Assembly: GCA_049472315.1 (NCBI GenBank)
Contig: JBLIRN010000014.1
Location: 5,820 to 69,819 of the forward strand
Length of the DNA stretch: 64,000 bases
Direction: 5' to 3'
Origin: a bacterium
GTDB lineage: Bacteria > SZUA-182 > DTGQ01 > JAFGSM01
Part shown: piece after piece, positions 1-64,000 of the stretch
Numbering within the stretch: position 1 is the first letter of the stretch
Layout of the letters: the number at the start of each line of letters is the position of its first letter
The notes under the pieces: model-generated
Seen by the model: only the letters and a program-made list of their open reading frames with translations
The model's database searches: none
Told to the model about the DNA's origin: nothing
Position numbers and translations under genes: made by a program

Positions 1-203
1 AGACGGGTGATCTCCCTGTCCTCGAAGAAGATCTGGCCCTTTCGGGGATGGAGCAGTCCCGAGATGGTGTTGAGGGTGGTGGTTTTTCCAGCGCCGTTCG
101 CACCGATCAGGGTCACAATCTCCCCCCTTTGAATGTGCATGGAGATCCCCTTCAATGCCTGTATGGCGCCGTAGTAGGTACTGACGCTGACCAGTCTGAG
201 CAC
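1..203 (-). CDS. livF: Branched-chain amino acid ABC transporter ATP-binding protein LivF (5' part only; runs off left edge)
   Basis: Minus-strand translation reads VLRLVSVSTYYGAIQALKGISMHIQRGEIVTLIGANGAGKTTTLNTISG (Walker A GANGAGKTT). A GTG start lies at 203-201, immediately after the livG stop, with GGAGG upstream. Confidence 0.8.
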   Translation of the reverse strand, partial: MLRLVSVSTYYGAIQALKGISMHIQRGEIVTLIGANGAGKTTTLNTISGLLHPRKGQIFFEDREITR

Positions 204-205
204 CC

Positions 206-970
206 CTACACCTCCTCTCCAAGGTAGGCGCCGATGACGAGCGGATCGTTCTGTATCTCCCGGGGGCTCCCCTCGGCGATCTTTTCGCCGTAATTGAGCA
301 CCATGATATGATCGGATATGTCCATCACCAGGCTCATGTCATGTTCTACCAGGAAGATGGTGATCCCGCGGTCCCTGATCCGTTGGATGAGCGCCGCCAC
401 CCTCTGCGTCTCGTGGGTGTTGAGCCCTGCGGCAGGTTCGTCCAGAAGGAGCAGTCGTGGCTCCGTAGCCAGGGCACGGGCAATCTCGAGGACCCGCTGC
501 TCTCCGAAGGGGAGGCTTCCTGCACCCTCCCCTGCATGCTGTTCCAGACCCACAAATGAGAGCATCTCCATGGCCTTCTCCCTGATGCCCCGTTCCTCCG
601 CGAACACCCATGGAAGGCGGAGGGCCGAGCTGATCATGGAGCACCGCGACCGGGTGTGACGGCCCACCATGATGTTTTCCAGGACGGTCATGTTTTCAAA
701 CAGGAGGACATTCTGAAAAGTCCGGGCGATTCCCATGGATACGAGCCGGTGCGGCCTTTTCCCGTCGATGCGGGTATTGTGGAAGCTTATCTTGCCGGCG
801 GTCAGGTGCGAAAATCCGGTGATGAGGTTGAAGATGGTGGTCTTTCCGGCGCCATTGGGACCGATCAGGGAGTGGATGCGGCCCTCGTATACATCCAGGG
901 TCACATTGTTCACGGCGATCAGACCGCCGAACTCCTTGCGTATGTTAAATGCCGACAGTATCGGATTCAT
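206..970 (-). CDS. livG: Branched-chain amino acid ABC transporter ATP-binding protein LivG
   Basis: 254 aa with Walker A GPNGAGKTT, an ABC signature region and the LLLDEPAAGLN Walker B. Typical LivG N-terminus MNPILSAFNIRKEFGGL. Confidence 0.9.
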   Translation of the reverse strand: MNPILSAFNIRKEFGGLIAVNNVTLDVYEGRIHSLIGPNGAGKTTIFNLITGFSHLTAGKISFHNTRIDGKRPHRLVSMGIARTFQNVLLFENMTVLENIMVGRHTRSRCSMISSALRLPWVFAEERGIREKAMEMLSFVGLEQHAGEGAGSLPFGEQRVLEIARALATEPRLLLLDEPAAGLNTHETQRVAALIQRIRDRGITIFLVEHDMSLVMDISDHIMVLNYGEKIAEGSPREIQNDPLVIGAYLGEEV

Positions 971-1922
971 TGTTTTCCTTGAGGATCTTTCCCTTTATCC
1001 ACGCGAATGCATCGATGGACCCCGAAAAGAGTCCCTTCGGCATCAGGATCATGATGATCATGAGGATGGTGCCGAATATGAGGATTTCGTAGTCGTGAAA
1101 CACGTGCAGATACTCGGGCAGAATGGTAAGGATGAAGGCCCCCAGACAGGCACCCCATATATCGGACATCCCGCCGATGACCGTCATGGTGACCAGCATG
1201 ACCGACTGCATGAAGCCGAATGAGCTTGGGCTGATGAAGGTCACGAAATGGGCATACAGGCTCCCTGCAATGGAGGCAAAGGCCGCGCTTAGTACAAAGA
1301 CCTGCACCTTGTAGCTCGACACATTGACCCCGGCTGCCTGGGCGGCATCCTCGCTGCCATGGATGGCGAGCAGGGCGCGCCCCACCCGGGAGTTGACGAG
1401 ATTCAGGGAGAGCAGGATGGCGGCAAGCACGATGGTCCAGGTGAAACAGTAAAAGCGCAGGTCCTTCAAAGGCATGCCGAAGAGCGAGAGCCGTGGGATG
1501 TCGGTCATGCCCGAAGGGCCGCCCGTCAAGGGGATAAGCTCGTTGAACACGATGAACATGATTTCGCCGAACCCCAGTGTGGCCATGGCCAGATAGTGCC
1601 CCTTCAGCTTCAGGGAGGGCACCCCGATTATGTAGGCAATGATCGCGGTAAGGACAACGCCGCACGGCAAGGCGAGCCATGGGTTGAACCCGAACCTGGT
1701 GCACAGCGCACCGGATGTATAGGCGCCGATGCCATAGAATGCCGCATGCCCCAGCGAGATCTGGCCCGCGTGTCCCATGAGCAGGCCCAGACCGATGACA
1801 ATGAGCACATTGACCCCCACCACAACCATTACGCTGATGTAATACTTGTTGCGCACCAGTATTGGAAAGAGGATGAGCCCGATGAGCACCAGGATGAATA
1901 TGATGGCGTTTCGCTTGTTCAT
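945..1922 (-). CDS. livM: Branched-chain amino acid ABC transporter permease LivM
   Basis: 325-aa polytopic membrane protein in the LivM/BPD_transp_2 family. It overlaps livG by 26 nt (operon). Confidence 0.85.
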   Translation of the reverse strand: MNKRNAIIFILVLIGLILFPILVRNKYYISVMVVVGVNVLIVIGLGLLMGHAGQISLGHAAFYGIGAYTSGALCTRFGFNPWLALPCGVVLTAIIAYIIGVPSLKLKGHYLAMATLGFGEIMFIVFNELIPLTGGPSGMTDIPRLSLFGMPLKDLRFYCFTWTIVLAAILLSLNLVNSRVGRALLAIHGSEDAAQAAGVNVSSYKVQVFVLSAAFASIAGSLYAHFVTFISPSSFGFMQSVMLVTMTVIGGMSDIWGACLGAFILTILPEYLHVFHDYEILIFGTILMIIMILMPKGLFSGSIDAFAWIKGKILKENNESDTVGI

Positions 1923-1923
1923 C

Positions 1924-2802
1924 CTACCGTAATTCCGATCTGCCCATGAGGCCGGTGGGTTTAAAAAAGAGCACCAGGAGGAGCACGATCAGGGCGATGG
2001 CATCCTTGTATCCGGAGGAGATGAATCCCGCACCCATCGATTCCATGATCCCTATGATGAAGCCTGCGATGACCGCCCCCGCGCCGCTTCCCAACCCTCC
2101 CAGGATGGCGGCGGCGAATCCCTTGATGGCGAGCATGGTGCCGCGCTGGTAGTCCATGAGCGAGATTGGGGTGATAATCACCCCTGCAACGGCGCCGATT
2201 GCGGCGCTCAGGGCAAAGGAGAACATCACCATATGCTTGACATTGATGCCCATGAGGCTCGCTGCCTTTCGGTTGGTGGCGCAGGCGCGCATGGCCTTGC
2301 CCAGGAGCGTTTTTTCGAAGAAGACCGCAAGGCCGAAGACCACGAACAGGGTGATCCCCAGAACCCACAGGGATTGGGGGATAATCACCGCGCCGCCCAC
2401 AATGATGGGGGTTTCGCCGGAGAAGGCGGGGATGATGAAGGTGTCCTTTCCCCAGATGAGCATGGCTAGTCCCTTGAACACGATGGAGGCTGCGATGGTG
2501 ATGATGATGAGGGTGATGATGGAGGGATTGGACAGGGGATTTATTGCCAGCCGCTCGAAAAGAATCCCGACAATACCCACAATCACGACCGTCAGAAAGA
2601 AGGCGGGGATCATGGGGATGGCGAGGCCCTTGGTGAGGGAGACCATCACCAGTCCCCCGATCATTACAAACTCGCCTTGGGCGAAATTGATGATGTCCGT
2701 TGCGTTGTAAATGATATTAAAACCCAGGCCGACCATCGCGAAGATGCTGCCGATGGTCAGCCCGGTGAAGATATACTGAAGTATCTGCGTAAAGATGAAC
2801 AA
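1924..2802 (-). CDS. livH: Branched-chain amino acid ABC transporter permease LivH
   Basis: 292-aa hydrophobic permease with LivH-like N-terminus MFIFTQILQYIFTGLTIGSIFAMVGLGFNIIY. Abuts the livM start. Confidence 0.85.
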   Translation of the reverse strand: MFIFTQILQYIFTGLTIGSIFAMVGLGFNIIYNATDIINFAQGEFVMIGGLVMVSLTKGLAIPMIPAFFLTVVIVGIVGILFERLAINPLSNPSIITLIIITIAASIVFKGLAMLIWGKDTFIIPAFSGETPIIVGGAVIIPQSLWVLGITLFVVFGLAVFFEKTLLGKAMRACATNRKAASLMGINVKHMVMFSFALSAAIGAVAGVIITPISLMDYQRGTMLAIKGFAAAILGGLGSGAGAVIAGFIIGIMESMGAGFISSGYKDAIALIVLLLVLFFKPTGLMGRSELR

Positions 2803-2815
2803 TTCAGCTAACTAC

Positions 2816-3979
2816 CTAATCAGCTAACACAAATTTGCCGTCCCTGACCGTAAGTACCTCGAAGGATTCCCTGGTGAGGCCGTTATGGTCGAGGGGTGAG
2901 AAGTTGAACAGACCGGCCGTGCCCACGAAGCCCTTCATGTTTTCCAGGTAGTCCCTGATCTTTGCACGGTTGGGTCCCACCGCCTTGAGGGCCTCGATCA
3001 CCATCCACATGCCGTCATAGGCGTGTCCTCCGAAGGTGCTCACCTCGCCGCCGAATTTCTTCTGGTACTCGGTTTTGTAATCCATGAGGACCTTCTTCTG
3101 GTAGTGGTAGTCAGGGAGCTGATCGGCAACCAGGAGCCTGCCGATGGGCGAAAGGACGCCTTCAGCCGCCCCGCCTGCCTGCTCGATGTTCTTGGTGTTG
3201 CCGAAGCCGTGACTCTGGAAAAGGGGTATCGTGATCCCGAGCTGTTTGACATTCTTGGTGACGATCACCTGGGTAGGGCCGATGGACCAGTTGACGATCG
3301 CCTGGGCGTCGGTCCCCTTGATCTTGGTGAGCTGAGCGGTCATATCGGTGTCCTTGTTGCTGTACCGCTCATCCGCCACGATGGTGATGCCCATTCGCTT
3401 TGCCGCCTCCAGGAGCTCGGTCCTGCCGCTGTCCCCGAACCCGTCCGATACCGTGATGATGGCCACCCTGGTGATCCCCTTTTTGAGCATATACTCGAAC
3501 ATGGCCTCCGCACAGAACTCGTCGGACTGGGGGGTCTTGAACACCCATTTACGCTCGGCAACCGGAGAGATGATCCTTTTTGAGGCGGCGCAGGAGATAT
3601 TGGGCACCTCCGCCTCCTGAACCACTGGAATGACGGCAAGGCTCGAGCCGCTCCGGGAGGGGCCGATGATGGCGAGCACCTGGTCCTTTTCGATGAGCTT
3701 CTTTGCGTTCAGGACCGACTTGGTCTCGTCCCCCTCGGTGTCATAGATGATCAATTCGATGGGATGGCCGTTGATCCCCCCTGCTGCGTTTACCTTGTCC
3801 GCGATCATCTGTGCGGTGTTCCGCTCCGGCTCCCCCAGCCATGAGGCAGGTCCGGTTACGGAAAAGATCGCACCGATCTTGTAGGGCTCCTTGGCCGCCT
3901 GACCGATCCTGCACAGACCGAAACAGAGAATGATCATACATACCGCAGCAAGCACCATTTTCCTCTTCACCACGCTCAC
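2816..3979 (-). CDS. Liv-type periplasmic solute-binding protein (paralog 1)
   Basis: 387 aa with a signal peptide and Peripla_BP_6/LivK-like motifs (YKIGAIFSVTGPASWLGEPERN, ITKVAIITVSDGFGDSG). Confidence 0.85.
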   Translation of the reverse strand: MSVVKRKMVLAAVCMIILCFGLCRIGQAAKEPYKIGAIFSVTGPASWLGEPERNTAQMIADKVNAAGGINGHPIELIIYDTEGDETKSVLNAKKLIEKDQVLAIIGPSRSGSSLAVIPVVQEAEVPNISCAASKRIISPVAERKWVFKTPQSDEFCAEAMFEYMLKKGITRVAIITVSDGFGDSGRTELLEAAKRMGITIVADERYSNKDTDMTAQLTKIKGTDAQAIVNWSIGPTQVIVTKNVKQLGITIPLFQSHGFGNTKNIEQAGGAAEGVLSPIGRLLVADQLPDYHYQKKVLMDYKTEYQKKFGGEVSTFGGHAYDGMWMVIEALKAVGPNRAKIRDYLENMKGFVGTAGLFNFSPLDHNGLTRESFEVLTVRDGKFVLAD

Positions 3980-4083
3980 CCTCCTCTCCTTGTGTTCCCT
4001 TTACGGGACTGTTAATGGATAGTGTGCGCAAGGCCCGCCGAAAGGCGGCCCGCACACCGGTCTTAAAAGACTATGGCCGGAAT

Positions 4084-5253
4084 TCATTCGGCAAGGGCGA
4101 AACTGCCGTTTCTCACCTGGAGCATCTCGAATGCATCCTTGGTCAGTCCGCAGTGGTCATCGGGTGAAAAACGGTAGATATCGGCAATCCCCATAAAGCC
4201 CTGCAGGTTCTCGATGTAATCCCTGATCTTTGCCCGGTCGGGACCTACCGCCTTGAGGGCATCGACGAGGATATACATGGCGTCGTAGGCATGGCCCCCG
4301 AAGGTGCTCACCTCGGAGCCGAACCGTTCCTCGTACTCTTTTTTATACCCCATGAGGACCTTTTTCTGGTAGTGGTCATCCGGAAGCAGGTCGGCCACCA
4401 GGATACGTCCCACCGGGACCAGCACCCCTGATGCGGCGGGGCCTGCCTGATCGATATTCTTGGTGCTCCCGAATCCCGAGCTTTGGAACAGCGGGATCTT
4501 GAGGCCGAGCTGGTACACGTTCTTGGTAATGATGACCTGGGTGGGGCCGATCGACCAGTTCACGATGGCCTGGGCATCCGTACCCTTGATCTTGGTGAGC
4601 TGAACGGTCATATCGGTGTCCTTGTTGCTGTAACGCTCATCCGCCACGATGGTGATGCCCATGTTTTTCGCAGCCTTCTGGAGCTCGATCCTTCCGCTGT
4701 CGCCGTATCCGTCGGACACGGTGATGATGGCGACCTTGGTGATCCCCTTCTTGAGCATGTAATCGAACATCTTCTCCGCACAGAAGGAATCGGATTGGGC
4801 CACCTTGAACACCCAACGCTTTATCGGCTCGGTGATCTTTGCCGATGCCGCGCACGAGATGTTGGGCACCCCTGCCTCCTCCACCACCGGTATGACGGCG
4901 AGGCTGGAGCCGCTCCGGGAGGGACCGATGATGGCGAGCACCTGGTCCCTTTCGATGAGCTTCTTGGCGTTCAGGACCGACTTGGTCTCGTCTCCCTCGG
5001 TGTCATAGATGATCAATTTGAGGGGATGACCGTTGATGCCGCCTGCCGCATTGACCTTATCGGCGATCATCTGAGCGGTGTTGCGTTCCGGCTCGCCGAG
5101 CCAGGATGCTGGGCCGGTTACGGAAAAGATGGCCCCGATCGTATACGGCTCCTTTTCGGCGCGGCCTGTTCCGGGGAATACCATACAGGCGATGAAAAGA
5201 ATGATAATGACGACGCACTGCCCTTTGTACCGGATCTTTGATACAGGTATCAT
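4084..5253 (-). CDS. Liv-type periplasmic solute-binding protein (paralog 2, tandem duplicate)
   Basis: 389 aa, about 75% identical to the 2816-3979 product with a divergent signal peptide. Confidence 0.85.
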   Translation of the reverse strand: MIPVSKIRYKGQCVVIIILFIACMVFPGTGRAEKEPYTIGAIFSVTGPASWLGEPERNTAQMIADKVNAAGGINGHPLKLIIYDTEGDETKSVLNAKKLIERDQVLAIIGPSRSGSSLAVIPVVEEAGVPNISCAASAKITEPIKRWVFKVAQSDSFCAEKMFDYMLKKGITKVAIITVSDGYGDSGRIELQKAAKNMGITIVADERYSNKDTDMTVQLTKIKGTDAQAIVNWSIGPTQVIITKNVYQLGLKIPLFQSSGFGSTKNIDQAGPAASGVLVPVGRILVADLLPDDHYQKKVLMGYKKEYEERFGSEVSTFGGHAYDAMYILVDALKAVGPDRAKIRDYIENLQGFMGIADIYRFSPDDHCGLTKDAFEMLQVRNGSFALAE

Positions 5254-5323
5254 GGCACACCCCTATACAAGATTGTTGATGACAGTACTGCTCGGAATGA
5301 CCGGGATCTCCGGTACGCACGGC

Positions 5324-5761
5324 TTAGAGGGTGTAGACATTCTCCCCCTTCAGAACGGCGATGCCGGCATCCTTGAGGAGCTTTATGGCCCTGTCGATGT
5401 TCTGATCGTCAAACCTGAAGATGATGACCGCATTATTCCTGCTCCGCTCAACAAAGGCATACATGTACTCGACATTGATGGTTTCCTTGTTGAGGATCTC
5501 CAGTATTTTGGCAAGCCCTCCCGGCCTGTCCTCAACCTCCACGGCGATCACCTCGGTCTTTCCCACGGTGAATCCGTTTTTTTTCAGCACCGCGCTCGCC
5601 TTTTCCGTGTCGTTGACAATCAACCGAAGTATGCCGAAATCGGTCGTGTCCGCAAGGGAGAGCGCCCTGATGTTGATCCCGTTGTCGCCCAGGACCCGGG
5701 CCACCTCGGAGAGCCTTCCGGACTTGTTTTCCAAAAAGATGGATATTTGCTGGACTCTCAT
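5324..5761 (-). CDS. ACT domain-containing protein (PaaK-associated type)
   Basis: 145 aa with two ACT-like halves ([29 protein letters not shown]; [27 protein letters not shown]). Sits directly downstream of the PaaK-like ligase. Confidence 0.75.
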
Positions 5762-5792
5762 GATTCCACCTTCCTTTATGGTTTAAAAGAGG

Positions 5793-7115
5793 TCATGATC
5801 CACTGTTTTCTTGTGACATGGTTCGTTTGTCGATCACGCGTTTCGCCTTTCCCATGCTTCGTTCGATGGTCTTTGGCTCTACCAGCGTCACCTTCGCGGT
5901 TACCCCGAGCATCTCCCTGAGTTCCTTGGCAATCCTCTTCTCCATTGACTCGAGGGCCTTGATTTCATCGGAAAAGAGCCGCTCATTCACCTCCACCTGG
6001 ACCTCCAGGGTGTCCAGGGAGCCCTCGCGGTCCACCACGATCATATAGTGCGGTTCAACTCCCTCTATCTCCATGAGCACGCTTTCGATCTGGGATGGGA
6101 ACACATTGACGCCCCGAATGATGAGCATGTCGTCCGACCTGCCGCTCACCCGATCCATGCGGACCAGAGTGCGGCCGCACTTGCATGGCTCCGGATGGAG
6201 GGCGCTGATATCACGGGTGCGATAGCGGATGAGAGGGAATGCCTCCTTGGTGATACAGGTGAAAACAAGCTCACCCCGCTGCCCGTAGGGAAGGACCTCG
6301 CCGGTTTGCGGATTGATGATCTCGGGTATGAAGTGGTCTTCAAACACATGGAGACCGCATTTCGCCTCCTCGCACTCCGAGGCGACACCCGGGCCTATGA
6401 CCTCGCTCAGGCCGTAGATGTCGATGGCGCTGATGTTCAGCTTCGCCTCGATGTCCCTGCGCATGTTGTCGGACCATGGCTCTGCGCCGAATATGCCCAC
6501 CCTCAGCTTGAGGCCCTTGAAATCCACCCCCATCTCCTCTGCGGTCTCCGCCAAAAACAGGGCGTATGAAGGGGTGGAGGTGAGCACCGTGGAACCGAAA
6601 TCCTGCATGATCATTATCTGCTTTTTGGTGTTCCCGCCGGACATGGGGATGACCGATGCACCGATTCGCTCGGCGCCATAGTGGGCCCCCAGGCCCCCGG
6701 TGAAAAGCCCGTAGCCATAGGCATTCTGCACGATGTCACCCTTTGCCACGTTGCCGCAGGTGAGGGTGCGGGCCATCAATTCGGCCCAGGTGTTGATGTC
6801 CCGCTTGGTATAGCCGACCACCGTCGGTTTGCCGGTGGTCCCCGATGAGGCGTGAATCCTCACCACCTGGTTCATGGGAACGGCGAACATGCCGAAGGGA
6901 TAGTTGTCCCTGAGGTCGTCTTTCATGGTGAAGGGAAGTTTTGCCAGGTCCTTCAGGCTCTTGATGTTCTCCGGCTTTACTCCTGCCTGATCAAAGGCCC
7001 TCTTGTAGAAGGGGACAGTATAGTAGACCCTCTGTACAACCTGCTGGAGCCGTTTAAGCTGGAGCGCTTGCATTGCTTCCTGTGGCAGGGTCTCGAATTC
7101 CTCATCCCAGATCAT
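5793..7115 (-). CDS. paaK: Phenylacetate-CoA ligase family protein (PaaK-like adenylate-forming enzyme)
   Basis: 440 aa with the AMP-binding motif [14 protein letters not shown] and PaaK-family architecture, including C-terminal [33 protein letters not shown]. Confidence 0.85.
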
Positions 7116-7369
7116 GACCTTCCCTCCTTTGTAAATTTTAAGCCATTGAAATTCTTATTTTAATAACATTTTTTGCGCAACATGTCAAGATAGTCATGAA
7201 TGCTTGTTATCCTACCACATATTGAAATGATACAGAAGGTTGAATATACCGGTGAACATGGTATTGTCCGGTTTCTATTAACAACACCTCTGTTTTGTGA
7301 TACCATTCGTTGCGATGCGCCGAAGGTGGTGCGCACCCATCTGACAGGAGGGAAGATCGAGAAGGGGCT

Positions 7370-9574
7370 ATGGTGTCATCGACGATGAAGGATCATCGTG
7401 TAGCGATATCGAAGTGCTTAGGTGCGGCAGGCGTGCTCATCTCCACCGGGCTTCCTTCGGTGCTTCTGCGCAGGCCCCTCTTTCCCTCCCAGCTCAATCT
7501 GGTCGCATGGTCCGGCGTGATATTTTCCTTTCTCCTCCTGTGGCGGGATGGCACTATGGTACATAAGAAGCTGGCCTACTGGGCTGTTGCCAGCATCATA
7601 TGCATCCTTGCGATCGTTCGCAGCCGCGTGCTCCCTCCCGCCCACGTTACCCGATACGACATCCTGTTTATAATCGTCGCCCTTTCCCTGGTCTACCGGG
7701 GGACCATCCGGGATCTCGCCTTGTTTATGATATGCGTGCTCGCCCCCCTCGCCCTTGCCGAACTGTATGGGTTCATGCCCTCATTTACCGCCGAAATCCT
7801 CCTCATTGGCGTCGGCATCGGCATGGGGCTCCTGCTTCCCATGGTGCGGTCCCATTTCACATCAAAAGGGGGCGCCTGCGCAGCAGGCCTCGGCGTAGTG
7901 CTGGTCGGGCTCATCGGCGTTGTTTCCTATCTGATGGTATGCTTGCCAATAGGAAACCCCAAGAACAAGCGGGTCATATTCGACACCGGCCACGGGACCA
8001 CGGAGAGTCCTCTCATCGATTACACCAGGAGCATCGATACCGGCACCGAATTCGGTCATGCACACCTGGTGCGGTACCTTTCCATGCACGGTTTTCGCTG
8101 TGAGATGGCCGATTCCATTGCCGGAGATACCCTTTCCGGGGCAAGCATCCTGGTCCTCATCATGCCCTCCCTGCCCTATTCCCCGGAGGAGATTGAGTCG
8201 ATCCGTGCATTTGTGGCGGAGGGAGGGGGGCTGTTGGTGATCGGGGATCATACGGATATCAGCCATGTCCTCTCATCCCTCAATCCCGTTATCGAACAAT
8301 TCGGTATCCGGTTGCGCTTTGACACCATATGGCTTCAAAAGAACGACCGCATAAATCTCGACTACCGGCCCCATCCAGCAACCTTTGACCTGCCCATGGT
8401 CAACTTCAGCGTCGGCGCATCCCTGGACCTCACACCGCCCGGCCGTCCGGTCATCGTATCGCCGTTCGGCACCTTCTCCGATACGGGTGACCCGGAAAAC
8501 GCCGCCCACGCCTATCTCGGCAATTCCCTGCGTGATCCGGGCGAGAAAATGACCGACCTGTGCCTCATAGCCGATTGCCTCTACGGCAGGGGAAGGGTAT
8601 TCGTGATGGGTGATTCGGCCTATTTCCAGAATGCATCCCTTCACAGAAATGCCCTGTTCGCCTATCGGCTCTTTGACTGGTTGAACCACAGGAATGAGGA
8701 ACGAGGGGTGAGGATGATGTTTCTCATCGTGCTTTTCTGCCTGGTAGCGGCGCTCACCGTCCTGACGGGGTACGGGAGTGGATTCCATGGATCGCTGCTG
8801 CCTGCGGTCTCCCTGATTATCCTGTGCTCCCTGTGGATGGGAACCCTTCGAAACCTGAAGAGATTGTCCAGGCCGGAGCCTTTGTTTGCAACGATCTTCA
8901 TCGATATGACCCATCAGAATGAGTATTCCCTTTACTGGATCAACCGGGAAAAGGCGGATACAAGCCTGGACGGTTTCACCGGGCAAATCATAAGGTCGGG
9001 GATGTTCCCTGTCATAGATACCAAAGGCCCTATCACCTCGGAGACCCTCCGGGGGCATAGGGCGGTTTTCGTCATCTGCCCCAATGCCCCTTTCGATGAG
9101 GAGGAAATAGCGGCGATCGAGGAGTTCGTGGAGGAGGGGGGCGGCCTGCTCCTTGTGGAGGGACCGAGAAAATGGGCCATCAGCACCGCCCTGTGGGAGC
9201 GGTTCGGCCTGATCAAGCATCGGTATCCCTTGAGTGTGAACAGACCGATTCTTTCGCCCTTCGGCCTTCCCATACGCCTGCAGTATGGGAATTTCAGGGC
9301 GTCATTCATCCCCCATCCCATCACCCGGGGGATTACGCAGATCAACATGGTGAACCCCTGCGCCGTACAGGGGGGATTCCCGGTGGCATTTATCGACAAC
9401 GTTCCGGTGGTCAATTTTATGGAGTATGGCAAGGGACGGATTGTTGCCATCGGCGACGACCGGTTTTTTGCCAATTATATGACGGAATATCAGGAAAAGG
9501 TTATCGACCCGGAGAAACTCCGGCTTACCTGGAACCTCATCGACTATTGTGCATATGAAACGGTTCAGCACTAA
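7370..9574 (+). CDS. Polytopic membrane protein with two GldG/ABC_transp_aux (DUF4350)-like domains (MP1)
   Basis: RBS GAGAAGGGG precedes ATG 7370, though the long ORF opens at 7310. About 6 N-terminal TM helices are followed by two soluble domains with motifs EEIESIRAFVAEGGGLLVIGDHTD...VFVMGDSAYFQN and EEEIAAIEEFVEEGGGLLLVEG...IVAIGDDRFFANYM, separated by TM helices. Confidence 0.7.
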   Translation: MVSSTMKDHRVAISKCLGAAGVLISTGLPSVLLRRPLFPSQLNLVAWSGVIFSFLLLWRDGTMVHKKLAYWAVASIICILAIVRSRVLPPAHVTRYDILFIIVALSLVYRGTIRDLALFMICVLAPLALAELYGFMPSFTAEILLIGVGIGMGLLLPMVRSHFTSKGGACAAGLGVVLVGLIGVVSYLMVCLPIGNPKNKRVIFDTGHGTTESPLIDYTRSIDTGTEFGHAHLVRYLSMHGFRCEMADSIAGDTLSGASILVLIMPSLPYSPEEIESIRAFVAEGGGLLVIGDHTDISHVLSSLNPVIEQFGIRLRFDTIWLQKNDRINLDYRPHPATFDLPMVNFSVGASLDLTPPGRPVIVSPFGTFSDTGDPENAAHAYLGNSLRDPGEKMTDLCLIADCLYGRGRVFVMGDSAYFQNASLHRNALFAYRLFDWLNHRNEERGVRMMFLIVLFCLVAALTVLTGYGSGFHGSLLPAVSLIILCSLWMGTLRNLKRLSRPEPLFATIFIDMTHQNEYSLYWINREKADTSLDGFTGQIIRSGMFPVIDTKGPITSETLRGHRAVFVICPNAPFDEEEIAAIEEFVEEGGGLLLVEGPRKWAISTALWERFGLIKHRYPLSVNRPILSPFGLPIRLQYGNFRASFIPHPITRGITQINMVNPCAVQGGFPVAFIDNVPVVNFMEYGKGRIVAIGDDRFFANYMTEYQEKVIDPEKLRLTWNLIDYCAYETVQH

Positions 9575-12233
9575 GGGCATGGGTGATTTTATACGGTATT
9601 TTTCACGGGTGGCAGGGCTCTGGCTCGTGGTCGTCCTGTGGTGGGGCCTGATCGTTCTGGCCCCCTTGCAGATCCATAACGGGATCGTCATCCGCGACCT
9701 CCCCGCCATCGCAGGGGGGATCTATATACTCCTGCTCATGGGATTCTGGAAGAAATGGAGGATATCATTCCGTTCCATGAGGCAGGAGTGGCTTCTTCCC
9801 CTTCTGCTCATTGCAGCACTCGATGCGATTGCCATCCTGTATTTCCGCAGCATTACCTTTTCCTTCATCCTTACCTCACTATGTATCCTCTTGACCGGTC
9901 ATGTCTTGAATCTTGCGTCGTTTATCGATGCCGGATCCCTCCTCTTTCTTACCAGCGCGGGATTCGGAATCACCCACCTGATCATGCACCTCGTGCGCGG
10001 GATTCCCACCCTTGGATCCAGGTTTTTTGCCCGTCAGATCGCCTTCCTGCTCACCCTGTTTGGAAAGGACGCCCATGTGGTCATGGGTACCCTTTTTTTT
10101 CAAGGGAAAAAGATAACCTGCGACCTCATGAAGATGGGGTTTTTCCCGTGGCTGGCATTGAGCCTTGCCTTTCTCGCATTCATCGCCACGGCCCGGGGAA
10201 GCAGGAAAAAAAAGGCGTATGCCGCCGGAATCGGCATTGTCTTACATTATCTGTATCTGGTGGGAAGGGCCGCGCTGCTCTTTGTGTTCGTACCCGATCG
10301 CATGTATGCGGGCGCTGGAACGTTCAACCTCTTTTATTGGCGGATACTCGTTTTTTCATGTATCCCCCTGCTCCTTATATGGCTGTTCATCCTCTATGAG
10401 GCGGATCTGTCCGAGCCGGAAAAGGGTTTGTCCGGGCTGTTTTCTGCAAAGCCATCCCGGATGGACCCCCTGCTCTTCGCAGCGACTGTGATAACGGTGC
10501 TTTTCATGACCTTGTCATTTCTGTTCCACGGGTTTGCCAGACACCGGGACATCCACGTCATCATCGACGAGGTACACAGTGACTGGGAATCGAGCCTCAT
10601 CGATTTCAATCAAGACATCTTCGGCACCCTTGCGGAGAACAGCTACCACTCCCTACTGGACTACCTGAGGCACTTTTACCCGGCAACAATCCTGAGCAAT
10701 AAACCGGGCATGGCCCCCAATCTTGAGGGAGTCGAGTTGATCCATACCCCCATCCTCACCGGCGAGGTTCTGGACGGTGCCACGAGGATCCATCCGGAGC
10801 GGCACCCGGTGCTGGTCTTGAAATGCATCACCACGGCGTTTTCCCCCTATGAGATCGACATCATAAGGGATTTCGTCTCCCGCGGCGGAAGCGTACTGCT
10901 CATCGGCGACCACACGGATGTGTTTTTCATGAACAAGAATCTCAATGAGCTTGCAGGACACTTCGGCATACGGTTCGAGCAGAATTCCGTATATTTCATT
11001 GACGGGGGATGGGTCATCACGGATCCGCCGCACTACGAGTCGCATCCGGCAACCCACTTCCTGGGCCGGTTTATCTGGGCCACCGGGGATTCCGTGACCC
11101 TGAAATCGCCTGCGTTTCCCCTGATTACCAGCTCTCCGGTCTGTTTTGCCGATGAGGTCAATTACTTTTACGAAAATTTCTTCGGCAACACCACGATCGA
11201 TGCCGACGAGGTGTTCGGAAGCTACTGCGTCATGGCCGGATCACGGTATGGCAAGGGAAGGATCATTGCCTTTACCGATTCGACCTGCTTCAATAACTAC
11301 CTGATGTTCAGCGTGGGTCGAAGGCCGCTCATCGCGGGAATCTTCGGATGGCTGGGTGATACGGACTCGACGAATCCCTTTCCCCTGCTCACCTACCTCT
11401 CCTTTTGCGTGCTGGGGGTGATTATGCTGAAACGATGGCGAGGATTCGACTCGTTCCTGCGCACCTGCATCCTGGGCGTGATCCTGGGGTGGGGTGCAGG
11501 ATACCTTTTGGCTATGTCCATGAACGCCCTGCTCTACCCTCCCCCCGCACCCATACGTCCCTTGCCGCAGCAAGTGATCATGGATGCAAGCCATGACCCG
11601 CTCCATGCAATGAGTTACGGGAACAGCGAATCATTTCTTGCACCGACCAGTTACGACAGCCTCCTGTTCAATATCGGGAGGATAGACCTGTTCACGAGGA
11701 TACACTATGAAGGATCCCTTGGGAAGAGGGCGCTTGACGGATCGTCCTGCCTCATCATCGCCTCTCCGAGGGAGCAATTCTGCGCACGGGAGAGGGATGC
11801 AATACGATCGTATGTTCAGAACGGCGGATCGTTGCTCCTTATCGAGGGTGCGCATCACGATTCCACCGTCAATCAGATCGCGCATCTCTTCGACATGCAT
11901 GTGCGTCTCGACCCCTATCGCAACACGATCGATGCAATGAACCAGCGCCTGGCGAGGAACGGGCGTGATGCCCTTCGCACCAATCCCGCATGGGTGGATG
12001 GCGGCACCATGCTCTTCGGCTACGAGGGAATGCCTATTGTCATCTTCAAGCGAGAGGGCAAAGGAATGATTCTCGCCTTCGGCGACGACGGACTTTTCAT
12101 GAAGGAGAACTTTCAGGCATTCGGCCGGGAACTGGTTACCATGCAGTGCTTCATGGTCGAGGCGCTCGTGGGCAAGGACGAAGAGCTGCTGCGGTCCATC
12201 CGGTGGAATTATGTCGGCGACGGGGACCCTTGA
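9549..12233 (+). CDS. Polytopic membrane protein with two GldG/ABC_transp_aux (DUF4350)-like domains (MP2, tandem paralog)
   Basis: 894 aa with about 10 N-terminal TM helices. Domains carry motifs IDIIRDFVSRGGSVLLIGDHTD...IIAFTDSTCFNNYLMF and RDAIRSYVQNGGSLLLIEGAHHD...ILAFGDDGLFMKENF. Overlaps MP1 by 26 nt. Confidence 0.7.
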   Translation: MHMKRFSTKGMGDFIRYFSRVAGLWLVVVLWWGLIVLAPLQIHNGIVIRDLPAIAGGIYILLLMGFWKKWRISFRSMRQEWLLPLLLIAALDAIAILYFRSITFSFILTSLCILLTGHVLNLASFIDAGSLLFLTSAGFGITHLIMHLVRGIPTLGSRFFARQIAFLLTLFGKDAHVVMGTLFFQGKKITCDLMKMGFFPWLALSLAFLAFIATARGSRKKKAYAAGIGIVLHYLYLVGRAALLFVFVPDRMYAGAGTFNLFYWRILVFSCIPLLLIWLFILYEADLSEPEKGLSGLFSAKPSRMDPLLFAATVITVLFMTLSFLFHGFARHRDIHVIIDEVHSDWESSLIDFNQDIFGTLAENSYHSLLDYLRHFYPATILSNKPGMAPNLEGVELIHTPILTGEVLDGATRIHPERHPVLVLKCITTAFSPYEIDIIRDFVSRGGSVLLIGDHTDVFFMNKNLNELAGHFGIRFEQNSVYFIDGGWVITDPPHYESHPATHFLGRFIWATGDSVTLKSPAFPLITSSPVCFADEVNYFYENFFGNTTIDADEVFGSYCVMAGSRYGKGRIIAFTDSTCFNNYLMFSVGRRPLIAGIFGWLGDTDSTNPFPLLTYLSFCVLGVIMLKRWRGFDSFLRTCILGVILGWGAGYLLAMSMNALLYPPPAPIRPLPQQVIMDASHDPLHAMSYGNSESFLAPTSYDSLLFNIGRIDLFTRIHYEGSLGKRALDGSSCLIIASPREQFCARERDAIRSYVQNGGSLLLIEGAHHDSTVNQIAHLFDMHVRLDPYRNTIDAMNQRLARNGRDALRTNPAWVDGGTMLFGYEGMPIVIFKREGKGMILAFGDDGLFMKENFQAFGRELVTMQCFMVEALVGKDEELLRSIRWNYVGDGDP

Positions 12234-12277
12234 CCTAGCCTACGCCCTTAACCTCCTAATACCGAGTTTCTCACGAC

Positions 12278-12443
12278 GAAGGGGGATGCGCCTTTTGTTT
12301 CGGCTCCCTTGCACACAGCCTGTATGGCTCGCTTCGGGCACGCCTCAACTCGCCCTTCGGGCTCGAACAAGCGGCGTGCTTTTCCTCAGCTTCGCCGACA
12401 GGCTGTAGTGCTCGTCCGCAGGCACACAGGCGCATCCCCCTTC
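12278..12443. repeat. MITE-like repeat, copy A (166 bp, perfect 15-bp TIR GAAGGGGGATGCGCC / GGCGCATCCCCCTTC)
   Basis: Terminal inverted repeats read directly from the sequence. The interior is about 85-90% identical to the reverse complement of segments at 28754-29029. Sits between convergent gene ends (MP2 stop 12233; S8 peptidase stop 12448). Confidence 0.8.
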
Positions 12444-12447
12444 ATCC

Positions 12448-14283
12448 TCACCGCACCCAGAACCCGTACCCGTTGAGCAATGAGAGTGCATAGGCTAAGG
12501 GAAAAAGCTGATACGGGGAAATGGGAGATGACCACCGCGACTGCGATGCGTAGGGAGAAGCCGTTGAGGCTATGGAGGACTCAACCTGGTATCCCCCTGC
12601 ATTTGCCTGTGCATACCCCCAGCCTGAGAACGCCTGCTGCCCGATAGTGGAAAGGCCCTGCGCAGCAAACATCGGGGTCAATCCATAGGACGGCACAAAC
12701 GAATTAGCCCCTGCTACGGATGGATAGAACAATGACCTCCCGTTTGTGGCGAGGTATCCCTGGACGGTGGAGAACGACTGCTGAGAGACAGAGGGCTGAA
12801 ATGCCTGGATGCCCGCTTGCACGGCGGAGAGAAATCCTGCATTGCTTTGATATATTCGGTCTTCAGGGACATTCACGCCCACGGGAAGGGATGAGCCCTG
12901 ATAGACGGCTGAAGGCACGATTCGGGACGTGACCGGCTGGAACCCGGTCCGGGTGCCGAAGATGCTTGCCGTGGCATATGTGCCGGCAGCCTGCGTCGCT
13001 GCGAGGGGATTGACCAGCCCCCACCCGTACCATTGATCCCATCCCGGGTCGCCAAGGTCGCTTGCGGTGGTGCAGAGGATGTCCCGCACCTCTGACGGGG
13101 TAAGGGGCCGTGCCGAACGGGCAAGCATCAGCGCAGCCACACCGGACACGAATGCACAGGAGCATGAGGTGCCCTCGGCAAAATAGAAGTCGAAATCCTT
13201 GACATCGATCCCGGTATGGGTCTGCTGATAGATGCCGTCAGGATACCCATCGCCGTTCACGTCCTCGTCCAGGTCACCACCCGGTGCACAGATGTCCACA
13301 TCAGGCCCATAGTTGGAATAGGAATCGGCAAAGGAATGATCGAACCGGGTCGCGCTGACAGAGATGGCTGCGTCGTATGATGAGGGATAATGGGGCTCGC
13401 TGGTCGATTCGTTGCCCGCCGAGCATATAACCACCACTCCTTGGGATACCGCGAAATTGATCGCCTCCTCCTCGCTCGATGAGGGGCTGGTGACAAATCC
13501 GTAGCTCATGTTGATGACCCTGGCGCCGTTATTGACTGCAAAATATATGGCATCCACGATATCCGCCACCGTCCCCGAACCCGTATGGTCGAGCACCTTG
13601 ACCGGCATGAGAATGCACTCGGGGGCCACCCCGGCGCCCCCGATGAGATTGTTGGTACTCTGGGCGATGATGCCTGCGATATGCGTACCATGACGATTGT
13701 CGTCGTCAGGATAGGCATCGTCGTTCACGAAGTCGTATCCCGGCATGAAACTCGTCTCCGCCAGATCGGGGGCAAGGGCGAACCCGCCGCCGTTTCGATA
13801 GGCGACCCCGGTATCAAACACGGCAACCACCACGTTGGTTCCCAGGGATTGATCCCATGTCTGCTGGAGCATGGGATTATAGAGATGCCACTGAAGCTTG
13901 TACAGCGGATCATTGGGGATAAAATTCACCCTTCTCACATAGTTCGGCTCTGCCAAGGCTACCAGGGGATTCTGATTCAGATTTGCGGAAACGGCATACA
14001 CGTTGGAATTCGAAGGAACCCTCACCCTTCTCAACCCGCTGTAGGCACTGTATCCGACCTCGTTCAATCCCAGGTTGACATACGTGTTATTGATATCATT
14101 TGTGGATGCCTCGGAATGGTAACGAACCAGGACCTCCTGGGAGAAGTAGCCCTGGGTTTGCCTCCCTCCCCCCATTCCCCAGCCCCAGGAAGGAATCGAA
14201 GAAACATGGAAAAGAATGAAAAGACAACAAATCGTTATACAGCCTATCAACACACAAGCCCTGAACCGGCACCAGTACGCCAT
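12448..14283 (-). CDS. S8 family (subtilisin-like) serine peptidase with a C-terminal low-complexity Ser/Gln/Ala/Tyr-rich tail
   Basis: N-terminal signal peptide. Catalytic Asp (VAVFDTGV), His (HGTHIAGI) and Ser (GTSCSCAFVSGVAAL) motifs. The last roughly 200 aa are low-complexity and end GYGFWVR. Confidence 0.85.
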   Translation of the reverse strand: MAYWCRFRACVLIGCITICCLFILFHVSSIPSWGWGMGGGRQTQGYFSQEVLVRYHSEASTNDINNTYVNLGLNEVGYSAYSGLRRVRVPSNSNVYAVSANLNQNPLVALAEPNYVRRVNFIPNDPLYKLQWHLYNPMLQQTWDQSLGTNVVVAVFDTGVAYRNGGGFALAPDLAETSFMPGYDFVNDDAYPDDDNRHGTHIAGIIAQSTNNLIGGAGVAPECILMPVKVLDHTGSGTVADIVDAIYFAVNNGARVINMSYGFVTSPSSSEEEAINFAVSQGVVVICSAGNESTSEPHYPSSYDAAISVSATRFDHSFADSYSNYGPDVDICAPGGDLDEDVNGDGYPDGIYQQTHTGIDVKDFDFYFAEGTSCSCAFVSGVAALMLARSARPLTPSEVRDILCTTASDLGDPGWDQWYGWGLVNPLAATQAAGTYATASIFGTRTGFQPVTSRIVPSAVYQGSSLPVGVNVPEDRIYQSNAGFLSAVQAGIQAFQPSVSQQSFSTVQGYLATNGRSLFYPSVAGANSFVPSYGLTPMFAAQGLSTIGQQAFSGWGYAQANAGGYQVESSIASTASPYASQSRWSSPISPYQLFPLAYALSLLNGYGFWVR

Positions 14284-14547
14284 AACTCCCCCCCAATTTT
14301 AACGTAATATCCAGTACATCCCTTATCCGGGAATAAAATGCAGAATCCATTGAAGCAAGATATATACCAGTGGGGCTGAAAGGGAATTGATCGAAGCATC
14401 ATGGGTATGTGCCCGAAAAAAAAGGGGTTGATGGAGGCTTGAGGGGTCAAAGCAATCGGATGGGGCTAAGGAATGTGAATCATAATGCTATCTATGAAAT
14501 TCTTTGCCTAATAGCAGCTTTTATGCATTAAATTGCACAAACACACC

Positions 14548-15921
14548 TTAGAATTGGTAACTCGCCCTGAAGACCAGTGCGGTTTCATGGAGAAACCGTG
14601 CCTCCGCCTGAAGGTGAAGGATATTCATGAACGGATAGCTGGCTCCCAGGAAAACACCCACGGGATTCGCCTCGCTGTAGTCATTCTCCAGGCGCGAGCC
14701 CACAAGGTCCAACTCGAAGGTGGCGTCAACCTGCGTAAAGGATAGTCCGCCATAGGGAACCAGTTTCGGGTATCCGAGATACCGTGCCGCGAGGGAGAGG
14801 TTCAGCTCCGTCCAATCAGCGGTGGCCTGTACCCCGTTTTGATATTCATCCTTGTTGGAGCCCATCAGGAAGGAGAGGCTGGCATCGAACAAAAGATCCC
14901 GTTCATCCCAACGATGGATCATCGCATTGACCCCGGCGCCATAGGCAAAACCGAGTACTCGTTTGAAATCGACACTGACGGCGCCGAAGTTGATGGTATC
15001 ATCGAACCCCAGGTCGGTCACACCCAGATCCAGAAAGAGGCGGAACCTCTCTCCGGGGGTATATCCCAGTCTGAATATGGCCCTCTTGTACTGAGAGCCT
15101 ATATCTACCGTTCCGCTCGGTATATCCATCTCCACGTCGCGGGCAAGTCCGGCCGCGGCGTCCAGTTCCAGGGAGAGTTTCTCCTTGATCCCTTTTCCCG
15201 CCACTGTAGGCCGCTCGGGCGCGGGTGCGGGGGTAACCTTCACCAGGCGTTCCATGTTTTCTCTGGCCATGGGGTAATCGGGTCTCACGGCCAGGGCCTT
15301 TTTGTACATGGCCACTGCGGTATCGACATCCCCTGTCTCCTCCGCCAGGTATCCGAGATTATTGTAGGCCTCGGCCATTGTCTGGTCCAATTCCAGGGCC
15401 CTCAGGTATTCCTTCCTGGCCTCCTCCATACGGGACAGCTTCATGAGACTGAGTCCCATGTTGAAATGTACGGCGGCATCATCGATGCCGTGGCGCATGG
15501 CCAGCCTGTATTCCTGAAGCGCCTTGTCCGGCTGGCCGGATCGGTCGTAGACGACCCCCAGGTTGAAATGCGCCTCTCCGAAGTCGGGTTTCAGTTGAAT
15601 CGCCTTTACATACGCATTCACGGCCTCCTGGTACATTCCCAACTCATACGAGGCCAATCCCAGATTATAATGGGCTTGCGGAGAATCGGGATCAGCGGTC
15701 ACGTTGGCCTTGAACTCATTCAGCGCCCCCTTGAAATCACCGGCCAGAAAGAGACGCTCCCCTTTATTCATCCGCTCCGTATCGGTTTTCTGGACATCCG
15801 ATGACCCCTTTTCGCCGAATGGACGTTTGAGTAATGACGAGGTCTTCTGCATCATTCCGCCGCAACCGAGCACGAATCCCAGACAGATAACGATAAAACC
15901 CTTCGCAAGCCGGTTCATCAT
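14548..15921 (-). CDS. TPR-repeat lipoprotein with C-terminal outer-membrane beta-barrel-like domain
   Basis: Lipobox LGC, at least 5 TPR repeats (AHYNLGLASYELGMYQEAVNAYVKAIQLKP and others), and a C-terminal roughly 200 aa of alternating amphipathic strands ending in Phe (ASYQF). Confidence 0.7.
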   Translation of the reverse strand: MMNRLAKGFIVICLGFVLGCGGMMQKTSSLLKRPFGEKGSSDVQKTDTERMNKGERLFLAGDFKGALNEFKANVTADPDSPQAHYNLGLASYELGMYQEAVNAYVKAIQLKPDFGEAHFNLGVVYDRSGQPDKALQEYRLAMRHGIDDAAVHFNMGLSLMKLSRMEEARKEYLRALELDQTMAEAYNNLGYLAEETGDVDTAVAMYKKALAVRPDYPMARENMERLVKVTPAPAPERPTVAGKGIKEKLSLELDAAAGLARDVEMDIPSGTVDIGSQYKRAIFRLGYTPGERFRLFLDLGVTDLGFDDTINFGAVSVDFKRVLGFAYGAGVNAMIHRWDERDLLFDASLSFLMGSNKDEYQNGVQATADWTELNLSLAARYLGYPKLVPYGGLSFTQVDATFELDLVGSRLENDYSEANPVGVFLGASYPFMNILHLQAEARFLHETALVFRASYQF

Positions 15922-16075
15922 AGTTTCCTCCTGATGGCGATGTGGATGAATTAAATCCTCATAATTTATCTGTGTAATTTTATTATCAATATTCTATTTT
16001 ATCAAGCCCGTGTAATGCGCATCATGCAAGAATCGTGTCACATAATCAACATTGTCAAAGGATTCGGTCAATCGA

Positions 16076-16254
16076 GCGCTGTAGCCGTATGCCCGGCTCC
16101 TTCCTTTGTGCGCGACTGTGCGTGAGCGCAAGGCCGGGGGCACAGGCATGAGGTGAGGTTGCATTGCAAATCTGGTTGTTAGATATAAGGGCACCATAGA
16201 ACTTCGCTTCGCTCCGCCTGGCACGCGTGGTTTCCCCTTCCCGCAATGGTTAAT
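16076..16254. repeat. Degenerate third copy of the MITE-like repeat family
   Basis: Segments (gcggagcgaagcgaag..., ...cgcttcgctccgcctggcacgcg...ccccttcccgc, gctgtagccg...) align to copies A and B. Lies about 150 bp upstream of the 16405 gene. Confidence 0.5.
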
Positions 16255-16404
16255 AATTACTGGATACATCAAGTTACAGTTGTTATACTATAAAATAGTG
16301 AAGTATCAATTCACGGCACATAACGATTGATCGTCATGTGCGTCAATTAAACGTGTTGATGTATTCCCGAAAACGACATCTATTCAGTCCGGAAGGAGTC
16401 AGTC

Positions 16405-17520
16405 ATGAGCAGGTACAAGATTGCAGCCATATTCATACTCGTCGTCATCATGTCCCTTTTTTCAGTCCGGGTCTTTGCGGCAATTGACCCAGGCGGCTTT
16501 TACTATGACAAGGAAGTGACCCTGTTCAACGGGGGCACCGCCAGGCTTTACTTCCCCCAGGCAACCGGCGACCACGGGGAGGGCAACCATCACCTCATGT
16601 CGAACCCGAACGATCCCGGTTCGCTGTTTGACGAATTCTTTGCCAATGCCCAATCCGGCAAGTTTTTCCTCATGTACGACGGGAACGATGTGGTGGATGA
16701 CGAGATATTGATGATCGCCCTGGGTGAGCAATTTGACAACTATTTCTTTATGGCCCTTCAATGGCAAATAAACGACGGGCCCTTGTCCCAGAATATCTCC
16801 ATCGAGAGCGCCGATTTCAACAGCAATGAATACGGCTACTATCCACAATGGTGGAAGGTGGCCCGATCGGGAAAGCCACTCATTTACAGTGGATCGGACG
16901 AAGACGCCTACTACGTCATCTACGTCCCGCTCGAATTTGACGGCCAGTCAATGGCAAAGGGGGATGTCCTGTCAATCACCTACGCACTCACCCAATTTGA
17001 TGCCCCTCAGGCCAGGATTGTCTTCAATGTTTACGGCTCAAGCGATACAGAGTATTTTTACCAGTGGACCAACGCAAACGACAACACCTTCGGAATAAAC
17101 TCCCTCTATTCCTCGTCTCAACAGAACCAGCCCTCGATTTACCCGTATCTTTTCGGCGGGATGGGCTACGGCGGATACTATGGGGGATACTGGCCGGGGA
17201 TGGGTTCGTTTGGGGGATCATACGGAGGATGGGGCTTCTCCTCTCCTACGGGTTCCTACTACGGGTATGGATACGGCATCCCATATTCCTTCTATGGCTC
17301 CTCCTTTGGCGGCGGGTATGGGTATTCACCCTATGGAGGCGGTTTCGGCGGCTTATACGGGGGGTTTGGCTATCCTTACAGCAACTTCTATTCCGGCTGG
17401 TCCTACCGGCCGTACTCGTTCGGATACGGGAGTGGTTACGGATGGTCACCCTATACCATGGGATGGGGTTCCTTGGGTGGATATTATTCGAATTACTACG
17501 GCGGGTACAGCGGTTTCTGA
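16405..17520 (+). CDS. Secreted protein with extreme Gly/Tyr/Ser-rich low-complexity C-terminal region
   Basis: Signal peptide MSRYKIAAIFILVVIMSLFSVRVFA and RBS GGAAGGAG upstream. The C-terminal roughly 130 aa is almost entirely G/Y/S/F/W/P (GYGGYYGGYWPGMGSFGGSYGGWGF...GGYSGF). The N-terminal roughly 240-aa domain has no match I recognise. Confidence 0.7.
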   Translation: MSRYKIAAIFILVVIMSLFSVRVFAAIDPGGFYYDKEVTLFNGGTARLYFPQATGDHGEGNHHLMSNPNDPGSLFDEFFANAQSGKFFLMYDGNDVVDDEILMIALGEQFDNYFFMALQWQINDGPLSQNISIESADFNSNEYGYYPQWWKVARSGKPLIYSGSDEDAYYVIYVPLEFDGQSMAKGDVLSITYALTQFDAPQARIVFNVYGSSDTEYFYQWTNANDNTFGINSLYSSSQQNQPSIYPYLFGGMGYGGYYGGYWPGMGSFGGSYGGWGFSSPTGSYYGYGYGIPYSFYGSSFGGGYGYSPYGGGFGGLYGGFGYPYSNFYSGWSYRPYSFGYGSGYGWSPYTMGWGSLGGYYSNYYGGYSGF

Positions 17521-17592
17521 TCCTCCCTATAGGGATGGGATGTGGCGGATGTGCGGGTGCAACGACCGATCACGCGGCAGTTAGGATGGAGG

Positions 17593-18000
17593 CTATGAGG
17601 GTCGTACATTGAGCAGCCGGTTTACCTCCCCGATAAAGGCGCTCGCTTCAAACGGTTTGGTGACAAAGGCGTTTGCGCCCAGTTCCTTGAGCTGATACGA
17701 GTATTTTCTCTTGGTGTACACCGCCGTTATGATCAGGATGGGGATATTCTTCAATGCATCCATCTTCCGAATCTCGCTGCATACATCGAATCCATGCCTT
17801 CCGGGAAGCAGAAGATCCAGGACGACGAGGTCCACATTTTTTGACTTCAGGATGCTGATCGCCTCATCCCCCTTACATGCATGGAGTGTGGAATAGTTCG
17901 ACTGTTTCAGGATCTCCTCGATAAACTCCCTCACCAGGGGATCGTCGTCCACGATCAATACGGTGTACGCTCGACTGGATTGTTTGGTGTCAGATTTCAT
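17593..18000 (-). CDS. Response regulator receiver (single-domain, CheY-like)
   Basis: 135 aa. REC motifs LIVDDD, phospho-acceptor region VVLDLLLPG and conserved Lys in TKPF. Confidence 0.85.
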   Translation of the reverse strand: MKSDTKQSSRAYTVLIVDDDPLVREFIEEILKQSNYSTLHACKGDEAISILKSKNVDLVVLDLLLPGRHGFDVCSEIRKMDALKNIPILIITAVYTKRKYSYQLKELGANAFVTKPFEASAFIGEVNRLLNVRPS

Positions 18001-18091
18001 GGCTGTTGATCACTCCCGCAAAGATTAGGCGTTGCATTGTATGTGACATCATCTCTGGGCAAAAGCCCTGACTCAGCACATCCACACGTGC

Positions 18092-19213
18092 TCATCCGGA
18101 GGCATGAACCACGCTGCGGCCGGCCGGCTTCAGTACCTCGTAGCATTTGACCGGCTCGGTTTTATTCTTTGCAATGATCTCCCCCTTTTTCTGCAAAGGG
18201 AAGAGATCCTTTACCTGCCGGTATGTTTGTTCGCCGATCACGATTTCCCCTCCCTTTGCCATCTGCTCAAATCGCGCAGCAACGTTCACACAGTCGCCGA
18301 TGACCGTATAGTCGATCCTATTGACCGATCCCACATTTCCGGCGATGGCGATCCCGGTGTTGATGCCGATTCCGATCTCAAATGTCTCCTTTTGTTCCTT
18401 TGTGCGCTCCTTCATCAATCGCTCCGTGGCCTCCTGCATTTCTATGGCGGCCTGTATGGCATCGGCGGCCGGCGCATTCTCCGAGGGGATAAATCCAAAC
18501 AAGGCCATGAGGTTGTCCCCGATGAATTTATCCAGCACCCCGTTATTCTTGAAGATGATATCCACCATGTCGCTGAAGAACTGATTCAACATGGCCACCA
18601 CCTCCTCGGCGTCCATCCGCTCGGTAATGGTGGTAAAGGATCGTATGTCGGCAAAGAGAATGGTCACCTCTTTGCGTTCATTTTCAAAGAGCGCACCGCT
18701 TTCCGGATTCATGAGCTTTTCAACGAGATCTTCCCGCACGTACCTGCTCAAGGTAGTGCGCAGTTCCACCTCCTTTTGGTTGAGCTCAAACGCCTCGGTA
18801 AGGTCCTTGGCGTAGGTCATGAGTTGTATGCCCTGCTCCTTCAAATTCTTCAAAAGGACATTGAAATTCTGCGCGATGTCGTTCAATTCCTCGTCCGCCT
18901 TGATCTTGATCGATTCGACCTTTTCCCAGGATCGAATAATTCCTGTGGCCTTGGCAAGCTGAGCAAGCTGTTCCGCCGATCTCCTCAGGAGCACAAATCC
19001 AAGGAGGATTGAGAAGGCCGCAAGTGCCAGGAAGATGATGGTGATATCGAAGGTTTTTATATTTTTTTGGAAAAGGAGATAGATGATCAGCACAAAGGGA
19101 ATGATACCCATCAGGGCGAAGATGATCCGTGACTTGACATGAAAGCTTCTGAAATTAAGATAGCATGATCCGCACAGGTGACTCAGAATCGCTGTCAATT
19201 TGTTTTGATTCAT
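18092..19213 (-). CDS. Membrane-anchored class III adenylate/guanylate cyclase
   Basis: 2 N-terminal TM helices, a coiled/HAMP-like linker, and a CYCc domain (VTILFADIRSFTTITE, KFIGDNLMALFG, IGINTGIAIAGNVGS). Confidence 0.8.
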   Translation of the reverse strand: MNQNKLTAILSHLCGSCYLNFRSFHVKSRIIFALMGIIPFVLIIYLLFQKNIKTFDITIIFLALAAFSILLGFVLLRRSAEQLAQLAKATGIIRSWEKVESIKIKADEELNDIAQNFNVLLKNLKEQGIQLMTYAKDLTEAFELNQKEVELRTTLSRYVREDLVEKLMNPESGALFENERKEVTILFADIRSFTTITERMDAEEVVAMLNQFFSDMVDIIFKNNGVLDKFIGDNLMALFGFIPSENAPAADAIQAAIEMQEATERLMKERTKEQKETFEIGIGINTGIAIAGNVGSVNRIDYTVIGDCVNVAARFEQMAKGGEIVIGEQTYRQVKDLFPLQKKGEIIAKNKTEPVKCYEVLKPAGRSVVHASG

Positions 19214-19638
19214 GCATGCTCCTTTTGTTTCGTGTCGACACGCTCGAAATTCAGGAGACTGTCAAACTGCACCGCCACCTCCGTCTCGCCGTGGCCTGCG
19301 CCATCGGATATATCGGAATCCTTATAGATCCGCACGACCCGAGCCCGCGCCTTCATCCGGGCATGTACACTGCCGGCGCCGGGAAGATAAAAGGTCATCT
19401 CCAGTTCCTGTCCGAGGAAGTAACGATCCGTCCTCTTGGTAGCAAAGCAGGCCCCTCCTCCTGAGATGTCCTTGGAAACCGTCTTTTCATACCACTCCTT
19501 TCCCTCACTGTCCTCGGTGGCTATCTCAGTCAGGAACTCTATGTTGAACCGCTTGAACTCCCGTCGTTCTCCCGCGCTCCCCATCTTCTTCACCGCCATG
19601 TGCGTGCGTGCATCCTGTTTCACCGGTGTGTGTTCCAT
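19210..19638 (-). CDS. PilZ domain protein (c-di-GMP binding)
   Basis: RxxxR motif (RREFKRFN) and D/NxSxxGG motif (DISGGGACF). The start is placed at the ATG preceded by GAGG. The longer ORF to 19671 lacks an RBS. Overlaps the cyclase start by 4 nt. Confidence 0.65.
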   Translation of the reverse strand: MEHTPVKQDARTHMAVKKMGSAGERREFKRFNIEFLTEIATEDSEGKEWYEKTVSKDISGGGACFATKRTDRYFLGQELEMTFYLPGAGSVHARMKARARVVRIYKDSDISDGAGHGETEVAVQFDSLLNFERVDTKQKEHA

Positions 19639-19722
19639 GACGCCCGCCTCATTGACATGGGCGCCTCCCATGCCATAAGGGCCGGCGCTTTTTCCCTGCC
19701 CTCAGACTCATCGTTGACGATA

Positions 19723-20202
19723 TCATTTCGGCCTTTCGGGTTGTTGCTTGATGATCATTGTTCCCTCTTTTGTCCACTTCATCTGCGGTTGATTCTTGAA
19801 TGTGATCATGCCTTCATCGGATGTTTCCAGGTAAAAGGGGAACGTACACTCCTGCTTGTTCATGTTTTCATAGCATACGGTATACAGCACCTTCGTTCCT
19901 TCCTTTTCTTTCCCCTTTTCCACCCTTTCCATTTTCTTTTTCACACTGGTGATGAAGTTGACCTCGATATGCTTGAGCAAAAAGGCATCCAGGACCTCAA
20001 GGTTGTATCCGCTGGCAAAGATAATGAGGTCCTTTGTCAGGCCCAGGGAGCAGTCCTTGTAGGTTGCATGGCTTGTCTTCCAGACACCCTCGAGTCCGTC
20101 CTTGACAATGAGATCCCTCCCATCCCCGCACCCTGCGATAAGAAGGAGGATAATGAACAGCAATATCACTGACTCTATTCGAGAAATTATCTTTTTTTTC
20201 AT
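19723..20202 (-). CDS. Lipoprotein, unknown function (compositionally atypical, about 45% GC)
   Basis: Lipobox LLIAGC after MKKKIISRIESVILLFIIL. Lys/Glu-rich with no recognisable family. GC content is clearly below the flanking genes. Confidence 0.55.
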   Translation of the reverse strand: MKKKIISRIESVILLFIILLLIAGCGDGRDLIVKDGLEGVWKTSHATYKDCSLGLTKDLIIFASGYNLEVLDAFLLKHIEVNFITSVKKKMERVEKGKEKEGTKVLYTVCYENMNKQECTFPFYLETSDEGMITFKNQPQMKWTKEGTMIIKQQPERPK

Positions 20203-20219
20203 TGTCTGCACCTCATTTC

Positions 20220-22427
20220 TCACGGTGATTTCACGGCAAGTTCGACGCCCTTCTGCATGCCAGGTCTTCTCCGCTGCACTATCTTTGTTTTCTTATCGGT
20301 ATCTCGGCCGGTTTTTTTCTCCTCTAGTACCTTCAAGAGGGCATTCACCACCTGCGCATCGAACTGAGTGCCCGACCCCTCCTTGATGATCTGGAGGGTG
20401 CGCTCCTTTCCCATTCCCTCCCGATAGGGCCTGTCCGAGATAAGGGCATCGTATACATCCGCCACGGACAGGATACGCGCCCCAAGGCAGATGTCTTCGC
20501 CGGAAATACCGTGGGGATATCCCTTCCCGTCAAACCTTTCATGGTGCTGCAATCCCATGGGGATGATGTCTTTATAGGCAGCGATGGGTTCCAGGATGCG
20601 GGCGCCGGTCGCCGGATGCTGCTTTATGATGGCGAATTCCTCGTCCGTGAGCCTTCCCGGCTTGTCGAGGATCTCAGCAGGGACCCCGATCTTGCCGATG
20701 TCATGGAGCAACCCTCCCCGATGGAGGTCCTCAAGTTCCTTTTCACTGAGGCCCATGACCTTCCCCAGCTTCAATGCCATTTCCGTGACCCGCTCCGAGT
20801 GGCCGGCGGTCCAGGGGGACTTTGCATCAACCGTGCGGGCAAGGGCCTTCAAAGCGCCCCAGTTCAGATTATCCAGCTCCTCGATGAGGTGGGCGTTGGA
20901 CAGGGCGACCGCCACCTGGTCAGCAAGCTGCCTGACCTGGAGGAGATCCTCATCACTGGGCTCATGGACCTCGAAGGTGCCGAGTGCGATAGTCCCTGCC
21001 ATCCTTTGACTGATAAACAGAGGGAGCAGTATCGCCGATTCGACCCCTCTGTTTTTAAAGGATTCGAGCAAACCGGGTAACTCCTCCTTTGTTTTCAGCG
21101 TGAGCGTCTCTCGATGCTCCGCAAGCATCTCCAGGTCGTCCCGCTGTATCTCCACATCCTCGCAAGCGCGATTCGAGGCCCCGTGGCCGGTGTACACACG
21201 GGCCATGCAGCAGCCCTTGGATTGAAGGTCGAACAAGAGGACACTCACCAGATCATAGTTGCATACCTTGTGCATGGTGGAGATGACCGTGCCGATGATC
21301 TCTTCCGTGTCCAGGGAGGACAGGATGGCGCGGTCGATATCGGCCATGGTGGTCAGGGCGTTGAACTGCCTGCCGAGTTGCCGTGCCATGAAGTTGAAGG
21401 ATGATCCGAGTTCCTCGAATTCATCCTTGCTCGTTACCGTGACCCTGGTCTCGAAATCCTTCATGGCAATGCGTCTGGTCCCCTCCTTGAGCTTCTCGAG
21501 CGGGGTCATGGTCTTGCGTATCTGTATCACGCTCAGCAGCACGACCACCAGGAGGGAAAGCAGGATAAAGAGGGGAAATATCTTCTTGAAATAGGCAAGC
21601 GGGGCGAAGACGTCATCCTTGGCGGTGCTGGTGATGATCGTCCACTTCGGCTCAAAGAATTCATATTTCAGAAAGATCGGCCAAAAACACCCCAGAAACT
21701 CCCTTCCTTTGTAATCCCATTCGAACTGCTCCGAAAAGTACCGGCTCGCCTTTGCAGCCAGTGTCTTGCGAAACGAGGGGGACACCGGATGGGAGGAAAA
21801 GATCACGTTCTCAGACTCGTCCATGACACACAGCTCGGTGAGCCCGGGCAGCGAATCGGACTCTAAAAGGCCCCAGAGGTACATGGAGTCGACTTCCGCA
21901 TGGATGAGCCCCTTTGCAGGATCCTCGGGGTCAACAGGACTGATCATGAACACGCACAATTTGTCCTTGTTCCCATTCTCATACTCGGTTACTATAAGCG
22001 CCTTACCGGAGCGCAGATGTTCACGCTGTGCATCGGACAGCCGGATTGGTGCATGTTGATCACCGAACACCGGGATCAGTGCGCCGGCATGGGTCTGCAG
22101 CGCCAGCGTGATGAACCGCCCCTTCAACCCCTCGATTCCTGCATGTGATGGAAGCGGGGTGGATGATCCGCGTATCTCATTCATGCCCGAGGAGAGGACG
22201 TTCAACTGGGTTTCAAGAAACAGGAGACGTTCCATTACGGACATGCCGATGGATTTACTCGATCTGCGCAGCCTCAACCGGCTTTGCGACTCAAGCTGCT
22301 TCGATACCTGGGTGAATGAGATGACGGAGATCGCTACGAGCGGGATCAGTGCGCAGAGTATAAACAATGCGAATATCCGGCGTGCAACCTTGCTCTTCAG
22401 GAATGTCTCGTCGATTCGTATCCCCAT
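20220..22427 (-). CDS. HD-GYP domain c-di-GMP phosphodiesterase with N-terminal membrane/periplasmic sensor, HAMP and GAF-like regions
   Basis: HD motif (GLLHDIGKIGVP), GYP motif (HHERFDGKGYPHG). An N-terminal TM helix, periplasmic region and a second TM are present. Confidence 0.85.
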   Translation of the reverse strand: MGIRIDETFLKSKVARRIFALFILCALIPLVAISVISFTQVSKQLESQSRLRLRRSSKSIGMSVMERLLFLETQLNVLSSGMNEIRGSSTPLPSHAGIEGLKGRFITLALQTHAGALIPVFGDQHAPIRLSDAQREHLRSGKALIVTEYENGNKDKLCVFMISPVDPEDPAKGLIHAEVDSMYLWGLLESDSLPGLTELCVMDESENVIFSSHPVSPSFRKTLAAKASRYFSEQFEWDYKGREFLGCFWPIFLKYEFFEPKWTIITSTAKDDVFAPLAYFKKIFPLFILLSLLVVVLLSVIQIRKTMTPLEKLKEGTRRIAMKDFETRVTVTSKDEFEELGSSFNFMARQLGRQFNALTTMADIDRAILSSLDTEEIIGTVISTMHKVCNYDLVSVLLFDLQSKGCCMARVYTGHGASNRACEDVEIQRDDLEMLAEHRETLTLKTKEELPGLLESFKNRGVESAILLPLFISQRMAGTIALGTFEVHEPSDEDLLQVRQLADQVAVALSNAHLIEELDNLNWGALKALARTVDAKSPWTAGHSERVTEMALKLGKVMGLSEKELEDLHRGGLLHDIGKIGVPAEILDKPGRLTDEEFAIIKQHPATGARILEPIAAYKDIIPMGLQHHERFDGKGYPHGISGEDICLGARILSVADVYDALISDRPYREGMGKERTLQIIKEGSGTQFDAQVVNALLKVLEEKKTGRDTDKKTKIVQRRRPGMQKGVELAVKSP

Positions 22428-22436
22428 TAATCCCTC

Positions 22437-23033
22437 TTAGAATTCGGATGCAAGCCCCACGAATGCCCCATTGCTTGCCCGAATGACGTCGTCGTAACTC
22501 ACTTTTGCATCAATGCCCGGCTCGCTCAACCCATCCTTCCCCATGCTGAAGAGGTCGTAGTCGGTATTGAGCGGCTTGAGAAAACGGCACTGTCGCATCT
22601 TGCCCTCGACCCCTTTATGGGCGCTGTCATAGGGGTTATACTGATAAAGGTTTCCCCAGGGATCTCTCTGGCTCCCGAAGTGGATGTCATCGAGCGTCTG
22701 CGGCAGGTCGTCGTTGTTCAATTCGAAGGTGGGGTTGTCGGTGTCCACCTGGTATGACCAGATATCCCTCTCCATGACCCGGATCTCGGTGATTGCCCGC
22801 GCCACCCGTGTCTTGTAGAGGTAGTTGGTATATGAGGGAACGGCAATGGCGCCCAGGGTGGCGACGATCGTGACGGTGATGAGTATCTCAACCATGGTGA
22901 ATCCATGCGGAGATCCCTTTCCAAGGAATTCCGTTAGGGTGAATCTCCTTCGACATATATGCCGTGTCCGAGCGGCAGTGACCCCTTTTAAAAGATCACC
23001 CCTGCTATGAAGCCGGTTGTTTCGATCCACCAT
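22437..23033 (-). CDS. Type IV pilin-like/pseudopilin protein with unusually long (44-aa) basic leader
   Basis: Prepilin cleavage/methylation motif G|FTMVEILITVTIVATLGAIAVPSY. The only in-frame start with an RBS (AAGGAGG, 5 nt upstream) is the ATG at 23033, which gives a 44-residue leader (MVDRNNRLHSRGDLLKGVTAARTRHICRRRFTLTEFLGKGSPHG). Confidence 0.65.
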   Translation of the reverse strand: MVDRNNRLHSRGDLLKGVTAARTRHICRRRFTLTEFLGKGSPHGFTMVEILITVTIVATLGAIAVPSYTNYLYKTRVARAITEIRVMERDIWSYQVDTDNPTFELNNDDLPQTLDDIHFGSQRDPWGNLYQYNPYDSAHKGVEGKMRQCRFLKPLNTDYDLFSMGKDGLSEPGIDAKVSYDDVIRASNGAFVGLASEF

Positions 23034-23623
23034 TGTCCCTCCTTGTATCGCTCCGACGAAAAGGCACCGGAGCGGAGAACTCATTGCCCTGCGCTCGATG
23101 GATATATCTTTATATTTATCGGATAAATCACCCGGTTGTATCGGCATCCTCTTCACAAACAACCGATTTTGGGGTAATTGTGAGATGATCGGCATGCAGT
23201 GAAGTTATTTTCATAGAAACTGGTTCTGTGGTAATTTTTTCACACTCCCGCGAAAAGTATGAACACCCGACATGGCAATCCCTGACCCTTGTGGACGCAA
23301 TCTATTCTTTGTAAATCAGCATATTATGTCGTTTCCGCCATGGGATGCACAAACACGGAATGCTTCTTGCATATAATCCATCCGATCCGTATCACTGGGT
23401 TTAACCGATAAAGAGATAACGTGCGACGGATTCCTGATAAAGGACATGCCGCACTATCAGAGATTCTTACCGAAGGTTCGAGCGTGCATTCCTTAGGATT
23501 GGCATTGCGCCGGCCAAGGAGGTTGCAGCATCGGCCGGCCTATCACGAGCCTGTTTGGGTGAGGTTGGGAAGAACGTCCCTGGAGAGCTTTACAACCGGC
23601 GATCTTAGTGACGGAGGAACCAT

Positions 23624-24820
23624 ATGCACGCGGACAGGCTGGACGATTTCAACTGGAACCAATCGGTGCCCCACATCCTGGTGGTGGATGACGACTTTTC
23701 CGTGAGGAAATTTCTGGGGAAGGTCCTTCAGAAAGAGGGGTACACGGTTTCCACCGCGGAAAACGGGGGAGAGGGATTTCACAAGGCCCTCACCCTGAAT
23801 CCCGACCTGATCATCCTGGATGTCATGATGCCCGACATGGATGGTTTCGAGGTCTGCAGCAAGCTCCAGTCGGATGAAAAGACCAAAAACATTCCCGTCA
23901 TCTTCCTGACCGTTCGAAATGAACACGAGGATAAGCTCCGCGGCTTGAACCTGGGGGCGGTCGATTACCTGGAAAAACCGGTGAATATCAGGGAGATGCT
24001 TGCGAGGGTCAATACCCAGATTCGCCTGCACACCCTTTATAAAAGAAATCTCGCATACGAGCAGGCATTGATCGAGACCGAGAATCTGAACTGCAACCGG
24101 ATCTTCATCAAGGGGGTTGCCCACAATTTCAACAATCTCCTCACCGTGGCGGTCGGGTATATCAAGTTCATGCAGGAGCGATCCAACTTTTCCGAGAAGG
24201 ACATGGAGTATCTCCATCGGGTTGACACAAGCCTGGAGCGGATACAGAGCCTCATCCACCAGATGTTCTATCTTACGGAGGTTTTTGCATCGGATGTCAA
24301 ACGATTCGATGTGGAGAAGATACTCAACGATTTTCTGTTCGCCGCACGACTTCACTGGCCGAATATGGTGATCAGCGTGAACAACAAGCTTAATCCAAAG
24401 ACCGAGCTGTTGTGTGACCAGGCGCAGATCATCAAGGCATTGACCCTGCTCATACAAAATTCCTACGAGGTGGCCGGTAAGAAATGCGAGGCGATTATCG
24501 AGGTTTATGAATCGGACGAGGATTTGGGGAATGGCTACTTTTTAAACAAAACAAAATCCATATGTATTGCCATCAAGGACTTCGGGCCGGGTTTTACCGA
24601 AACCGCACTTAAATACGCCACCCATCCCTTCTTCAGCACCAAGAATACCGTGGGGGTGGGATTAGGCCTCTCCATCGTTCAAAAGGTAGTCAGGGACTAC
24701 GGCGGGAAACTGAGCATTGCGAATGATCCGAAGGGTGGCGCAGTGGTGACCATGGCCTTTCCCGTGAATGCCACCAAGATCGAACAACTGGTAAAAACGG
24801 AGGCCATGGAGCCCTATTGA
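23624..24820 (+). CDS. Hybrid response regulator-histidine kinase (REC + HisKA-like + HATPase_c)
   Basis: REC domain (ILVVDDDFSVR, DLIILDVMMPDMDG). C-terminal HATPase region with G-box GVGLGLSIV. Confidence 0.8.
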   Translation: MHADRLDDFNWNQSVPHILVVDDDFSVRKFLGKVLQKEGYTVSTAENGGEGFHKALTLNPDLIILDVMMPDMDGFEVCSKLQSDEKTKNIPVIFLTVRNEHEDKLRGLNLGAVDYLEKPVNIREMLARVNTQIRLHTLYKRNLAYEQALIETENLNCNRIFIKGVAHNFNNLLTVAVGYIKFMQERSNFSEKDMEYLHRVDTSLERIQSLIHQMFYLTEVFASDVKRFDVEKILNDFLFAARLHWPNMVISVNNKLNPKTELLCDQAQIIKALTLLIQNSYEVAGKKCEAIIEVYESDEDLGNGYFLNKTKSICIAIKDFGPGFTETALKYATHPFFSTKNTVGVGLGLSIVQKVVRDYGGKLSIANDPKGGAVVTMAFPVNATKIEQLVKTEAMEPY

Positions 24821-24927
24821 TACGGTCCCTGGAAGGAAAACTCAGGAGCACATTTCCATTGATGGGCATGAGACACAAAAAGGCCCGGGGTCATCAGACC
24901 TCGGGCCTTTTTTTACCTTGACGGGAA

Positions 24928-25638
24928 TTAGTATCCCAGGATCTGAGCTGCAGTCAGCAGTGATGAAAAGGCCGGCGTTGGATTGATCAAGGAGGCCAGC
25001 CACGGATTCAACCCAGTGAGATTCGGAGGCAGCGTGAGATTGTAGGCAGCAAGGGCCAGCGTCGGATATTGTGCCACATAGGCCAGATTGGCTGTCGGCA
25101 GGTTCGACTGGATCCACAGGGGATCGGTTGCCGGGAGCAGATTGAAACCCGTAGGCAGGCCCAGCGGTAATGCACCGCCTATTGTAGGATTCAACGCATA
25201 TGACGGCGGCCAGGCGTTTATTCCGTAAATGATATCGTAATATTGCATCCCTACCGGTGAATTATACAGGAAGTAGGGATAGCTGATCGCCGGGTTCCAC
25301 GCCAGTCCTGGCTGTACAGGAAGCGTTGTCGATGGAAAGAGGTTGCTCACGATGGGTGTCGGCAGCCCGGTGGTCGCACTGACCGGAGACAGGGCGGGTG
25401 ACCAGAGGGGCCACAAGAAATTGTAGGGCGGCATTGCGGTCCATGTCTGTGCAGTTGCCAGCCTGTTTCCCAAAAGCCCAAAGACAACCATGACAACACA
25501 GATGAAAACAACGGTTCTGATAGTGCTTTTTAATGACATACCATATACTCCTTTTGTTTTATCGTATACCCCAACCAACAGAAACAACTCGTCCACTGTT
25601 CCTTTCGTGTTCTTGTGTTCATCTCCTTTAGGCAACAC
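24928..25638 (-). CDS. Secreted Pro/Leu/Tyr-rich low-complexity protein
   Basis: Signal peptide (VVFICVVMVVFGLLGNRLATA). The remainder is rich in P/L/Y/N/A (PPYNFLWPLWSPALSPV...YPYFLYNSP...) and ends ILGY. Confidence 0.6.
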   Translation of the reverse strand: MLPKGDEHKNTKGTVDELFLLVGVYDKTKGVYGMSLKSTIRTVVFICVVMVVFGLLGNRLATAQTWTAMPPYNFLWPLWSPALSPVSATTGLPTPIVSNLFPSTTLPVQPGLAWNPAISYPYFLYNSPVGMQYYDIIYGINAWPPSYALNPTIGGALPLGLPTGFNLLPATDPLWIQSNLPTANLAYVAQYPTLALAAYNLTLPPNLTGLNPWLASLINPTPAFSSLLTAAQILGY

Positions 25639-25732
25639 CCCCTTATCAATTCATCTTGATCGGAGCACCTTACCATCGAAGGCGCCGCAGCCTTTCGGCA
25701 TGTCTTTATGGGTTATCGGTAACCTGTTACAG

Positions 25733-26203
25733 CTACTGGAGCAATACCCAGCTCAGGTAGAAGTCCGGTGTTCCATAGGTATACGAAGGATAACTAAACC
25801 GCGTGTAAGGAAGCGGGGTGCCGGGCAGCGTGGTAAAGGGATATGTGGTCGTATAGGGTGAACCCATATAAGGATATGTCTCCTTACCAAAAAAGTTGTA
25901 TAAATAGTTCTGATATGGGTTTAAAAAGGGATTAGCATAGTAATATCCAAGCAGGTTCCCCGGAATGGGGGGAAAAAATCCGTATCCGAGGTTATAAAAG
26001 GGATCGGTAATCGAGTTGAAATACCCATAATTGCTGAAGGCCAATGGACTTGTGTAATAATAGGTAACGGGCGGAAGGTATGTCGGATCGTAGTTTCCCG
26101 GATACACCTGCGCGGGTGCCTGAACGGCCAGCAGGCACAGGACAATCAAAACAAGACCCGTCAACCAGACCCTCTCGCAGCCCCCTTTTTTCATAATCAT
26201 CAT
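25733..26203 (-). CDS. Secreted Tyr/Pro-rich low-complexity protein
   Basis: Signal peptide (LTGLVLIVLCLLAVQAPAQ). The mature part is about 20% Tyr (YPGNYDPTYLPPVTYYYTSP...GYYYANPFLNPYQNYLYNFF...). Confidence 0.6.
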   Translation of the reverse strand: MMIMKKGGCERVWLTGLVLIVLCLLAVQAPAQVYPGNYDPTYLPPVTYYYTSPLAFSNYGYFNSITDPFYNLGYGFFPPIPGNLLGYYYANPFLNPYQNYLYNFFGKETYPYMGSPYTTTYPFTTLPGTPLPYTRFSYPSYTYGTPDFYLSWVLLQ

Positions 26204-26498
26204 CCTCTCTCTCCCATCAGGATCTCCGAATGTTGATTCCTATATCTTCAACACTCTATGCGTTAATCACGTTAATGGGTTCTCATGACGTAAGGATTGC
26301 GTTTAAGGATTTGCATGCGTGAAAAGGTATGCGCGTATCACCTCCAAACATCGATCATATTGATTTAAATGATAAAATCTATAACAATTTAAATTTTGCG
26401 CTCATTATTGAGATGAGGTAAATAGGCATACGTCTACAGTTCCCCATTTATAATAATTATACCATACCACCATGAATTTGCAAAGAAATTACCTTAAA

Positions 26499-26804
26499 CT
26501 ATTTCTTTAACGAATGGCCTATTTTATCTTCCAGTGATTCAAGTTTTCTGTCTATTCTCGATGCTGAATCCGACCGGTCATCAATCGTGATGGTGGTGAC
26601 GACCCGGCAACCTTTCTTTCTCACCGCATCATGGCAGCATTTTATAAGGTCCATGATCTCGTCCCAACGACCCTCCACAACTGTCCCCATCGGATTCACG
26701 CGATACTCAAGGCCGCTGTTGTGGACGATTTCTACAGCCAGGGAAACCAGGCCGCTCAGACTTTCACCCTCGCCCACGGGAATGATGCTGAATTCCGCCA
26801 ACAT
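26499..26804 (-). CDS. MTH1187/YkoF family protein (thiamine/HMP-binding-like, DUF77)
   Basis: About 100 aa starting MLAEFSIIPVGEGESLSGLVSLAVEIV... with the family-typical beta-alpha-beta-beta-alpha-beta pattern. Confidence 0.65.
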   Translation of the reverse strand: MLAEFSIIPVGEGESLSGLVSLAVEIVHNSGLEYRVNPMGTVVEGRWDEIMDLIKCCHDAVRKKGCRVVTTITIDDRSDSASRIDRKLESLEDKIGHSLKK

Positions 26805-26916
26805 TGCCTCTCCTCCTTTCAATGATCGGTTTCCATACAGGAGTGATCAAGGGCTCCCTGCCGGCATCCAGGGCCTCGCTATTGTTTGCCGACCCGTTGC
26901 TATAGTAGCATAAGGA

Positions 26917-27447
26917 GTGGCCATGAATAAAGGACATTCAATGCTCACCCTTGTGCTCAATGGGTTGTTTCTCCTCGTTGTTGCAGCAGGCCTCCTGGGC
27001 ATCGCGCGCTCTGCCGTACCAGGTGCGGCATGGTACGGGGGGATATGGGCGGCGTGGAGCATGGCGAATTATCTCTATATCATTCGAATAAGACTCTGCC
27101 GCAATTGCTCCTATTACGGCCTGCCGTGCCCCTTGGGATGGGGGAGGATCGTTCCCCTTTTGTGCGACCGGGGTGATCCCCATATGTTCGGAAGGATGCG
27201 CTGGCCCGTGGTCTATCTTCTCTCCTATGCGGGGATCCCTCCTGTTTTCATGACCATCTCCCTTTTTTTTGAGCCGGATCCCTATGTCATCGGTGCATTG
27301 ATCGCCTTCACCTTCGTAGGTGTCCTCATGTGTATAGCCGCCCGAAAATGGTGCTGCACAAGATGCCTGATGGCATCCCATTGCCTGTTGAGCAGGATCG
27401 GTCGCGTGGTGAGACATCCCTTCAATATCACACAATACCACACCTGA
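26917..27447 (+). CDS. Cys-rich integral membrane protein, unknown function
   Basis: 176 aa with 3-4 TM helices and CxxC-like clusters (CRNCSYYGLPCPLGWG; CCTRCLMASHC). RBS AAGGAG upstream. Confidence 0.55.
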   Translation: MAMNKGHSMLTLVLNGLFLLVVAAGLLGIARSAVPGAAWYGGIWAAWSMANYLYIIRIRLCRNCSYYGLPCPLGWGRIVPLLCDRGDPHMFGRMRWPVVYLLSYAGIPPVFMTISLFFEPDPYVIGALIAFTFVGVLMCIAARKWCCTRCLMASHCLLSRIGRVVRHPFNITQYHT

Positions 27448-27599
27448 AATCCCAGAAATCCCAGGATCTGTTGCCTGAATGGGCAATATCGTGTACACTG
27501 TAAGCATATGGGGCGTTCGGCCGCGGGGCACCTGGAGGTGCCCTGCCCCAGGGCAGGATTCGATTGCGGGCGCACCCGGCATGCCTGGAGGATGACACC

Positions 27600-28019
27600 G
27601 TGGCGGTCGTTACACGAGAGCTTACCCTTAAGACAAAGGGGAACACAGACATCCTGGATATCACCCCCTCTGTTCGGGAGGAGGTGAAGGAGTCGGGCGT
27701 CAAGGATGGGGTTGCGGTCGTGTTTGTCCCCGGTTCCACTGCGGGTGTCACCACTATCGAGTATGAATCGGGGGTATTGCAGGACCTTTCCGAGGCCATT
27801 GAGCGAATGGCCCCCCGATCCATCCGCTATCACCATGACGCCCGGTGGGGTGACGGTAACGGATTTGCCCATGTCCGCGCGGCGCTCCTGGGCCCGTCCC
27901 TGACCATTCCCTTCAGCGACGGAAGGCTCCTTCTCGGCACATGGCAGCAGATCGTGATCATCGATTTCGACAATCGCCCCCGCCAGCGCACCATCCTGAT
28001 ACAGATCCTGGGCGAATAA
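27600..28019 (+). CDS. yjbQ: YjbQ/UPF0047 family (secondary thiamine-phosphate synthase enzyme)
   Basis: GTG start at 27600 with a perfect RBS GGAGGA 8 nt upstream. Family motifs GVAVVFVPGSTAGVTTIEYESG and RYHHDARWGDGNGFAHVRAALLGPS. Confidence 0.75.
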   Translation: MAVVTRELTLKTKGNTDILDITPSVREEVKESGVKDGVAVVFVPGSTAGVTTIEYESGVLQDLSEAIERMAPRSIRYHHDARWGDGNGFAHVRAALLGPSLTIPFSDGRLLLGTWQQIVIIDFDNRPRQRTILIQILGE

Positions 28020-28068
28020 CGAACCGACGGCCTGCTTTACCCATGTATGGCACCAAGGGGTTATAACA

Positions 28069-28677
28069 ATGACGAGAAGGATCGCGCAGGCGATTGCGGC
28101 CTCCCCACCCCCTGCCAAGCTTTTTATGGGGCTTATCCTTTCGCAACACAGCAGCCTCGACGAGATCGCCGCACGCCTTGCCGACCGCTTCGGTCCGATC
28201 GACGCCGAGAGCCCGGTGCACTCCTTCGATCATACCGGCTACTATTGCGAGGAAATGGGCCCGTACCTGAAGAGGAAATTTGTGTGTTTTCACACCCTGG
28301 TCCATGCAGACCATCTTGCAGACATAAAATGCCGCACCAACGAGATGGAGGCATTGATCGGCGAGATGAGGGGAAAAAGGCTCATGCGCAGGGTAAATAT
28401 GGATCCCGGCATCCTCACCCTTTCGAATGTCGTTCTGGCCACAACCAAGAACCACGCACACCGCATCTATCTCTCGCAGGGGATTTTTGCGGAGGTCACC
28501 CTGATCTATTCGAGGAGGGCGGGCTGGCAGCCGCTTGACTGGACATACCCGGACTACCGGACGCCCGTGGCCCTTGATTTCTTCAACACCGCTCGGGAAC
28601 GATATCACCGTCAGATAAGGGATCTCACCGGCACGGACGGATCGGGCAATCTTGACAAACACCAGGACCGGGATTAA
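28069..28677 (+). CDS. Hypothetical protein (possibly DUF4416 family)
   Basis: 202 aa. The N-terminus (PPPAKLFMGLILSQHSSLDEIAARLADRFGPID) matches my recollection of DUF4416 proteins from Geobacter-like genomes. Assigned from memory. Confidence 0.45.
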   Translation: MTRRIAQAIAASPPPAKLFMGLILSQHSSLDEIAARLADRFGPIDAESPVHSFDHTGYYCEEMGPYLKRKFVCFHTLVHADHLADIKCRTNEMEALIGEMRGKRLMRRVNMDPGILTLSNVVLATTKNHAHRIYLSQGIFAEVTLIYSRRAGWQPLDWTYPDYRTPVALDFFNTARERYHRQIRDLTGTDGSGNLDKHQDRD

Positions 28678-28753
28678 ACTGCTTTTTGAGAGTAATTCCA
28701 TGATGTTTTGCTGACTGCCCACCCTGCGCTGCAAGTAATATGGGATTATGCGG

Positions 28754-29029
28754 GAAAGGGGGATGCGCCCGTGTGCCTGCAGACGAGCACTACAGCCTGT
28801 GGGCAAGCTGAGGATTAGCACGCCAACCGAACTTTGTCAGAGCGGAGCGAGGCGAAGCTACTATAAAAAGGCTTCTTTTGAAAAGCTGAAAGGCTTGCTT
28901 CATTTCGAGCCCGAAGGGCGAGTTGAGGCGTGCCCGAAGCGAGCCTTATAGGCAAAGGTGACTGGAAGGAGCAATATAGCAGCTCCGATTCGCTCCGCCT
29001 CACGAAGTTTTTTTGGCGCATCCCCCTTC
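28754..29029. repeat. MITE-like repeat, copy B (276 bp; inverted orientation relative to copy A; TIR CGGGAAAGGGGGATGCGCC / GGCGCATCCCCCTTCCCGG)
   Basis: Shares termini and an internal core (gagcccgaagggcgagttgaggcgtgcccgaagcgagcc) with the reverse complement of copy A, plus two internal insertions. Ends 44 bp upstream of the ATG at 29073. Confidence 0.8.
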
Positions 29030-29072
29030 CCGGAGAATATTGAGCAGTCACATTTTTATTAAGAAGCCGGCT

Positions 29073-29798
29073 ATGCTCATCATTTCTCATAAAGCCCCGC
29101 TGTTCTTCTCGATCATGGGGATGCTGATCACCGTAATCCCACTGAGCGTATCCTGGGCCATGGGCACGGGGCGGTCCGCGCAGGACACCGCCCGTATCCC
29201 CCTTCCCTCCCCCGCCCTTACGGGCACGGTCTCGGTGGAAGAGGCGATCAAGGCGCGACGCACGCGCAGGAATTTTTCACCAGACCCCCTTTCCATGGAG
29301 GAATGGGGCCAGATCCTGTGGGCGGCCCAGGGCATCACCTCCGAGGGGGGTATGGGGATGAGGGCTGCCCCGTCAGCCGGGGCACTCTATCCCCTCGACA
29401 TCTATCTCATTGCCGGTGAGGGCGGCACCGGATCCTTGAGTGCCGGTGTGTACCACTACGAACCGCTGCAGCATGCCCTGATGCGCCTCTCATCCGAGGA
29501 TATGAGGAAGAAGGTTGCCGAGGCATCCCTCTATCAGGGCTGGATGGCCGAGGCACCCGGCATGATCCTCATAGCCGTCGAATATGCGAGAATAACCGGG
29601 AAATATAAAGAGCGGGGGATTCGCTATGCCCATTTCGAGGCGGGTCATGTGGCCCAGAACTGCTTCCTCCAGGCGGAATCCCTCGGCCTTCACGTGGGCA
29701 TTGTGGGTGCATTCGAGGATGAGACCATGAAGAAAATCCTCCCCCTCCCCAAGGGACATGAGCCCCTGCTTATTCTGCCAGTGGGGAGACCTCGATGA
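29073..29798 (+). CDS. SagB-type dehydrogenase / nitroreductase-superfamily protein with N-terminal signal or anchor
   Basis: Nitroreductase-fold motifs (RRTRRNFSPDPLSMEEWGQILWAAQG; AGALYPLDIYL; HFEAGHVAQNCFLQAESLGLHVGIVGAF). The start was moved to ATG 29073 because the upstream 60 nt belong to repeat B. Confidence 0.7.
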   Translation: MLIISHKAPLFFSIMGMLITVIPLSVSWAMGTGRSAQDTARIPLPSPALTGTVSVEEAIKARRTRRNFSPDPLSMEEWGQILWAAQGITSEGGMGMRAAPSAGALYPLDIYLIAGEGGTGSLSAGVYHYEPLQHALMRLSSEDMRKKVAEASLYQGWMAEAPGMILIAVEYARITGKYKERGIRYAHFEAGHVAQNCFLQAESLGLHVGIVGAFEDETMKKILPLPKGHEPLLILPVGRPR

Positions 29799-30694
29799 AG
29801 AGGAGTTTGAAACGGATCGGGATCGTATCCCTCCCTGACCCCCAAAGGGCCGGCCCCATGCTTTTGGAGATCATCGGGTGGCTTTCCACCCGGTCCTTTA
29901 CCATCTTTCTGGATACGAATACGGCACAGGTGGTGGGTGAAACGGTGCGGGCAGGGTTTTCCGTGTGCCGTATCGACGAGCTCCCCGGGGTCGCAGATAT
30001 CGTCCTGGTCCTGGGAGGGGATGGGACACTGCTGAGGGTCGCCCGTCACATAGGACACTCGGGCATTATCATGCTCGGCGTCAATCTCGGCAGCCTGGGC
30101 TTCTTAACGGATGTAAAGGCAGATGACGCCGTTGCCACCCTGGAGCAGGTCATCAACGGCAGATATACCCTTGACGAACGCATGGTGCTGCACGCAACGG
30201 TCAAGCAGTACGACGGAACCATCAAACAATCATCGTTTGCGCTCAATGACGTGGTCATCAACAGCGGGCCTCACAGCAGGCTCGTCAATCTCAGCATTTC
30301 GGTAGACGGCGCGTGGATCAACACATTCCTCTCCGACGGCCTGATCATTTCCACGCCCACCGGCTCCACCGCCTATTCACTCTCCGCCGGCGGACCTATC
30401 GTTCACCCGAAGCTCCACGCCATCCTCATCACCCCCATCTGTCCCCATATCCTCACCAACCGACCGATTGTCATCCCCGATGACGAAAGGATCGTGGTGG
30501 TGGTACAGGAAAAGGGGATCGGAAACGGCTCGGAGTGTCTCCTGTGCGCCGATGGTCAGGTGGTGACGGGATTAAAGCCGGGCGACACGGTCCAGGTCAC
30601 CAAGGCTGCGCATACGATCAAGCTCATTCAGCCGGAAGGGACCGATTACTACCACGTGCTCAGAACAAAGCTGAAGTGGGGGGAAAGGGGATAG
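29795..30694 (+). CDS. nadK: NAD(+) kinase
   Basis: GGDGT motif (VLVLGGDGTLLRVA), NE/D short motif and the conserved C-terminal region (GSTAYSLSAGGPIVHP). Confidence 0.9.
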   Translation: MKRSLKRIGIVSLPDPQRAGPMLLEIIGWLSTRSFTIFLDTNTAQVVGETVRAGFSVCRIDELPGVADIVLVLGGDGTLLRVARHIGHSGIIMLGVNLGSLGFLTDVKADDAVATLEQVINGRYTLDERMVLHATVKQYDGTIKQSSFALNDVVINSGPHSRLVNLSISVDGAWINTFLSDGLIISTPTGSTAYSLSAGGPIVHPKLHAILITPICPHILTNRPIVIPDDERIVVVVQEKGIGNGSECLLCADGQVVTGLKPGDTVQVTKAAHTIKLIQPEGTDYYHVLRTKLKWGERG

Positions 30695-30699
30695 CATTT

Positions 30700-32403
30700 G
30701 TGCTCAAGGAACTCCATATCAGGAACTTTGCCCTCATCGACCAACTCTCCATCAGTTTCGATCCCCACCTGAACATCCTCACCGGGGAGACCGGGGCGGG
30801 AAAGACCATCCTGATCAATGCCCTCAATCTTCTCCTCGGAGGACGTGCCTCAACGGATTTCATACGCACCGGAGAGGAATCGGCTGAGGTGGAGGCCGCC
30901 TTCCGTCTCGACGAGGGGCATCCGGTCCACGCCTGCCTTGAATCGGCGGGATGTCCCTGCGCCCCTGAGGACGACCTGATCATCAGGCGGATCATCTTTC
31001 GCTCGGAAAAGGCCAACCGGTGCTATGTGAACGGCCACATGGTTCCGGTGTCCCTCCTGGATGCCATCGGTTCATGGCTGGTGGATATCCACGGACAACA
31101 TGAACATCAGATCCTGCTCAATCCGTCACGCCACCTGGATATCCTGGACCGCTTCGGCAATCTCGAGGGGGACGTGATGCAGGTGAGCGATTCCTTTCAT
31201 GCCTACCAGGCATCACGCAACACATGGGAGGAACTGGTGCGTCGGCGGGAAGAGAGCGCGCGGGAGCGGGAAATCCTCGCCTTCCAGCGAAAGGAGCTCG
31301 AAGTCGCCCGCCTGGTGCCGGGTGAGGAGGAAGAACTCCTCGGCGAGCAGAATATCCTGGCTCATGCAGTCAAGATCCGTGAGCTGACCTCCTCCCTTCT
31401 CAACACCCTGTATCAGTCCGAGGGATCGGTCACCGAGACACTGGGTGATGCCCTGGGAAGATTTCAGTCGCTTTCCTCCCTTGATCTCCGTTTTCGCCCC
31501 ATGGAAGAGACCCTGAACGGCGTACTCATACAGATCGAGGATATCACCCACCAGCTCATGGAATATGAATCCAAACAGGATTTCAGTCCCGATCATCTCG
31601 AACGGGTGCAGGAGCGACTGGATTGTATCAGCAGATTGAAAAAGAAATACCAGCGGACCTTTGAGGAATTGATCGGACTTCGGAACACGATGGAGGAACG
31701 ATGGGAATTGCTCGAGAACTATGAGGAGAGAATTCGGAACGCCGAGGATGCGATGCATGAACGCTGGCAGGACCTGCGCCGGCATGCACTCGATGTGTCG
31801 GAAAAGAGGCGCCGGGTGGCAAGGCGGATCGAGCAGGGTATTGAGGCGCAGTTGAATGATCTTGCCTTGGGGCAGGCACGGTTTGTGGTGTCACATTCCC
31901 ATCCCCCGGTCTCCGATCAGGGTCCCCCGAAAAACATGACCGCGCGGGGCTTCGACGAGATCGAATTCCTCTTTTCCGCAAATCCCGGGGAGGATCCCAG
32001 GCCCTTGGCACGAATTGCCTCAGGCGGGGAGATATCACGGGTGATGCTCGGATTCAAGTCATGTCTTGCCATGGCCGACCAGGTGCTCACGTTGGTGTTC
32101 GATGAGATCGATACCGGCATCGGCGGGAGCGCCGCAGTGAAGGTTGGTCAGAAGATGAAAGACCTCGCCTCCAAACGCCAGATCATCTGCATCACCCATT
32201 TGCCCCAGATTGCGAGCAACGCATCCACCCATTTTCTGGTATCGAAGCGGGTCGAAAGGGGAAGGACGCTCACCGAGGTAACCCCTCTCTCCACCGGGGA
32301 ACGGATACGAGAGCTTGCGAAGATGATCGCAGGCGACAGCCAGTCCGAAACCGCCCTGCGGCATGCCTCCGAAATACTGGAAAAATCAGGGACAACTCTA
32401 TAA
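30700..32403 (+). CDS. recN: DNA repair protein RecN
   Basis: GTG start 6 nt after the nadK stop. Walker A GETGAGKT, long coiled-coil middle, and C-terminal ABC signature/Walker B (SGGEISRVMLGF; LVFDEIDTGIGG). The nadK-recN pairing is a conserved arrangement. Confidence 0.9.
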   Translation: MLKELHIRNFALIDQLSISFDPHLNILTGETGAGKTILINALNLLLGGRASTDFIRTGEESAEVEAAFRLDEGHPVHACLESAGCPCAPEDDLIIRRIIFRSEKANRCYVNGHMVPVSLLDAIGSWLVDIHGQHEHQILLNPSRHLDILDRFGNLEGDVMQVSDSFHAYQASRNTWEELVRRREESAREREILAFQRKELEVARLVPGEEEELLGEQNILAHAVKIRELTSSLLNTLYQSEGSVTETLGDALGRFQSLSSLDLRFRPMEETLNGVLIQIEDITHQLMEYESKQDFSPDHLERVQERLDCISRLKKKYQRTFEELIGLRNTMEERWELLENYEERIRNAEDAMHERWQDLRRHALDVSEKRRRVARRIEQGIEAQLNDLALGQARFVVSHSHPPVSDQGPPKNMTARGFDEIEFLFSANPGEDPRPLARIASGGEISRVMLGFKSCLAMADQVLTLVFDEIDTGIGGSAAVKVGQKMKDLASKRQIICITHLPQIASNASTHFLVSKRVERGRTLTEVTPLSTGERIRELAKMIAGDSQSETALRHASEILEKSGTTL

Positions 32404-32619
32404 CACTCATCATTGTTGATATTTGACGTATCTTCGATCATAATAGGGTATGTAGTTCCTATAGAGTAAGTTATTTAATTACTTAACAATATATGTTACT
32501 ATGTAATCATTCAATATTCTCAATGCGGCGCCGCTCGCTGCGCGTATTGAATCGATGTGAGCGGATGGAGGTCCCGCCGCCGGGTCTATAGAGCAGAGGG
32601 CAAAAAAGGAGCCATTTTC

Positions 32620-34509
32620 ATGAGAGGCAAGATTCTTGAGAAGGACCACTTCACCAAGGAGAATACAGTGAACCGCCTGCATAAGGGGATCGGGATCGCG
32701 CCCCGGCTCTATTTCGTTATCCTCGCCCTGCTCGCCTTCATGCTGGTCAGCGGGATGGTGGTGTACCGTCAGAACAGGAACGTGCATGACGCCTTTAAAA
32801 AGATCCTCAACGAGATCCCCCACGAGCGCGCCATCTATGATGCACAGACCGCCATCACCGACTATATCATGCCTGCGAATGACTACCTGATCACCGGTGA
32901 TCCCGTGGAGCGGGAGAACAGTATCAATCTCGAGAAAAAGGTGGGGAAGGCGTTGGATCACTGCTACATGCTTGCGCGGGAAGATGAAAGGCACCTCATG
33001 GAACTCGTGGAGAGTGACTTTCAAAAGATCAAGCGGCTTTCGGACGATATTTTCTCCTTCAATGCGGTCTCCGACCGTAAATTGGCCGGCGAGATCATGA
33101 AAAGGATGGATAAGCTTGCCATCGATTCGCGTGATCATATCAGGGAGCTTTTGAGGATGCACGATCTGCATATGGCCTCCGCCCGCATGGCGGCAGAGCA
33201 GGCCTGGGATCGGTCCCACCGGTGGATGTTTGGGATATTCGTCCTGGCGGTGGTATTCGGCCTCACCCTTATCACCTATATCTCCACGTCCATCCTGCGT
33301 CCCTTGCGGATACTGGATACCTCGGCAATCAGGATCGCCGCCGGCGACCTGTCCGAGCTGCTGGTGATCGAGCGAAAGGGGGAACTGACCAGCCTGGCCG
33401 AGTCATTCAACCAGATGATCATCTCCCTGCGCCATCAGGTCGAAACCAGCAAAACGATCCTCAATGCCATCGCCGATCCGGTATTCACGGTTGACAACAA
33501 CATGACCATCACCTACTTCAGCAAGGCATGTGAACGTCTCACCGGGTATACAGCCAAGGACGCCCTCGGCAGGAAATGCCGGGAGATCTTCAAGAGCAAT
33601 ATCTGCGAAGACCTCTGTGCCATAAAGAGGTCGGCACGGGAGGACCGGCCGATCCTGAACGTGGAGATCGAGACAAAGGACAAGGTAGGCGACACCATGC
33701 CCATTATGGCCAGCGCATCCTGCCTCAAGGACTGGAAGGGAAACATCATGGGCGGGTGCGAGGTGTTTCGGGACATATCGGACTGGAAAAGGATGACCAG
33801 GGAGTTGAAGGAGACGGAGCAGCAGCTCATCCTCTCCGAAAAACTCGCCGTGCTGGGCCGTCTTGCATCATCGGTTGGGCACGAGCTGCGGAATCCGCTC
33901 GCGGTCATACAAAATTCCGCCTACTACCTCAAGAGCAAGGTGGGATCGGATCAATCCAAGCTCTTGAAGCACCTTGAGATCATTGAAAACGAGATAGAAA
34001 GCTCGAACAAGATCATCGGGGATCTCCTGGGGTTTTCGCGACGCAAGAAGCCGGACCTTGCCCCCCTCGACCTGAATGCGACCATCGACTCCTCGCTTCA
34101 CCGGATTCGGGTGCGGGAGGACATCACCGTTGAACGAAACCTGGATGCAAGCCTGCCCCCCATTATGGGAGACAAGGACCAGATCCATCAGGTCCTGGTG
34201 AATCTCATCTACAATGCCGAACACGCGATGGGAAAGTCGAGCGGCCAGATCACCATCACCACGCAGAAAAAGGGAAACACGGTGGAACTGAGCGTTTCCG
34301 ATACCGGGTGCGGCATACCGGAGGAGGATCTGGATAAGCTCTTTGATCCCTTCTTCACCACGAAGGCCAAAGGGATCGGTCTCGGGTTGGCGATCACGAA
34401 GTCCATCATAGAGCATCTCAGCGGGAGGATAGACGTGGAATCAACCATGGGCAAGGGCACGACCTTCACCATCACCTTTACTATGGAGCCGGTTGAAGAC
34501 CTGGCATGA
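32620..34509 (+). CDS. Sensor histidine kinase (TM sensor, HAMP, PAS, HisKA, HATPase_c)
   Basis: Start ATG 32620 with RBS AAGGAG. H-box SSVGHELRNPL and the HATPase N, G1 and G2 boxes (NLIYNAEHAM; DTGCGIPEE; GIGLGLAITKSII). Confidence 0.85.
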   Translation: MRGKILEKDHFTKENTVNRLHKGIGIAPRLYFVILALLAFMLVSGMVVYRQNRNVHDAFKKILNEIPHERAIYDAQTAITDYIMPANDYLITGDPVERENSINLEKKVGKALDHCYMLAREDERHLMELVESDFQKIKRLSDDIFSFNAVSDRKLAGEIMKRMDKLAIDSRDHIRELLRMHDLHMASARMAAEQAWDRSHRWMFGIFVLAVVFGLTLITYISTSILRPLRILDTSAIRIAAGDLSELLVIERKGELTSLAESFNQMIISLRHQVETSKTILNAIADPVFTVDNNMTITYFSKACERLTGYTAKDALGRKCREIFKSNICEDLCAIKRSAREDRPILNVEIETKDKVGDTMPIMASASCLKDWKGNIMGGCEVFRDISDWKRMTRELKETEQQLILSEKLAVLGRLASSVGHELRNPLAVIQNSAYYLKSKVGSDQSKLLKHLEIIENEIESSNKIIGDLLGFSRRKKPDLAPLDLNATIDSSLHRIRVREDITVERNLDASLPPIMGDKDQIHQVLVNLIYNAEHAMGKSSGQITITTQKKGNTVELSVSDTGCGIPEEDLDKLFDPFFTTKAKGIGLGLAITKSIIEHLSGRIDVESTMGKGTTFTITFTMEPVEDLA

Positions 34510-34518
34510 AACAATGCG

Positions 34519-34947
34519 GTGCTATCCATGAAAGGAAACAACGAGGTAAAGATCCTGGTCGTGGACGACCAACCCGGCATGTGTGAAACCCTCCTGGATA
34601 TACTGGAGGACGTCGGCTATAACGTGGAGTCCGCTCAGGATGGGTCCGCCGCCATTGAAATGAACAGACGGGCGACCTTCGACATCATCCTGATGGACAT
34701 CATCATGCCGGGGATCAACGGGGTGGATGCATTGAAGCTCATCAAGCAGATAAACCCGGATACCACCGTTATCCTTATGACCGCCTATACTGCACCCGAC
34801 TTGATCATGGAAGCCCAGAAGGCGGGGGTGTATGAATGTCTCACCAAGCCCTTCAAGCCTTCACGACTTCTGGATATCATCACCAGGCTGTGCCAGGAAC
34901 GAAAGGTCATGCTTGGCATGAGAGGAAAAAAGGGCCATGCGGAATAA
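34519..34947 (+). CDS. Response regulator receiver (single domain)
   Basis: ILVVDDQPGM, DIILMDIIMPGINGVD and TKPFKP motifs. Confidence 0.85.
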   Translation: MLSMKGNNEVKILVVDDQPGMCETLLDILEDVGYNVESAQDGSAAIEMNRRATFDIILMDIIMPGINGVDALKLIKQINPDTTVILMTAYTAPDLIMEAQKAGVYECLTKPFKPSRLLDIITRLCQERKVMLGMRGKKGHAE

Positions 34948-36553
34948 CAACAACGCGATATTGGTCATCGATGATGAACTGGGCATGCGGGAGACGCTCA
35001 CCGATATCCTCCAGGACGAGGGGTATGATGTCTCCACCGCGGAAAACGGCACTGATGCCATCACCGCGGTACAAAAACGCTTCTTCAATGTGGTGTTCAT
35101 CGACATCAATCTTCCGGATATCAGCGGTCTTGACGTATTGAAGACAATCAAAAAAATCACTACCGACACCTATCCGATCATGCTCACCGCATCCGCCACC
35201 ATCGAGAATTCCATAAAGGCGCTCAATCAGGGGGCCTATGCCTATATCGTCAAGCCCTTCGATGTCAAGACCATCAAGGAAACCATCCAGCGTGCCATTG
35301 CCGAGCAGAGGCTGGTGCTCGAGAACAAGCGGCTCCTCCAGGAATTGAAGACCTCCAACAAGGCGCTCTTACAGGCAAAGACAGAGGTCGATACCATGAA
35401 CAGGGAGCTTGAGTCCAAGATCCGTCAGCGGACCAAGCAGCTCAGGGAGCAGATGACCTGGACGGAGACCATCATCGACAGTCTGGCCGATGGACTGTGC
35501 ACCGTGGACAAGCGATGGAAGATCACCCTGTTCAATCGGCAGGCGGAGCTGATTACCGGATACAAGGCTGAAGAAGTACTGGGAAAGGATCACACGGAGA
35601 TCTTTCAAAGCATGTGCCACGACTGCACGAAGCTTATCGAAAAGACCATTCGAAAGGGCGAACGGGTATCCGGGCTGGAGATCTATATAGAGGACAAGAA
35701 CGGACGCCTGATCCCCCTCCTGGTCAGCGCAGCCCCCATCCGGGGCAAGAACAGGGAGATACTGGGCGCGGTGCAGAACTTCAGGGATATCACCGATCAC
35801 AAGCAATTGCAGGAGCAGCTCATTCAGGCCTCCAAGCTGGCGTCGATGGGCGAGCTTTTGGCCAATTTCACCCACGAGATCAAGAATCCCTTGAACGGCA
35901 TGATACTCTTCGCCACACTCATCAAGGCAGAGGCCGCACCCAACAGCGAGATCTTCAACTATGCCGAGAGGATACTCGAGGAAGGGACCAGGATCGGAAG
36001 GATCGCAGGGGACGTTCTGACCTTTTCACGACAGAACATCCAGGAATACAACTACGAGAACATCATCCCCATCGTCGAGTCCACCCTTTCCTTGACCGAA
36101 CAACAATTGAACCTGGACGGAATCCAGGTGGAGCGGGATTTCGATGACTCCCTTCCCCGGCTGAAGGTGAACATCGGCCGTATCCAGCAGGTGCTCCTCA
36201 ACATGATCAACAATGCCCAGTTCAGCCTGAACAAGCGGTTCGGCCAGTTCGACAGCAAGGGGAGAAAGAAGATCAAGCTCTCGGTACACAATATGACCGT
36301 CGACGACAAGCCATGGGTCCAGATCCGGATCGAGGACAACGGTATGGGGATCAGTCAGAAGAACATGAAGCGGATATTCGATCCCTTCTTCACCACCAAA
36401 CCCGTCGGTCAGGGCACCGGCCTGGGCTTGAGCGTGAGCTATGGCATCATCAAGGACCATCATGGAGAGATAGGTGTTCAAAGCCAGGAAAAAAAAATTA
36501 CAAGATTTATCATCGATCTGCCAGCCTTCGAAACCGAGGCCGTCACCCCATAA
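34937..36553 (+). CDS. Hybrid REC-PAS-histidine kinase
   Basis: N-terminal REC (ILVIDDELGM; VFIDINLPDISG), PAS, H-box FTHEIKNPLN and HATPase (DNGMGISQKNMKRIFDPFFTTK; GTGLGLSVS). Confidence 0.85.
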   Translation: MRNNNNAILVIDDELGMRETLTDILQDEGYDVSTAENGTDAITAVQKRFFNVVFIDINLPDISGLDVLKTIKKITTDTYPIMLTASATIENSIKALNQGAYAYIVKPFDVKTIKETIQRAIAEQRLVLENKRLLQELKTSNKALLQAKTEVDTMNRELESKIRQRTKQLREQMTWTETIIDSLADGLCTVDKRWKITLFNRQAELITGYKAEEVLGKDHTEIFQSMCHDCTKLIEKTIRKGERVSGLEIYIEDKNGRLIPLLVSAAPIRGKNREILGAVQNFRDITDHKQLQEQLIQASKLASMGELLANFTHEIKNPLNGMILFATLIKAEAAPNSEIFNYAERILEEGTRIGRIAGDVLTFSRQNIQEYNYENIIPIVESTLSLTEQQLNLDGIQVERDFDDSLPRLKVNIGRIQQVLLNMINNAQFSLNKRFGQFDSKGRKKIKLSVHNMTVDDKPWVQIRIEDNGMGISQKNMKRIFDPFFTTKPVGQGTGLGLSVSYGIIKDHHGEIGVQSQEKKITRFIIDLPAFETEAVTP

Positions 36554-36557
36554 AACA

Positions 36558-38309
36558 ATGCCTTCCTCATTGGATATCCTGATCATCGATGATGAGATCT
36601 ATCAGTGCGAAACCCTTAAAGATCTTCTGGAGGACGAAGGGTATACGGTGGCCACCGCCACGGATGGAAATACGGGGCTTGAATTTCTGGACGGGAACCG
36701 GTGCCTGGTAGCGATCATCGATATCATGCTCCCTGATACCAGCGGCCTCGATATTCTCAAGATCATCAAATATAAAGGGATCGATTGCCTTCCCATCATG
36801 CTGACCGCCTTTGCAACCTTGGAAACCAGCATCAATGCCCTTAACGAGGGTGCCTACGCTTACATCGTCAAGCCCTACAAGGTCGACGAGGTGAAGGCCA
36901 CGGTGCGCAACGCCATAGAAAAGCAACGGCTCGCCCATGAAAACAGGGAATTGCTCCAGAACCTCAAAAAGGCCAATAAGAACCTGACCAGGGTGACCAA
37001 GGAACTCGAGGAGCTCAACCGGGACCTCGAGGACAAGGTCTTTGAACGCACCCGGGAGTTGGCCGAGGCAAAGGACAAGATGGCAAAGATCATGTCGAGC
37101 ATTGCCGAAGGAATCATCTCACTGGACAAGGAATTTCACATCACCTCCTACAACAGGGCAGCCGAGCAGATTACCGGGTACCAGGCAGAGGAGGTACTGG
37201 GCAAATTCTGCTGGGATGTCTTCAAAGACGCCGATTGTGAGAATTGCCTGAAGGCTGTGATCTCGTTGAACCGGCCGGTGGTCAATCTCGAAAAGATCAT
37301 CCATACCAAGAATCGCGGCCCCATTGCCATTCTCGCGAGCATCGACGTGCTCAAGGACGAAGAGGGAAACATCATCGGCGGGGTCAAGACCTTTCGCGAC
37401 ATCTCCATGCTCAAACTCATGCAGGAGGAATTAAAGGAGACCAACCGCGAACTCCTGTCGAACCAGAAGGCGCTCAAGAAGGCCTATTGGGAGTTGGAGA
37501 AATCAAAGGAAAAGCTGAGCGAGTGGGCCCAGGAACTGGACCGCAAGGTCCAGTTGCGCACAAGGGAACTCGAGGAGGCAAACGAGAAGCTCAGGCAGGC
37601 AAACATCCGGCTGACCGAGCTCGATCGCCTGAAGTCCAGGTTCCTTGCCACGGTGAGCCATGAGATCAAAACCCCGCTTACCTCCATCATCGGGTACACC
37701 AACCTGCTGACCGCCCAGGACAACCAGCGGCTTGCCAAGAAACAGATCGACAGCCTCAACCGCATCAAGCGCAACAGCAGCATACTCCAGGACCTCATCG
37801 AACAACTTCTCGACCTGTCAAAGATCGAATCGGGCAAGATCGAGGTACACATGGAAACGGTCCATCTGAATGAGGTGATCGACGAGGTCATATATATCAC
37901 CGAGCAGATCATCAATCAGAAGGGGATCACGGTCACGACCATCGTGCCCGACAATCTCCCGTGCATACGTTCGGACCGCAGCAAGGTGAAACAGATCCTT
38001 CTCAATCTCCTTACCAACGCCGTTAAGTACACGGAACGAAAGCACGCCGAGATCGTCATCCGGGTGAATCAGGAGCCCAAACGACTCGTTGTCTCCGTCC
38101 AGGACCAGGGGATCGGTATCGCCCCCGAGGACCAAAAGGTCATCTTCGATCCCTTCCGGCAGGCGGACAGCATCATCTATCGAAAATACGGGGGTACGGG
38201 ACTCGGATTGAGCATCGTGAAGGAATTCGTGAAGCTTCATGGCGGAGAGATATGGGTGGAGAGTGAGTCCGGCAAGGGGTCCACGTTCTCCTTTTCCCTG
38301 CCCTTGTAA
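36558..38309 (+). CDS. Hybrid REC-PAS-histidine kinase (second)
   Basis: ATG 36558 follows the previous stop. REC (ILIIDDEIYQ; AIIDIMLPDTSG), PAS, H-box VSHEIKTPLT and HATPase (GGTGLGLSIV). Confidence 0.85.
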   Translation: MPSSLDILIIDDEIYQCETLKDLLEDEGYTVATATDGNTGLEFLDGNRCLVAIIDIMLPDTSGLDILKIIKYKGIDCLPIMLTAFATLETSINALNEGAYAYIVKPYKVDEVKATVRNAIEKQRLAHENRELLQNLKKANKNLTRVTKELEELNRDLEDKVFERTRELAEAKDKMAKIMSSIAEGIISLDKEFHITSYNRAAEQITGYQAEEVLGKFCWDVFKDADCENCLKAVISLNRPVVNLEKIIHTKNRGPIAILASIDVLKDEEGNIIGGVKTFRDISMLKLMQEELKETNRELLSNQKALKKAYWELEKSKEKLSEWAQELDRKVQLRTRELEEANEKLRQANIRLTELDRLKSRFLATVSHEIKTPLTSIIGYTNLLTAQDNQRLAKKQIDSLNRIKRNSSILQDLIEQLLDLSKIESGKIEVHMETVHLNEVIDEVIYITEQIINQKGITVTTIVPDNLPCIRSDRSKVKQILLNLLTNAVKYTERKHAEIVIRVNQEPKRLVVSVQDQGIGIAPEDQKVIFDPFRQADSIIYRKYGGTGLGLSIVKEFVKLHGGEIWVESESGKGSTFSFSLPL

Positions 38310-38325
38310 TGGAGGAAACCTGATC

Positions 38326-38550
38326 ATGCAGCGATTAAAGGGTATTCACCTTACCATAGAAAAGGACTGGTGCAAGGGGTGCGAGTTGTGCATCGAGGCC
38401 TGCCCGCATCACCTCCTCAGCCTGAGCGAGGACCTGAATGCGTCCGGGTTCCACTATGCCGTGCTCACAGACCCGGAAGAGTGCACCGGTTGCGCCTCGT
38501 GTGCACTGATGTGTCCCGACCTCGCCATACAGATCCGCATGCTGGAATGA
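38326..38550 (+). CDS. korD: 4Fe-4S dicluster ferredoxin, 2-oxoacid:ferredoxin oxidoreductase delta subunit
   Basis: RBS GGAGGAA precedes ATG 38326. Two CxxCxxCxxxCP motifs (CKGCELCIEACP; CTGCASCALMCP). Sits directly upstream of korABC. Confidence 0.85.
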   Translation: MQRLKGIHLTIEKDWCKGCELCIEACPHHLLSLSEDLNASGFHYAVLTDPEECTGCASCALMCPDLAIQIRMLE

Positions 38551-38611
38551 CGCATGCCTGACCGCTATAGACCAATAAAAATGCAATTGCTCGATGGTCT
38601 TTGTCGCATCT

Positions 38612-38639
38612 TTACGAATGAAGGATATGTGCTATAATG
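38612..38639 (+). promoter_or_regulatory. Candidate sigma70 promoter with extended -10 (TTACGA-N16-TGcTATAAT) upstream of korA
   Basis: Hexamers read from the sequence. The -10 element TATAAT sits at 38634-38639 and is preceded by TGc. Confidence 0.3.
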
Positions 38640-38669
38640 AATACGTTTTTTTGACGAGGCATGTGAACT

Positions 38670-39752
38670 ATGAACAAAAAAAGGGGATCGAAGACAACAC
38701 GGATACTGATGAAGGGGAATGAGGCGGTATGCGAGGGTGCCGTTCAGGCCGGGTGCCGGTGCTATTTCGGGTACCCCATCACCCCCCAGAATGAAATCCC
38801 CGCGTACATGTCATGGCGGATGCCCCAGACCGGAAATGTCTTCCTGCAGGCCGAAAGCGAGCTTGCCGCCATTAACATGGTATTCGGAGCATCCGCGGTA
38901 GGAGTGCGCGCCATGACCTCCTCCTCGAGCCCAGGGATCAGCCTCAAGCAGGAGGGTATCTCCTACCTGGCAGGGGCGGAACTGCCGGCGGTGATCGTGA
39001 ACATCATGCGGGGGGGGCCCGGCCTCGGAAACATTGCAGGCTCCCAGGGGGACTATTTCCAGGCCACCAGGGGCGGGGGCCACGGGGACTACCGCACCAT
39101 ATGCCTCGCCCCCGGCTCCGTACAGGAGATGATGGACTTTACCCGGGAGGCGTTCGATCTTGCCGACCGTTACCGGACCCCCACGCTGGTGCTCGGCGAC
39201 GGGATCCTGGGGCAGATGATGGAACCGATCGACTACCCGGAGGAGGCGCCCCCTCCTCCCCTGCCCGAGAAGGATTGGGCCCTCACCGGGGCGCAGGGAA
39301 GGCCCCCCAGGGTGATCAAGAGTCTCTTTATGGGTGAGGGGGAGCTTGAGGAGCGCAACTGGATGCTGTTTCGGAAATACCAGCAGATAGAGGAGGAACT
39401 GCCCCGGTATGAATCCTTCATGACCGAGGATGCGGAGCTGTGCATCGTGGCCTTCGGCACTGCAGCGCGCGTTGCGCGTTCCGTGGTGTACATGGCACGG
39501 GATGAAGGGCTCCCGGTGGGCCTCCTGAGACCCATAACGCTCTATCCTTTTCCGAATAAGGCCCTCCTCCGGCTGGTACAAGGCAACGAAGGCCATATCC
39601 GATTTCTTGCGCTGGAGCTCAATCTCGGACAGATGATCGAGGACTGCCGTCTGGCGGTCAACGGGCTCGCCGAGGTCTCCTTCTACGGAAGGCCGGCGGG
39701 GAGCATCTTCGACCCGGAGGAGGTTCTGAAGGTGGTGAAGCGTCATTTCTAA
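38670..39752 (+). CDS. korA: 2-oxoacid:ferredoxin oxidoreductase alpha subunit
   Basis: 360 aa with POR/KOR alpha-subunit motifs (GNEAVCEGAVQAGCRCYFGYPITPQNEI; INMVFGASAVGVRAMTSSSSPGISL). Confidence 0.9.
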   Translation: MNKKRGSKTTRILMKGNEAVCEGAVQAGCRCYFGYPITPQNEIPAYMSWRMPQTGNVFLQAESELAAINMVFGASAVGVRAMTSSSSPGISLKQEGISYLAGAELPAVIVNIMRGGPGLGNIAGSQGDYFQATRGGGHGDYRTICLAPGSVQEMMDFTREAFDLADRYRTPTLVLGDGILGQMMEPIDYPEEAPPPPLPEKDWALTGAQGRPPRVIKSLFMGEGELEERNWMLFRKYQQIEEELPRYESFMTEDAELCIVAFGTAARVARSVVYMARDEGLPVGLLRPITLYPFPNKALLRLVQGNEGHIRFLALELNLGQMIEDCRLAVNGLAEVSFYGRPAGSIFDPEEVLKVVKRHF

Positions 39753-39762
39753 TCACAGCGCA

Positions 39763-40530
39763 GTGAACACATCCCGTGCCATATTCGTGAGGCCGGCCGC
39801 ACTCAAGCCGGTTCCCTTCCGTTTCTGTCCCGGCTGTCACCACGGCATCATTCACCGCCTAGTGGCTGAGGCAATCGACCATTTCAATATCCTGGACAGG
39901 ACCATCGGGATCGCCCCGGTGGGATGCGCCGTTTTCGCCTACGATTATTTTGCCTGCGACGTGCTGGAGGTAGCCCACGGACGTCCGCCTGCTGCATGCA
40001 CCGGCATCAAGCGAGCCCGTCCCGACCTTGTTGTGTTCAGCTACCAGGGGGACGGGGACCTTGCCTCCATCGGTACCGCAGAAATCGTGCATGCGGCGAA
40101 CCGGGGTGAAAACGTTACCTTCATCTTTGTCAATAACGCCGTTTACGGCATGACCGGAGGACAGATGGCCCCCACCACCCTCCCCGGTCAGAAGACCAAG
40201 ACAACCCCCTTCGGACGGAAGGCCTCCACGGATGGATATCCGCTCAGGGTCTGCGAGATGCTCGCCACCCTGGAGGGGACCACCTACATCGAGCGGGTGG
40301 CAGTGAACACCCCCGCCAGGATTCGAAAGGCTGCACAAGCCATCAGAAAGGCCTTCCAGGTCCAGCTCGAACACAAGGGATTCAGTCTCGTGGAGGTCCT
40401 CGCCACATGCCCCACCAACTGGGGGATGTCTCCTGTAGAGGCAAACCGCTGGATCACTGAGTGCATGCACAAGGTCTTCCCCTTGGGGGTGTTCAAGGAC
40501 GTTTCCCGTGAAGGGGGATGTGATTCATGA
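39763..40530 (+). CDS. korB: 2-oxoacid:ferredoxin oxidoreductase beta subunit (TPP-binding)
   Basis: TPP-binding GDG motif region (FSYQGDGDLASIGTAE...FIFVNNAVYGMTGGQ). Confidence 0.9.
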   Translation: MNTSRAIFVRPAALKPVPFRFCPGCHHGIIHRLVAEAIDHFNILDRTIGIAPVGCAVFAYDYFACDVLEVAHGRPPAACTGIKRARPDLVVFSYQGDGDLASIGTAEIVHAANRGENVTFIFVNNAVYGMTGGQMAPTTLPGQKTKTTPFGRKASTDGYPLRVCEMLATLEGTTYIERVAVNTPARIRKAAQAIRKAFQVQLEHKGFSLVEVLATCPTNWGMSPVEANRWITECMHKVFPLGVFKDVSREGGCDS

Positions 40531-41075
40531 ACCAAGAGGTGATCATGGCCGGATTCGGCGGACAGGGCATCATGGTTATGGGGAAGCTCCTCGCCATGGC
40601 CGGCATGCTCGACAACAGGGAGGTGACCTGGTTTCCCTCCTATGGTGCTGAAATGCGGGGCGGCACCGCAAACTGCACCGTGATTATCGCCGATCAGGCC
40701 ATCGGCTCGCCTATCGTGGCCCGTCCGTGGGCATGCATTGCCATGAACCAACCATCCATGGAGCGTTTTGCCCCCCGGGTAAAACCCGGCGGATTTCTCC
40801 TGGCGAATTCCTCCCTGATCACCTGCAATTCCCTTCGGGAGGACATCGAGGTGCTGGCCATCCCCATTACGGACCAGGCGGACCGGCTCGGCTCCATCAA
40901 GGTGGCGAACATCATCGCCCTCTCCGCCTTTTGCACCAGGACCGGAATCGTCTCCCCGGACAGCCTGGAGCGGGTGATGGAGGAATCCTTTGCCGGGAAA
41001 GGGGATTCCGCCCTCATGGAGATCAATCGCGCGGCAATCCGGGCAGGCCGTGAAATGGCCCTGTGTATCCCATGA
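40527..41075 (+). CDS. korC: 2-oxoacid:ferredoxin oxidoreductase gamma subunit
   Basis: 182 aa with the POR/KOR gamma motif IMAGFGGQGIMVMGKLLA. Overlaps the korB stop. Confidence 0.85.
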   Translation: MNQEVIMAGFGGQGIMVMGKLLAMAGMLDNREVTWFPSYGAEMRGGTANCTVIIADQAIGSPIVARPWACIAMNQPSMERFAPRVKPGGFLLANSSLITCNSLREDIEVLAIPITDQADRLGSIKVANIIALSAFCTRTGIVSPDSLERVMEESFAGKGDSALMEINRAAIRAGREMALCIP

Positions 41076-41545
41076 TCAGAAAGGCTCGTATCCGGGATGC
41101 CCATGTCATACGGAATCTTATCAACGAGTATGCCCATCGGGGACTTTTGCTCCCCCTTTCGCTCTCAGAGATCTACGACCGCATAAGGGACTTTTTCGTA
41201 TACCAGGAAGAGACGGGAGATGGGGCTCTTGCCATCCTTGGCATCTGCGCATTGCATATCATATGGGAAGATCTGGCGGAGATCCGTTCGCTTGCTGTTA
41301 CCGAAAATCACTGGAAGCAGGGGATCGGCTCGCGGCTCGTACAGGCCTGCCTCAAGGAGGCTACTGACCTGGAGGTGAAAAAGATCTTCTGTCTCACCTA
41401 CAAAAGGGAATTCTTTTCCTCGCAGGGATTCACGGAGATCGACAAATCCCAGCTTCCTCACAAGATATGGTCCGATTGCCTCAAGTGCTCCAAATTCCCC
41501 GAATGCGAGGAAATCGCCATGATGTACGAGATACCCCGCCGATAG
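41063..41545 (+). CDS. GNAT family N-acetyltransferase (short ArgA/N-acetylglutamate-synthase-like)
   Basis: 160 aa. The N-terminus (IRKARIRDAHVIRNLINEYAHRGLLLPLSLSEIYDRIRDFFVY) resembles single-domain ArgA-like NAGS. CoA-binding motif QGIGSRLV. Overlaps the korC end. Confidence 0.65.
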   Translation: MYPMIRKARIRDAHVIRNLINEYAHRGLLLPLSLSEIYDRIRDFFVYQEETGDGALAILGICALHIIWEDLAEIRSLAVTENHWKQGIGSRLVQACLKEATDLEVKKIFCLTYKREFFSSQGFTEIDKSQLPHKIWSDCLKCSKFPECEEIAMMYEIPRR

Positions 41546-41711
41546 GGCCGCGGCCGATCATCAAATTTCACATCGTTTAATGTAAGTACCTTATATCCAA
41601 TACCATATGGAGGTGGTAAAAAATAATATATTATCCCGCAGCAGACAGCGGGCATCCACAATCATAAAATTTAAGTATTTGATATTTATAATCGAATATA
41701 TAATGTTTTTT

Positions 41712-41741
41712 TTGACACGCATGTGCCGTGCCTGCTATACT
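41712..41741 (+). promoter_or_regulatory. Near-consensus sigma70 promoter (TTGACA-N18-TATACT) about 150 bp upstream of the first minor-pilin operon
   Basis: TTGACA at 41712-41717 and TATACT at 41736-41741, within a roughly 320-bp AT-rich intergenic region. Confidence 0.45.
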
Positions 41742-41894
41742 TATATTGAGTAGTGTTCACGGCATCCGGCGCGCATGACGTTGTCTGTTGTGCGCCCCCA
41801 TCAATCGATTCCGCACCTTTTTGACCGATGCGCAGGTGAACCCATCTTCGTTTATACCCCTTGAGCATTGCTGGTCTGTTCGGAAAGGAAGAAT

Positions 41895-42473
41895 ATGCGC
41901 CCTGCGTTTATTGCACGTGGGACGGTCGAGTCACGCGTGCGGCCCACGGGATTCACCCTTGTCGAGATGGGCATCGTACTGGCCACCATCAGCATCATGT
42001 CCGCCATTGCATTCCCGAATATCAGTTCCATGATGGCCAATTACCGCTTGAAGGCCGCGGCCAGGGATGTGATGTCACACCTTCAGCGGGCAAAGATGGT
42101 GGCGGTGAAAAACAATTCCCTCTGTACCCTCACCTTCAACCAGCACGTGGAAGGTGTCCCTTACGATTACGTGGTGTATGAGGATGATGACCGGGATTAC
42201 GAGTATGACGCGGGCGAAAGGATCCTCGCGTCGGTGAAGTTTTCGGATTATAAGAGCGGTGTCGGACTCGATCACTCAAAGGGAGGGGGTGACGGGGTGA
42301 CCTTTGCCGAAAACGATGCAGGCCGGCCTTCCATAGCATTCAATTCGCGGGGGCTCCCGGTGAGCCCTGGGGGTGTTGCGGGCATGGGCATGGGCTCCGT
42401 GTACCTCGTCAATAACCGCGAGACAAAGAAATGGATCAGTGTGCACAAGGCGGGAAGGATACGAATTCAATAA
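41895..42473 (+). CDS. fimT: Type IV pilus minor pilin, FimT/GspH family (set 1)
   Basis: RBS AAGGAAG. Prepilin motif G|FTLVEMGIVLATISIM and GspH-like region ANYRLKAAARDVMSHLQRAKMVAVKNN. Confidence 0.8.
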   Translation: MRPAFIARGTVESRVRPTGFTLVEMGIVLATISIMSAIAFPNISSMMANYRLKAAARDVMSHLQRAKMVAVKNNSLCTLTFNQHVEGVPYDYVVYEDDDRDYEYDAGERILASVKFSDYKSGVGLDHSKGGGDGVTFAENDAGRPSIAFNSRGLPVSPGGVAGMGMGSVYLVNNRETKKWISVHKAGRIRIQ

Positions 42474-43315
42474 TGTGTCAGGTAAAACGGTCAGCGAAGG
42501 GCATTGCCCCCGGGAAGGACGCCAACCGGCTTGCAGGCGGATTCACCCTGGTGGAGCTCCTCCTTGCCCTGTTCATAAGCGCGGTCATGGCGGCAGCCAT
42601 CTTCAACTTCTTCATCGCCCAGAACAAGTCGTACTCCGTGCAGGACCAGGTTGCGGAGATGCAACAGAATATGCGCGCAGCCATCAACCTCATGGTAAAG
42701 GAGATCAGGATGGCCGGCTACGATCCAACAGGCGAGGCAGGGGCGGGAATAGTCGCAGCCGAATCCCGCAGCATCACCTTTACCCTGGACCTGGATGGAG
42801 ACAAGGGGCTCACGGATTATAACGAGTACATAACCTATGGACTCTATACCCCGGCTGACCGCATACAAAAGCTGGGCAGAAAGGCTACCCAGAATGAGAA
42901 CTTCGCGCCGGTTGCCGAACACGTGGAGTCCCTTGGATTCGCCTATGCCTTTGACAGCAACGGGGATGGCATCCTGGACAGGGATGGCCCCCATGTGATC
43001 TGGGCGATCGACAAGGACGGCACCTGGTACGACCTGGATACCGACGACGACGGTGACATCGACGATGACGACTCCATCCCCGCCGGTGAGGATACCGGGA
43101 TTGCTGTGGACCTGGATGACATCAGGGCGGTGCGTATATGGCTCCTCGTCGAATCGAGCAAACCTGATGAGGCGTATGCCAATCGCAAGACCTATGTGGT
43201 GGGAAGCAGGGTGATTCGCCCGGCAGGTGACGCCGATACCGGAAACGACTTCCGGCGCATGCGGATCGTAGAGACCGTGGTCCGCTTGAGAAACATGGCG
43301 ATCAGGGAGGGATGA
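42473..43315 (+). CDS. pilW: Type IV pilus minor pilin PilW-like (set 1)
   Basis: Prepilin motif GG|FTLVELLLALFISAVMAAAIFNFF. Size and the SYSVQDQVAEMQQNMR region are typical of PilW. Start codon overlaps the fimT stop. Confidence 0.75.
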   Translation: MCQVKRSAKGIAPGKDANRLAGGFTLVELLLALFISAVMAAAIFNFFIAQNKSYSVQDQVAEMQQNMRAAINLMVKEIRMAGYDPTGEAGAGIVAAESRSITFTLDLDGDKGLTDYNEYITYGLYTPADRIQKLGRKATQNENFAPVAEHVESLGFAYAFDSNGDGILDRDGPHVIWAIDKDGTWYDLDTDDDGDIDDDDSIPAGEDTGIAVDLDDIRAVRIWLLVESSKPDEAYANRKTYVVGSRVIRPAGDADTGNDFRRMRIVETVVRLRNMAIREG

Positions 43316-43770
43316 CCATGTCGTCGGATATACGTGAATCGAGACTCCAGCAGGGATTCAGCCTGCTCGAGGTGCTCATTTCCATTGGCATCTTTGCCAT
43401 CGGAATCCTCGGGGCGAGCGTCCTGCTCATCAATACCATCAAGGGCAATGCCGTGTCCATACGCCTGAGCACTGCAACACAGCTTGCCTCCAAACAGATG
43501 GAGGAGATCATGCTCATAGACTATGCCTCCCTCATGGACCATGACGGCGACGGCCTCGCAGGGCTTGATGATACAGACGCCTCCACCGCTGACGGCATAC
43601 GCCTGAACCTAAAGGGAGGGGGGGTGGGCGAGCGCTACAACCTTTACTGGAATGTGGCGGAGAACGCGCCGGTAGCCGGGACCAAGACTGTTCGGGTCAT
43701 TGTGGCCTGGCATGGCGGCACTCGGGACAAACGCGTTGCATTCGACATGGTGAGAACCAGGGGGGAATGA
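43312..43770 (+). CDS. pilV: Type IV pilus minor pilin PilV-like (set 1)
   Basis: QQG|FSLLEVLISIGIFAIGILG is the PilV-type N-terminus. About 150 aa. Confidence 0.8.
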   Translation: MTMSSDIRESRLQQGFSLLEVLISIGIFAIGILGASVLLINTIKGNAVSIRLSTATQLASKQMEEIMLIDYASLMDHDGDGLAGLDDTDASTADGIRLNLKGGGVGERYNLYWNVAENAPVAGTKTVRVIVAWHGGTRDKRVAFDMVRTRGE

Positions 43771-43771
43771 T

Positions 43772-44266
43772 ATGAAGGCACTATTCGATATACTCCACCG
43801 CGAGGAGGGCACTGCATTTCTCATCGCGATGCTGGTCCTTATGCTCCTTACCCTCATGGGCACCTTTGCCATCATGACCACCGATATCGAAATCCAGATT
43901 GCAGGGAACGAAAAGGAGTACATGAGGGACTTCTATGTAACCGACAGCGGCTGGAAGGAGGCCGCCCCCTGGCTCAACAACCGGGCCACCCCACCCCGGC
44001 CGGTGAACACCTCCCTGGAGGATAACGTGGTCAAGAATTTCGGCGGAGGAGGAGACGGGGTCACCAACGAGGACTTCCCTCCCGGCACCCAGGACGGGAC
44101 CCTTGCCGGGATCCCCTACTGGAACAGGATCGAATACCTCTCCAACAGCGTGATGCCCGGAAGCGGCAAGGAATACCTGAGGTTCAACTACCGGGTGACG
44201 AGCAATGCCGGGGGCAATCAGGAAATCGACGTAACCCTCTATAAGATTTACAAGGTGGGGTATTAA
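43772..44266 (+). CDS. pilX: PilX-like minor pilin (PilX_N domain) (set 1)
   Basis: EEGTAFLIAMLVLMLLTLMGTFAIMTTDIEIQIAGNEKEYMRDFYVTDSG matches the PilX N-terminal domain pattern. Confidence 0.75.
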   Translation: MKALFDILHREEGTAFLIAMLVLMLLTLMGTFAIMTTDIEIQIAGNEKEYMRDFYVTDSGWKEAAPWLNNRATPPRPVNTSLEDNVVKNFGGGGDGVTNEDFPPGTQDGTLAGIPYWNRIEYLSNSVMPGSGKEYLRFNYRVTSNAGGNQEIDVTLYKIYKVGY

Positions 44267-44281
44267 TCCCGTGATGAGAGA

Positions 44282-47200
44282 ATGAACATAATGGGCGATC
44301 AAAAACTCCCTCGGGCGACGTGCGGCAGCCATGTTCGCAAGAAAGCATTTGTATGTGCCATTGCCGCGGCATTCCTCCTGTGTGTCCTGAGCCCCCGTGC
44401 GTGGTCTGAATCCCTTGATATCAGGGTGAGTTCATCACAGGATGACGCCGAGGAGCGCGTGAGCAACGGTGTCGTGGATTGCGGCAGTACGGATCTTGAA
44501 ATGATTCAAGAAAGTTCAGCCCAGATCGTGGGTATCCGTTTCAGGGACGTGACCGTGCCCAATGGCGCTGCCATCACCAACGCCTACATTGAATTCGAGA
44601 CGGACGAGACGAACAGCGGGTCTACTACACTATACTTCAAGGGGGAGGCTTCCGATAACGCTGCTGCCTTCTCCGAATCGGGCCATCACAACATCTCCGG
44701 CCGAGCCCGCACAACCGCCGTCGTATCCTGGGCGGGCGTACCTGCCTGGAATCAGAATAATAAAAAGCACCAGACCCCGGACCTCAGCCCCGTCATCCAG
44801 GAGATCGTCGACCGGGATGGGTGGACCGCCGGAAATTCCCTTGCGATCATCATCACCGGCTCGGGCAAGAGGGTTGCCGAGTCCTATGACAAAGGTAACC
44901 ATACGTCAGGCCCCCTCCTCCACCTTGAATACGAATCGGATGCCCTGGATATCAGGGTGGCGCAGAACAGCGATGATGCGGAGGAAAAAACGGACGGGAG
45001 CATGAGGCTTTACAGCGACGATCTGGATCTCATCCGCAAGCAGACCGACCAGACCGTGGGCATCCGCTTCCAGGGCATCAATGTGCCCCGTGGCGCATGG
45101 ATCACCACCGCCTATATCCGGTTCGAGGCGGCGGGGACAAACTCGGAGGCAACAAATCTGACCATCGCCGGGGAATCCACCGACGATGCAGGGACCTTTT
45201 CGAACACGAGCGGCGATATCACCCGCAGGTCCACCACCGCTGCCTCGGTCTCCTGGAATAACGTACCCGCATGGAGCAGCGTGGGTGAGCGTCACTCCAC
45301 CCCCGATCTCAGCGTCATCGTCCAGGAGATTGTGGGAAGGCCGGGATGGGAGCCGGGAAATGACATGGTATTCATTATCAGCGGATCAGGGAAAAGGGTG
45401 GCGGCATCCCTGGACGATGATCCGGGGAAGGCGCCCATGCTCCACATCGAATACTCCGACGCTACGTTCCCCTTCATCATGACGGATATAAGCAGCCTGG
45501 GTGCTGTCTGCTATAAGGAAAACGACGCAGCACCAGACGGTTTCACGATCACCAACAGCGGCTCCGCTGCCATGCACTTCACCCTCTCGGATGATGCCGA
45601 GTGGGTCTCCGTATCTCCGGCGAGCGGGATGCTGGACCCGGGGGATTCCGCCGAGATTGCGGTGAGCTTCAATACATCGTCCCTGGATGTCGGAACGTAC
45701 GAAACAAGCATCATGATCATGGACCCCAATGCACCCAACAGCCCTCTTGAAATCGACGTGAGCGTCACCATTCAGCCGATCCCCGAGTCCGCGGCCTGCG
45801 GCCATGTGCCGGTGTATACGGAAAACCTGGTGAGCCCTGCCATATTGATCCTCCTCGATCTCTCCGGGAGCATGGGAACGAAGATGGCCATATCCGATCC
45901 CGCCGAGAATCCCCGCACCCCCGACCTTTCGCAGATCGTCCAGGAGATTGTGGACAGATCCGGATGGAACTCGGGGAATGCGATGGCGTTCATCATCACG
46001 GGGAGCGGGTGCAGGATCGCCGAATCCTATGACGGCGAATCGGGCGCCGCCCCCCTCCTGCACGTAGAGTATATCCATTCCGGTACCCACGTCCTGGATG
46101 TCAGGGTCTCCCACAGTCATGACGATGCAGAAGAGGCATCAAACGGGAATGTTTCGCGCTCCAGCAGCGATCTCGAGCTGGTGCGTGACGGCTCCGATCA
46201 GATCGTGGGCATCCGTTTCCAGAACGTCACCATACCGCCGGGGGCCGACATTGCCAATGCATACATCGAGTTTGTCGTGGACGAGGCAAAGAGCCAAGCC
46301 ACCTCCCTGACTATCCGGGGGGAGGCAATGGACGATCCCCCCAAGTTTTCCAACTCAAAGAGAAACATCTCGAACCGGACCACTACTGATGCATATGCGG
46401 CCTGGCTCAACATCCCCGCCTGGAGCCTCCCCACCCAGCAGACCAGGATCGCGATCGCACGCTCCGTGATCAGCGAGCTCGTCGGGGACAAAAGCATTGC
46501 GTGGGGATTCGGCACATGGCGCTCAAACGAGAATGCCGGGTATACCGCAGGTATCGACTACACCAAGATCCACGTGGGGTGCGGGCCCAATGACCCGAAC
46601 CAGCAGTTGCTGCTTCAGGAGAGCATCAGCACGAAGACGGAGATCGGAGGGTCCACCCCCTTTGGCCCCTCCATCCTGGCAGCACAAAAATATTATTCCG
46701 GTCAAAAAAAGGACCGGGAGGGCGACGGTGAGTACTACGTAGACATCCCGTGCCAGCCGAGATTCCTCGTCGAGATCACCGACGGTCTGGGTAACGTGGA
46801 TTCGAACAATGAGACGGTGAGGCTGCGCACCAACGACCTGTGCGATGAAGGGGTGACCCCCATCGCCGTAGGATTCGGCATCGACGACGCCACCCAGATA
46901 CAGATCATGGCGAGTATCAGCAACGAGCGCGGGCATGCATCTGATGACCTCTATGCCCTGCACGACGAGGTGAACGGAGTCGGACAGCCCTTCCTGGCAT
47001 ACAGCGAGGAGGCCCTCAAGGAGGCATTGGCCGCCATCACCGAGCGGATCAAGGGACAGATATTCCATGGCGCAGCCCCGGTGCCCACCACCTCCTCGGA
47101 TTACGGGGACATCGTTATCATGGCTCAATTCGATGCCACCGACTGGTCCGGCGACCTGGTGGCGACCACCTTGGATCAGACCACCGGCGCATGGGATCGG

Positions 47201-48850
47201 GTGGTCTGGCGGGCAAGCGAGGCCATGCCCGCCTTCCGCACGGTGTTCACCGTCGATCCATCCGACCAGGAGAGGGTCATACCCTATTCCGATTCGGTGC
47301 TCCCTCATGATCATTGGCTATGCAAGGACCTCGGGGATATCATCCGCTCCACTCCCATTATCGTGGGGGAACCTCCCTTCTATTACCCCTTCGACGGATA
47401 CACGGCATGGAAGCGGGGAATCACCCGGGATCACGTGGTATACGTCGGTGCAAACGACGGCAGCCTGCACGCCTTTCGTCTCTCCGACGGAAGGGAGATT
47501 TGGGCGTTCGTGCCCCGCAGTTCACATGAGAAGCTCAATCGGGCGGACGATCCGGTGTACGATCCGTGCGGCAATCGATACTGCCACCAGTACTTCGTGG
47601 ACGGCTCGCCCCGCGTCGGCGACATCCACACCGGAACCACCTGGATGACCTTGCTGGTGTGCGGTCTGAGGGAAGGAGGGGGATCCTACTTCGCCCTGGA
47701 CATCACCCATGGCCAGCCCTTCGGGGTGACAAGCGGCGCCCGATACCTATGGGAATTCTCCGATACCGAGCTTGGTCAGACCTGGGCGGACCCGAGCATC
47801 GACCGGGTTTCCGACGGAGACGGGGCAGCATGGGGGATCTTTTTCGGTTCCGGATATTCCTCCACCGCGCAGCAGGAGAAGGAGGCGTATCTGTACGGCA
47901 TTGCGGCCCATAACAAGGCCCCCTTATGGAGGGACGGATCAACGGACATCAACCGAATCAAGGTCTCCTCAACGACATTGAAGGATGACGCCCTTGCCTC
48001 GCCACTGGTAGCCGATCTTGATGCGGATACTATGGGGGACCACCTGTATGCGGGAAATCTGTACGGGACCATGTACCGCATCACCCACATCGGCAAGGGC
48101 CAACTGCCTAGTGTTACGAGACTTTTCGGTTTTGACACCCTCACCCGCTCACACCCCGTCAGGGCGCAGGCCACATTCGCCTATGGGGTAGACGAGGGAA
48201 GCGTCTGGGTATACTTCGGCACCGGACGCTACGAGACCCAGGCGGACAAGACAGCCATGGGGCAGCAGTACCTCTTCGGCCTGAAGGACAGCCTGTCCGA
48301 TCCCCCGATCTATTCCCTGGATGACCTCGTACGATTGCGCTCCACCCTTATGGAATATAGGGACAGCGAAACCGGTGAGACCCGGCCCGTCAAGGTCGTG
48401 GAAGGGGGAAACGAATCACGCAGATCCTGGGCACTCACCCTGGATGCCTCATCACCCGATCTGGTTGGCAGCGAGCGCGTGCTCGAGCAACCCCTGGTGG
48501 TCGCGGGGATCGTGTACTTCACCACCTTTATCCCCGATCAGGACATCTGTGCGGGAAACGGGGACACCTGGGTCTACGCCCTGGAGTATGATACCGGGCG
48601 GCCCCCCATCACCCCGGTCTTCGACCTGAACGAGGATGGTGTCTTCGACGAGAGGGACAAGGCCACGGACGAGGATGGCGTGGTTCACAGCATCGCTGCG
48701 GTGCAGGTGGGAAGCGGCCAGGGATCGAAGCCGGTCCTGCACAAGGACACCCTGTTCGTCACCACCACCAATGAGGATGTCGCCGCACTGAAAATCAATG
48801 TCGACGAGACCATGGCCACCCTTACCTCCTGGAGGGACAAGACGATATAA
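44282..48850 (+). CDS. pilY1: PilY1-like tip adhesin, giant form (1522 aa) with N-terminal tandem modules and interrupted vWA domain
   Basis: Signal peptide. Two ~175-aa novel modules (aa 45-394), a BACON-like beta domain, a vWA MIDAS motif LILLDLSGSMG, a permuted third module, and the vWA remainder (FLVEITDGLGN). The C-terminal PilY1 beta-propeller carries YVGANDGSLHAF. Confidence 0.85.
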   Translation: MNIMGDQKLPRATCGSHVRKKAFVCAIAAAFLLCVLSPRAWSESLDIRVSSSQDDAEERVSNGVVDCGSTDLEMIQESSAQIVGIRFRDVTVPNGAAITNAYIEFETDETNSGSTTLYFKGEASDNAAAFSESGHHNISGRARTTAVVSWAGVPAWNQNNKKHQTPDLSPVIQEIVDRDGWTAGNSLAIIITGSGKRVAESYDKGNHTSGPLLHLEYESDALDIRVAQNSDDAEEKTDGSMRLYSDDLDLIRKQTDQTVGIRFQGINVPRGAWITTAYIRFEAAGTNSEATNLTIAGESTDDAGTFSNTSGDITRRSTTAASVSWNNVPAWSSVGERHSTPDLSVIVQEIVGRPGWEPGNDMVFIISGSGKRVAASLDDDPGKAPMLHIEYSDATFPFIMTDISSLGAVCYKENDAAPDGFTITNSGSAAMHFTLSDDAEWVSVSPASGMLDPGDSAEIAVSFNTSSLDVGTYETSIMIMDPNAPNSPLEIDVSVTIQPIPESAACGHVPVYTENLVSPAILILLDLSGSMGTKMAISDPAENPRTPDLSQIVQEIVDRSGWNSGNAMAFIITGSGCRIAESYDGESGAAPLLHVEYIHSGTHVLDVRVSHSHDDAEEASNGNVSRSSSDLELVRDGSDQIVGIRFQNVTIPPGADIANAYIEFVVDEAKSQATSLTIRGEAMDDPPKFSNSKRNISNRTTTDAYAAWLNIPAWSLPTQQTRIAIARSVISELVGDKSIAWGFGTWRSNENAGYTAGIDYTKIHVGCGPNDPNQQLLLQESISTKTEIGGSTPFGPSILAAQKYYSGQKKDREGDGEYYVDIPCQPRFLVEITDGLGNVDSNNETVRLRTNDLCDEGVTPIAVGFGIDDATQIQIMASISNERGHASDDLYALHDEVNGVGQPFLAYSEEALKEALAAITERIKGQIFHGAAPVPTTSSDYGDIVIMAQFDATDWSGDLVATTLDQTTGAWDRVVWRASEAMPAFRTVFTVDPSDQERVIPYSDSVLPHDHWLCKDLGDIIRSTPIIVGEPPFYYPFDGYTAWKRGITRDHVVYVGANDGSLHAFRLSDGREIWAFVPRSSHEKLNRADDPVYDPCGNRYCHQYFVDGSPRVGDIHTGTTWMTLLVCGLREGGGSYFALDITHGQPFGVTSGARYLWEFSDTELGQTWADPSIDRVSDGDGAAWGIFFGSGYSSTAQQEKEAYLYGIAAHNKAPLWRDGSTDINRIKVSSTTLKDDALASPLVADLDADTMGDHLYAGNLYGTMYRITHIGKGQLPSVTRLFGFDTLTRSHPVRAQATFAYGVDEGSVWVYFGTGRYETQADKTAMGQQYLFGLKDSLSDPPIYSLDDLVRLRSTLMEYRDSETGETRPVKVVEGGNESRRSWALTLDASSPDLVGSERVLEQPLVVAGIVYFTTFIPDQDICAGNGDTWVYALEYDTGRPPITPVFDLNEDGVFDERDKATDEDGVVHSIAAVQVGSGQGSKPVLHKDTLFVTTTNEDVAALKINVDETMATLTSWRDKTI
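44414..45463 (+). repeat. Two tandem ~175-aa protein modules inside pilY1 (about 50% aa identity), unrecognised domain family
   Basis: Each begins LDIRV(x4)DDAEE and ends PLLH(L/I)EY(E)SDA. Conserved core IVGIRF...AYI.FE...TPDLS.I.QEIV.R.GW..GN...II.GSGKRVA.S.D. Confidence 0.8.
45890..46426 (+). repeat. Circularly permuted third copy of the pilY1 module (C-half then N-half) inserted inside the vWA domain
   Basis: aa 537-603 align to module positions about 115-177 (PRTPDLSQIVQEIVDRSGWNSGNAMAFIITGSGCRIAESYD...LLHVEY). aa 604-715 align to positions 1-112 (LDVRVSHSHDDAEE...IVGIRFQNVTIPPGADIANAYIEF...). It is flanked by the vWA MIDAS start and the vWA remainder. Confidence 0.75.
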
Positions 48851-49077
48851 ACATATTCCTCCAGCAGTCTTTATTTTTCGCACTTCATTCAAAAATCTCC
48901 TGATTTCCAAAATATTTCTCCTTTCCCTCCCTCCCCCTCCTTCCGCGGCAATTCTCATTTTAACCTTGTATTGCCCCGATCCTTTGATGACATTCAAAAT
49001 AAGAATTGCTCATATCCCTCCGATCAATTTTTTTATTTTGCCGATAAAAGAATAAATAACTCCATGGAGGCATATTT

Positions 49078-49578
49078 ATGATGAAGACACGCTGGATTGG
49101 GGGCATGACCCTCATCGAGGTAGCGGTCGTGGTGTCGATTATCGTCGTTGCCACTACCCTCGCAGTTCCTTCCATAGTGGGCATAATGCCCCGATTCCTT
49201 CTCAATTCACAGGTCTCCGCCCTGCACAACGACTTCCAGAGGGCACGCTTCAAGTCCATCAGCCTCAACACCCAGTACCGGATCAGCCTCGCAATAGACA
49301 TTTCGCCAAACCCGGATACCTATAAAGGGGAGTACTACGACCTCGCCACCGCCAAGTGGGTGGCGGATACGGAGATGAAATCCAGGCAGATCCGCGAGGG
49401 GGTGGATATCGCCTATATAGGAAGCGCGGGTAAAACCAAGGACATCTTCCTCATCCGGTTCAATCCCGACGGCACCGCCGATGACGAAGAGATATTCCTG
49501 ACAAACTCAAAGGGGCTCCAGCGGCGGATCGAGATAATCGACACCACCGGCATTATAAGGGTCCATAACTCATGGTAG
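49078..49578 (+). CDS. fimT: Type IV pilus minor pilin, FimT/GspH family (set 2)
   Basis: GG|MTLIEVAVVVSIIVVATTLAVP prepilin-like N-terminus and GspH-like region VSALHNDFQRARFKSISLN. Confidence 0.75.
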   Translation: MMKTRWIGGMTLIEVAVVVSIIVVATTLAVPSIVGIMPRFLLNSQVSALHNDFQRARFKSISLNTQYRISLAIDISPNPDTYKGEYYDLATAKWVADTEMKSRQIREGVDIAYIGSAGKTKDIFLIRFNPDGTADDEEIFLTNSKGLQRRIEIIDTTGIIRVHNSW

Positions 49579-49588
49579 GTGAACGCAC

Positions 49589-50029
49589 ATGACGATGACA
49601 CGACATGCAGGGTTTACCATCATCGAGGTGATGGTGGCGCTGGTATTCCTGGCCGTAGGCCTGCTGGGAATCGCAGGGCTTCACTATGCCACCATAGCGG
49701 GGAACAAGTCGGCAAACTATGCCACCCTCGCGGTAAACCTTGCCGAGGACAAGCTCGAGGAGCTGAAGCGACTCACCTATAACCATGGGGACCTTGCAGA
49801 TACGGATAACAACAAGAATGACATAAGCACCGAGATCAAGCAGAATCCCTCTTTGTTCACCAATCCGGACCATGCCAACGATTCACCTGACTCGAGGCTG
49901 ACCCGCGTGTGGAACGTGGCAAACGACACCCCCGCAGCCCGCTTGAAAACGGTGACGGTCATAGTCGGATGGGAGGATACCCGGTGGCACTACATCGCCC
50001 TTACAACCATCATACGAAATGAGGGATAA
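49589..50029 (+). CDS. pilV: Type IV pilus minor pilin PilV-like (set 2)
   Basis: HAG|FTIIEVMVALVFLAVGLLGIAGL. About 145 aa. Confidence 0.8.
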   Translation: MTMTRHAGFTIIEVMVALVFLAVGLLGIAGLHYATIAGNKSANYATLAVNLAEDKLEELKRLTYNHGDLADTDNNKNDISTEIKQNPSLFTNPDHANDSPDSRLTRVWNVANDTPAARLKTVTVIVGWEDTRWHYIALTTIIRNEG

Positions 50030-50032
50030 GCC

Positions 50033-50992
50033 ATGGACCACCAGTGCACCAGGAAAACGGACCCCCGCTGGTCCCAGGGATTCAGCCTCATCGAGCTGAT
50101 CATCGCCCTGGTGATGTCCCTTGTGGTGATGAGCGGGATTTATGCCTACTGCAACAGCCATCACAAGTCCCATAACATCCAGACCAGGGTCAACGAGATG
50201 AACCAGGGCATTCGGTTCGCCATGAACCGGATGGTATCCGAGGTCAGGATGGCGGGATTCAAGACGGGCTCGGGTACTCAAGTGTTCCACTCCGTTGCAT
50301 CCACCGCGTGGTGGACCTTCGGTCTTGCTGCAACGATACCCTACAACACCCCTCTTGTGGCCGACAACATGGTCATCAGGCAGGGGGCGTGCGACCCGCG
50401 GGATGACATGCTCATCTTCATGTACGCGGATTCGGACCCCGAGATACAGCTTGCAAATGCGGCAGGCAAGGGCGATGTGTGGATCAAGCTGAATCTCGAC
50501 ACGGACGAGGTTGCCGAACGCTTCCACAAGGGAGACATCATATACATCGGGTTCGGCACGGTGCGCTTCCCGGAGGATGACCTTGAATACGCCAAGGTGA
50601 TCTCCATCTCATACAGTTGGCTGTATATCGACACCAATCCCTTCATAGGAGGGGTTCAGGGACTGGCTAACCTCAATGACTACCGGGTCGGCACGGAGGT
50701 GGGAATCGTCAACGTGGTGACCTATGCGGTGTTCAACGACAAGAACGATTCCACATTCTCGAAACACGAGAAGGGGCACCCGGTGCTCGCCAGGAAGTGC
50801 AATATGGACGACTTTGAGGCCTTGGTGGAGGACATCGAGTCGCTCGAGGTTACGGCGCAGGGAAACGACGTCCAGATAAGCATCATCGCCAGGACCTCCA
50901 AGGAGGAGCCTGAGTTCACCAATCCCCATTTCGGGGACCACTTCCGGAGAAGGACCATGACCTCCATGGTCAAGGTCAGAAACAGAGAGTGA
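50033..50992 (+). CDS. pilW: Type IV pilus minor pilin PilW-like (set 2)
   Basis: SQG|FSLIELIIALVMSLVVMSGIYAY. 319 aa. Confidence 0.75.
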   Translation: MDHQCTRKTDPRWSQGFSLIELIIALVMSLVVMSGIYAYCNSHHKSHNIQTRVNEMNQGIRFAMNRMVSEVRMAGFKTGSGTQVFHSVASTAWWTFGLAATIPYNTPLVADNMVIRQGACDPRDDMLIFMYADSDPEIQLANAAGKGDVWIKLNLDTDEVAERFHKGDIIYIGFGTVRFPEDDLEYAKVISISYSWLYIDTNPFIGGVQGLANLNDYRVGTEVGIVNVVTYAVFNDKNDSTFSKHEKGHPVLARKCNMDDFEALVEDIESLEVTAQGNDVQISIIARTSKEEPEFTNPHFGDHFRRRTMTSMVKVRNRE

Positions 50993-51001
50993 GGTGCCAC
51001 C

Positions 51002-51577
51002 ATGAAAAGCCCGGCACGGATATACGCCATGATCCTTGGCAACCAGCAGGGGGTCGCCATTCTTGCGGCGCTCGTCGTCATGGTGATGCTGACGGTTCTG
51101 GGACTGGCGGGCATCTACCTTTCCACCACCGACATCATGATCTCGCACAACTACCGCGTCATCAAACAGAAATTCTATGCGGCCGAGGCCGCACTTCAGC
51201 AGGGGATCAACATCCTCCGGGGCACCTCCATTGAGGACTGGAACGACTATATCAGCACCGCGACCGCAAAAGACCCTGAGGTGGCGCTGCCGGGGATGTC
51301 CGACGTGGAGTTCCAGGGGATGCGTTACACCATAAAGGTAAAGAACAATCTCGACGATTTCGTATTCGGTGACGCGAACTATACGGTCGACGAATGGTAC
51401 AGCACCAATCTTGACAACATCATGGTGGTCGTTGCCGAGGGCATGGGAGACAGCGGTCAGCCCAAAGTCCTGGAGGCTGCGGTGGAATGGGAACCCGGAA
51501 GCGTGCACTCGTACGGAGGAAAGGACATCACCTCCGACAACGTCAACGTGACCGTGGCCAATATCGACTGGAACTGA
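51002..51577 (+). CDS. pilX: PilX-like minor pilin (PilX_N domain) (set 2)
   Basis: QQGVAILAALVVMVMLTVLGLAGIYLSTTDIMISHNYRVIKQKFYAAEAAL matches the PilX_N pattern. Confidence 0.8.
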   Translation: MKSPARIYAMILGNQQGVAILAALVVMVMLTVLGLAGIYLSTTDIMISHNYRVIKQKFYAAEAALQQGINILRGTSIEDWNDYISTATAKDPEVALPGMSDVEFQGMRYTIKVKNNLDDFVFGDANYTVDEWYSTNLDNIMVVVAEGMGDSGQPKVLEAAVEWEPGSVHSYGGKDITSDNVNVTVANIDWN

Positions 51578-51657
51578 GGGACGGCTCACGTCATACAGCG
51601 TGACATGTACGGGAAGAAAAACAATTTAACTGGAACATCCATAATAGGAGGTGCACC

Positions 51658-54600
51658 ATGATTTGCAACAAGAACTGGCAATGGATGATCGTTGTCTGCC
51701 TTGCGGGTGTCCTTCTCTTTGCATCCGTTTCACATGCAAAGATGAAGCCCCTGAAGGCCCTCGAGGACATGGTGGTCCCGCCGAACATCATGATAATCAT
51801 GGACACCTCAGGGAGTATGCAGTGGAACATCGACGGGAAGACCCTGACATGGCCCGACGGCGATGGCCATGTGTACGGGTCCCACGAGGACAGCCGCCTT
51901 TTCATCGCCAAGACGGTCGTCAGGGACGTGCTCAACGACTGCCGGGGACTGGCGAACTTCGGGCTCATGTCCTTCCTGCAGACCCACTACCAGAGGACCA
52001 GCAGCGTAAAGGGGTACTTCCCCTACTACAAGATAGGGTCGGCAGTACCGGTGTACGAGAAGAAATTTTTCACCGTTAATGAACTCTCGTTAGAAAAATA
52101 CGTGGTGAACGGCAAGCCCAAACAGCCCGCAAACAGCGGAAAGCCCAACTACCGGCCGGTTGATGTGTTCGAGTTCAACGGGGTGGAGTACCTCCTTATG
52201 GGAGGTACCAGTGCCAAGTACCAGAGAAAGTCAGGCAAGAAACGGCACAATGCCTGGCATGCTTACTGCGGGTACCAGTGCGACTTCGCCGACCCCGTTA
52301 CCGGTAAGACGTATACCTGGACATACCAGGGAAGCAACTACAAGTACGCGAAGAAACTGCAAGACGATGATTCGATCTACTATTTCACCAAATTCTACGG
52401 CAAGGAGTTCATAGCCACCGGCGACGAGGACTTAAACAACGGGTGCAGCGGCACCGTGGACCCGAACGACGTGTTCCTCTACTACCATGGCATGGACGGC
52501 AAGAACTTCAAGTACTCCAGCGTTTCCGGCTCGTGGAGCGATTCGGACCACCCGGTGGGCGCACGCGACACCTATGCGGTGTATAGGGGCGGGATCGTCC
52601 TTGTTCCCATATCCCTCTCCGCGGACAAGGAAGTCCAGTGCCAAAGGGTCGACGATATCCTCCAGTGGATGGAATCGCAGGATGCAGGGGGGCTCATCTC
52701 CATCGGTGCCACACCTACCGGCTCAACCCTGCGCAATGACACGGTGGTGTCAGGATACTATAACGACTACAAGGAATACTTCCTTGGCGAGATCGACAAG
52801 AAGGATACCCTGTCGTGCCGCAGAAACGCCGTCATCTTCGTGACCGACGGTGAGCCCAGCCCGACGGAGGAGGGGGGATACGCCAAAAACGCAGCGGAGG
52901 ACCTGTACAAGAACTATGGGGTCAAGGTCTTCATGGTCGGGTTCGGCGCCGATACCGATGGGAGCACCACCCTCAACGAGATCGCCATCAAGGGGGGCAC
53001 CGAACATGCCTACTATGCAACCTCCCAGGAGGAACTCGAGGAGGCACTTCTGAACATCATCTTCGAGGCAGCAGCAGGCGACTATGCCACCTCTTCGCCC
53101 ACCTCCGGTTCAGGGGGCTGCACACGCCTCATCGGGAACGTCGGTCTCCTGGGCACTGCGGAGTTCCCCTCCTGGAGAGGGCACCTGATGGCCTACGACC
53201 TGTCGAAGGACGAGACCTTGTGGGACGCAGGGGAATTGCTGAACGCCGACCACGTCCAATGGAACGAACGAAAGATCTATACATCAGACTCCGCGAACAA
53301 CCTGGTCCCCTTCTTCGACGGCTCCGGTGCGCCCAATACCGTGAGACTCCTGTCGCTCGGCCTGGGACTGAGCGCCGGCGAGACCCTTGAGATCATCGAA
53401 TTCATCGCCGGAAAGACCCGCTCCTGGCGGCTCTTCGACATTACCAACTGTACCCCTGTCGCGGTGGGCCCTCCCTATACACCGCTGTATCCGGTGGCCA
53501 TGCCCGGGCACGACATATACGAGAAGACTTACGAGCGTCGAAGGACCCTCGTCTACTCCGGGTCGAACGACGGCATGCTCCATGCTTTCGACATGCTCAC
53601 CGGCAGGGAGGCGTTCGCCTATGTGCCGCCCGACCTCTTCCCCAAGGTGAAGGAGCTCTACCTCAACCGCGGGCAGCCGGTCGATCCCCTGGAGCATATC
53701 TTCGGGGTGGCCGCCTCGCCCAAGGCATACGATGTCCTGCTCGAAGATGATGACTACGATACATGGAGGACCGTGTTGATCTGTGGCGAGGGCCCCGGGG
53801 GGTATAACTACTTCGCCTTGGATGTCACGCATCCATCCCCGGGGGACATAGGCTACGATGCGGATAAGCCGTTCAAGGTGCTCTGGCACACGCGGGACCA
53901 ATACCTGAGATCCAAATACGAGCCGATCGTCGGCGAATCCTGGTCCACCCCCGCCATCGGCCAGATCTCCTTCAAGATATTGGATTACAAAAAGAGCATA
54001 TACGCCGCCTTTATGGGCTCCGGATACGACGACCCAACAAGCCCGGATGCAGAGGGCCTGACCTTCATGGCCATCCGATTCGGTGAAGATCTTTATGACA
54101 ATGGAGGGCTCCTCTTCTCCCAGAACCTGGGCGCACCGTATACCATCGTGCACCATGGGTTGATGGCCGACGCCGTGTGCTATGAGGATAAAGGGCTCAT
54201 CACCGACGCCTACATGGTGGATACCGCAGGGAGGGTATGGCACATGGACACGGTGGGAAAGCCGTCGGACTGGAAAATGACCCAAATCTATGACGCATCC
54301 GTATGGCATCCCTTCTTCTACTCGCCGGCGGTACTCAAGATCGGCGAGGGGGATACGGCGTGCACCAACATGGTGATTGCATCCGGCACCTATGATGACC
54401 CGGGGATCAACTACGAGGGGTGCTCGTTCGTGTCCGGCCTCTTTCTCCTTCACCTGAACAGCGGCGACCAGGTCGTGAACTCGCTGTCCATCCCCTTTAC
54501 CGACATCGTCATGGATGCCAATACGGGCGAGTACTTCCCGGCTCGTGCCAGGGTGAACGCCTCACCCGTTATCATCCAAAACGAGAGCACCTCGCAATAC

Positions 54601-54915
54601 GAGACCATCTTCCTGGTGTACGTGCCACCCGTGGATGTCGGGTGCCAGCACGGGAAGAGCTACCTTGTGGTATACAAGCTGGGCGCATTCGGGGAATGCG
54701 GGTTTGCAAACAGTTCTCAGTTTCTCACCATCTACGCGGGTGAGGGGAAGGTCACCGGTGTGGACATCGTGGGAGACCCCAGCGCAGTGCTGGTCGGGGT
54801 GTCAGGCCTTGGGAGCGGAGAGCGAAGCAGCCTGAAGGCCGTGCCCTCCACCCCCAGCTTTGTCTCAGGGACCGTGAAGGAGCTCTATTGGAAGGAATAC
54901 ATCAATCACTACTAA
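51658..54915 (+). CDS. pilY1: PilY1-like tip adhesin (1085 aa; vWA + beta-propeller)
   Basis: Signal peptide. An N-terminal vWA domain with MIDAS IMIIMDTSGSMQWN and AVIFVTDGEPS. C-terminal PilY1 domain YSGSNDGMLHAF. Confidence 0.85.
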   Translation: MICNKNWQWMIVVCLAGVLLFASVSHAKMKPLKALEDMVVPPNIMIIMDTSGSMQWNIDGKTLTWPDGDGHVYGSHEDSRLFIAKTVVRDVLNDCRGLANFGLMSFLQTHYQRTSSVKGYFPYYKIGSAVPVYEKKFFTVNELSLEKYVVNGKPKQPANSGKPNYRPVDVFEFNGVEYLLMGGTSAKYQRKSGKKRHNAWHAYCGYQCDFADPVTGKTYTWTYQGSNYKYAKKLQDDDSIYYFTKFYGKEFIATGDEDLNNGCSGTVDPNDVFLYYHGMDGKNFKYSSVSGSWSDSDHPVGARDTYAVYRGGIVLVPISLSADKEVQCQRVDDILQWMESQDAGGLISIGATPTGSTLRNDTVVSGYYNDYKEYFLGEIDKKDTLSCRRNAVIFVTDGEPSPTEEGGYAKNAAEDLYKNYGVKVFMVGFGADTDGSTTLNEIAIKGGTEHAYYATSQEELEEALLNIIFEAAAGDYATSSPTSGSGGCTRLIGNVGLLGTAEFPSWRGHLMAYDLSKDETLWDAGELLNADHVQWNERKIYTSDSANNLVPFFDGSGAPNTVRLLSLGLGLSAGETLEIIEFIAGKTRSWRLFDITNCTPVAVGPPYTPLYPVAMPGHDIYEKTYERRRTLVYSGSNDGMLHAFDMLTGREAFAYVPPDLFPKVKELYLNRGQPVDPLEHIFGVAASPKAYDVLLEDDDYDTWRTVLICGEGPGGYNYFALDVTHPSPGDIGYDADKPFKVLWHTRDQYLRSKYEPIVGESWSTPAIGQISFKILDYKKSIYAAFMGSGYDDPTSPDAEGLTFMAIRFGEDLYDNGGLLFSQNLGAPYTIVHHGLMADAVCYEDKGLITDAYMVDTAGRVWHMDTVGKPSDWKMTQIYDASVWHPFFYSPAVLKIGEGDTACTNMVIASGTYDDPGINYEGCSFVSGLFLLHLNSGDQVVNSLSIPFTDIVMDANTGEYFPARARVNASPVIIQNESTSQYETIFLVYVPPVDVGCQHGKSYLVVYKLGAFGECGFANSSQFLTIYAGEGKVTGVDIVGDPSAVLVGVSGLGSGERSSLKAVPSTPSFVSGTVKELYWKEYINHY

Positions 54916-54927
54916 GAAAGGTCAATC

Positions 54928-56043
54928 ATGAGCGATTCATTCAACCTGGATTCAAGGGGGCATCAAAGGCGATTTATTGCACGAACAAAGGCAAAAAAGG
55001 GGACGGCCGGCCCCCGGGGACGGGGCGCCGGCTCCCCCAGCGGGCACGGACTCCTGTGGAACCTCTCCCAGGGATTCAAGCTCAGGTTCAAGATCGTGTG
55101 GATCATGCTCGCTGCGGGAGTGATTGCGGCAGGATATTTCCTGTTCCTGGGGGTATCCGAAAGGCCGCAGCAGACGCTTTCCGCAGACATGACCATCACC
55201 AGGAGTGTTCCTGCAATCAGTCGGGTGTACATCACCCCATCGGAGCCTACCGGAAGGGACTCCCTGCTCGCCAATGTGGAGATAAGGGGGAAGCAGGATA
55301 AGATCCTCTTTCGCTACCAATGGGAGCGCAACGACTTTGTGATCGAAGGGGCAACCGGAAGAACATTGAACAGCGCCCTGTTCGAACGTGGGGATATCAT
55401 TGCGGTGACAGCAGTGCCGGTCATGATGGCGGTGGAGGGGAAGCAGGTGAGGAGTGCGGAGGTGAGGATCGCCAATACCCCGCCGGCCATGCTGTCCGCC
55501 TCGATCAAACCGAAGGTCCTCTTTACCGATACGGAGGTGTACGTGGATGCCAAGGCCGAGGATAAGGACCACGATGAGATCGAGCTCATCTACCAATGGG
55601 TCAATAACGGTGTGGAGATCCATGGACAGAATGAATGCCGCCTCGACCCGGTCCACTATGCAAAGGGGGACCGCATACAGGTCAAGGTAACCCCCTTTGA
55701 CGGATTCGACCATGGCACGACACTCCTGTCAGCGGTGGTGATCGTGAACAACTCGTCCCCCCGGATCGTGTCCTATCCGCCGACCACCCTCGCGGAGCCG
55801 GGAACCTTTGTGTATGAGGTGCGCGCGGAAGACATAGATGAGGACCCCATCTTCTACTCCCTTTCCCCAAGCAGTCCTCCCGGGGTGACCATCGACAGGG
55901 AGAGCGGGCTCCTGGTGTGGAGAATCCCGCATGACGTGGAACAGGGATTGAACCGGATAGAGGTCCTCGCTCAGGACAGCGAAGGGGGTGAAACATCGCA
56001 GTGGTTTACCCTGAACCTGCAGTTCGAGGTGAGTCAGCGCTGA
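54928..56043 (+). CDS. Membrane-anchored protein with two internal beta-repeat units and a C-terminal He_PIG/cadherin-like putative Ig domain
   Basis: Basic cytoplasmic N-terminus, then one TM helix (IVWIMLAAGVIAAGYFLFLGV). Internal repeat (ILFRYQWERNDFVIEGATG...GDIIAVTAVP versus IELIYQWVNNGVEIHGQNE...GDRIQVKVTP). C-terminal motif YSLSPSSPPGVTIDRESGLLVWRIP. Confidence 0.6.
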   Translation: MSDSFNLDSRGHQRRFIARTKAKKGTAGPRGRGAGSPSGHGLLWNLSQGFKLRFKIVWIMLAAGVIAAGYFLFLGVSERPQQTLSADMTITRSVPAISRVYITPSEPTGRDSLLANVEIRGKQDKILFRYQWERNDFVIEGATGRTLNSALFERGDIIAVTAVPVMMAVEGKQVRSAEVRIANTPPAMLSASIKPKVLFTDTEVYVDAKAEDKDHDEIELIYQWVNNGVEIHGQNECRLDPVHYAKGDRIQVKVTPFDGFDHGTTLLSAVVIVNNSSPRIVSYPPTTLAEPGTFVYEVRAEDIDEDPIFYSLSPSSPPGVTIDRESGLLVWRIPHDVEQGLNRIEVLAQDSEGGETSQWFTLNLQFEVSQR

Positions 56044-56186
56044 GGCGTGGGGCACTTGACAGGGGTAGGGATTTGATATATTTTTCAATGGAATTCTTTT
56101 ATTCTCATCATCGCCCGGGTGCATTGCAGCACACCCGGGCATAATCACAGCAGGCACAAGGCCGGAAGGAAGGCAGGTGGCGTAGA

Positions 56187-57251
56187 GTGAATCCGTTCGA
56201 GAAAAAGGATCTGGTAGGGTTGGATATCGGGGCGAGCGCCATCAAGGTGGTGGAGTTGAAGAGGCTTAAGAAGGGAAAGAACTACGAATTGGTGAACCTT
56301 GCCCTCACCAAGCTACCCCCCGAGGTGATCAAGGAGGACGAGATCACGAAGCCGGAGATCGTTGCGGAGAACATCAAAAAGACCTTCCGCGACAACAAGA
56401 TAGAGAACAAGAACGTCGCCGTGTCCATTTCAGGAAGGTCGGTGATCGTCAAAAGGATCAAGTTGCCGAAGATGTCGGAAGAGGAACTGGAGGAATCCAT
56501 ACAGTGGGAGGCCGAACAGTTCATCCCCTTCGACATCAACGATGTGAGCCTGGATTTCCAGATCATGTCCGGCCTCGATGCAGCCAGCGAAAACATGGAT
56601 GTCCTGCTGGTAGCAGTCAAAAAGGATCGTATTACCGATATAGTAAATATAATAGAGCTTTCAGAACTGGTTCCAGCGGTGGTTGACATCGATTCGTTCG
56701 CCCTGGAGAACCAGTACGAGATCAATTATACGCCGGAACCGGAGAAGTACGAGGCCCTGGTGGACATTGGCGCAGAAACGATGTGCATCAATGTGATCAA
56801 GGATGGAGCCTCTGTTTTTACCAGGGATGCCTCCATCGGCATCAACCAGTTCCACAGAACGATACAGAGGGAAATGTTTCTGGATTTTGCACAGTCAGAG
56901 GCGCTCATGAATGGGGTCGAGGTCGAAGGGAGAACCAAGGACGAGATCATCCCCTACCGGGATGGATTTTACGAGGAGCTCCTTGCGGAGGTCCAGCGCT
57001 CCTTTGATTACTTCCGTGCCACGGCCGAGGAGGGAATGGTTTCCGGCATATACCTGAGCGGGGGCGGATCGTTGCTGGAAAACTTCACCGATTTCCTGAC
57101 CGAGCGCCTGGGGATCTCCGTGCAGCAGATCGACCCGTTCAGGAACGTCCAGATCAATCTCAAGAAGTTTGACCGCGAGTACATCACCTCCATCGCGCCT
57201 CTCATGGCGGTGGGGATCGGTCTCGCGTTGCGGAGGATCGGGGATCGATGA
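56187..57251 (+). CDS. pilM: Type IV pilus assembly protein PilM
   Basis: Actin-like ATPase-fold PilM (LVGLDIGASAIKVVEL; C-terminal IAPLMAVGIGLALR). GTG start. Confidence 0.9.
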   Translation: MNPFEKKDLVGLDIGASAIKVVELKRLKKGKNYELVNLALTKLPPEVIKEDEITKPEIVAENIKKTFRDNKIENKNVAVSISGRSVIVKRIKLPKMSEEELEESIQWEAEQFIPFDINDVSLDFQIMSGLDAASENMDVLLVAVKKDRITDIVNIIELSELVPAVVDIDSFALENQYEINYTPEPEKYEALVDIGAETMCINVIKDGASVFTRDASIGINQFHRTIQREMFLDFAQSEALMNGVEVEGRTKDEIIPYRDGFYEELLAEVQRSFDYFRATAEEGMVSGIYLSGGGSLLENFTDFLTERLGISVQQIDPFRNVQINLKKFDREYITSIAPLMAVGIGLALRRIGDR

Positions 57252-57835
57252 TCAGAATCAACCTCCTTCCGAGAAAAGCAAAACCATTGGTCGCCCTGTG
57301 GAGGGACGGAACGGTCCTCGGCGCCGTGATCGTTCTCCTTTTTATCGTATGGATGGTGGTGCTGGTGAGGATGAACAGCAGGCTCAACGCCACCCGACGG
57401 GAATTGCAGCGGGTGAAGAAACAGATCGAGGATTCCAAGCTCGACCTTCAGAAGGTGGAGAAGCTCAAGGAACGGAAGGCGATGCTGGAGAACAAGATCA
57501 ACATCATCCATTCCCTGAGGGAAAAACAGGCAGGACCGGTGCATATGCTCGACGACCTGAGTATTGCCATGCCAGAGCAGGTTTGGCTGGAGACCCTCAA
57601 CAACACGGGCACCACCCTCCGCATCGATGGGTATTCCCCCTCATACAATGCGGTATCGGAATTCATGCGCATGCTTGCCCAATCACCCTATTACGACAGG
57701 ATAGAGCTCGATAACATCCAGCAGTCCATCATCAAGGGGAAGAAATTCCAGAGATTCAAGATCTCCTGCCAGGTGCTTTTTACTCCCAAAATTCAGGAGG
57801 AGGCGCCGGAGGGGGCAAAGGAGCAAACGACATAA
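57248..57835 (+). CDS. pilN: Type IV pilus assembly protein PilN
   Basis: MIRINLLPRK N-terminus, a single TM helix and a coiled-coil region. Overlaps the pilM stop. Confidence 0.9.
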   Translation: MIRINLLPRKAKPLVALWRDGTVLGAVIVLLFIVWMVVLVRMNSRLNATRRELQRVKKQIEDSKLDLQKVEKLKERKAMLENKINIIHSLREKQAGPVHMLDDLSIAMPEQVWLETLNNTGTTLRIDGYSPSYNAVSEFMRMLAQSPYYDRIELDNIQQSIIKGKKFQRFKISCQVLFTPKIQEEAPEGAKEQTT

Positions 57836-58459
57836 ATGGATGCCAAAGAACTCAACAAGGTGCTGGCCACCACGCCCGTATCCAAGAAGGTCTCCGTCCT
57901 GATGCTGGTGGTCCTTGTTTTTTGTCTGATGGGCTATTACTACGTCTATAAGCCTAAAAATAACAAGATCCTTGTACTGCAGCCGGAAATACAAAAGCTC
58001 AAAAAGACCCTCCGGGAAAACCTGGAAATTACCAAGGGGATCAAGGACATCGAGGAGGAGCTAAAAAAGATCGAGGGCAGGCTCTCCCAGGCCCAGGCCC
58101 AGTTGCCGACCGACAAGGAGATACCGAATCTTCTCACCAAGATCTCCGACCTGGGAAGTGTGGTCGGGCTCGAATTCCTTCTGTTTCAGCCAAAACCGGA
58201 GGTTCCCAAAGATTTTTACAACGAAGTGCCGATAGATATCCGTATAAAGGGGAATTTTCATATGGTGGCACAGTTTTTCGATATGATCGCGCATCTTCCC
58301 CGAATCGTCAATATAAGCAACATAACCATGCGGAGTCCCACGATGGTCGGATCGCACATCGTTCTGGAGACAAGCTGCCTTGCAACGACCTTCAGGTTTA
58401 CGGCAAAGGCGACTCAACCGGCCAACCAACCAGGCAAAAAGGGGGGGAGGAAGAGATAA
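57836..58459 (+). CDS. pilO: Type IV pilus assembly protein PilO
   Basis: 207 aa with an N-terminal TM helix, coiled coil and a PilO C-terminal domain. Positioned between pilN and pilP. Confidence 0.85.
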   Translation: MDAKELNKVLATTPVSKKVSVLMLVVLVFCLMGYYYVYKPKNNKILVLQPEIQKLKKTLRENLEITKGIKDIEEELKKIEGRLSQAQAQLPTDKEIPNLLTKISDLGSVVGLEFLLFQPKPEVPKDFYNEVPIDIRIKGNFHMVAQFFDMIAHLPRIVNISNITMRSPTMVGSHIVLETSCLATTFRFTAKATQPANQPGKKGGRKR

Positions 58460-59181
58460 TGCCGGCTCAAACCGGGAAGGGCATGTATCGATGCATGCTC
58501 CTCCTTGTTATTGCGATATGCCTCCTTCTCCCTGCTTCCCGGGGTTTTTCCCAATCCCCTGCCACGGAATCGGCACCACAGCATGAGGAAGGAGTCATCG
58601 AGGGGCGGGAGGTCCAGGACGACCCAATGACAGAGATGAATAACGACAAAATCGCCGAGGGCGGCGAGGATATTCCCGCCGAACCGTATGAGTTAACAGG
58701 AGGCCAGGAAGCGGAGGGATTTCCCGGGGAAGGGGAAGACGCTGCAATGGAGGACCCGAACGGTCTCGCAATCGCAGACCCGAACAGCCCTGCCACCGCG
58801 GAATCCTCCATGGAACTCAAGGAGGATGATTACCATTACAATCCCTTTGGCCGCAGGGATCCCTTCTATTCGAAGCTTTGGGAAGATAAAAAGGAATTAC
58901 AGCCGAATAAGAAATTGATAGGTGTTCAACGCTATGACCTCAGTGAATTGAAACTGGTGGGCATAGTCTGGGGGGCACTTGGCAGGAAAGGGGTTGTAGA
59001 GACCCCCGAGGGCAAATCGTACCTCGTCAAGGACGGCACCCCCATAGGGGATGATAACGGCATGGTAAAGGCGATTACCAATCAGGAGGTGGTCATCCAG
59101 GAATTCGAAACGGATTACCTGGGGAACCGCATTGAAAAGATCACCGTCATGAAGATAGAACATAAGGAACAGGACGAATAA
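58459..59181 (+). CDS. pilP: Type IV pilus assembly lipoprotein PilP
   Basis: Signal peptide, an acidic low-complexity linker and a C-terminal PilP beta-domain (LKLVGIVWGALGRKGVVETPEGKSYLVKDGTPIGD). Confidence 0.8.
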   Translation: MPAQTGKGMYRCMLLLVIAICLLLPASRGFSQSPATESAPQHEEGVIEGREVQDDPMTEMNNDKIAEGGEDIPAEPYELTGGQEAEGFPGEGEDAAMEDPNGLAIADPNSPATAESSMELKEDDYHYNPFGRRDPFYSKLWEDKKELQPNKKLIGVQRYDLSELKLVGIVWGALGRKGVVETPEGKSYLVKDGTPIGDDNGMVKAITNQEVVIQEFETDYLGNRIEKITVMKIEHKEQDE

Positions 59182-59224
59182 ATGCCGAAGAACACGATGG
59201 AGAAAAACCGAGGAGGTATCATAC

Positions 59225-61288
59225 ATGGCGCAGAATGAATCGCATAATCTATTACGGATCGTATGCATGATCACCAGTATCTCGTTCTGCCTCCTTGCGT
59301 GCGCGCCTGCGCGCGTTCCCGTGGATACCACCTCTATGCCCTCTTCCGAAAGGATACTCATCACGGATATCGGGAGGGAAATGGACGAGCAGACAACCAC
59401 CCTCATCATTTATTCAACCCAAACGGTCAATTATACCTCATTTGCCCAGCAGGACCCTCCCTCCATCGTGATCGAGATGCCCGACACCTATGTTCATTCC
59501 AACCTGAGGCCCCTGGAGTTCACCGAGGGCCCGGTCACAAAGGTCATCCCCGAACAGGTCGTATCGGACGATTCGGTCAAGGCCCGCCTGACCCTGGAGA
59601 TGCGCAGGGGATTTCCTTATGAAATTCAAAGGGAGACGAACCAGTTGCGGATCGGCATCAAATCATACACTACCTTGACCCCCCCGGTGCAAACGGCCAA
59701 GGCAGCCGCAAAGGAAGAGGGCATTACTGAAAAAGAATCCGCAAAAGACACAACGGTCCGTAAGCTGGCGATGCCCGAGCGTACAATCCTTCGCACCATT
59801 CCCGATGAAAAGGGTGCCGCGCCGGGGGAACCGATAGAATACGTACCGACCGCTGAACCTGAAAAGAAAGAGGCAACGCCCGCGGCGATTCCGCCTTCAC
59901 GGGAAAAGGCCCTGCCATCCAGAACAGCAGCGGATACCGGCGAGCGGGATCTCCTCCTCGGAAAACGGGTGTATAGCGGCAAGCCCATATCCCTCGATTT
60001 CCAGAATGCGGACATCCGCTCCGTGCTGCGCATCATCGCCGATGTGAGCGGCCATAACCTGGTGATCGATCCCGAGGTCAAGGGAAAGGTGGATATCACC
60101 CTGGTAAAACCCGTCCCCTGGGACCAGGCCCTTGATGTGATCCTCAAGACAAACAAGCTTTCGATGAAGATGGAGGGTAATATCATCCGGGTAGGCCTTC
60201 CCCAGACCTTTACCGCAGAGAAGGAGGCGGAGCTGAGTGCGATTCAGGCCGCGCGCAAGGCCAAGGAGGAGGCAAACAAGGTGATCCCCCTGAGCACGAA
60301 GATCGTTTCCATCAACTACGCATCCGCCGAAGTGCTCATGAGCAAGCTTCAACCCATGCTCAGCAAGAGCGAAGGGCTTGCCGAGCCCCCTTCCATCATG
60401 GTGGATGAGCGCACGAACACCCTCATCATCAAGGACCTGCCTGAGGTCATCGATGAAATCCAGGGTGTCATAGCGACACTCGACCGCCCGACACCCCAGG
60501 TCATGATCGAGGCCAGGATCGTGGAGACCAACAAGAACTTTGCAAAGGACCTGGGAATCCAATGGGGAGGCACCTATTCAAAACAAACCAGCTACCGGTT
60601 CGCCAACAGCATCGAGGTGAGGGGCACCACGGGCACAGATACCGGCCTGGGCGGTCTTGGGCCAACCGGCCGTTCTGATCAATACATGGTGAATCTCCCC
60701 ATCTCCTCGGCTGCATTCGGGGCCATCGGGATCAACCTGGGGCACGTGAACGGGGCCACCGCCCTGGATATGCAGCTTAAGGCAATGGAGACGAGCGGCA
60801 AGGGACGCATCGTGTCGAACCCGCGAATCGCCACCCTGGATAACGAGCAGGCAACCATCAAGAGCGGCCACTCCATCCCCTATCAGACGACGGACTCAGA
60901 GGGGAATCCCAGTACGCAGTTTGTGGATGCTGCCATCAACCTGACGGTCACCCCTCAGATCACCCCCGACGACAATATCACCATGCAGATCCAGGCCGAC
61001 AAGAGCGAGCCTGACTGGAGCCGGACCGTTGCCGGGGCGCCCTCCATCATCACCCGTACCGCCACCACGAAGCTCATCGTGAGCGACGGGGATACCGCGG
61101 TGATCGGCGGGCTGGCCCAGGCGAACGAGCAGAGCAATCAACGAAAGGTCCCGCTGTTCGGGGATCTTCCGTTGATCGGCGTCTTGTTCAGGACCGAGGA
61201 CAAGACCGACGGCTTCGACGAGCTCCTCATCTTCATCACCCCGCGCATCATACGGGAAACACCCCTGAGCCAGGCGATGATCGAGTAG
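59225..61288 (+). CDS. pilQ: Type IV pilus secretin PilQ (with N-terminal AMIN domain)
   Basis: Lipoprotein-type signal, AMIN-like N-terminus, N0/N1 domains and a C-terminal secretin domain (GGTYSKQT...VSNPRIATLDNEQATIKSGHSIPY...LLIFITPRII). Confidence 0.9.
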   Translation: MAQNESHNLLRIVCMITSISFCLLACAPARVPVDTTSMPSSERILITDIGREMDEQTTTLIIYSTQTVNYTSFAQQDPPSIVIEMPDTYVHSNLRPLEFTEGPVTKVIPEQVVSDDSVKARLTLEMRRGFPYEIQRETNQLRIGIKSYTTLTPPVQTAKAAAKEEGITEKESAKDTTVRKLAMPERTILRTIPDEKGAAPGEPIEYVPTAEPEKKEATPAAIPPSREKALPSRTAADTGERDLLLGKRVYSGKPISLDFQNADIRSVLRIIADVSGHNLVIDPEVKGKVDITLVKPVPWDQALDVILKTNKLSMKMEGNIIRVGLPQTFTAEKEAELSAIQAARKAKEEANKVIPLSTKIVSINYASAEVLMSKLQPMLSKSEGLAEPPSIMVDERTNTLIIKDLPEVIDEIQGVIATLDRPTPQVMIEARIVETNKNFAKDLGIQWGGTYSKQTSYRFANSIEVRGTTGTDTGLGGLGPTGRSDQYMVNLPISSAAFGAIGINLGHVNGATALDMQLKAMETSGKGRIVSNPRIATLDNEQATIKSGHSIPYQTTDSEGNPSTQFVDAAINLTVTPQITPDDNITMQIQADKSEPDWSRTVAGAPSIITRTATTKLIVSDGDTAVIGGLAQANEQSNQRKVPLFGDLPLIGVLFRTEDKTDGFDELLIFITPRIIRETPLSQAMIE

Positions 61289-61589
61289 TCCATAACTGCC
61301 TTTCTGCCCGTTTCCCGACCGTACGTTCCCTTCCTCCATATTCCACTCAACAAGTCCAATTTTTTATTTGAAATTAAAGCCCTTTTGTCAAAACTTGCTG
61401 CAAAGTTTTTTTAAAAAAAGGTCGATAAATGTAAAAAAGGCAGGGAGGTATGCCCTGTTTACGATATGGTGTGTGCGGTGAGGTTAACAGAAGATTAAAA
61501 GGATGAAAAAGCAATATGTTAAAGACGATTAGTTTATATTTCACACGACAGGAGGACATGAAGAAAACAACACACGTGGGGGATCAACC

Positions 61590-64000
61590 ATGAATACCGT
61601 AAAAGGGATTTGTTCATTAGGAGGGCTTTTTAACAGACAGAAATCACTCGTGTGGATAATGTGTATTCTTATCCCTTGCTTCCTTTTGAGCGCCGGTCTC
61701 ACCGGCTGCTCGAAGGTGGAAGTGGAGCCTGATTCCGGCACATCCGGCGGCGGCACCACTACCACTACCCAGCCTGCCGCAATCACGCTCTCCATTAGTG
61801 ATCCGAACATTGTTATCGGCAGCAGTTTTCCCATGATCACCGCCCTTGTTTCGGATATCAACGGGGATCCGGTCGGCTCCGGATTTATGATCAATTTTTC
61901 CGTGTTTCCCATCACAGCAGCCACGTTGAGCTCATCCTCCAATACGACGTCCCTCACCGGCGAGGCATCGGTGTTCCTCAATCCACAGGAACCCGGAGGC
62001 GCGGTGGTTACCGCCATGTATTCGGGCGGCGTAACGGAATCGCTCCCCATAACCATTGTCGGCGATCCCAATGCCGCTGCAGACCCCAATTCCACTCCAA
62101 CCACCCCCTCTTCCGGCGCAACCGGCGTCATGAATTCCATTCAGATTGCAACAGGCTCCGAACAAATCGTGGCGGATGGGGTTAGTATTGCGGCCATATC
62201 CGCGACCGTTCTGGACACGGCAGGGGTGTTCATGCCTGACGCCACCACCTTCGTTACCTTTACCACCACCGCCGGTGATATTGATCCGGATATTGCAGGG
62301 GTGCAAAGCTCATATACCACGAACCCGACAAACGGCGTAGCAAGGACTACGCTGAGGAGCTCCACCAACAAGGGGATCGCGACCATCATCGCCTCCTGCG
62401 ACGGGTTCAATGACTTTGACACGATCGAGTTTATCGCCGGGCAGACGGCAACACTTCTCGTCAGCGCAAACCCCGATACGCTCATAGCGGACAGCAATAA
62501 TGTAGTAGGAGAAAGCTCAATCATGATTGCTGCCTACGATGCCTTCAACAATCCGGTGGAGAATGAAACAGAGCTTACCCTGAGCGCCAATTACGGGTCG
62601 CTGTCGACCTTTCTTGTCTTCACATCCGACGGGGAGGCGGGGGTCACCTACACGGCGCCCGGCACATCCCCTCCGGGAGGCACCGCCACCGTCACCGTGG
62701 AGGCTCCCAATGAACTTACAAACAGCGTGATCATTTATTTGAGCGCCGTCTCGGGTGATCCCAACGCCCCGACCTACCCGATCGGGTCCATAACCATCAG
62801 CTCGGGATCCCAAAAAATCGTGGCGGACGGAACGAGCTCGCTTACCGTGAGCGCAACGGTAAAGGATACATTGGGGGTAAATATCCCGAACGGAACCCCG
62901 GTCACGTTCACCACCACCGCAGGGGACCTCGATCCCAATACCGCATTGGTGCAGGATACGGTCACCCTGACAACCACCAGCGGCATTGCCCGGGCCACCC
63001 TGCGAAGCTCCACCCGGACCGGAACGGTGACCATCACCGCGGAGACCGGGGGATACAATGCAAGCACCACGGTCAAATTCATCCCCGGACCGGATGCCTC
63101 GGTCATAATGGATGCAAGCCCTGCAGACCTGATGGCGGACGGTGAGACCACCAGCACGATCACGGCGACCGTGCTCGACCTGTTCAACAATCCCGTTCCC
63201 GATATAACACTTACCTTCGATGCCATGGATGGCACCCTGGAAAAAAATATCGGGACCACCGATACTGAGGGACGGTGTACGAATACCTACACCTCCCCAG
63301 GGTATGTGCCTGCAGGAGGGGTCGATACCGTTACCGCAGAGACAACGAACAACATATCAGGAAGCGCCCTCATCAACCTGAGCGGCGCCCAGGTCGCCAG
63401 CATCACGTTGACCGCCGAGCCCTCCAGCCTTCCGGCGGACGGAACGAGCAAGTCCACGATTACCGCCTCGGTCACCATCGTGGGCGGGGGCACCACGCCG
63501 GATGACACCCCCGTTGCATTCTCCATCGTATCGGGCGGCGGATCCTTCCAGGTGACCGGCACCACCACCACCACGAGCTATACGGCCGGCGGCGAAGCCC
63601 AGGCCAGGCTGATCAGTGATCCAAATGTGGGCACGGCAACCATCCAGGCGACCAGCGGGGGCATCACCGAAGAAATCCAGATAACCTATACGCCGGGAAG
63701 CGTTACCCTGACCATTACCCCGAACTCCCTCCTGGGAACCGGGGACGAAACCGCCAATGTCATCGCCACCCTCACGGACGCCACCGGCTCGCCGGCAGCG
63801 GACGGGGAAGACGTGGTATTCTCCCTCAGCGACGGCACCCTGGGAAGCCTTGTGGACCTCAGCGGGGTGAGCATCACCGATCCCAACGGGGTTGCGACCG
63901 CCGCCACCTCAGGGGGGCAGGGCAAGGTGAATGTGGTCTTCGAGGCCTCCAATAAGGACGGGACCATCACCATCACCGCCACATGGAGCCCCGGCGGGAT
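61590..64000 (+). CDS. Large surface lipoprotein with tandem bacterial Ig-like (Big_1/invasin-type) domains (3' end beyond window)
   Basis: Translation checked by hand from ATG 61590. It is absent from the ORF track because no stop occurs before the window end. Lipobox LSAGLTGCS, a poly-Thr linker, then at least 8 repeats of about 90-100 aa with the Big_1-like pattern (ADG.S...ISATVLD..GNPV..GT.VTFTTT.G.L). Confidence 0.8.
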   Translation, partial: MNTVKGICSLGGLFNRQKSLVWIMCILIPCFLLSAGLTGCSKVEVEPDSGTSGGGTTTTTQPAAITLSISDPNIVIGSSFPMITALVSDINGDPVGSGFMINFSVFPITAATLSSSSNTTSLTGEASVFLNPQEPGGAVVTAMYSGGVTESLPITIVGDPNAAADPNSTPTTPSSGATGVMNSIQIATGSEQIVADGVSIAAISATVLDTAGVFMPDATTFVTFTTTAGDIDPDIAGVQSSYTTNPTNGVARTTLRSSTNKGIATIIASCDGFNDFDTIEFIAGQTATLLVSANPDTLIADSNNVVGESSIMIAAYDAFNNPVENETELTLSANYGSLSTFLVFTSDGEAGVTYTAPGTSPPGGTATVTVEAPNELTNSVIIYLSAVSGDPNAPTYPIGSITISSGSQKIVADGTSSLTVSATVKDTLGVNIPNGTPVTFTTTAGDLDPNTALVQDTVTLTTTSGIARATLRSSTRTGTVTITAETGGYNASTTVKFIPGPDASVIMDASPADLMADGETTSTITATVLDLFNNPVPDITLTFDAMDGTLEKNIGTTDTEGRCTNTYTSPGYVPAGGVDTVTAETTNNISGSALINLSGAQVASITLTAEPSSLPADGTSKSTITASVTIVGGGTTPDDTPVAFSIVSGGGSFQVTGTTTTTSYTAGGEAQARLISDPNVGTATIQATSGGITEEIQITYTPGSVTLTITPNSLLGTGDETANVIATLTDATGSPAADGEDVVFSLSDGTLGSLVDLSGVSITDPNGVATAATSGGQGKVNVVFEASNKDGTITITATWSPGG

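What the first reader, a model, noticed from the sequence alone, without database searches (positions are those of the whole stretch)
22437..23033. Orphan pseudopilin with a 44-residue basic leader peptide
The gene has a textbook prepilin-peptidase site (G|FTMVEIL). The only start codon with a Shine-Dalgarno (AAGGAGG) gives a 44-aa, Arg-rich leader. This is far longer than the 5-7 aa of type IVa pilins or about 15-30 aa of type IVb and Tad pilins. No ATG, GTG or TTG occurs between that start and the cleavage site. The gene sits apart from the main pil cluster, beside c-di-GMP signalling genes. Either it is an unusual long-leader pilin, in which the leader could have a regulatory or secretion role, or an upstream frameshift has fused two reading frames.
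Basis: seen in the sequence. Interest (0 to 1): 0.5.

Follow-up and report, generated by a model that had tools for sequence, protein, structure and literature searches.

The report
Long-leader pseudopilin wired to a sensor
This is a real pilin-like gene with an unusually long 43-44-residue leader peptide, and it is the first gene of a widespread, apparently undescribed three-gene module that pairs a solitary pilin-like protein with a membrane sensor and a small lipoprotein, here controlling the second messenger c-di-GMP.

Summary
Window 22437-23033 (-) encodes a 198-aa prepilin: AAGGAGG, ATG 23033 (GTG 23030 is codon 2), a 44-aa leader, then G|FTMVEIL. No closer in-frame ATG, GTG or TTG exists.

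Four other orthologue lineages (61-85% identity) keep the Shine-Dalgarno, the start and a 43-44-aa leader with no indels. A frameshift or sequencing error is therefore excluded.

Leader residues 2-16 (MxDRNNRxxxRGDxxKG) are under purifying selection. Residues 17-43 evolve almost neutrally. The Arg-richness is specific to this lineage.

The gene is not an orphan. In 74 of 80 species genomes from many phyla, a homologous GspG-like pseudopilin lies directly upstream of a sensor. That sensor has a homologous, Pfam-invisible dCache-like periplasmic domain plus HAMP. Its output varies: HD-GYP, GGDEF-EAL, hybrid kinase or cyclase. A conserved small lipoprotein usually accompanies the pair.

Leaders are long across the family: the lower-bound median is 14 aa, and 21 of 69 loci reach at least 20 aa.

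Best reading (inferred): the membrane-anchored pseudopilin is a dedicated co-sensor of the HD-GYP enzyme, like PilA-PleC and PilA-PilS. Cleavage and the leader's function are untested.

The parts
23102..23148 (-). Nearly invariant non-coding block upstream of the gene (GATGCCGATACAACCGGGTGATTTATCCGATAAATATAAAGATATAT). It contains the 7-1-7 palindrome ATTTATC-C-GATAAAT at 23114-23128. Probably a promoter or operator.
   Evidence: the block is invariant, with no third-position wobble, across orthologues whose proteins are only 61-85% identical. The DNA flanking it carries 1-nt indels. The consensus sigma-70 scan found nothing here.
23038..23044 (-). Shine-Dalgarno AAGGAGG.
   Evidence: The GGAGG core is invariant in all five orthologous loci.
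23028..23033 (-). Start codons: ATG 23031-23033 (4-nt spacer, 44-aa leader) and GTG 23028-23030 (7-nt spacer, 43-aa leader; aligned with the ATG of L002, L004 and L005).
22902..23033 (-). Leader peptide coding region: 44 codons ending in Gly-1.
   Evidence: AlphaFold2 gives pLDDT of about 50 for residues 1-44, i.e. no confident fold. No Rfam match even at E<=1. No covariation support for an RNA structure.
22983..23027 (-). Conserved N-terminal leader motif D3-G17 (DRNNRxxxRGDxxKG).
   Evidence: D3, R4, N5, N6, R7, R11, G12, D13 and G17 are invariant. NG86 omega is 0.13-0.34 in five of the six divergent pairs with finite dS. Differences by codon position are 26/27/54. The motif is unique in the window.
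22830..22901 (-). Class III signal-peptide hydrophobic segment, alpha1N (FTMVEILITVTIVATLGAIAVPSY), with Glu+5.
   Evidence: N_methyl 21.3 bits. TIGR02532 23.7 bits against a cutoff of 16.3. E49 is invariant in the 51-sequence family alignment and present in the 13 further loci read, except truncated L058.
22437..22901 (-). Mature GspG-like pseudopilin (154 aa) plus stop codon.
   Evidence: AlphaFold2 model: pLDDT is 74-98 by 10-residue block (125 residues at 90 or more), with helix 47-97 and a small beta-sheet. Best PDB folds are EpsG 4lw9 and 3gn9. The family profile hits GspG 5wda at E 2e-13.
20220..22427 (-). Partner gene, 9 nt downstream of the pseudopilin stop: TM1 - dCache-like periplasmic domain - TM2 (21522-22427), HAMP (21375-21521), GAF (20901-21311), HD-GYP (20349-20846).
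   Evidence: for the domains. The N-terminal 305 aa have no Pfam hit. Their model matches dCache ligand-binding domains at E 1e-7 to 1e-8. The pairing is conserved in 74 of 80 genomes.
19723..20223 (-). Third conserved module member: a small protein of about 160 aa with a lipobox (LLIAGC).
   Evidence: for the sequence. Homologues occur in 50 of 84 loci, always adjacent and on the same strand. No Pfam or PDB relative.
19210..19671 (-). PilZ-domain protein. Part of the operon only in the close orthologues.
18092..19213 (-). Membrane-bound class III adenylate/guanylate cyclase. Part of the operon only in the close orthologues.
17593..18000 (-). Single-domain response regulator at the end of the operon.
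   Evidence: One search gives the ORF. The equivalent 135-aa Response_reg gene is present in L001 and L002.

Best explanation
The gene encodes a real prepilin-type protein whose translated leader is 43-44 residues long. It is the dedicated first gene of a conserved sensory module.

Shown:
- The start codon, the Shine-Dalgarno and the leader length are conserved in orthologues.
- The first 16 leader residues are constrained at the amino-acid level. The remaining 27 behave as a nearly neutral stretch that stays in frame.
- The mature part is a diverged GspG-like pseudopilin with invariant Glu+5.
- Its homologues in many phyla lie directly upstream of a transmembrane sensor with a homologous dCache-like domain, HAMP and interchangeable outputs. 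A conserved small lipoprotein usually accompanies them. No pilus or type II secretion machinery is nearby.

Inferred:
- The preprotein inserts into the inner membrane with the leader in the cytoplasm.
- The cell's prepilin peptidase, which is not in the window, cuts after Gly44.
- The mature 154-aa pseudopilin stays in the membrane and contacts TM1 and/or the periplasmic dCache domain of the HAMP-GAF-HD-GYP phosphodiesterase, with the lipoprotein. This sets c-di-GMP hydrolysis. The operon's PilZ protein, cyclase and response regulator act downstream.
- The type IV pilus machinery encoded at 41.8-61.3 kb may extract the pseudopilin from the membrane. That would tie pilus activity to c-di-GMP, as PilA does through PleC or PilS.
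- The long leader probably makes the unprocessed form a distinct state, or offers a cytoplasmic docking motif. This last step is the least supported.
For: Start and leader:
- Sequence and ORFs.
- Orthologues P0001, P0003, P0004 and P0005 cover 99-100% of the query including the leader.
- The DNA alignment shows an invariant GGAGG and an aligned start codon.
- All five genes are 594 nt with no indels. Only frame 0 is open through the leader. Omega for codons 2-16 is 0.13-0.34 in five of the six divergent pairs with finite dS, against 0.27-1.28 for codons 17-43.
- No Rfam hit and no covariation support for an RNA fold.

Fold and family:
-. E49 is invariant, and G44, F45 and T46 are present in at least 90% of sequences.

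Module:
- The operon is identical in L001 and L002.
- Distant homologues are followed by HAMP-GAF-HD-GYP or HAMP-GGDEF-EAL genes whose N-terminal regions are homologous.
- At least 586 species genomes encode relatives.
- 75 of the 80 loci kept have the sensor domain adjacent, 74 of them downstream on the same strand.
- Outputs also include hybrid histidine kinases and a class III cyclase.
- The sensor domain folds like dCache.
- Lipoprotein homologues occur in 50 of 84 loci.
- The pseudopilin is the only prepilin-like gene within about 5 kb in nearly all loci.
- Mature pseudopilins are more conserved than the sensor domain: mean identity 51% against 31%, with pairwise identities correlated at r=0.60.

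Precedent:
- Membrane-inserted PilA is sensed by TM1 of PleC. PleC's periplasmic domain was modelled on the dCache receptor Mlp37, and the signal drives c-di-GMP synthesis (PMC7196804).
- PilA-PilS intramembrane sensing is cited in PMC6058289.
Against: - No experiment or complex model was possible. Physical contact between pseudopilin, sensor and lipoprotein is inferred from synteny alone.
- No prepilin peptidase gene is in the window, so cleavage of a 44-aa leader is assumed.
- Leader residues 17-43 are nearly unconstrained, and leaders differ completely between clades. The length could be tolerated drift rather than function.
- Only four independent orthologue lineages support the leader statistics, and the segments are short.
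- The sensor-domain model is of modest quality (mean pLDDT 65, from a 5-sequence alignment).
- P0005 and P0003 have internal Met codons at -13 and -19, which could give shorter isoforms in those lineages.
- The r=0.60 correlation is also expected from simple co-inheritance.
Confidence: 0.6

Rival explanations
1. The long leader is an artefact. A frameshift, sequencing error or pseudogenisation has fused an upstream frame to a normal short-leader pilin gene.
For: None beyond the unusual length. One database entry (P0002, 152 aa) starts at the Met inside FTMVEIL, which shows that gene callers disagree.
Against: Five independently assembled sequences from four lineages share the Shine-Dalgarno, the start codon and a 43-44-codon leader without indels. 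The amino acids at the leader's N-terminus are conserved. The Met in FTM is Val in P0005.
Confidence: 0.02
2. Translation of the pilin really starts at an unrecognised near-cognate codon close to the cleavage site. The conserved upstream region would then be a 5' leader RNA or a separate small ORF with a regulatory role, for example a c-di-GMP-responsive element.
For: - The gene sits among c-di-GMP genes.
- An internal Shine-Dalgarno-like AAGGAGA lies at 22944-22950.
- P0005 and P0003 have Met at -13, which would give a family-typical 13-aa leader.
- Leader codons 17-43 show no clear coding signature: differences by codon position are 71/113/114.
Against: - No Rfam family matches even at E<=1.
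- RNAalifold gives a positive (penalising) covariation term.
- The window has no in-frame ATG, GTG or TTG after codon 2. The codon after the internal AAGGAGA is ACC/CTA.
- The -13 Met is absent from the window, P0001 and P0004.
- The frame stays open and the length is constant in all orthologues.
- Codons 2-16 show amino-acid-level constraint with synonymous changes.
Confidence: 0.05
3. The protein is an ordinary filament subunit (a minor pilin or pseudopilus subunit) assembled by the type IV pilus system encoded elsewhere in the window. The adjacent c-di-GMP genes would only regulate, or be co-regulated with, that filament, and the pilin would not be the sensor's input.
For: - G-1, F+1 and E+5 are kept throughout the family, and E+5 is classically linked to assembly.
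- The window carries two minor-pilin/PilY1 clusters and pilMNOPQ.
- c-di-GMP control of pili is common.
Against: - The pairing follows the sensor's input domain rather than c-di-GMP. The same pseudopilin also sits upstream of hybrid histidine kinases and a cyclase that carry the homologous dCache-like domain.
- Almost no locus has other pilins or assembly genes within 5 kb.
- The gap between the pseudopilin stop and the partner's start is 9 nt in the window and in L001, L002 and L008, including the distant L008.
Confidence: 0.2
4. The leader is never removed. The protein would be a bitopic membrane protein with a permanent 44-residue cytoplasmic tail, and the prepilin motif would serve only as a membrane anchor.
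For: - The leader is longer than any well-documented peptidase substrate (own knowledge: type IVb leaders reach about 30 aa).
- It has a conserved N-terminal motif that could be a cytoplasmic interaction site.
Against: Gly or Ala at -1 and Glu at +5 are kept across at least 80 species. That is hard to explain without processing. The leader sequence is not conserved between clades.
Confidence: 0.1

Closest known systems
GspG/PulG/EpsG, the major pseudopilin of type II secretion (TIGR01710, PF08334; PDB 4lw9, 3gn9, 5wda)
   Same: - Prepilin motif G|FT(L/M)xE with Glu+5.
- A long alpha1 helix and a small beta-sheet head.
- DPWG and (Y/F)DLxSxGxDG motifs.
- Best structural and profile matches.
   Different: - Scores far below the family cutoffs: 37.8 against 88.85 bits, and 18.2 against 21 bits.
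- Foldseek E is only 0.05, with a TM-score of about 0.54 normalised to the target.
- No gsp operon is present.
- It is a solitary gene fused in an operon to a sensor.
- The leader is 43-44 aa, against about 6-8 aa (own knowledge).
Long-leader pilins: type IVb pilins (TcpA about 25 aa, CofA/LngA about 30 aa; own knowledge) and Streptococcus sanguinis PilE1/PilE2, described as having 'very long leader peptides' (PMC10191384)
   Same: A hydrophilic leader much longer than the textbook 5-7 aa, ending in Gly.
   Different: - The leader here is roughly 1.5 to 2 times longer.
- Phe at +1 and a small GspG-like head, not a type IVb fold.
- No dedicated assembly cluster.
- Long leaders recur across the whole sensor-linked family.
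Pilin-to-sensor signalling: Caulobacter PilA-PleC-PleD (PMC7196804), Pseudomonas PilA-PilS (Kilmury and Burrows 2016, cited in PMC6058289), and minor pilins/PilY1-FimS (PMC5979040)
   Same: - A membrane-inserted pilin acts as the input of a two-TM sensor.
- PleC has the same layout (TM1, a dCache-like periplasmic domain of about 230 aa, TM2) and controls c-di-GMP.
   Different: - In those systems the pilin is the structural subunit of a working pilus and is encoded apart from the sensor.
- Here a solitary pseudopilin is genetically hard-wired to the sensor, with a third lipoprotein component and several alternative outputs.
- No interaction has been shown here.
- Homology of the sensor domain to PleC was not tested.
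Sensors with dedicated periplasmic or lipoprotein accessories: YfiBNR and LuxP-LuxQ (own knowledge)
   Same: A transmembrane signalling enzyme whose periplasmic domain is controlled by co-encoded accessory proteins, in YfiBNR including a lipoprotein and a c-di-GMP output.
   Different: The accessories are unrelated in sequence and fold, and none is a prepilin-type protein.

Membership tests
Prepilin-type (class III signal peptide) proteins | Gly or Ala at -1 followed by about 20 hydrophobic residues (N_methyl / TIGR02532) | tested here: met
   PF07963 21.3 bits against a cutoff of 21.2. TIGR02532 23.7 bits against a cutoff of 16.3. Sequence G|FTMVEILITVTIVATLGAIAVPSY.
Prepilin-type (class III signal peptide) proteins | Glu at position +5 | tested here: met
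   E49 is invariant in the 51-sequence alignment. It is present in every family locus read except truncated L058.
Prepilin-type (class III signal peptide) proteins | Short hydrophilic leader (about 5-30 aa) on the cytoplasmic side | tested here: not met
   The leader is hydrophilic but 43-44 aa long, which is outside the documented range. Length is described as variable in PMC10191384, so this is an outlier rather than an exclusion.
Prepilin-type (class III signal peptide) proteins | Cleavage and N-methylation by a prepilin peptidase | not testable with these tools
   No peptidase gene is in the window. Proteomics or co-expression is needed.
Prepilin-type (class III signal peptide) proteins | Lollipop fold: a long N-terminal helix packed on a beta-sheet | tested here: met
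   AlphaFold2 model with helix 47-97, 4 strands, and pLDDT of 74-98 by block in the mature part.
GspG, type II secretion major pseudopilin | Family HMM score above the curated cutoff | tested here: not met
   TIGR01710 37.8 bits against 88.85. PF08334 18.2 bits against 21.
GspG, type II secretion major pseudopilin | GspG fold | tested here: inconclusive
   The top Foldseek hits are EpsG 4lw9 and 3gn9 at probability 0.87-0.96, but E is 0.05 and the TM-score 0.54. The family profile hits 5wda at E 2e-13.
GspG, type II secretion major pseudopilin | Encoded in a gsp operon with the secretin, ATPase, platform and minor pseudopilins GspH-K | tested here: not met
   The neighbours are signalling genes. 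It is the only prepilin-like gene within about 5 kb in nearly all of 89 loci.
Type IVb / Tad pilins | Long leader, a variable +1 residue, and a dedicated clustered assembly machinery | tested here: not met
   The +1 residue is Phe, the head is small and GspG-like, and no tcp/bfp/tad-like genes are nearby.
dCache-HAMP signal transducers (for the partner protein) | Two TM helices flanking a double-PDC periplasmic domain, followed by HAMP | tested here: inconclusive
   HAMP scores 46.6 bits. No Cache Pfam hit even at E<=10. The model (pLDDT 65) matches dCache domains of Tlp3, Mlp24 and PctA at E 1e-7 to 1e-8 with probability 1.0.
Pilin-sensed sensors (PilA-PleC / PilA-PilS type) | Direct interaction of the pilin's N-terminal helix with the sensor's transmembrane region, changing the output | not testable with these tools
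   Only conserved synteny and matching topology are available. A multimer model or a two-hybrid assay is needed.

The most novel reading that the evidence does not exclude
A widespread and so far undescribed tripartite input module, present in at least 586 species genomes across Desulfobacterota, Nitrospirota, Acidobacteriota, Gemmatimonadota, Methylomirabilota, Burkholderiales and others. In it, a solitary type-IV-pilin-like protein, a cryptic dCache receptor domain and a small lipoprotein together form the sensor. The module plugs into HD-GYP, GGDEF-EAL, histidine-kinase or cyclase outputs. Prepilin processing of an unusually long leader, with its conserved cytoplasmic DRNNRxxxRGDxxKG motif in this clade, would act as a gate or second input. 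This would couple the state of the cell's pilin-processing or pilus machinery to second-messenger signalling.
Probability: 0.3. Interest if true: 0.8.

Novelty: new variant of a known kind. Interest (0 to 1): 0.62.

Why it matters
Pilins are known mainly as filament subunits. A few studies show that membrane pools of structural pilins feed into sensors such as PleC, PilS and FimS.

This locus points to a whole family in which a pilin-like protein has become a dedicated, genetically hard-wired part of a receptor. It occurs in hundreds of mostly uncultured species and drives several kinds of output.

If confirmed, three things would follow:
- A new accessory type would be added to bacterial signal transduction.
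- A function would be assigned to many 'general secretion pathway protein G' annotations that lie far from any secretion system.
- A Pfam-invisible dCache family and an unannotated lipoprotein family would be defined.

The 43-44-aa leader would be the longest conserved prepilin leader that I know of. It offers a natural test of how leader length affects prepilin peptidase processing.

Practically, gene callers disagree on this gene, giving versions of 152, 197-198, 232 and 252 aa. The conserved start identified here fixes the annotation.

Tried and rejected
- **More orthologues.** Two scans of metagenome contigs found nothing usable: a protein alignment of the clade and the invariant upstream block as a DNA pattern. 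The leader statistics therefore rest on five sequences.
- **Homologues of the sensor domain.** The word-indexed protein search returned only 3 hits and then 1 hit. This forced a shallow 5-sequence alignment for the structure model.
- **c-di-GMP or other riboswitch in the 5' region or leader.** None was found at the gathering threshold or at E<=1. RNAalifold gave no covariation support.
- **Consensus sigma-70 promoter or intrinsic terminator around the gene.** None was found.
- **Tat signal (CRRRF).** Rejected, because the twin arginines are absent from P0004, P0005 and P0003.
- **BldD-like c-di-GMP motif RGD-X8-RxxD.** The first half and the spacing fit, but the second half is RTRH or ETRR, so the motif is not met (reading).
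- **An 82-98-aa leader from upstream in-frame ATGs.** Rejected: there is no Shine-Dalgarno, the conserved block shows no wobble pattern, and 1-nt indels follow it.
- **Start at the Met of FTMVEIL (as in P0002).** Rejected, because that residue is Val in P0005.
- **The leader motif as a repeated module.** It occurs only once in the window, in L001 and in L002.
- **Pfam, NCBIfam and PDB searches for the lipoprotein.** No relatives were found.
- **Literature.** Searches for a pseudopilin paired with HD-GYP, c-di-GMP or Cache domains found nothing relevant.
Full report
**1. The observation**

The minus-strand ORF ending at 22437 carries AAGGAGG at 23038-23044 and ATG at 23031-23033. GTG follows as codon 2. 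After 44 codons comes a textbook prepilin site, G|FTMVEILITVTIVATLGAIAVPSY.

Scanning every in-frame ATG, GTG and TTG back to the previous stop gives leaders of 98, 87, 85, 82, 61, 44 and 43 aa. Only the last two have a Shine-Dalgarno, and nothing lies closer to the cleavage site.

The leader has 8 Arg and 2 Lys, net charge +7 and pI 11.8. Pfam N_methyl sits just at its cutoff and T2SSG just below its own.

Six other prepilin-like genes in the same window have leaders of about 6 to 23 aa. This one is the clear outlier, in an organism whose leaders already run long.

**2. Real leader or artefact?**

The protein search returned an 85%-identical 198-aa protein from an NCBI MAG (P0001). It also returned three metagenomic orthologues (P0004 67%, P0005 61%, P0003 70%), and all cover the leader. 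I fetched their DNA.

- The GGAGG core and a start codon align in all of them. Three have ATG where the window has GTG.
- From that start, all five genes are exactly 594 nt, with no indel.
- Only frame 0 is open through the leader in all five.
- Leader codons 2-16 show more changes at third positions (26/27/54 by codon position). NG86 omega is 0.13-0.34 in five of the six divergent pairs with finite dS.
- D3, R4, N5, N6, R7, R11, G12, D13 and G17 are invariant, although synonymous codons differ.
- Codons 17-43 are almost unconstrained (omega 0.27-1.28; 71/113/114), yet they keep both frame and length.
- The Arg-richness belongs to the window/P0001 lineage. The other orthologue leaders have net charges of +3, +3 and 0.

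These results exclude a frameshift, a sequencing error or a pseudogene.

Other readings of the region also fail:
- No RNA element explains it. Rfam gives nothing even at E<=1, and the RNAalifold covariation term is unfavourable.
- The Met inside FTM, used by one gene call (P0002, 152 aa), is Val in P0005.
- Internal Met codons at -13 and -19 exist only in P0005 and P0003.

**3. What the protein is**

With a 51-sequence alignment, AlphaFold2 gives a confident mature domain. pLDDT is 74-98 by 10-residue block, with helix 47-97 and a small sheet. The leader has pLDDT of about 50.

The best solved folds are the type II secretion pseudopilins EpsG/GspG: probability 0.96, E 0.05, TM-score 0.54. The family profile hits GspG 5wda at E 2e-13.

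The protein scores only 37.8 bits against the GspG equivalog model, whose cutoff is 88.85. No secretion genes are nearby. It is GspG-like but not GspG.

**4. It is not an orphan**

The stop codon is 9 nt from the ATG of a 735-aa HAMP-GAF-HD-GYP protein. That gene is followed by a 166-aa lipoprotein, a PilZ protein, a class III cyclase and a single-domain response regulator. L001 and L002 have the same operon.

The link extends far beyond the close orthologues:
- Homologues with 12-aa or other leaders are followed by HAMP-GAF-HD-GYP (L008, also with a 9-nt gap; L006) or HAMP-GGDEF-EAL (L009). Their N-terminal 300 residues are homologous to the window's partner.
They span Desulfobacterota, Nitrospirota, Acidobacteriota, Gemmatimonadota, Methylomirabilota, Rokubacteria, Burkholderiales, Acidiferrobacterales and Verrucomicrobia. 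They include Geobacter argillaceus ATCC BAA-1139.
- In 75 of the 80 loci kept, an adjacent ORF carries the homologous sensor region (E 1e-4 to 1e-92). In 74 it lies downstream on the same strand.
- The outputs are GAF-HD-GYP (about 40 loci), GGDEF-EAL, hybrid histidine kinase or class III cyclase.
- The sensor region has no Pfam match. A modest model (pLDDT 65) matches dCache ligand-binding domains of Tlp3, Mlp24 and PctA at E 1e-7 to 1e-8.
- The window's lipoprotein is a third conserved member. Homologues occur in 50 of 84 loci, always adjacent and co-oriented: after the sensor, between pilin and sensor, or before the pilin. It has no Pfam or PDB relative.
- The pseudopilin is the only prepilin-like gene within about 5 kb in nearly all loci.
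- Mature pseudopilins are more conserved (mean 51% identity) than the sensor domain (31%). Their pairwise identities correlate at r=0.60.
- Glu+5 and Gly/Ala-1 are kept throughout.

**5. Leaders across the family**

I took the nearest in-frame canonical start as a lower bound. Across 69 loci the median leader is 14 aa. It is at least 20 aa in 21 loci and at least 30 aa in 12.

The sister clade (L010, L038, P0010, P0015) has a conserved 30-aa Lys/Arg-rich leader preceded by Shine-Dalgarno-like matches. Leaders are unrelated between clades.

Long leaders are therefore a family tendency. The window's clade has the longest one that is confirmed by conservation.

**6. Mechanism**

Shown: the points in sections 1 to 5.

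From established knowledge (PMC10191384): prepilins insert through SRP and Sec with the leader in the cytoplasm. The peptidase cuts at the cytoplasmic face.

Inferred: the mature pseudopilin stays in the inner membrane and acts as a dedicated co-sensor of the dCache-HAMP enzyme, together with the lipoprotein.

The closest precedent is Caulobacter. There the membrane pool of PilA binds TM1 of PleC, whose periplasmic domain was modelled on the dCache receptor Mlp37, and raises c-di-GMP (PMC7196804). PilA-PilS (cited in PMC6058289) and minor pilins/PilY1-FimS (PMC5979040) are related cases.

Two further ideas are speculative:
- A Glu5 contact with the nearly invariant Arg17 at the cytoplasmic end of the sensor's TM1 is geometrically plausible but untested.
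- The leader's conserved N-terminal motif suggests a cytoplasmic interaction or a control on processing. The neutral remainder suggests a tolerated tether.

**7. Rivals**

- Artefact or frameshift: refuted.
- Mis-assigned start or an RNA element: unlikely.
- Ordinary filament subunit that is merely co-regulated: weakened, because the pairing follows the input domain across four output types.
- Uncleaved bitopic protein: weakened by the conserved Gly-1 and Glu+5.

**8. Novelty**

Literature searches found no description of a pseudopilin paired with HD-GYP, c-di-GMP or Cache sensors. Pfam and NCBIfam have no model for the sensor domain or the lipoprotein, and only generic models for the pilin.

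The parts are of known kinds. The hard-wired three-gene arrangement and the 43-44-aa conserved leader are new variants.

**9. Limits**

- There are no experiments, and no multimer prediction was possible.
- No peptidase gene is in the window.
- Only four independent orthologue lineages are available.
- The sensor model rests on a shallow alignment.
- The organism is unidentified. Its nearest relatives are uncultured Desulfobacterales.

Noticed in passing
window 23102-23148 (palindrome 23114-23128), minus-strand sense: A 47-nt block upstream of the pseudopilin is invariant across orthologues whose coding sequences differ by 15-40%. It contains the palindrome ATTTATC-C-GATAAAT next to TATAAAGATATAT. 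It is probably an operator overlapping the promoter, although the consensus sigma-70 scan found no promoter.
   Followed up: partly
window 23034-23623: The intergenic region between the pseudopilin and the divergent REC-HisKA-HATPase gene is about 590 nt. The window, L001 and L005 stay alignable at least 225 nt upstream of the start codon. Nothing is annotated there and Rfam finds nothing.
   Followed up: partly
window 22944-22950: An internal Shine-Dalgarno-like AAGGAGA lies inside the leader coding region (codons R28-R30). It is followed by no start codon. It is weaker in L001 (AAGGAAA) and absent from the other orthologues.
   Followed up: yes
L004 (P0003): This orthologue looks mosaic. Its leader resembles P0005 (83% nucleotide identity), but its globular domain resembles the window and P0001 (84-87%). 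This suggests recombination within the gene.
   Followed up: no
L003 922-2561: In a second contig carrying P0005, the downstream sensor gene is called as two pieces (158 aa and 391 aa). P0124 diverges from the sensor alignment after about 155 residues. This is either a frameshift or an assembly error.
   Followed up: no
L058 around 5001: The pseudopilin homologue appears truncated, with stop codons just before the hydrophobic segment. The downstream sensor and lipoprotein look intact.
   Followed up: no
window 41868-48850 and 49078-54915: There are two separate minor-pilin/PilY1 clusters upstream of pilMNOPQ (56187-61288). One has a 1522-aa PilY1 with BACON/Ig domains, the other a 1085-aa PilY1 with a VWA domain. 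Several of these prepilins have leaders of 13-23 aa, longer than the textbook 5-7 aa.
   Followed up: partly
window 16405-17520 (+), 24928-25638 (-), 25733-26203 (-): Three secreted low-complexity proteins with no Pfam match flank the operon. One has a Gly/Tyr/Ser-rich C-terminus (GGYGYSPYGGGFGG...). Two are Tyr/Pro/Asn/Leu-rich. Genes of similar size with no Pfam hit sit at the corresponding positions in L001, and for the Gly/Tyr-rich one also in L002.
   Followed up: no
L010, L038, P0010, P0015: The sister clade of the pseudopilin (uncultured Desulfobacteraceae) has its own conserved 30-aa Lys/Arg-rich leader, MLYxxxKxRKALRxCLxKSRRILxKKLLGG, with a Shine-Dalgarno-like match upstream in the two loci with DNA (L010, L038).
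   Followed up: partly
window 22437-23195: Annotation is inconsistent. The same gene family appears in databases as versions of 152 aa (start at the Met of FTM), 197-198 aa, 232 aa and potentially 252 aa, because the frame stays open upstream of the true start.
   Followed up: yes
L063, L077, L078 (Gemmatimonadota): These are the only loci with two additional prepilin-like genes (about 145-155 aa and 270-304 aa). They are divergently oriented, immediately upstream of the sensor-linked pseudopilin.
   Followed up: no

What the first reader, a model, noticed from the sequence alone, without database searches (positions are those of the whole stretch)
54928..56043. Membrane-anchored Ig-repeat/He_PIG protein inserted between pilY1 and pilM
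Canonical pil loci do not have a gene at this position. The product has a basic cytoplasmic tail, one TM helix, two internally repeated beta-rich units (shared Y-Q-W-x-N...G-D-x-I-x-V-x-V-x-P pattern) and a C-terminal dystroglycan/cadherin-like 'putative Ig' motif (YSLSPSSPPGVTIDRESGLLVWRIP). It could be a periplasmic or inner-membrane accessory that couples the tip/priming complex to the PilMNOPQ machine, or a co-secreted adhesin.
Basis: partly seen in the sequence, partly recalled or inferred. Interest (0 to 1): 0.5.

Follow-up and report, generated by a model that had tools for sequence, protein, structure and literature searches.

The report
Membrane-tethered Ig protein partnered with PilY1
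A real, conserved gene encoding a membrane-anchored string of three immunoglobulin-like domains always sits at the end of the operon for the type IV pilus tip protein PilY1, in a group of uncultured bacteria, which makes it a probable, undescribed helper of PilY1 and not a link to the PilM-Q machine.

Summary
ORF 54928-56043 (+) encodes a 371-aa protein with these parts:
- a basic cytoplasmic tail
- one TM helix
- two homologous Ig units, which are phage-Hoc/I-set-like
- a C-terminal He_PIG/cadherin-like domain, scoring above Pfam's cutoff

It is under purifying selection (dN/dS about 0.15).

The interpretation needs correcting. The conserved partner is pilY1, not pilM. In about 70 homologues, all from uncultured MAGs or metagenomes, the gene closes a minor-pilin/pilY1 operon.
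- pilY1 is immediately upstream in 12 of 15 individually inspected loci, with gaps of -17 to +53 nt.
- pilY1 is immediately upstream in 28 of 32 scanned metagenome loci.
- The downstream gene varies: pilM, HTH then pilM, gcpE, another pilin set, or maf.
- One contig has two pilin/pilY1 sets, each followed by its own copy.
- A conserved sigma-70-like promoter separates the ORF from pilM.
- Most homologues are lipoproteins; the window clade uses a TM anchor instead.

Best explanation, inferred and not shown: a periplasm-facing, membrane-tethered accessory that binds or stabilises its cognate PilY1 or priming complex. This is functionally comparable to, but unrelated to, Myxococcus TfcP.

The family is apparently undescribed. 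Its domains are ordinary. Interest is moderate.

The parts
54928..56043 (+). The gene: 371-aa bitopic protein with three Ig-like domains (deposited as MGA1843840.1, 'cadherin repeat domain-containing protein')
   Evidence: ORF list and translation. An identical protein, P0001, is in the database. dN/dS is 0.14-0.18.
54916..54921 (+). Shine-Dalgarno-like GAAAGG, directly after the pilY1 stop (TAA at 54913-54915) and 6 nt before the ATG
   Evidence: Sequence read. The pilY1-to-ORF gap is 11-12 nt in all loci of the window clade where pilY1 is visible, apart from a 17-nt overlap in L009. No plus-strand terminator-like site lies here.
54928..55092 (+). Basic cytoplasmic tail, residues 1-55. Conserved motifs are RFIARTKAKKG and NLSQGFKLRFK.
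   Evidence: 12 K/R against 2 D/E. The motifs are conserved down to 43-45% identical homologues. dN/dS is 0.19-0.25. The region is disordered in both AF2 models.
55093..55149 (+). Single TM helix (signal-anchor), residues 56-74
   Evidence: Hydropathy maximum of 2.37. AF2 predicts a helix at 56-74 or 56-72. It is not a prepilin signal: G-F-K-L-R-F-K lacks Glu5, and the N_methyl model gives no hit at E<=10.
55150..55212 (+). Flexible linker, residues 75-95
   Evidence: pLDDT is below 50. It corresponds to the 21-47-residue Pro/Gly/Ser-rich tether in lipoprotein homologues.
55213..55479 (+). Ig-like domain 1 (Hoc/I-set-type), residues 96-184, core W132
   Evidence: AF2 beta-sandwich with block-mean pLDDT of about 81-97. 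It is homologous to domain 2. The family profile matches T4 Hoc at E = 2.4e-11. No Pfam model covers it.
55480..55755 (+). Ig-like domain 2 (Hoc/I-set-type), residues 185-276, core W224, acidic cluster AEDKDHD (D212, D214)
   Evidence: D212, D214 and D258 are at least 90% conserved across 52 family members.
55756..56022 (+). He_PIG/cadherin-like domain 3, residues 277-365. It has core W331, the cluster AEDIDED (D302, D304, D306) and D350, preceded by the linker VNNSSP.
   Evidence: PF05345 scores 29.5 and 33.4 bits against a gathering score of 24. 'RAEDIDEDPIFYSL' aligns with the cadherin 'ATDADDD..Y' DxD motif, and 'VNNSSPRI' aligns with cadherin-23 'VNDNAPRF'.
51658..54915 (+). Cognate pilY1 of set 2 (1085 aa): Sec signal, VWA and PilY1 propeller. 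This is the conserved upstream partner.
   Evidence: Pfam hits. PilY1 is immediately upstream of family genes in 12 of 15 inspected loci and 28 of 32 scanned loci.
49078..51577 (+). Four minor pilins of set 2 (166 aa, 146 aa, 319 aa PilW-like, 191 aa PilX), in the same operon
   Evidence: N_methyl and PilX_N hits plus G|(F/M)(T/S)(L/I)(I/V)E signals.
56053..56099 (+). Conserved promoter-like block for pilM. TTGACA is at 56056-56061, followed by an AT-rich -10 region. It marks the end of the pilY1/ORF unit.
   Evidence: It is the best sigma-70-like site in 48700-61600. The block is almost invariant in window, L002, L003, L004, L009 and L011, although the ORF proteins are only 43-45% identical. 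No credible Rfam family matches here: two eukaryotic miRNA/snoRNA models score far below their gathering thresholds.
56187..61288 (+). pilMNOPQ. This is the downstream neighbour in this lineage only and is not a conserved partner.
   Evidence: Pfam and NCBIfam hits. pilM is absent downstream of the family gene in L005, L016, L018, L020, L021 and the metagenome-scan loci.

Best explanation
The gene is the last cistron of a minor-pilin/pilY1 operon. It encodes a dedicated accessory protein of that PilY1 set.

Proposed mechanism:
1. The protein is inserted in the inner membrane by an uncleaved signal-anchor. In most relatives it is lipid-anchored instead.
2. A flexible tether projects a roughly 12-13 nm rod of three Ig-like domains into the periplasm. 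The rod is possibly stiffened by Ca2+ at cadherin-like DxDxD / Asn-x-x-Pro junctions.
3. There it binds the Sec-exported, otherwise soluble PilY1, or the PilY1/minor-pilin priming complex. It holds, stabilises or positions this complex until the complex is built into the T4a pilus machine.
4. Because the protein is not a pilin, it stays behind when the pilus extends.

Shown: the gene is real, the domain architecture, the topology signals, and tight 1:1 gene linkage with pilY1 across members only 23-30% identical.
Inferred: periplasmic location, physical binding to PilY1, a stabilising or docking role, and Ca2+ binding.
For: - The gene is real and constrained.
- The architecture is tail, TM helix, tether and three confident beta-sandwich domains.
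- The anchors are interchangeable. At least 32 of 52 members have a lipobox plus Cys, while the window clade and P0326-8 have a basic tail plus TM helix. The common denominator is therefore a membrane-tethered ectodomain on the periplasmic side.
- Synteny: pilY1 is directly upstream, with gaps of -17 to +53 nt, in window, L001, L002, L004, L005, L008, L009, L011, L016, L018, L019 and L020. The same holds in 28 of 32 metagenome loci.
- The downstream gene varies.
- L020 has two tandem pilin/pilY1 sets, and each is followed by its own family member. This fits a module that duplicates together with pilY1.
- The gene has its own RBS, and no terminator-like site separates it from pilY1. A conserved promoter block follows it.
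- There is a precedent. In Myxococcus, cluster-specific extra genes occur in minor-pilin/pilY1 operons, and one of them, periplasmic TfcP, stabilises PilY1.1 (PMC8833165, PMC13190605).
Against: - There is no direct evidence of a PilY1 interaction. No PilY1-family gene fusion was found.
- In L017 and L021 the gene follows minor pilins, not pilY1. The partner could therefore be the pilin set instead of PilY1 itself.
- The set-1 PilY1 in the same window has no such partner, so PilY1 does not generally need one.
- Lipoprotein members have Gly, not Asp, at position +2. Under E. coli rules they would go to the outer membrane, so the anchoring membrane may differ between clades.
- Many loci come from related lineages and are not independent.
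- The Ca2+ sites rest on motifs only, and the cadherin matches are weak (E = 0.007 or worse).
Confidence: 0.55

Rival explanations
1. One reading: a coupling protein that bridges the priming or tip complex to the PilMNOP alignment subcomplex. For example, its conserved cytoplasmic tail could contact PilM while its ectodomain contacts PilY1 or PilO/PilP.
For: - In the window clade the gene lies directly before pilM.
- It has a conserved basic tail with the motifs RFIARTK and GFKLRFK under purifying selection.
- No canonical terminator lies between the ORF and pilM, so read-through is possible.
Against: - Most family members have no cytoplasmic tail at all, because they are lipoproteins.
- Most are not next to pilM.
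- A conserved promoter block separates the ORF from pilM.
- The tail shows no resemblance to the PilM-binding INLLP motif that the window's own PilN carries.
- P0327, which is TM-anchored, is followed by maf and not by pilM.
Confidence: 0.12
2. An adhesin, or cell-surface or released Ig-repeat protein, that is co-expressed with the tip adhesin PilY1 to widen substrate binding. Lipoprotein versions would be surface-exposed.
For: - Hoc-type Ig and cadherin-like domains are typical of adhesive surface proteins.
- The same D1-D2 module occurs 10-24 times in giant, presumably surface, proteins.
- Lipoprotein members lack an Asp at +2.
Against: - The window protein has an uncleaved TM signal-anchor and a 55-residue cytoplasmic tail, which fixes it in the inner membrane.
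- It has no prepilin signal and no secretion-system-specific signal.
- Three domains on a short tether cannot span the cell envelope.
- A function shared by the TM-anchored and lipid-anchored forms is most simply periplasmic.
Confidence: 0.15
3. A transmembrane signalling or sensing element. The ectodomain would report the state of PilY1 or the minor pilins, or the Ca2+ level, to the cytoplasm through the conserved tail. This would be analogous in logic to PilY1/minor-pilin signalling via FimS-AlgR in Pseudomonas.
For: - The tail motifs are conserved in two separate TM-anchored clades. 'RFIARTK...GFKLRFK' in the window clade corresponds to 'RVVIARP...AKLRLTP' in P0328.
- There is purifying selection on the tail.
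Against: - The tail is short and disordered, with no recognisable signalling domain.
- Most of the family lacks it, so signalling could at best be a clade-specific addition.
Confidence: 0.1
4. A gene unrelated to pilus function that is merely carried along at the operon's 3' end.
For: The function is untested. The domains are generic. Many of the loci come from related lineages.
Against: The linkage persists at 23-30% protein identity with changing downstream genes. The gene duplicates together with the pilin/pilY1 set in L020. The junctions are tight or overlapping.
Confidence: 0.05

Closest known systems
TfcP of Myxococcus xanthus (accessory protein of minor-pilin/PilY1 cluster_1; PMC8833165)
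   Same: It is an extra non-pilin gene inside a minor-pilin/pilY1 operon. It is specific to one of several PilY1 sets, sits adjacent to pilY1, and is periplasmic. It shows that PilY1 sets can recruit a dedicated stabilising factor.
   Different: TfcP is a soluble non-canonical cytochrome c located upstream of pilY1.1. The window protein has no CxxCH motif and only one Cys. It is membrane-tethered, built of Ig-like domains, and located downstream of pilY1. There is no homology. A Ca2+-related role here is speculative, and the cognate PilY1 shows no EF-hand-like motif by a crude regex.
MXAN_1370 (M. xanthus cluster_3) and PilY2 (P. aeruginosa): other uncharacterised extras in minor-pilin/pilY1 operons
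   Same: They occupy a similar position in the operon and have unknown roles. MXAN_1370 is translationally coupled to its neighbours (PMC13190605).
   Different: MXAN_1370 carries a T2SS-T3SS_pil_N domain. PilY2 is, from my own knowledge, a small protein. Neither has this Ig/He_PIG architecture.
Phage T4/RB49 Hoc Ig-like domains (PDB 5vf3, 3shs)
   Different: Hoc decorates phage capsids. The homology is at the level of the domain only and says nothing about pilus function.
Cadherin / He_PIG (dystroglycan-type cadherin-like) domains
   Same: Domain 3 passes the He_PIG threshold. Its DxDxD motif and the Asn-x-x-Pro linker align with the cadherin Ca2+-binding DxD and DxNDNxP motifs. About 20 of the top 50 Foldseek hits are cadherins.
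   Different: The Pfam Cadherin score is below threshold (17.6-21 against 28.8). The linker is NNSSP, not DxNDN. Ca2+ binding was not tested.
Archaeal FlaF/FlaG (my own knowledge)
   Same: These are N-terminally membrane-anchored beta-sandwich proteins that act as a non-filament accessory of a type IV filament machine.
   Different: They are archaeal, bind the S-layer, and are not homologous. This is only an analogy of design.

Membership tests
He_PIG (PF05345) domain-containing protein | Score at or above Pfam's gathering threshold of 24 bits | tested here: met
   29.5 bits for the whole protein and 33.4 bits for the domain alone, covering residues 281-363.
Cadherin (PF00028) | Score at or above the gathering threshold of 28.8 bits | tested here: not met
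   17.6 and 21.0 bits.
Cadherin (PF00028) | Inter-domain Ca2+-binding motifs (DxD, DxNDNxP, acidic residues of the preceding domain) | tested here: inconclusive
   The DxDxD motif is present and near-invariant (D212/D214; D302/D304/D306). It aligns to the cadherin DAD motif. The linker is N-(T/S)-x-P, without the Asp residues.
Type IV (pseudo)pilin | Class III signal: G | F/M-T/S-L-I/V-E with Glu5, followed by a hydrophobic alpha1-N; N_methyl model | tested here: not met
   The sequence is G-F-K-L-R-F-K, with three basic residues and no Glu5. N_methyl gives no hit at E<=10. All six true pilins in the window have the motif with Glu5.
Bacterial lipoprotein | Lipobox followed by Cys at the end of a signal peptide | tested here: not met
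   The window protein has no N-terminal Cys; its only Cys is C237. By contrast, at least 32 of 52 homologues do have a lipobox.
TfcP-type PilY1 accessory cytochrome c | Heme-binding CxxCH motif and a cytochrome c fold | tested here: not met
   No CxxCH motif. The fold is all-beta Ig-like.
PilY1-operon accessory protein (operational class, not a homology family) | A non-pilin gene conserved inside minor-pilin/pilY1 operons, adjacent to pilY1 | tested here: met
   12 of 15 inspected loci and 28 of 32 scanned loci have pilY1 immediately upstream. The remaining inspected loci are still inside minor-pilin sets.
PilY1-operon accessory protein (operational class, not a homology family) | Physical or functional dependence on PilY1 | not testable with these tools
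   This needs complex prediction or experiments. The gene-fusion search was negative.
PilMNOP alignment-subcomplex components | A PilN, PilO or PilP Pfam domain, or a PilM-binding N-terminal INLLP motif | tested here: not met
   No such Pfam hit. The tail lacks INLLP, which the window's PilN has.
Hoc/I-set-type Ig domain (domains 1-2) | Significant sequence similarity to solved Hoc or I-set Ig domains | tested here: met
   The family profile matches T4 Hoc at E = 2.4e-11 and CEA at 4.8e-6. No Pfam family reaches E<=10 for these domains.

The most novel reading that the evidence does not exclude
The family is an obligate, stoichiometric extra component of the type IVa pilus machine in these lineages. 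It would be a membrane-tethered, Ca2+-rigidified 'dock' that holds its cognate PilY1 at a defined height in the periplasm. It would control when the priming or tip complex is loaded into, or released from, the machine. In the TM-anchored clade it would also report this state to the cytoplasm through the conserved tail.
Probability: 0.2. Interest if true: 0.6.

Novelty: new variant of a known kind. Interest (0 to 1): 0.4.

Why it matters
How PilY1 is handled is poorly understood outside Myxococcus, where TfcP is the only characterised accessory. PilY1 is a large, Sec-exported, non-pilin protein that must be kept stable, captured at the membrane and mounted on the minor pilins.

A second, unrelated family that is genetically locked to pilY1, and that duplicates together with it, would show something more general. 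It would mean that different lineages have independently recruited dedicated PilY1 helpers. It would also provide a simple candidate, a tether plus three Ig domains, for studying PilY1 docking.

The practical value is limited for now. All members come from uncultured bacteria, and the domains themselves are common.

Tried and rejected
1. Prepilin reading of the conserved 'G-F-(K/T)-L' before the helix. Rejected: there is no Glu5, the following residues are basic, and N_methyl gives no hit.
2. Exhaustive profile search with the full-length alignment. It was swamped by giant repeat proteins (54,004 hits). It only showed that the D1-D2 module is widespread and has no Pfam model.
4. The first genome scan with the 8-sequence alignment failed because it had no conserved stretch. 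The repeat scan with 6 sequences found only two full-length GTDB hits, both labelled 'MAG: bacterium'.
5. Taxonomic placement via RecN. Named phyla are only 40-43% identical, so the lineage remains unclassified.
6. Riboswitch or sRNA in the ORF-pilM spacer. There are no credible Rfam matches, and the fold z-score is -0.97.
7. PilY1-family gene fusion (Rosetta stone). The apparent case in L045 is a frameshift near the end of pilY1. The family gene there keeps its own lipoprotein signal.
8. A TfcP-like calcium link via an EF-hand motif in PilY1. A crude regex finds none in the cognate set-2 PilY1 and gives inconsistent results across loci. This neither supports nor refutes the idea.
9. The small ~85-aa secreted protein that follows the gene in the lipoprotein clade. 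It is absent from the window.
10. Literature. No paper combines PilY1 with He_PIG or cadherin-like proteins.

Full report
OBSERVATION

The ORF at 54928-56043 (+) is present exactly as described. It starts 12 nt after the stop codon of a 1085-aa PilY1, which has a VWA domain and a PilY1 propeller. A GAAAGG ribosome-binding site lies in between. A 143-nt spacer follows the ORF, then pilM, pilN, pilO, pilP and pilQ, all with strong Pfam and NCBIfam matches.

The product has these features:
- The tail (residues 1-55) has 12 Lys/Arg against 2 Asp/Glu.
- A single hydrophobic helix spans about residues 56-74.
- Two internal units are 31% identical over 61 residues, pairwise E = 1e-6.
- The C-terminal domain passes Pfam's He_PIG threshold, with 29.5 bits for the whole protein and 33.4 bits alone, against a cutoff of 24.

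Orthologues at 86-88% identity give dN/dS of 0.14-0.18 overall and 0.19-0.25 for the tail. The whole frame, including the unusual N-terminus, is therefore translated and constrained.

ANATOMY

AlphaFold2 with a 52-sequence alignment gives a disordered tail, a TM helix, a disordered linker of about 20 residues, and three beta-sandwich domains. The domains cover about residues 96-184, 185-276 and 277-365, with pLDDT mostly above 90. The mean pLDDT is 82 and pTM is 0.62 (an earlier model is).

By sequence, the family profile matches the Ig domains of phage T4 Hoc (E = 2.4e-11) and CEA. The two 'YQW...GD' units are therefore Hoc/I-set-type Ig domains. No Pfam model covers them, even at E<=10. The same module occurs 10-24 times in giant proteins of 1,000-7,000 aa. 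Only domain 3 is He_PIG/cadherin-like.

Across 52 family members, the invariant or near-invariant residues are:
- one core Trp per domain (W132, W224, W331)
- acidic clusters A-x-D-x-D-x-D in domains 2 and 3 (D212/D214; D302/D304/D306)
- D258 and D350
- an Asn-x-x-Pro motif at each domain boundary

Against cadherin structures, 'RAEDIDEDPIFYSL' aligns with the Ca2+-binding DxD motif, and 'VNNSSPRI' aligns with 'VNDNAPRF'. These matches are weak (E = 0.007 or worse), and the Cadherin Pfam score is below threshold. Ca2+-stiffened junctions are plausible but not shown.

NOT A PILIN

The conserved 'G-F-(K/T)-L' before the helix looks superficially like a prepilin cleavage site. However, it is followed by basic residues, lacks Glu5, and gets no N_methyl hit. 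All six true pilins in the window have G|(F/M)(T/S)(L/I)(I/V)E with Glu5.

FAMILY AND CONTEXT

A first search found only 8 homologues among 5.8 billion proteins. Searching with the two most divergent members raised this to about 70 proteins of 315-370 aa. All come from metagenomes or MAGs. The few named ones are Candidatus Deferrimicrobiaceae and 'Deltaproteobacteria'.

The window's own lineage is unclassified. Its RecN is only 40-43% identical to that of any named phylum. Only two GTDB species carry a full-length member of the window clade.

Most members (at least 32 of 52) have a lipoprotein signal, followed by a 21-47-residue Pro/Gly/Ser-rich tether. The window clade and a second small clade (P0326-8) have a basic tail and a TM anchor instead. 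The shared design is a membrane-tethered ectodomain of three Ig-like domains on the periplasmic side.

Synteny is the decisive result. I inspected 15 distinct loci individually.
- pilY1 lies immediately upstream on the same strand in 12 of them: window, L001, L002, L004, L005, L008, L009, L011, L016, L018, L019 and L020. The gaps range from -17 to +53 nt.
- In two loci (L017, L021) the gene closes a minor-pilin set directly.
- In one locus (L003) the contig starts too close to the gene to tell.

A metagenome scan added 32 loci with usable upstream sequence. In 28 of these a PilY1 C-terminus ends just upstream. The other four are partial or weak matches.

The downstream gene is not conserved:
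- pilM in the window clade
- an HTH gene and then pilM in L019
- gcpE in L005
- a small secreted protein and then gcpE-proS in L016, L018 and most scan loci
- another pilin set, and a solute-binding protein, in L020
- maf in L021

L020 carries two tandem minor-pilin/pilY1 sets, and each is followed by its own family member. The window also has two sets (41868-48850 and 49078-54915), but only the second has a partner.

In the window clade the spacer before pilM contains the best sigma-70-like site of the region, TTGACA-17-TATTTT at 56056-56084. It lies in a ~45-nt block that is almost invariant in lineages whose ORF proteins are only 43-45% identical. No credible Rfam family matches there. The gene therefore belongs to the pilY1 transcription unit. 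pilMNOPQ has its own promoter. Read-through cannot be excluded, because no canonical terminator follows the ORF.

INTERPRETATION

The conserved partner, however, is pilY1 or the minor-pilin set, not pilM.

The best-supported mechanism is a membrane-tethered periplasmic accessory. It would bind, stabilise or position its cognate PilY1, or the priming complex, before that complex is incorporated into the machine. The protein would stay behind when the pilus extends, because it is not a pilin.

This parallels Myxococcus, in function only. There, cluster-specific extra genes occur in minor-pilin/pilY1 operons, and periplasmic TfcP stabilises PilY1.1 (PMC8833165, PMC13190605). The window protein is not a TfcP homologue: it has no CxxCH motif and an all-beta fold.

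Binding to PilY1, the periplasmic location and Ca2+ binding are all inferences. A search for PilY1-family gene fusions was negative. A crude EF-hand search in the PilY1 proteins was uninformative.

RIVALS

- A PilM-coupling role is conceivable for the TM-anchored clade, because its tail is conserved. It cannot be the family's general function, because most members have no tail and no pilM neighbour.
- A surface adhesin role fits the domain types, but it does not fit an uncleaved inner-membrane anchor.
- A signalling role for the tail is possible as a clade-specific addition.
- Pure hitch-hiking is unlikely, given that linkage persists at 23-30% identity and that the gene is duplicated together with the pilin/pilY1 set.

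NOVELTY AND SCORE

I found no description of this family. The deposited names are generic ('cadherin repeat domain-containing protein', 'Ig domain-containing protein'). No paper in the searchable library links PilY1 with He_PIG or cadherin-like proteins.

I rate it a new variant of a known kind, the known kind being accessory genes in minor-pilin/pilY1 operons. Interest is moderate (0.4). The linkage is clean and gives a testable hypothesis about how PilY1 is handled. Against that, the domains are commonplace, the function is only inferred, and no cultured host is known.

Noticed in passing
window 41868-48850: A first, separate minor-pilin set (GspH/FimU-like, PilW, PilV-like, PilX) is followed by a giant 1522-aa PilY1. 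This PilY1 has a BACON_2/Ig-like domain (residues 413-479), a weak VWA hit and the propeller. Unlike set 2, it has no Ig-family partner gene, and it carries two EF-hand-like motifs that the set-2 PilY1 lacks.
   Followed up: partly
window 56114-56139: A perfect 8-bp hairpin (CCCGGGTG...CACCCGGG) lies in the presumed pilM 5'UTR. The 86%-identity relative L002 keeps the stem through two compensatory changes. The element is absent from the lineages at 45% identity.
   Followed up: partly
L016 10018-10281; L018 10037-10294; most of L023-L066: In the lipoprotein clade, a conserved ~85-aa protein with a signal peptide directly follows the family gene, before gcpE-proS. It may be a further member of the module. 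The window has no counterpart.
   Followed up: partly
window 55213-55755 (domains 1-2); proteins P0009-P0156: The Hoc-like 'YxW..NG...GDxI.V.V' Ig module has no Pfam model. Even so, it occurs in 10-24 tandem copies in thousands of giant proteins of 1,000-7,000 aa (54,004 profile hits).
   Followed up: partly
L020 1-13591: One contig carries two tandem minor-pilin/PilY1 sets. One PilY1 has a Laminin_G_3 domain. Each set is followed by its own lipoprotein family member of 333 aa or 260 aa.
   Followed up: yes
L045 nt ~1353-1366: A frameshift near the 3' end of pilY1 creates an open frame that mimics a fusion of PilY1 with the family protein. It is probably an assembly error or a pseudogene.
   Followed up: yes
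window 14548-15921 (-), 12448-14283 (-), 7310-12233 (+): The window also encodes a TPR protein resembling the pilotins PilW/Tgl and an S8 (mycosin-like) protease. Two large overlapping ORFs (754 and 894 aa) have no NCBIfam match.
   Followed up: no
window 41868-41960 and 54964-54990: The long leader of the set-1 FimU-like pilin contains 'AFIARG', and the ORF's cytoplasmic tail contains 'RFIARTK'. This is probably a chance resemblance.
   Followed up: no
window 30535-32403: The mechanical RecN ORF (622 aa, GTG start) is about 55 residues longer than the deposited 567-aa protein, so the true start is probably internal. RecN identity to any named phylum is only 40-43%, which indicates a deep, unclassified lineage.
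   Followed up: partly
L002 16964-21116: In the 86%-identity relative, pilQ is followed by a protein of more than 1463 aa with Big_1/Invasin_D3 repeats. In the window, the region after pilQ (61541-63259, minus strand) holds ORFs with no Pfam hits.
   Followed up: no
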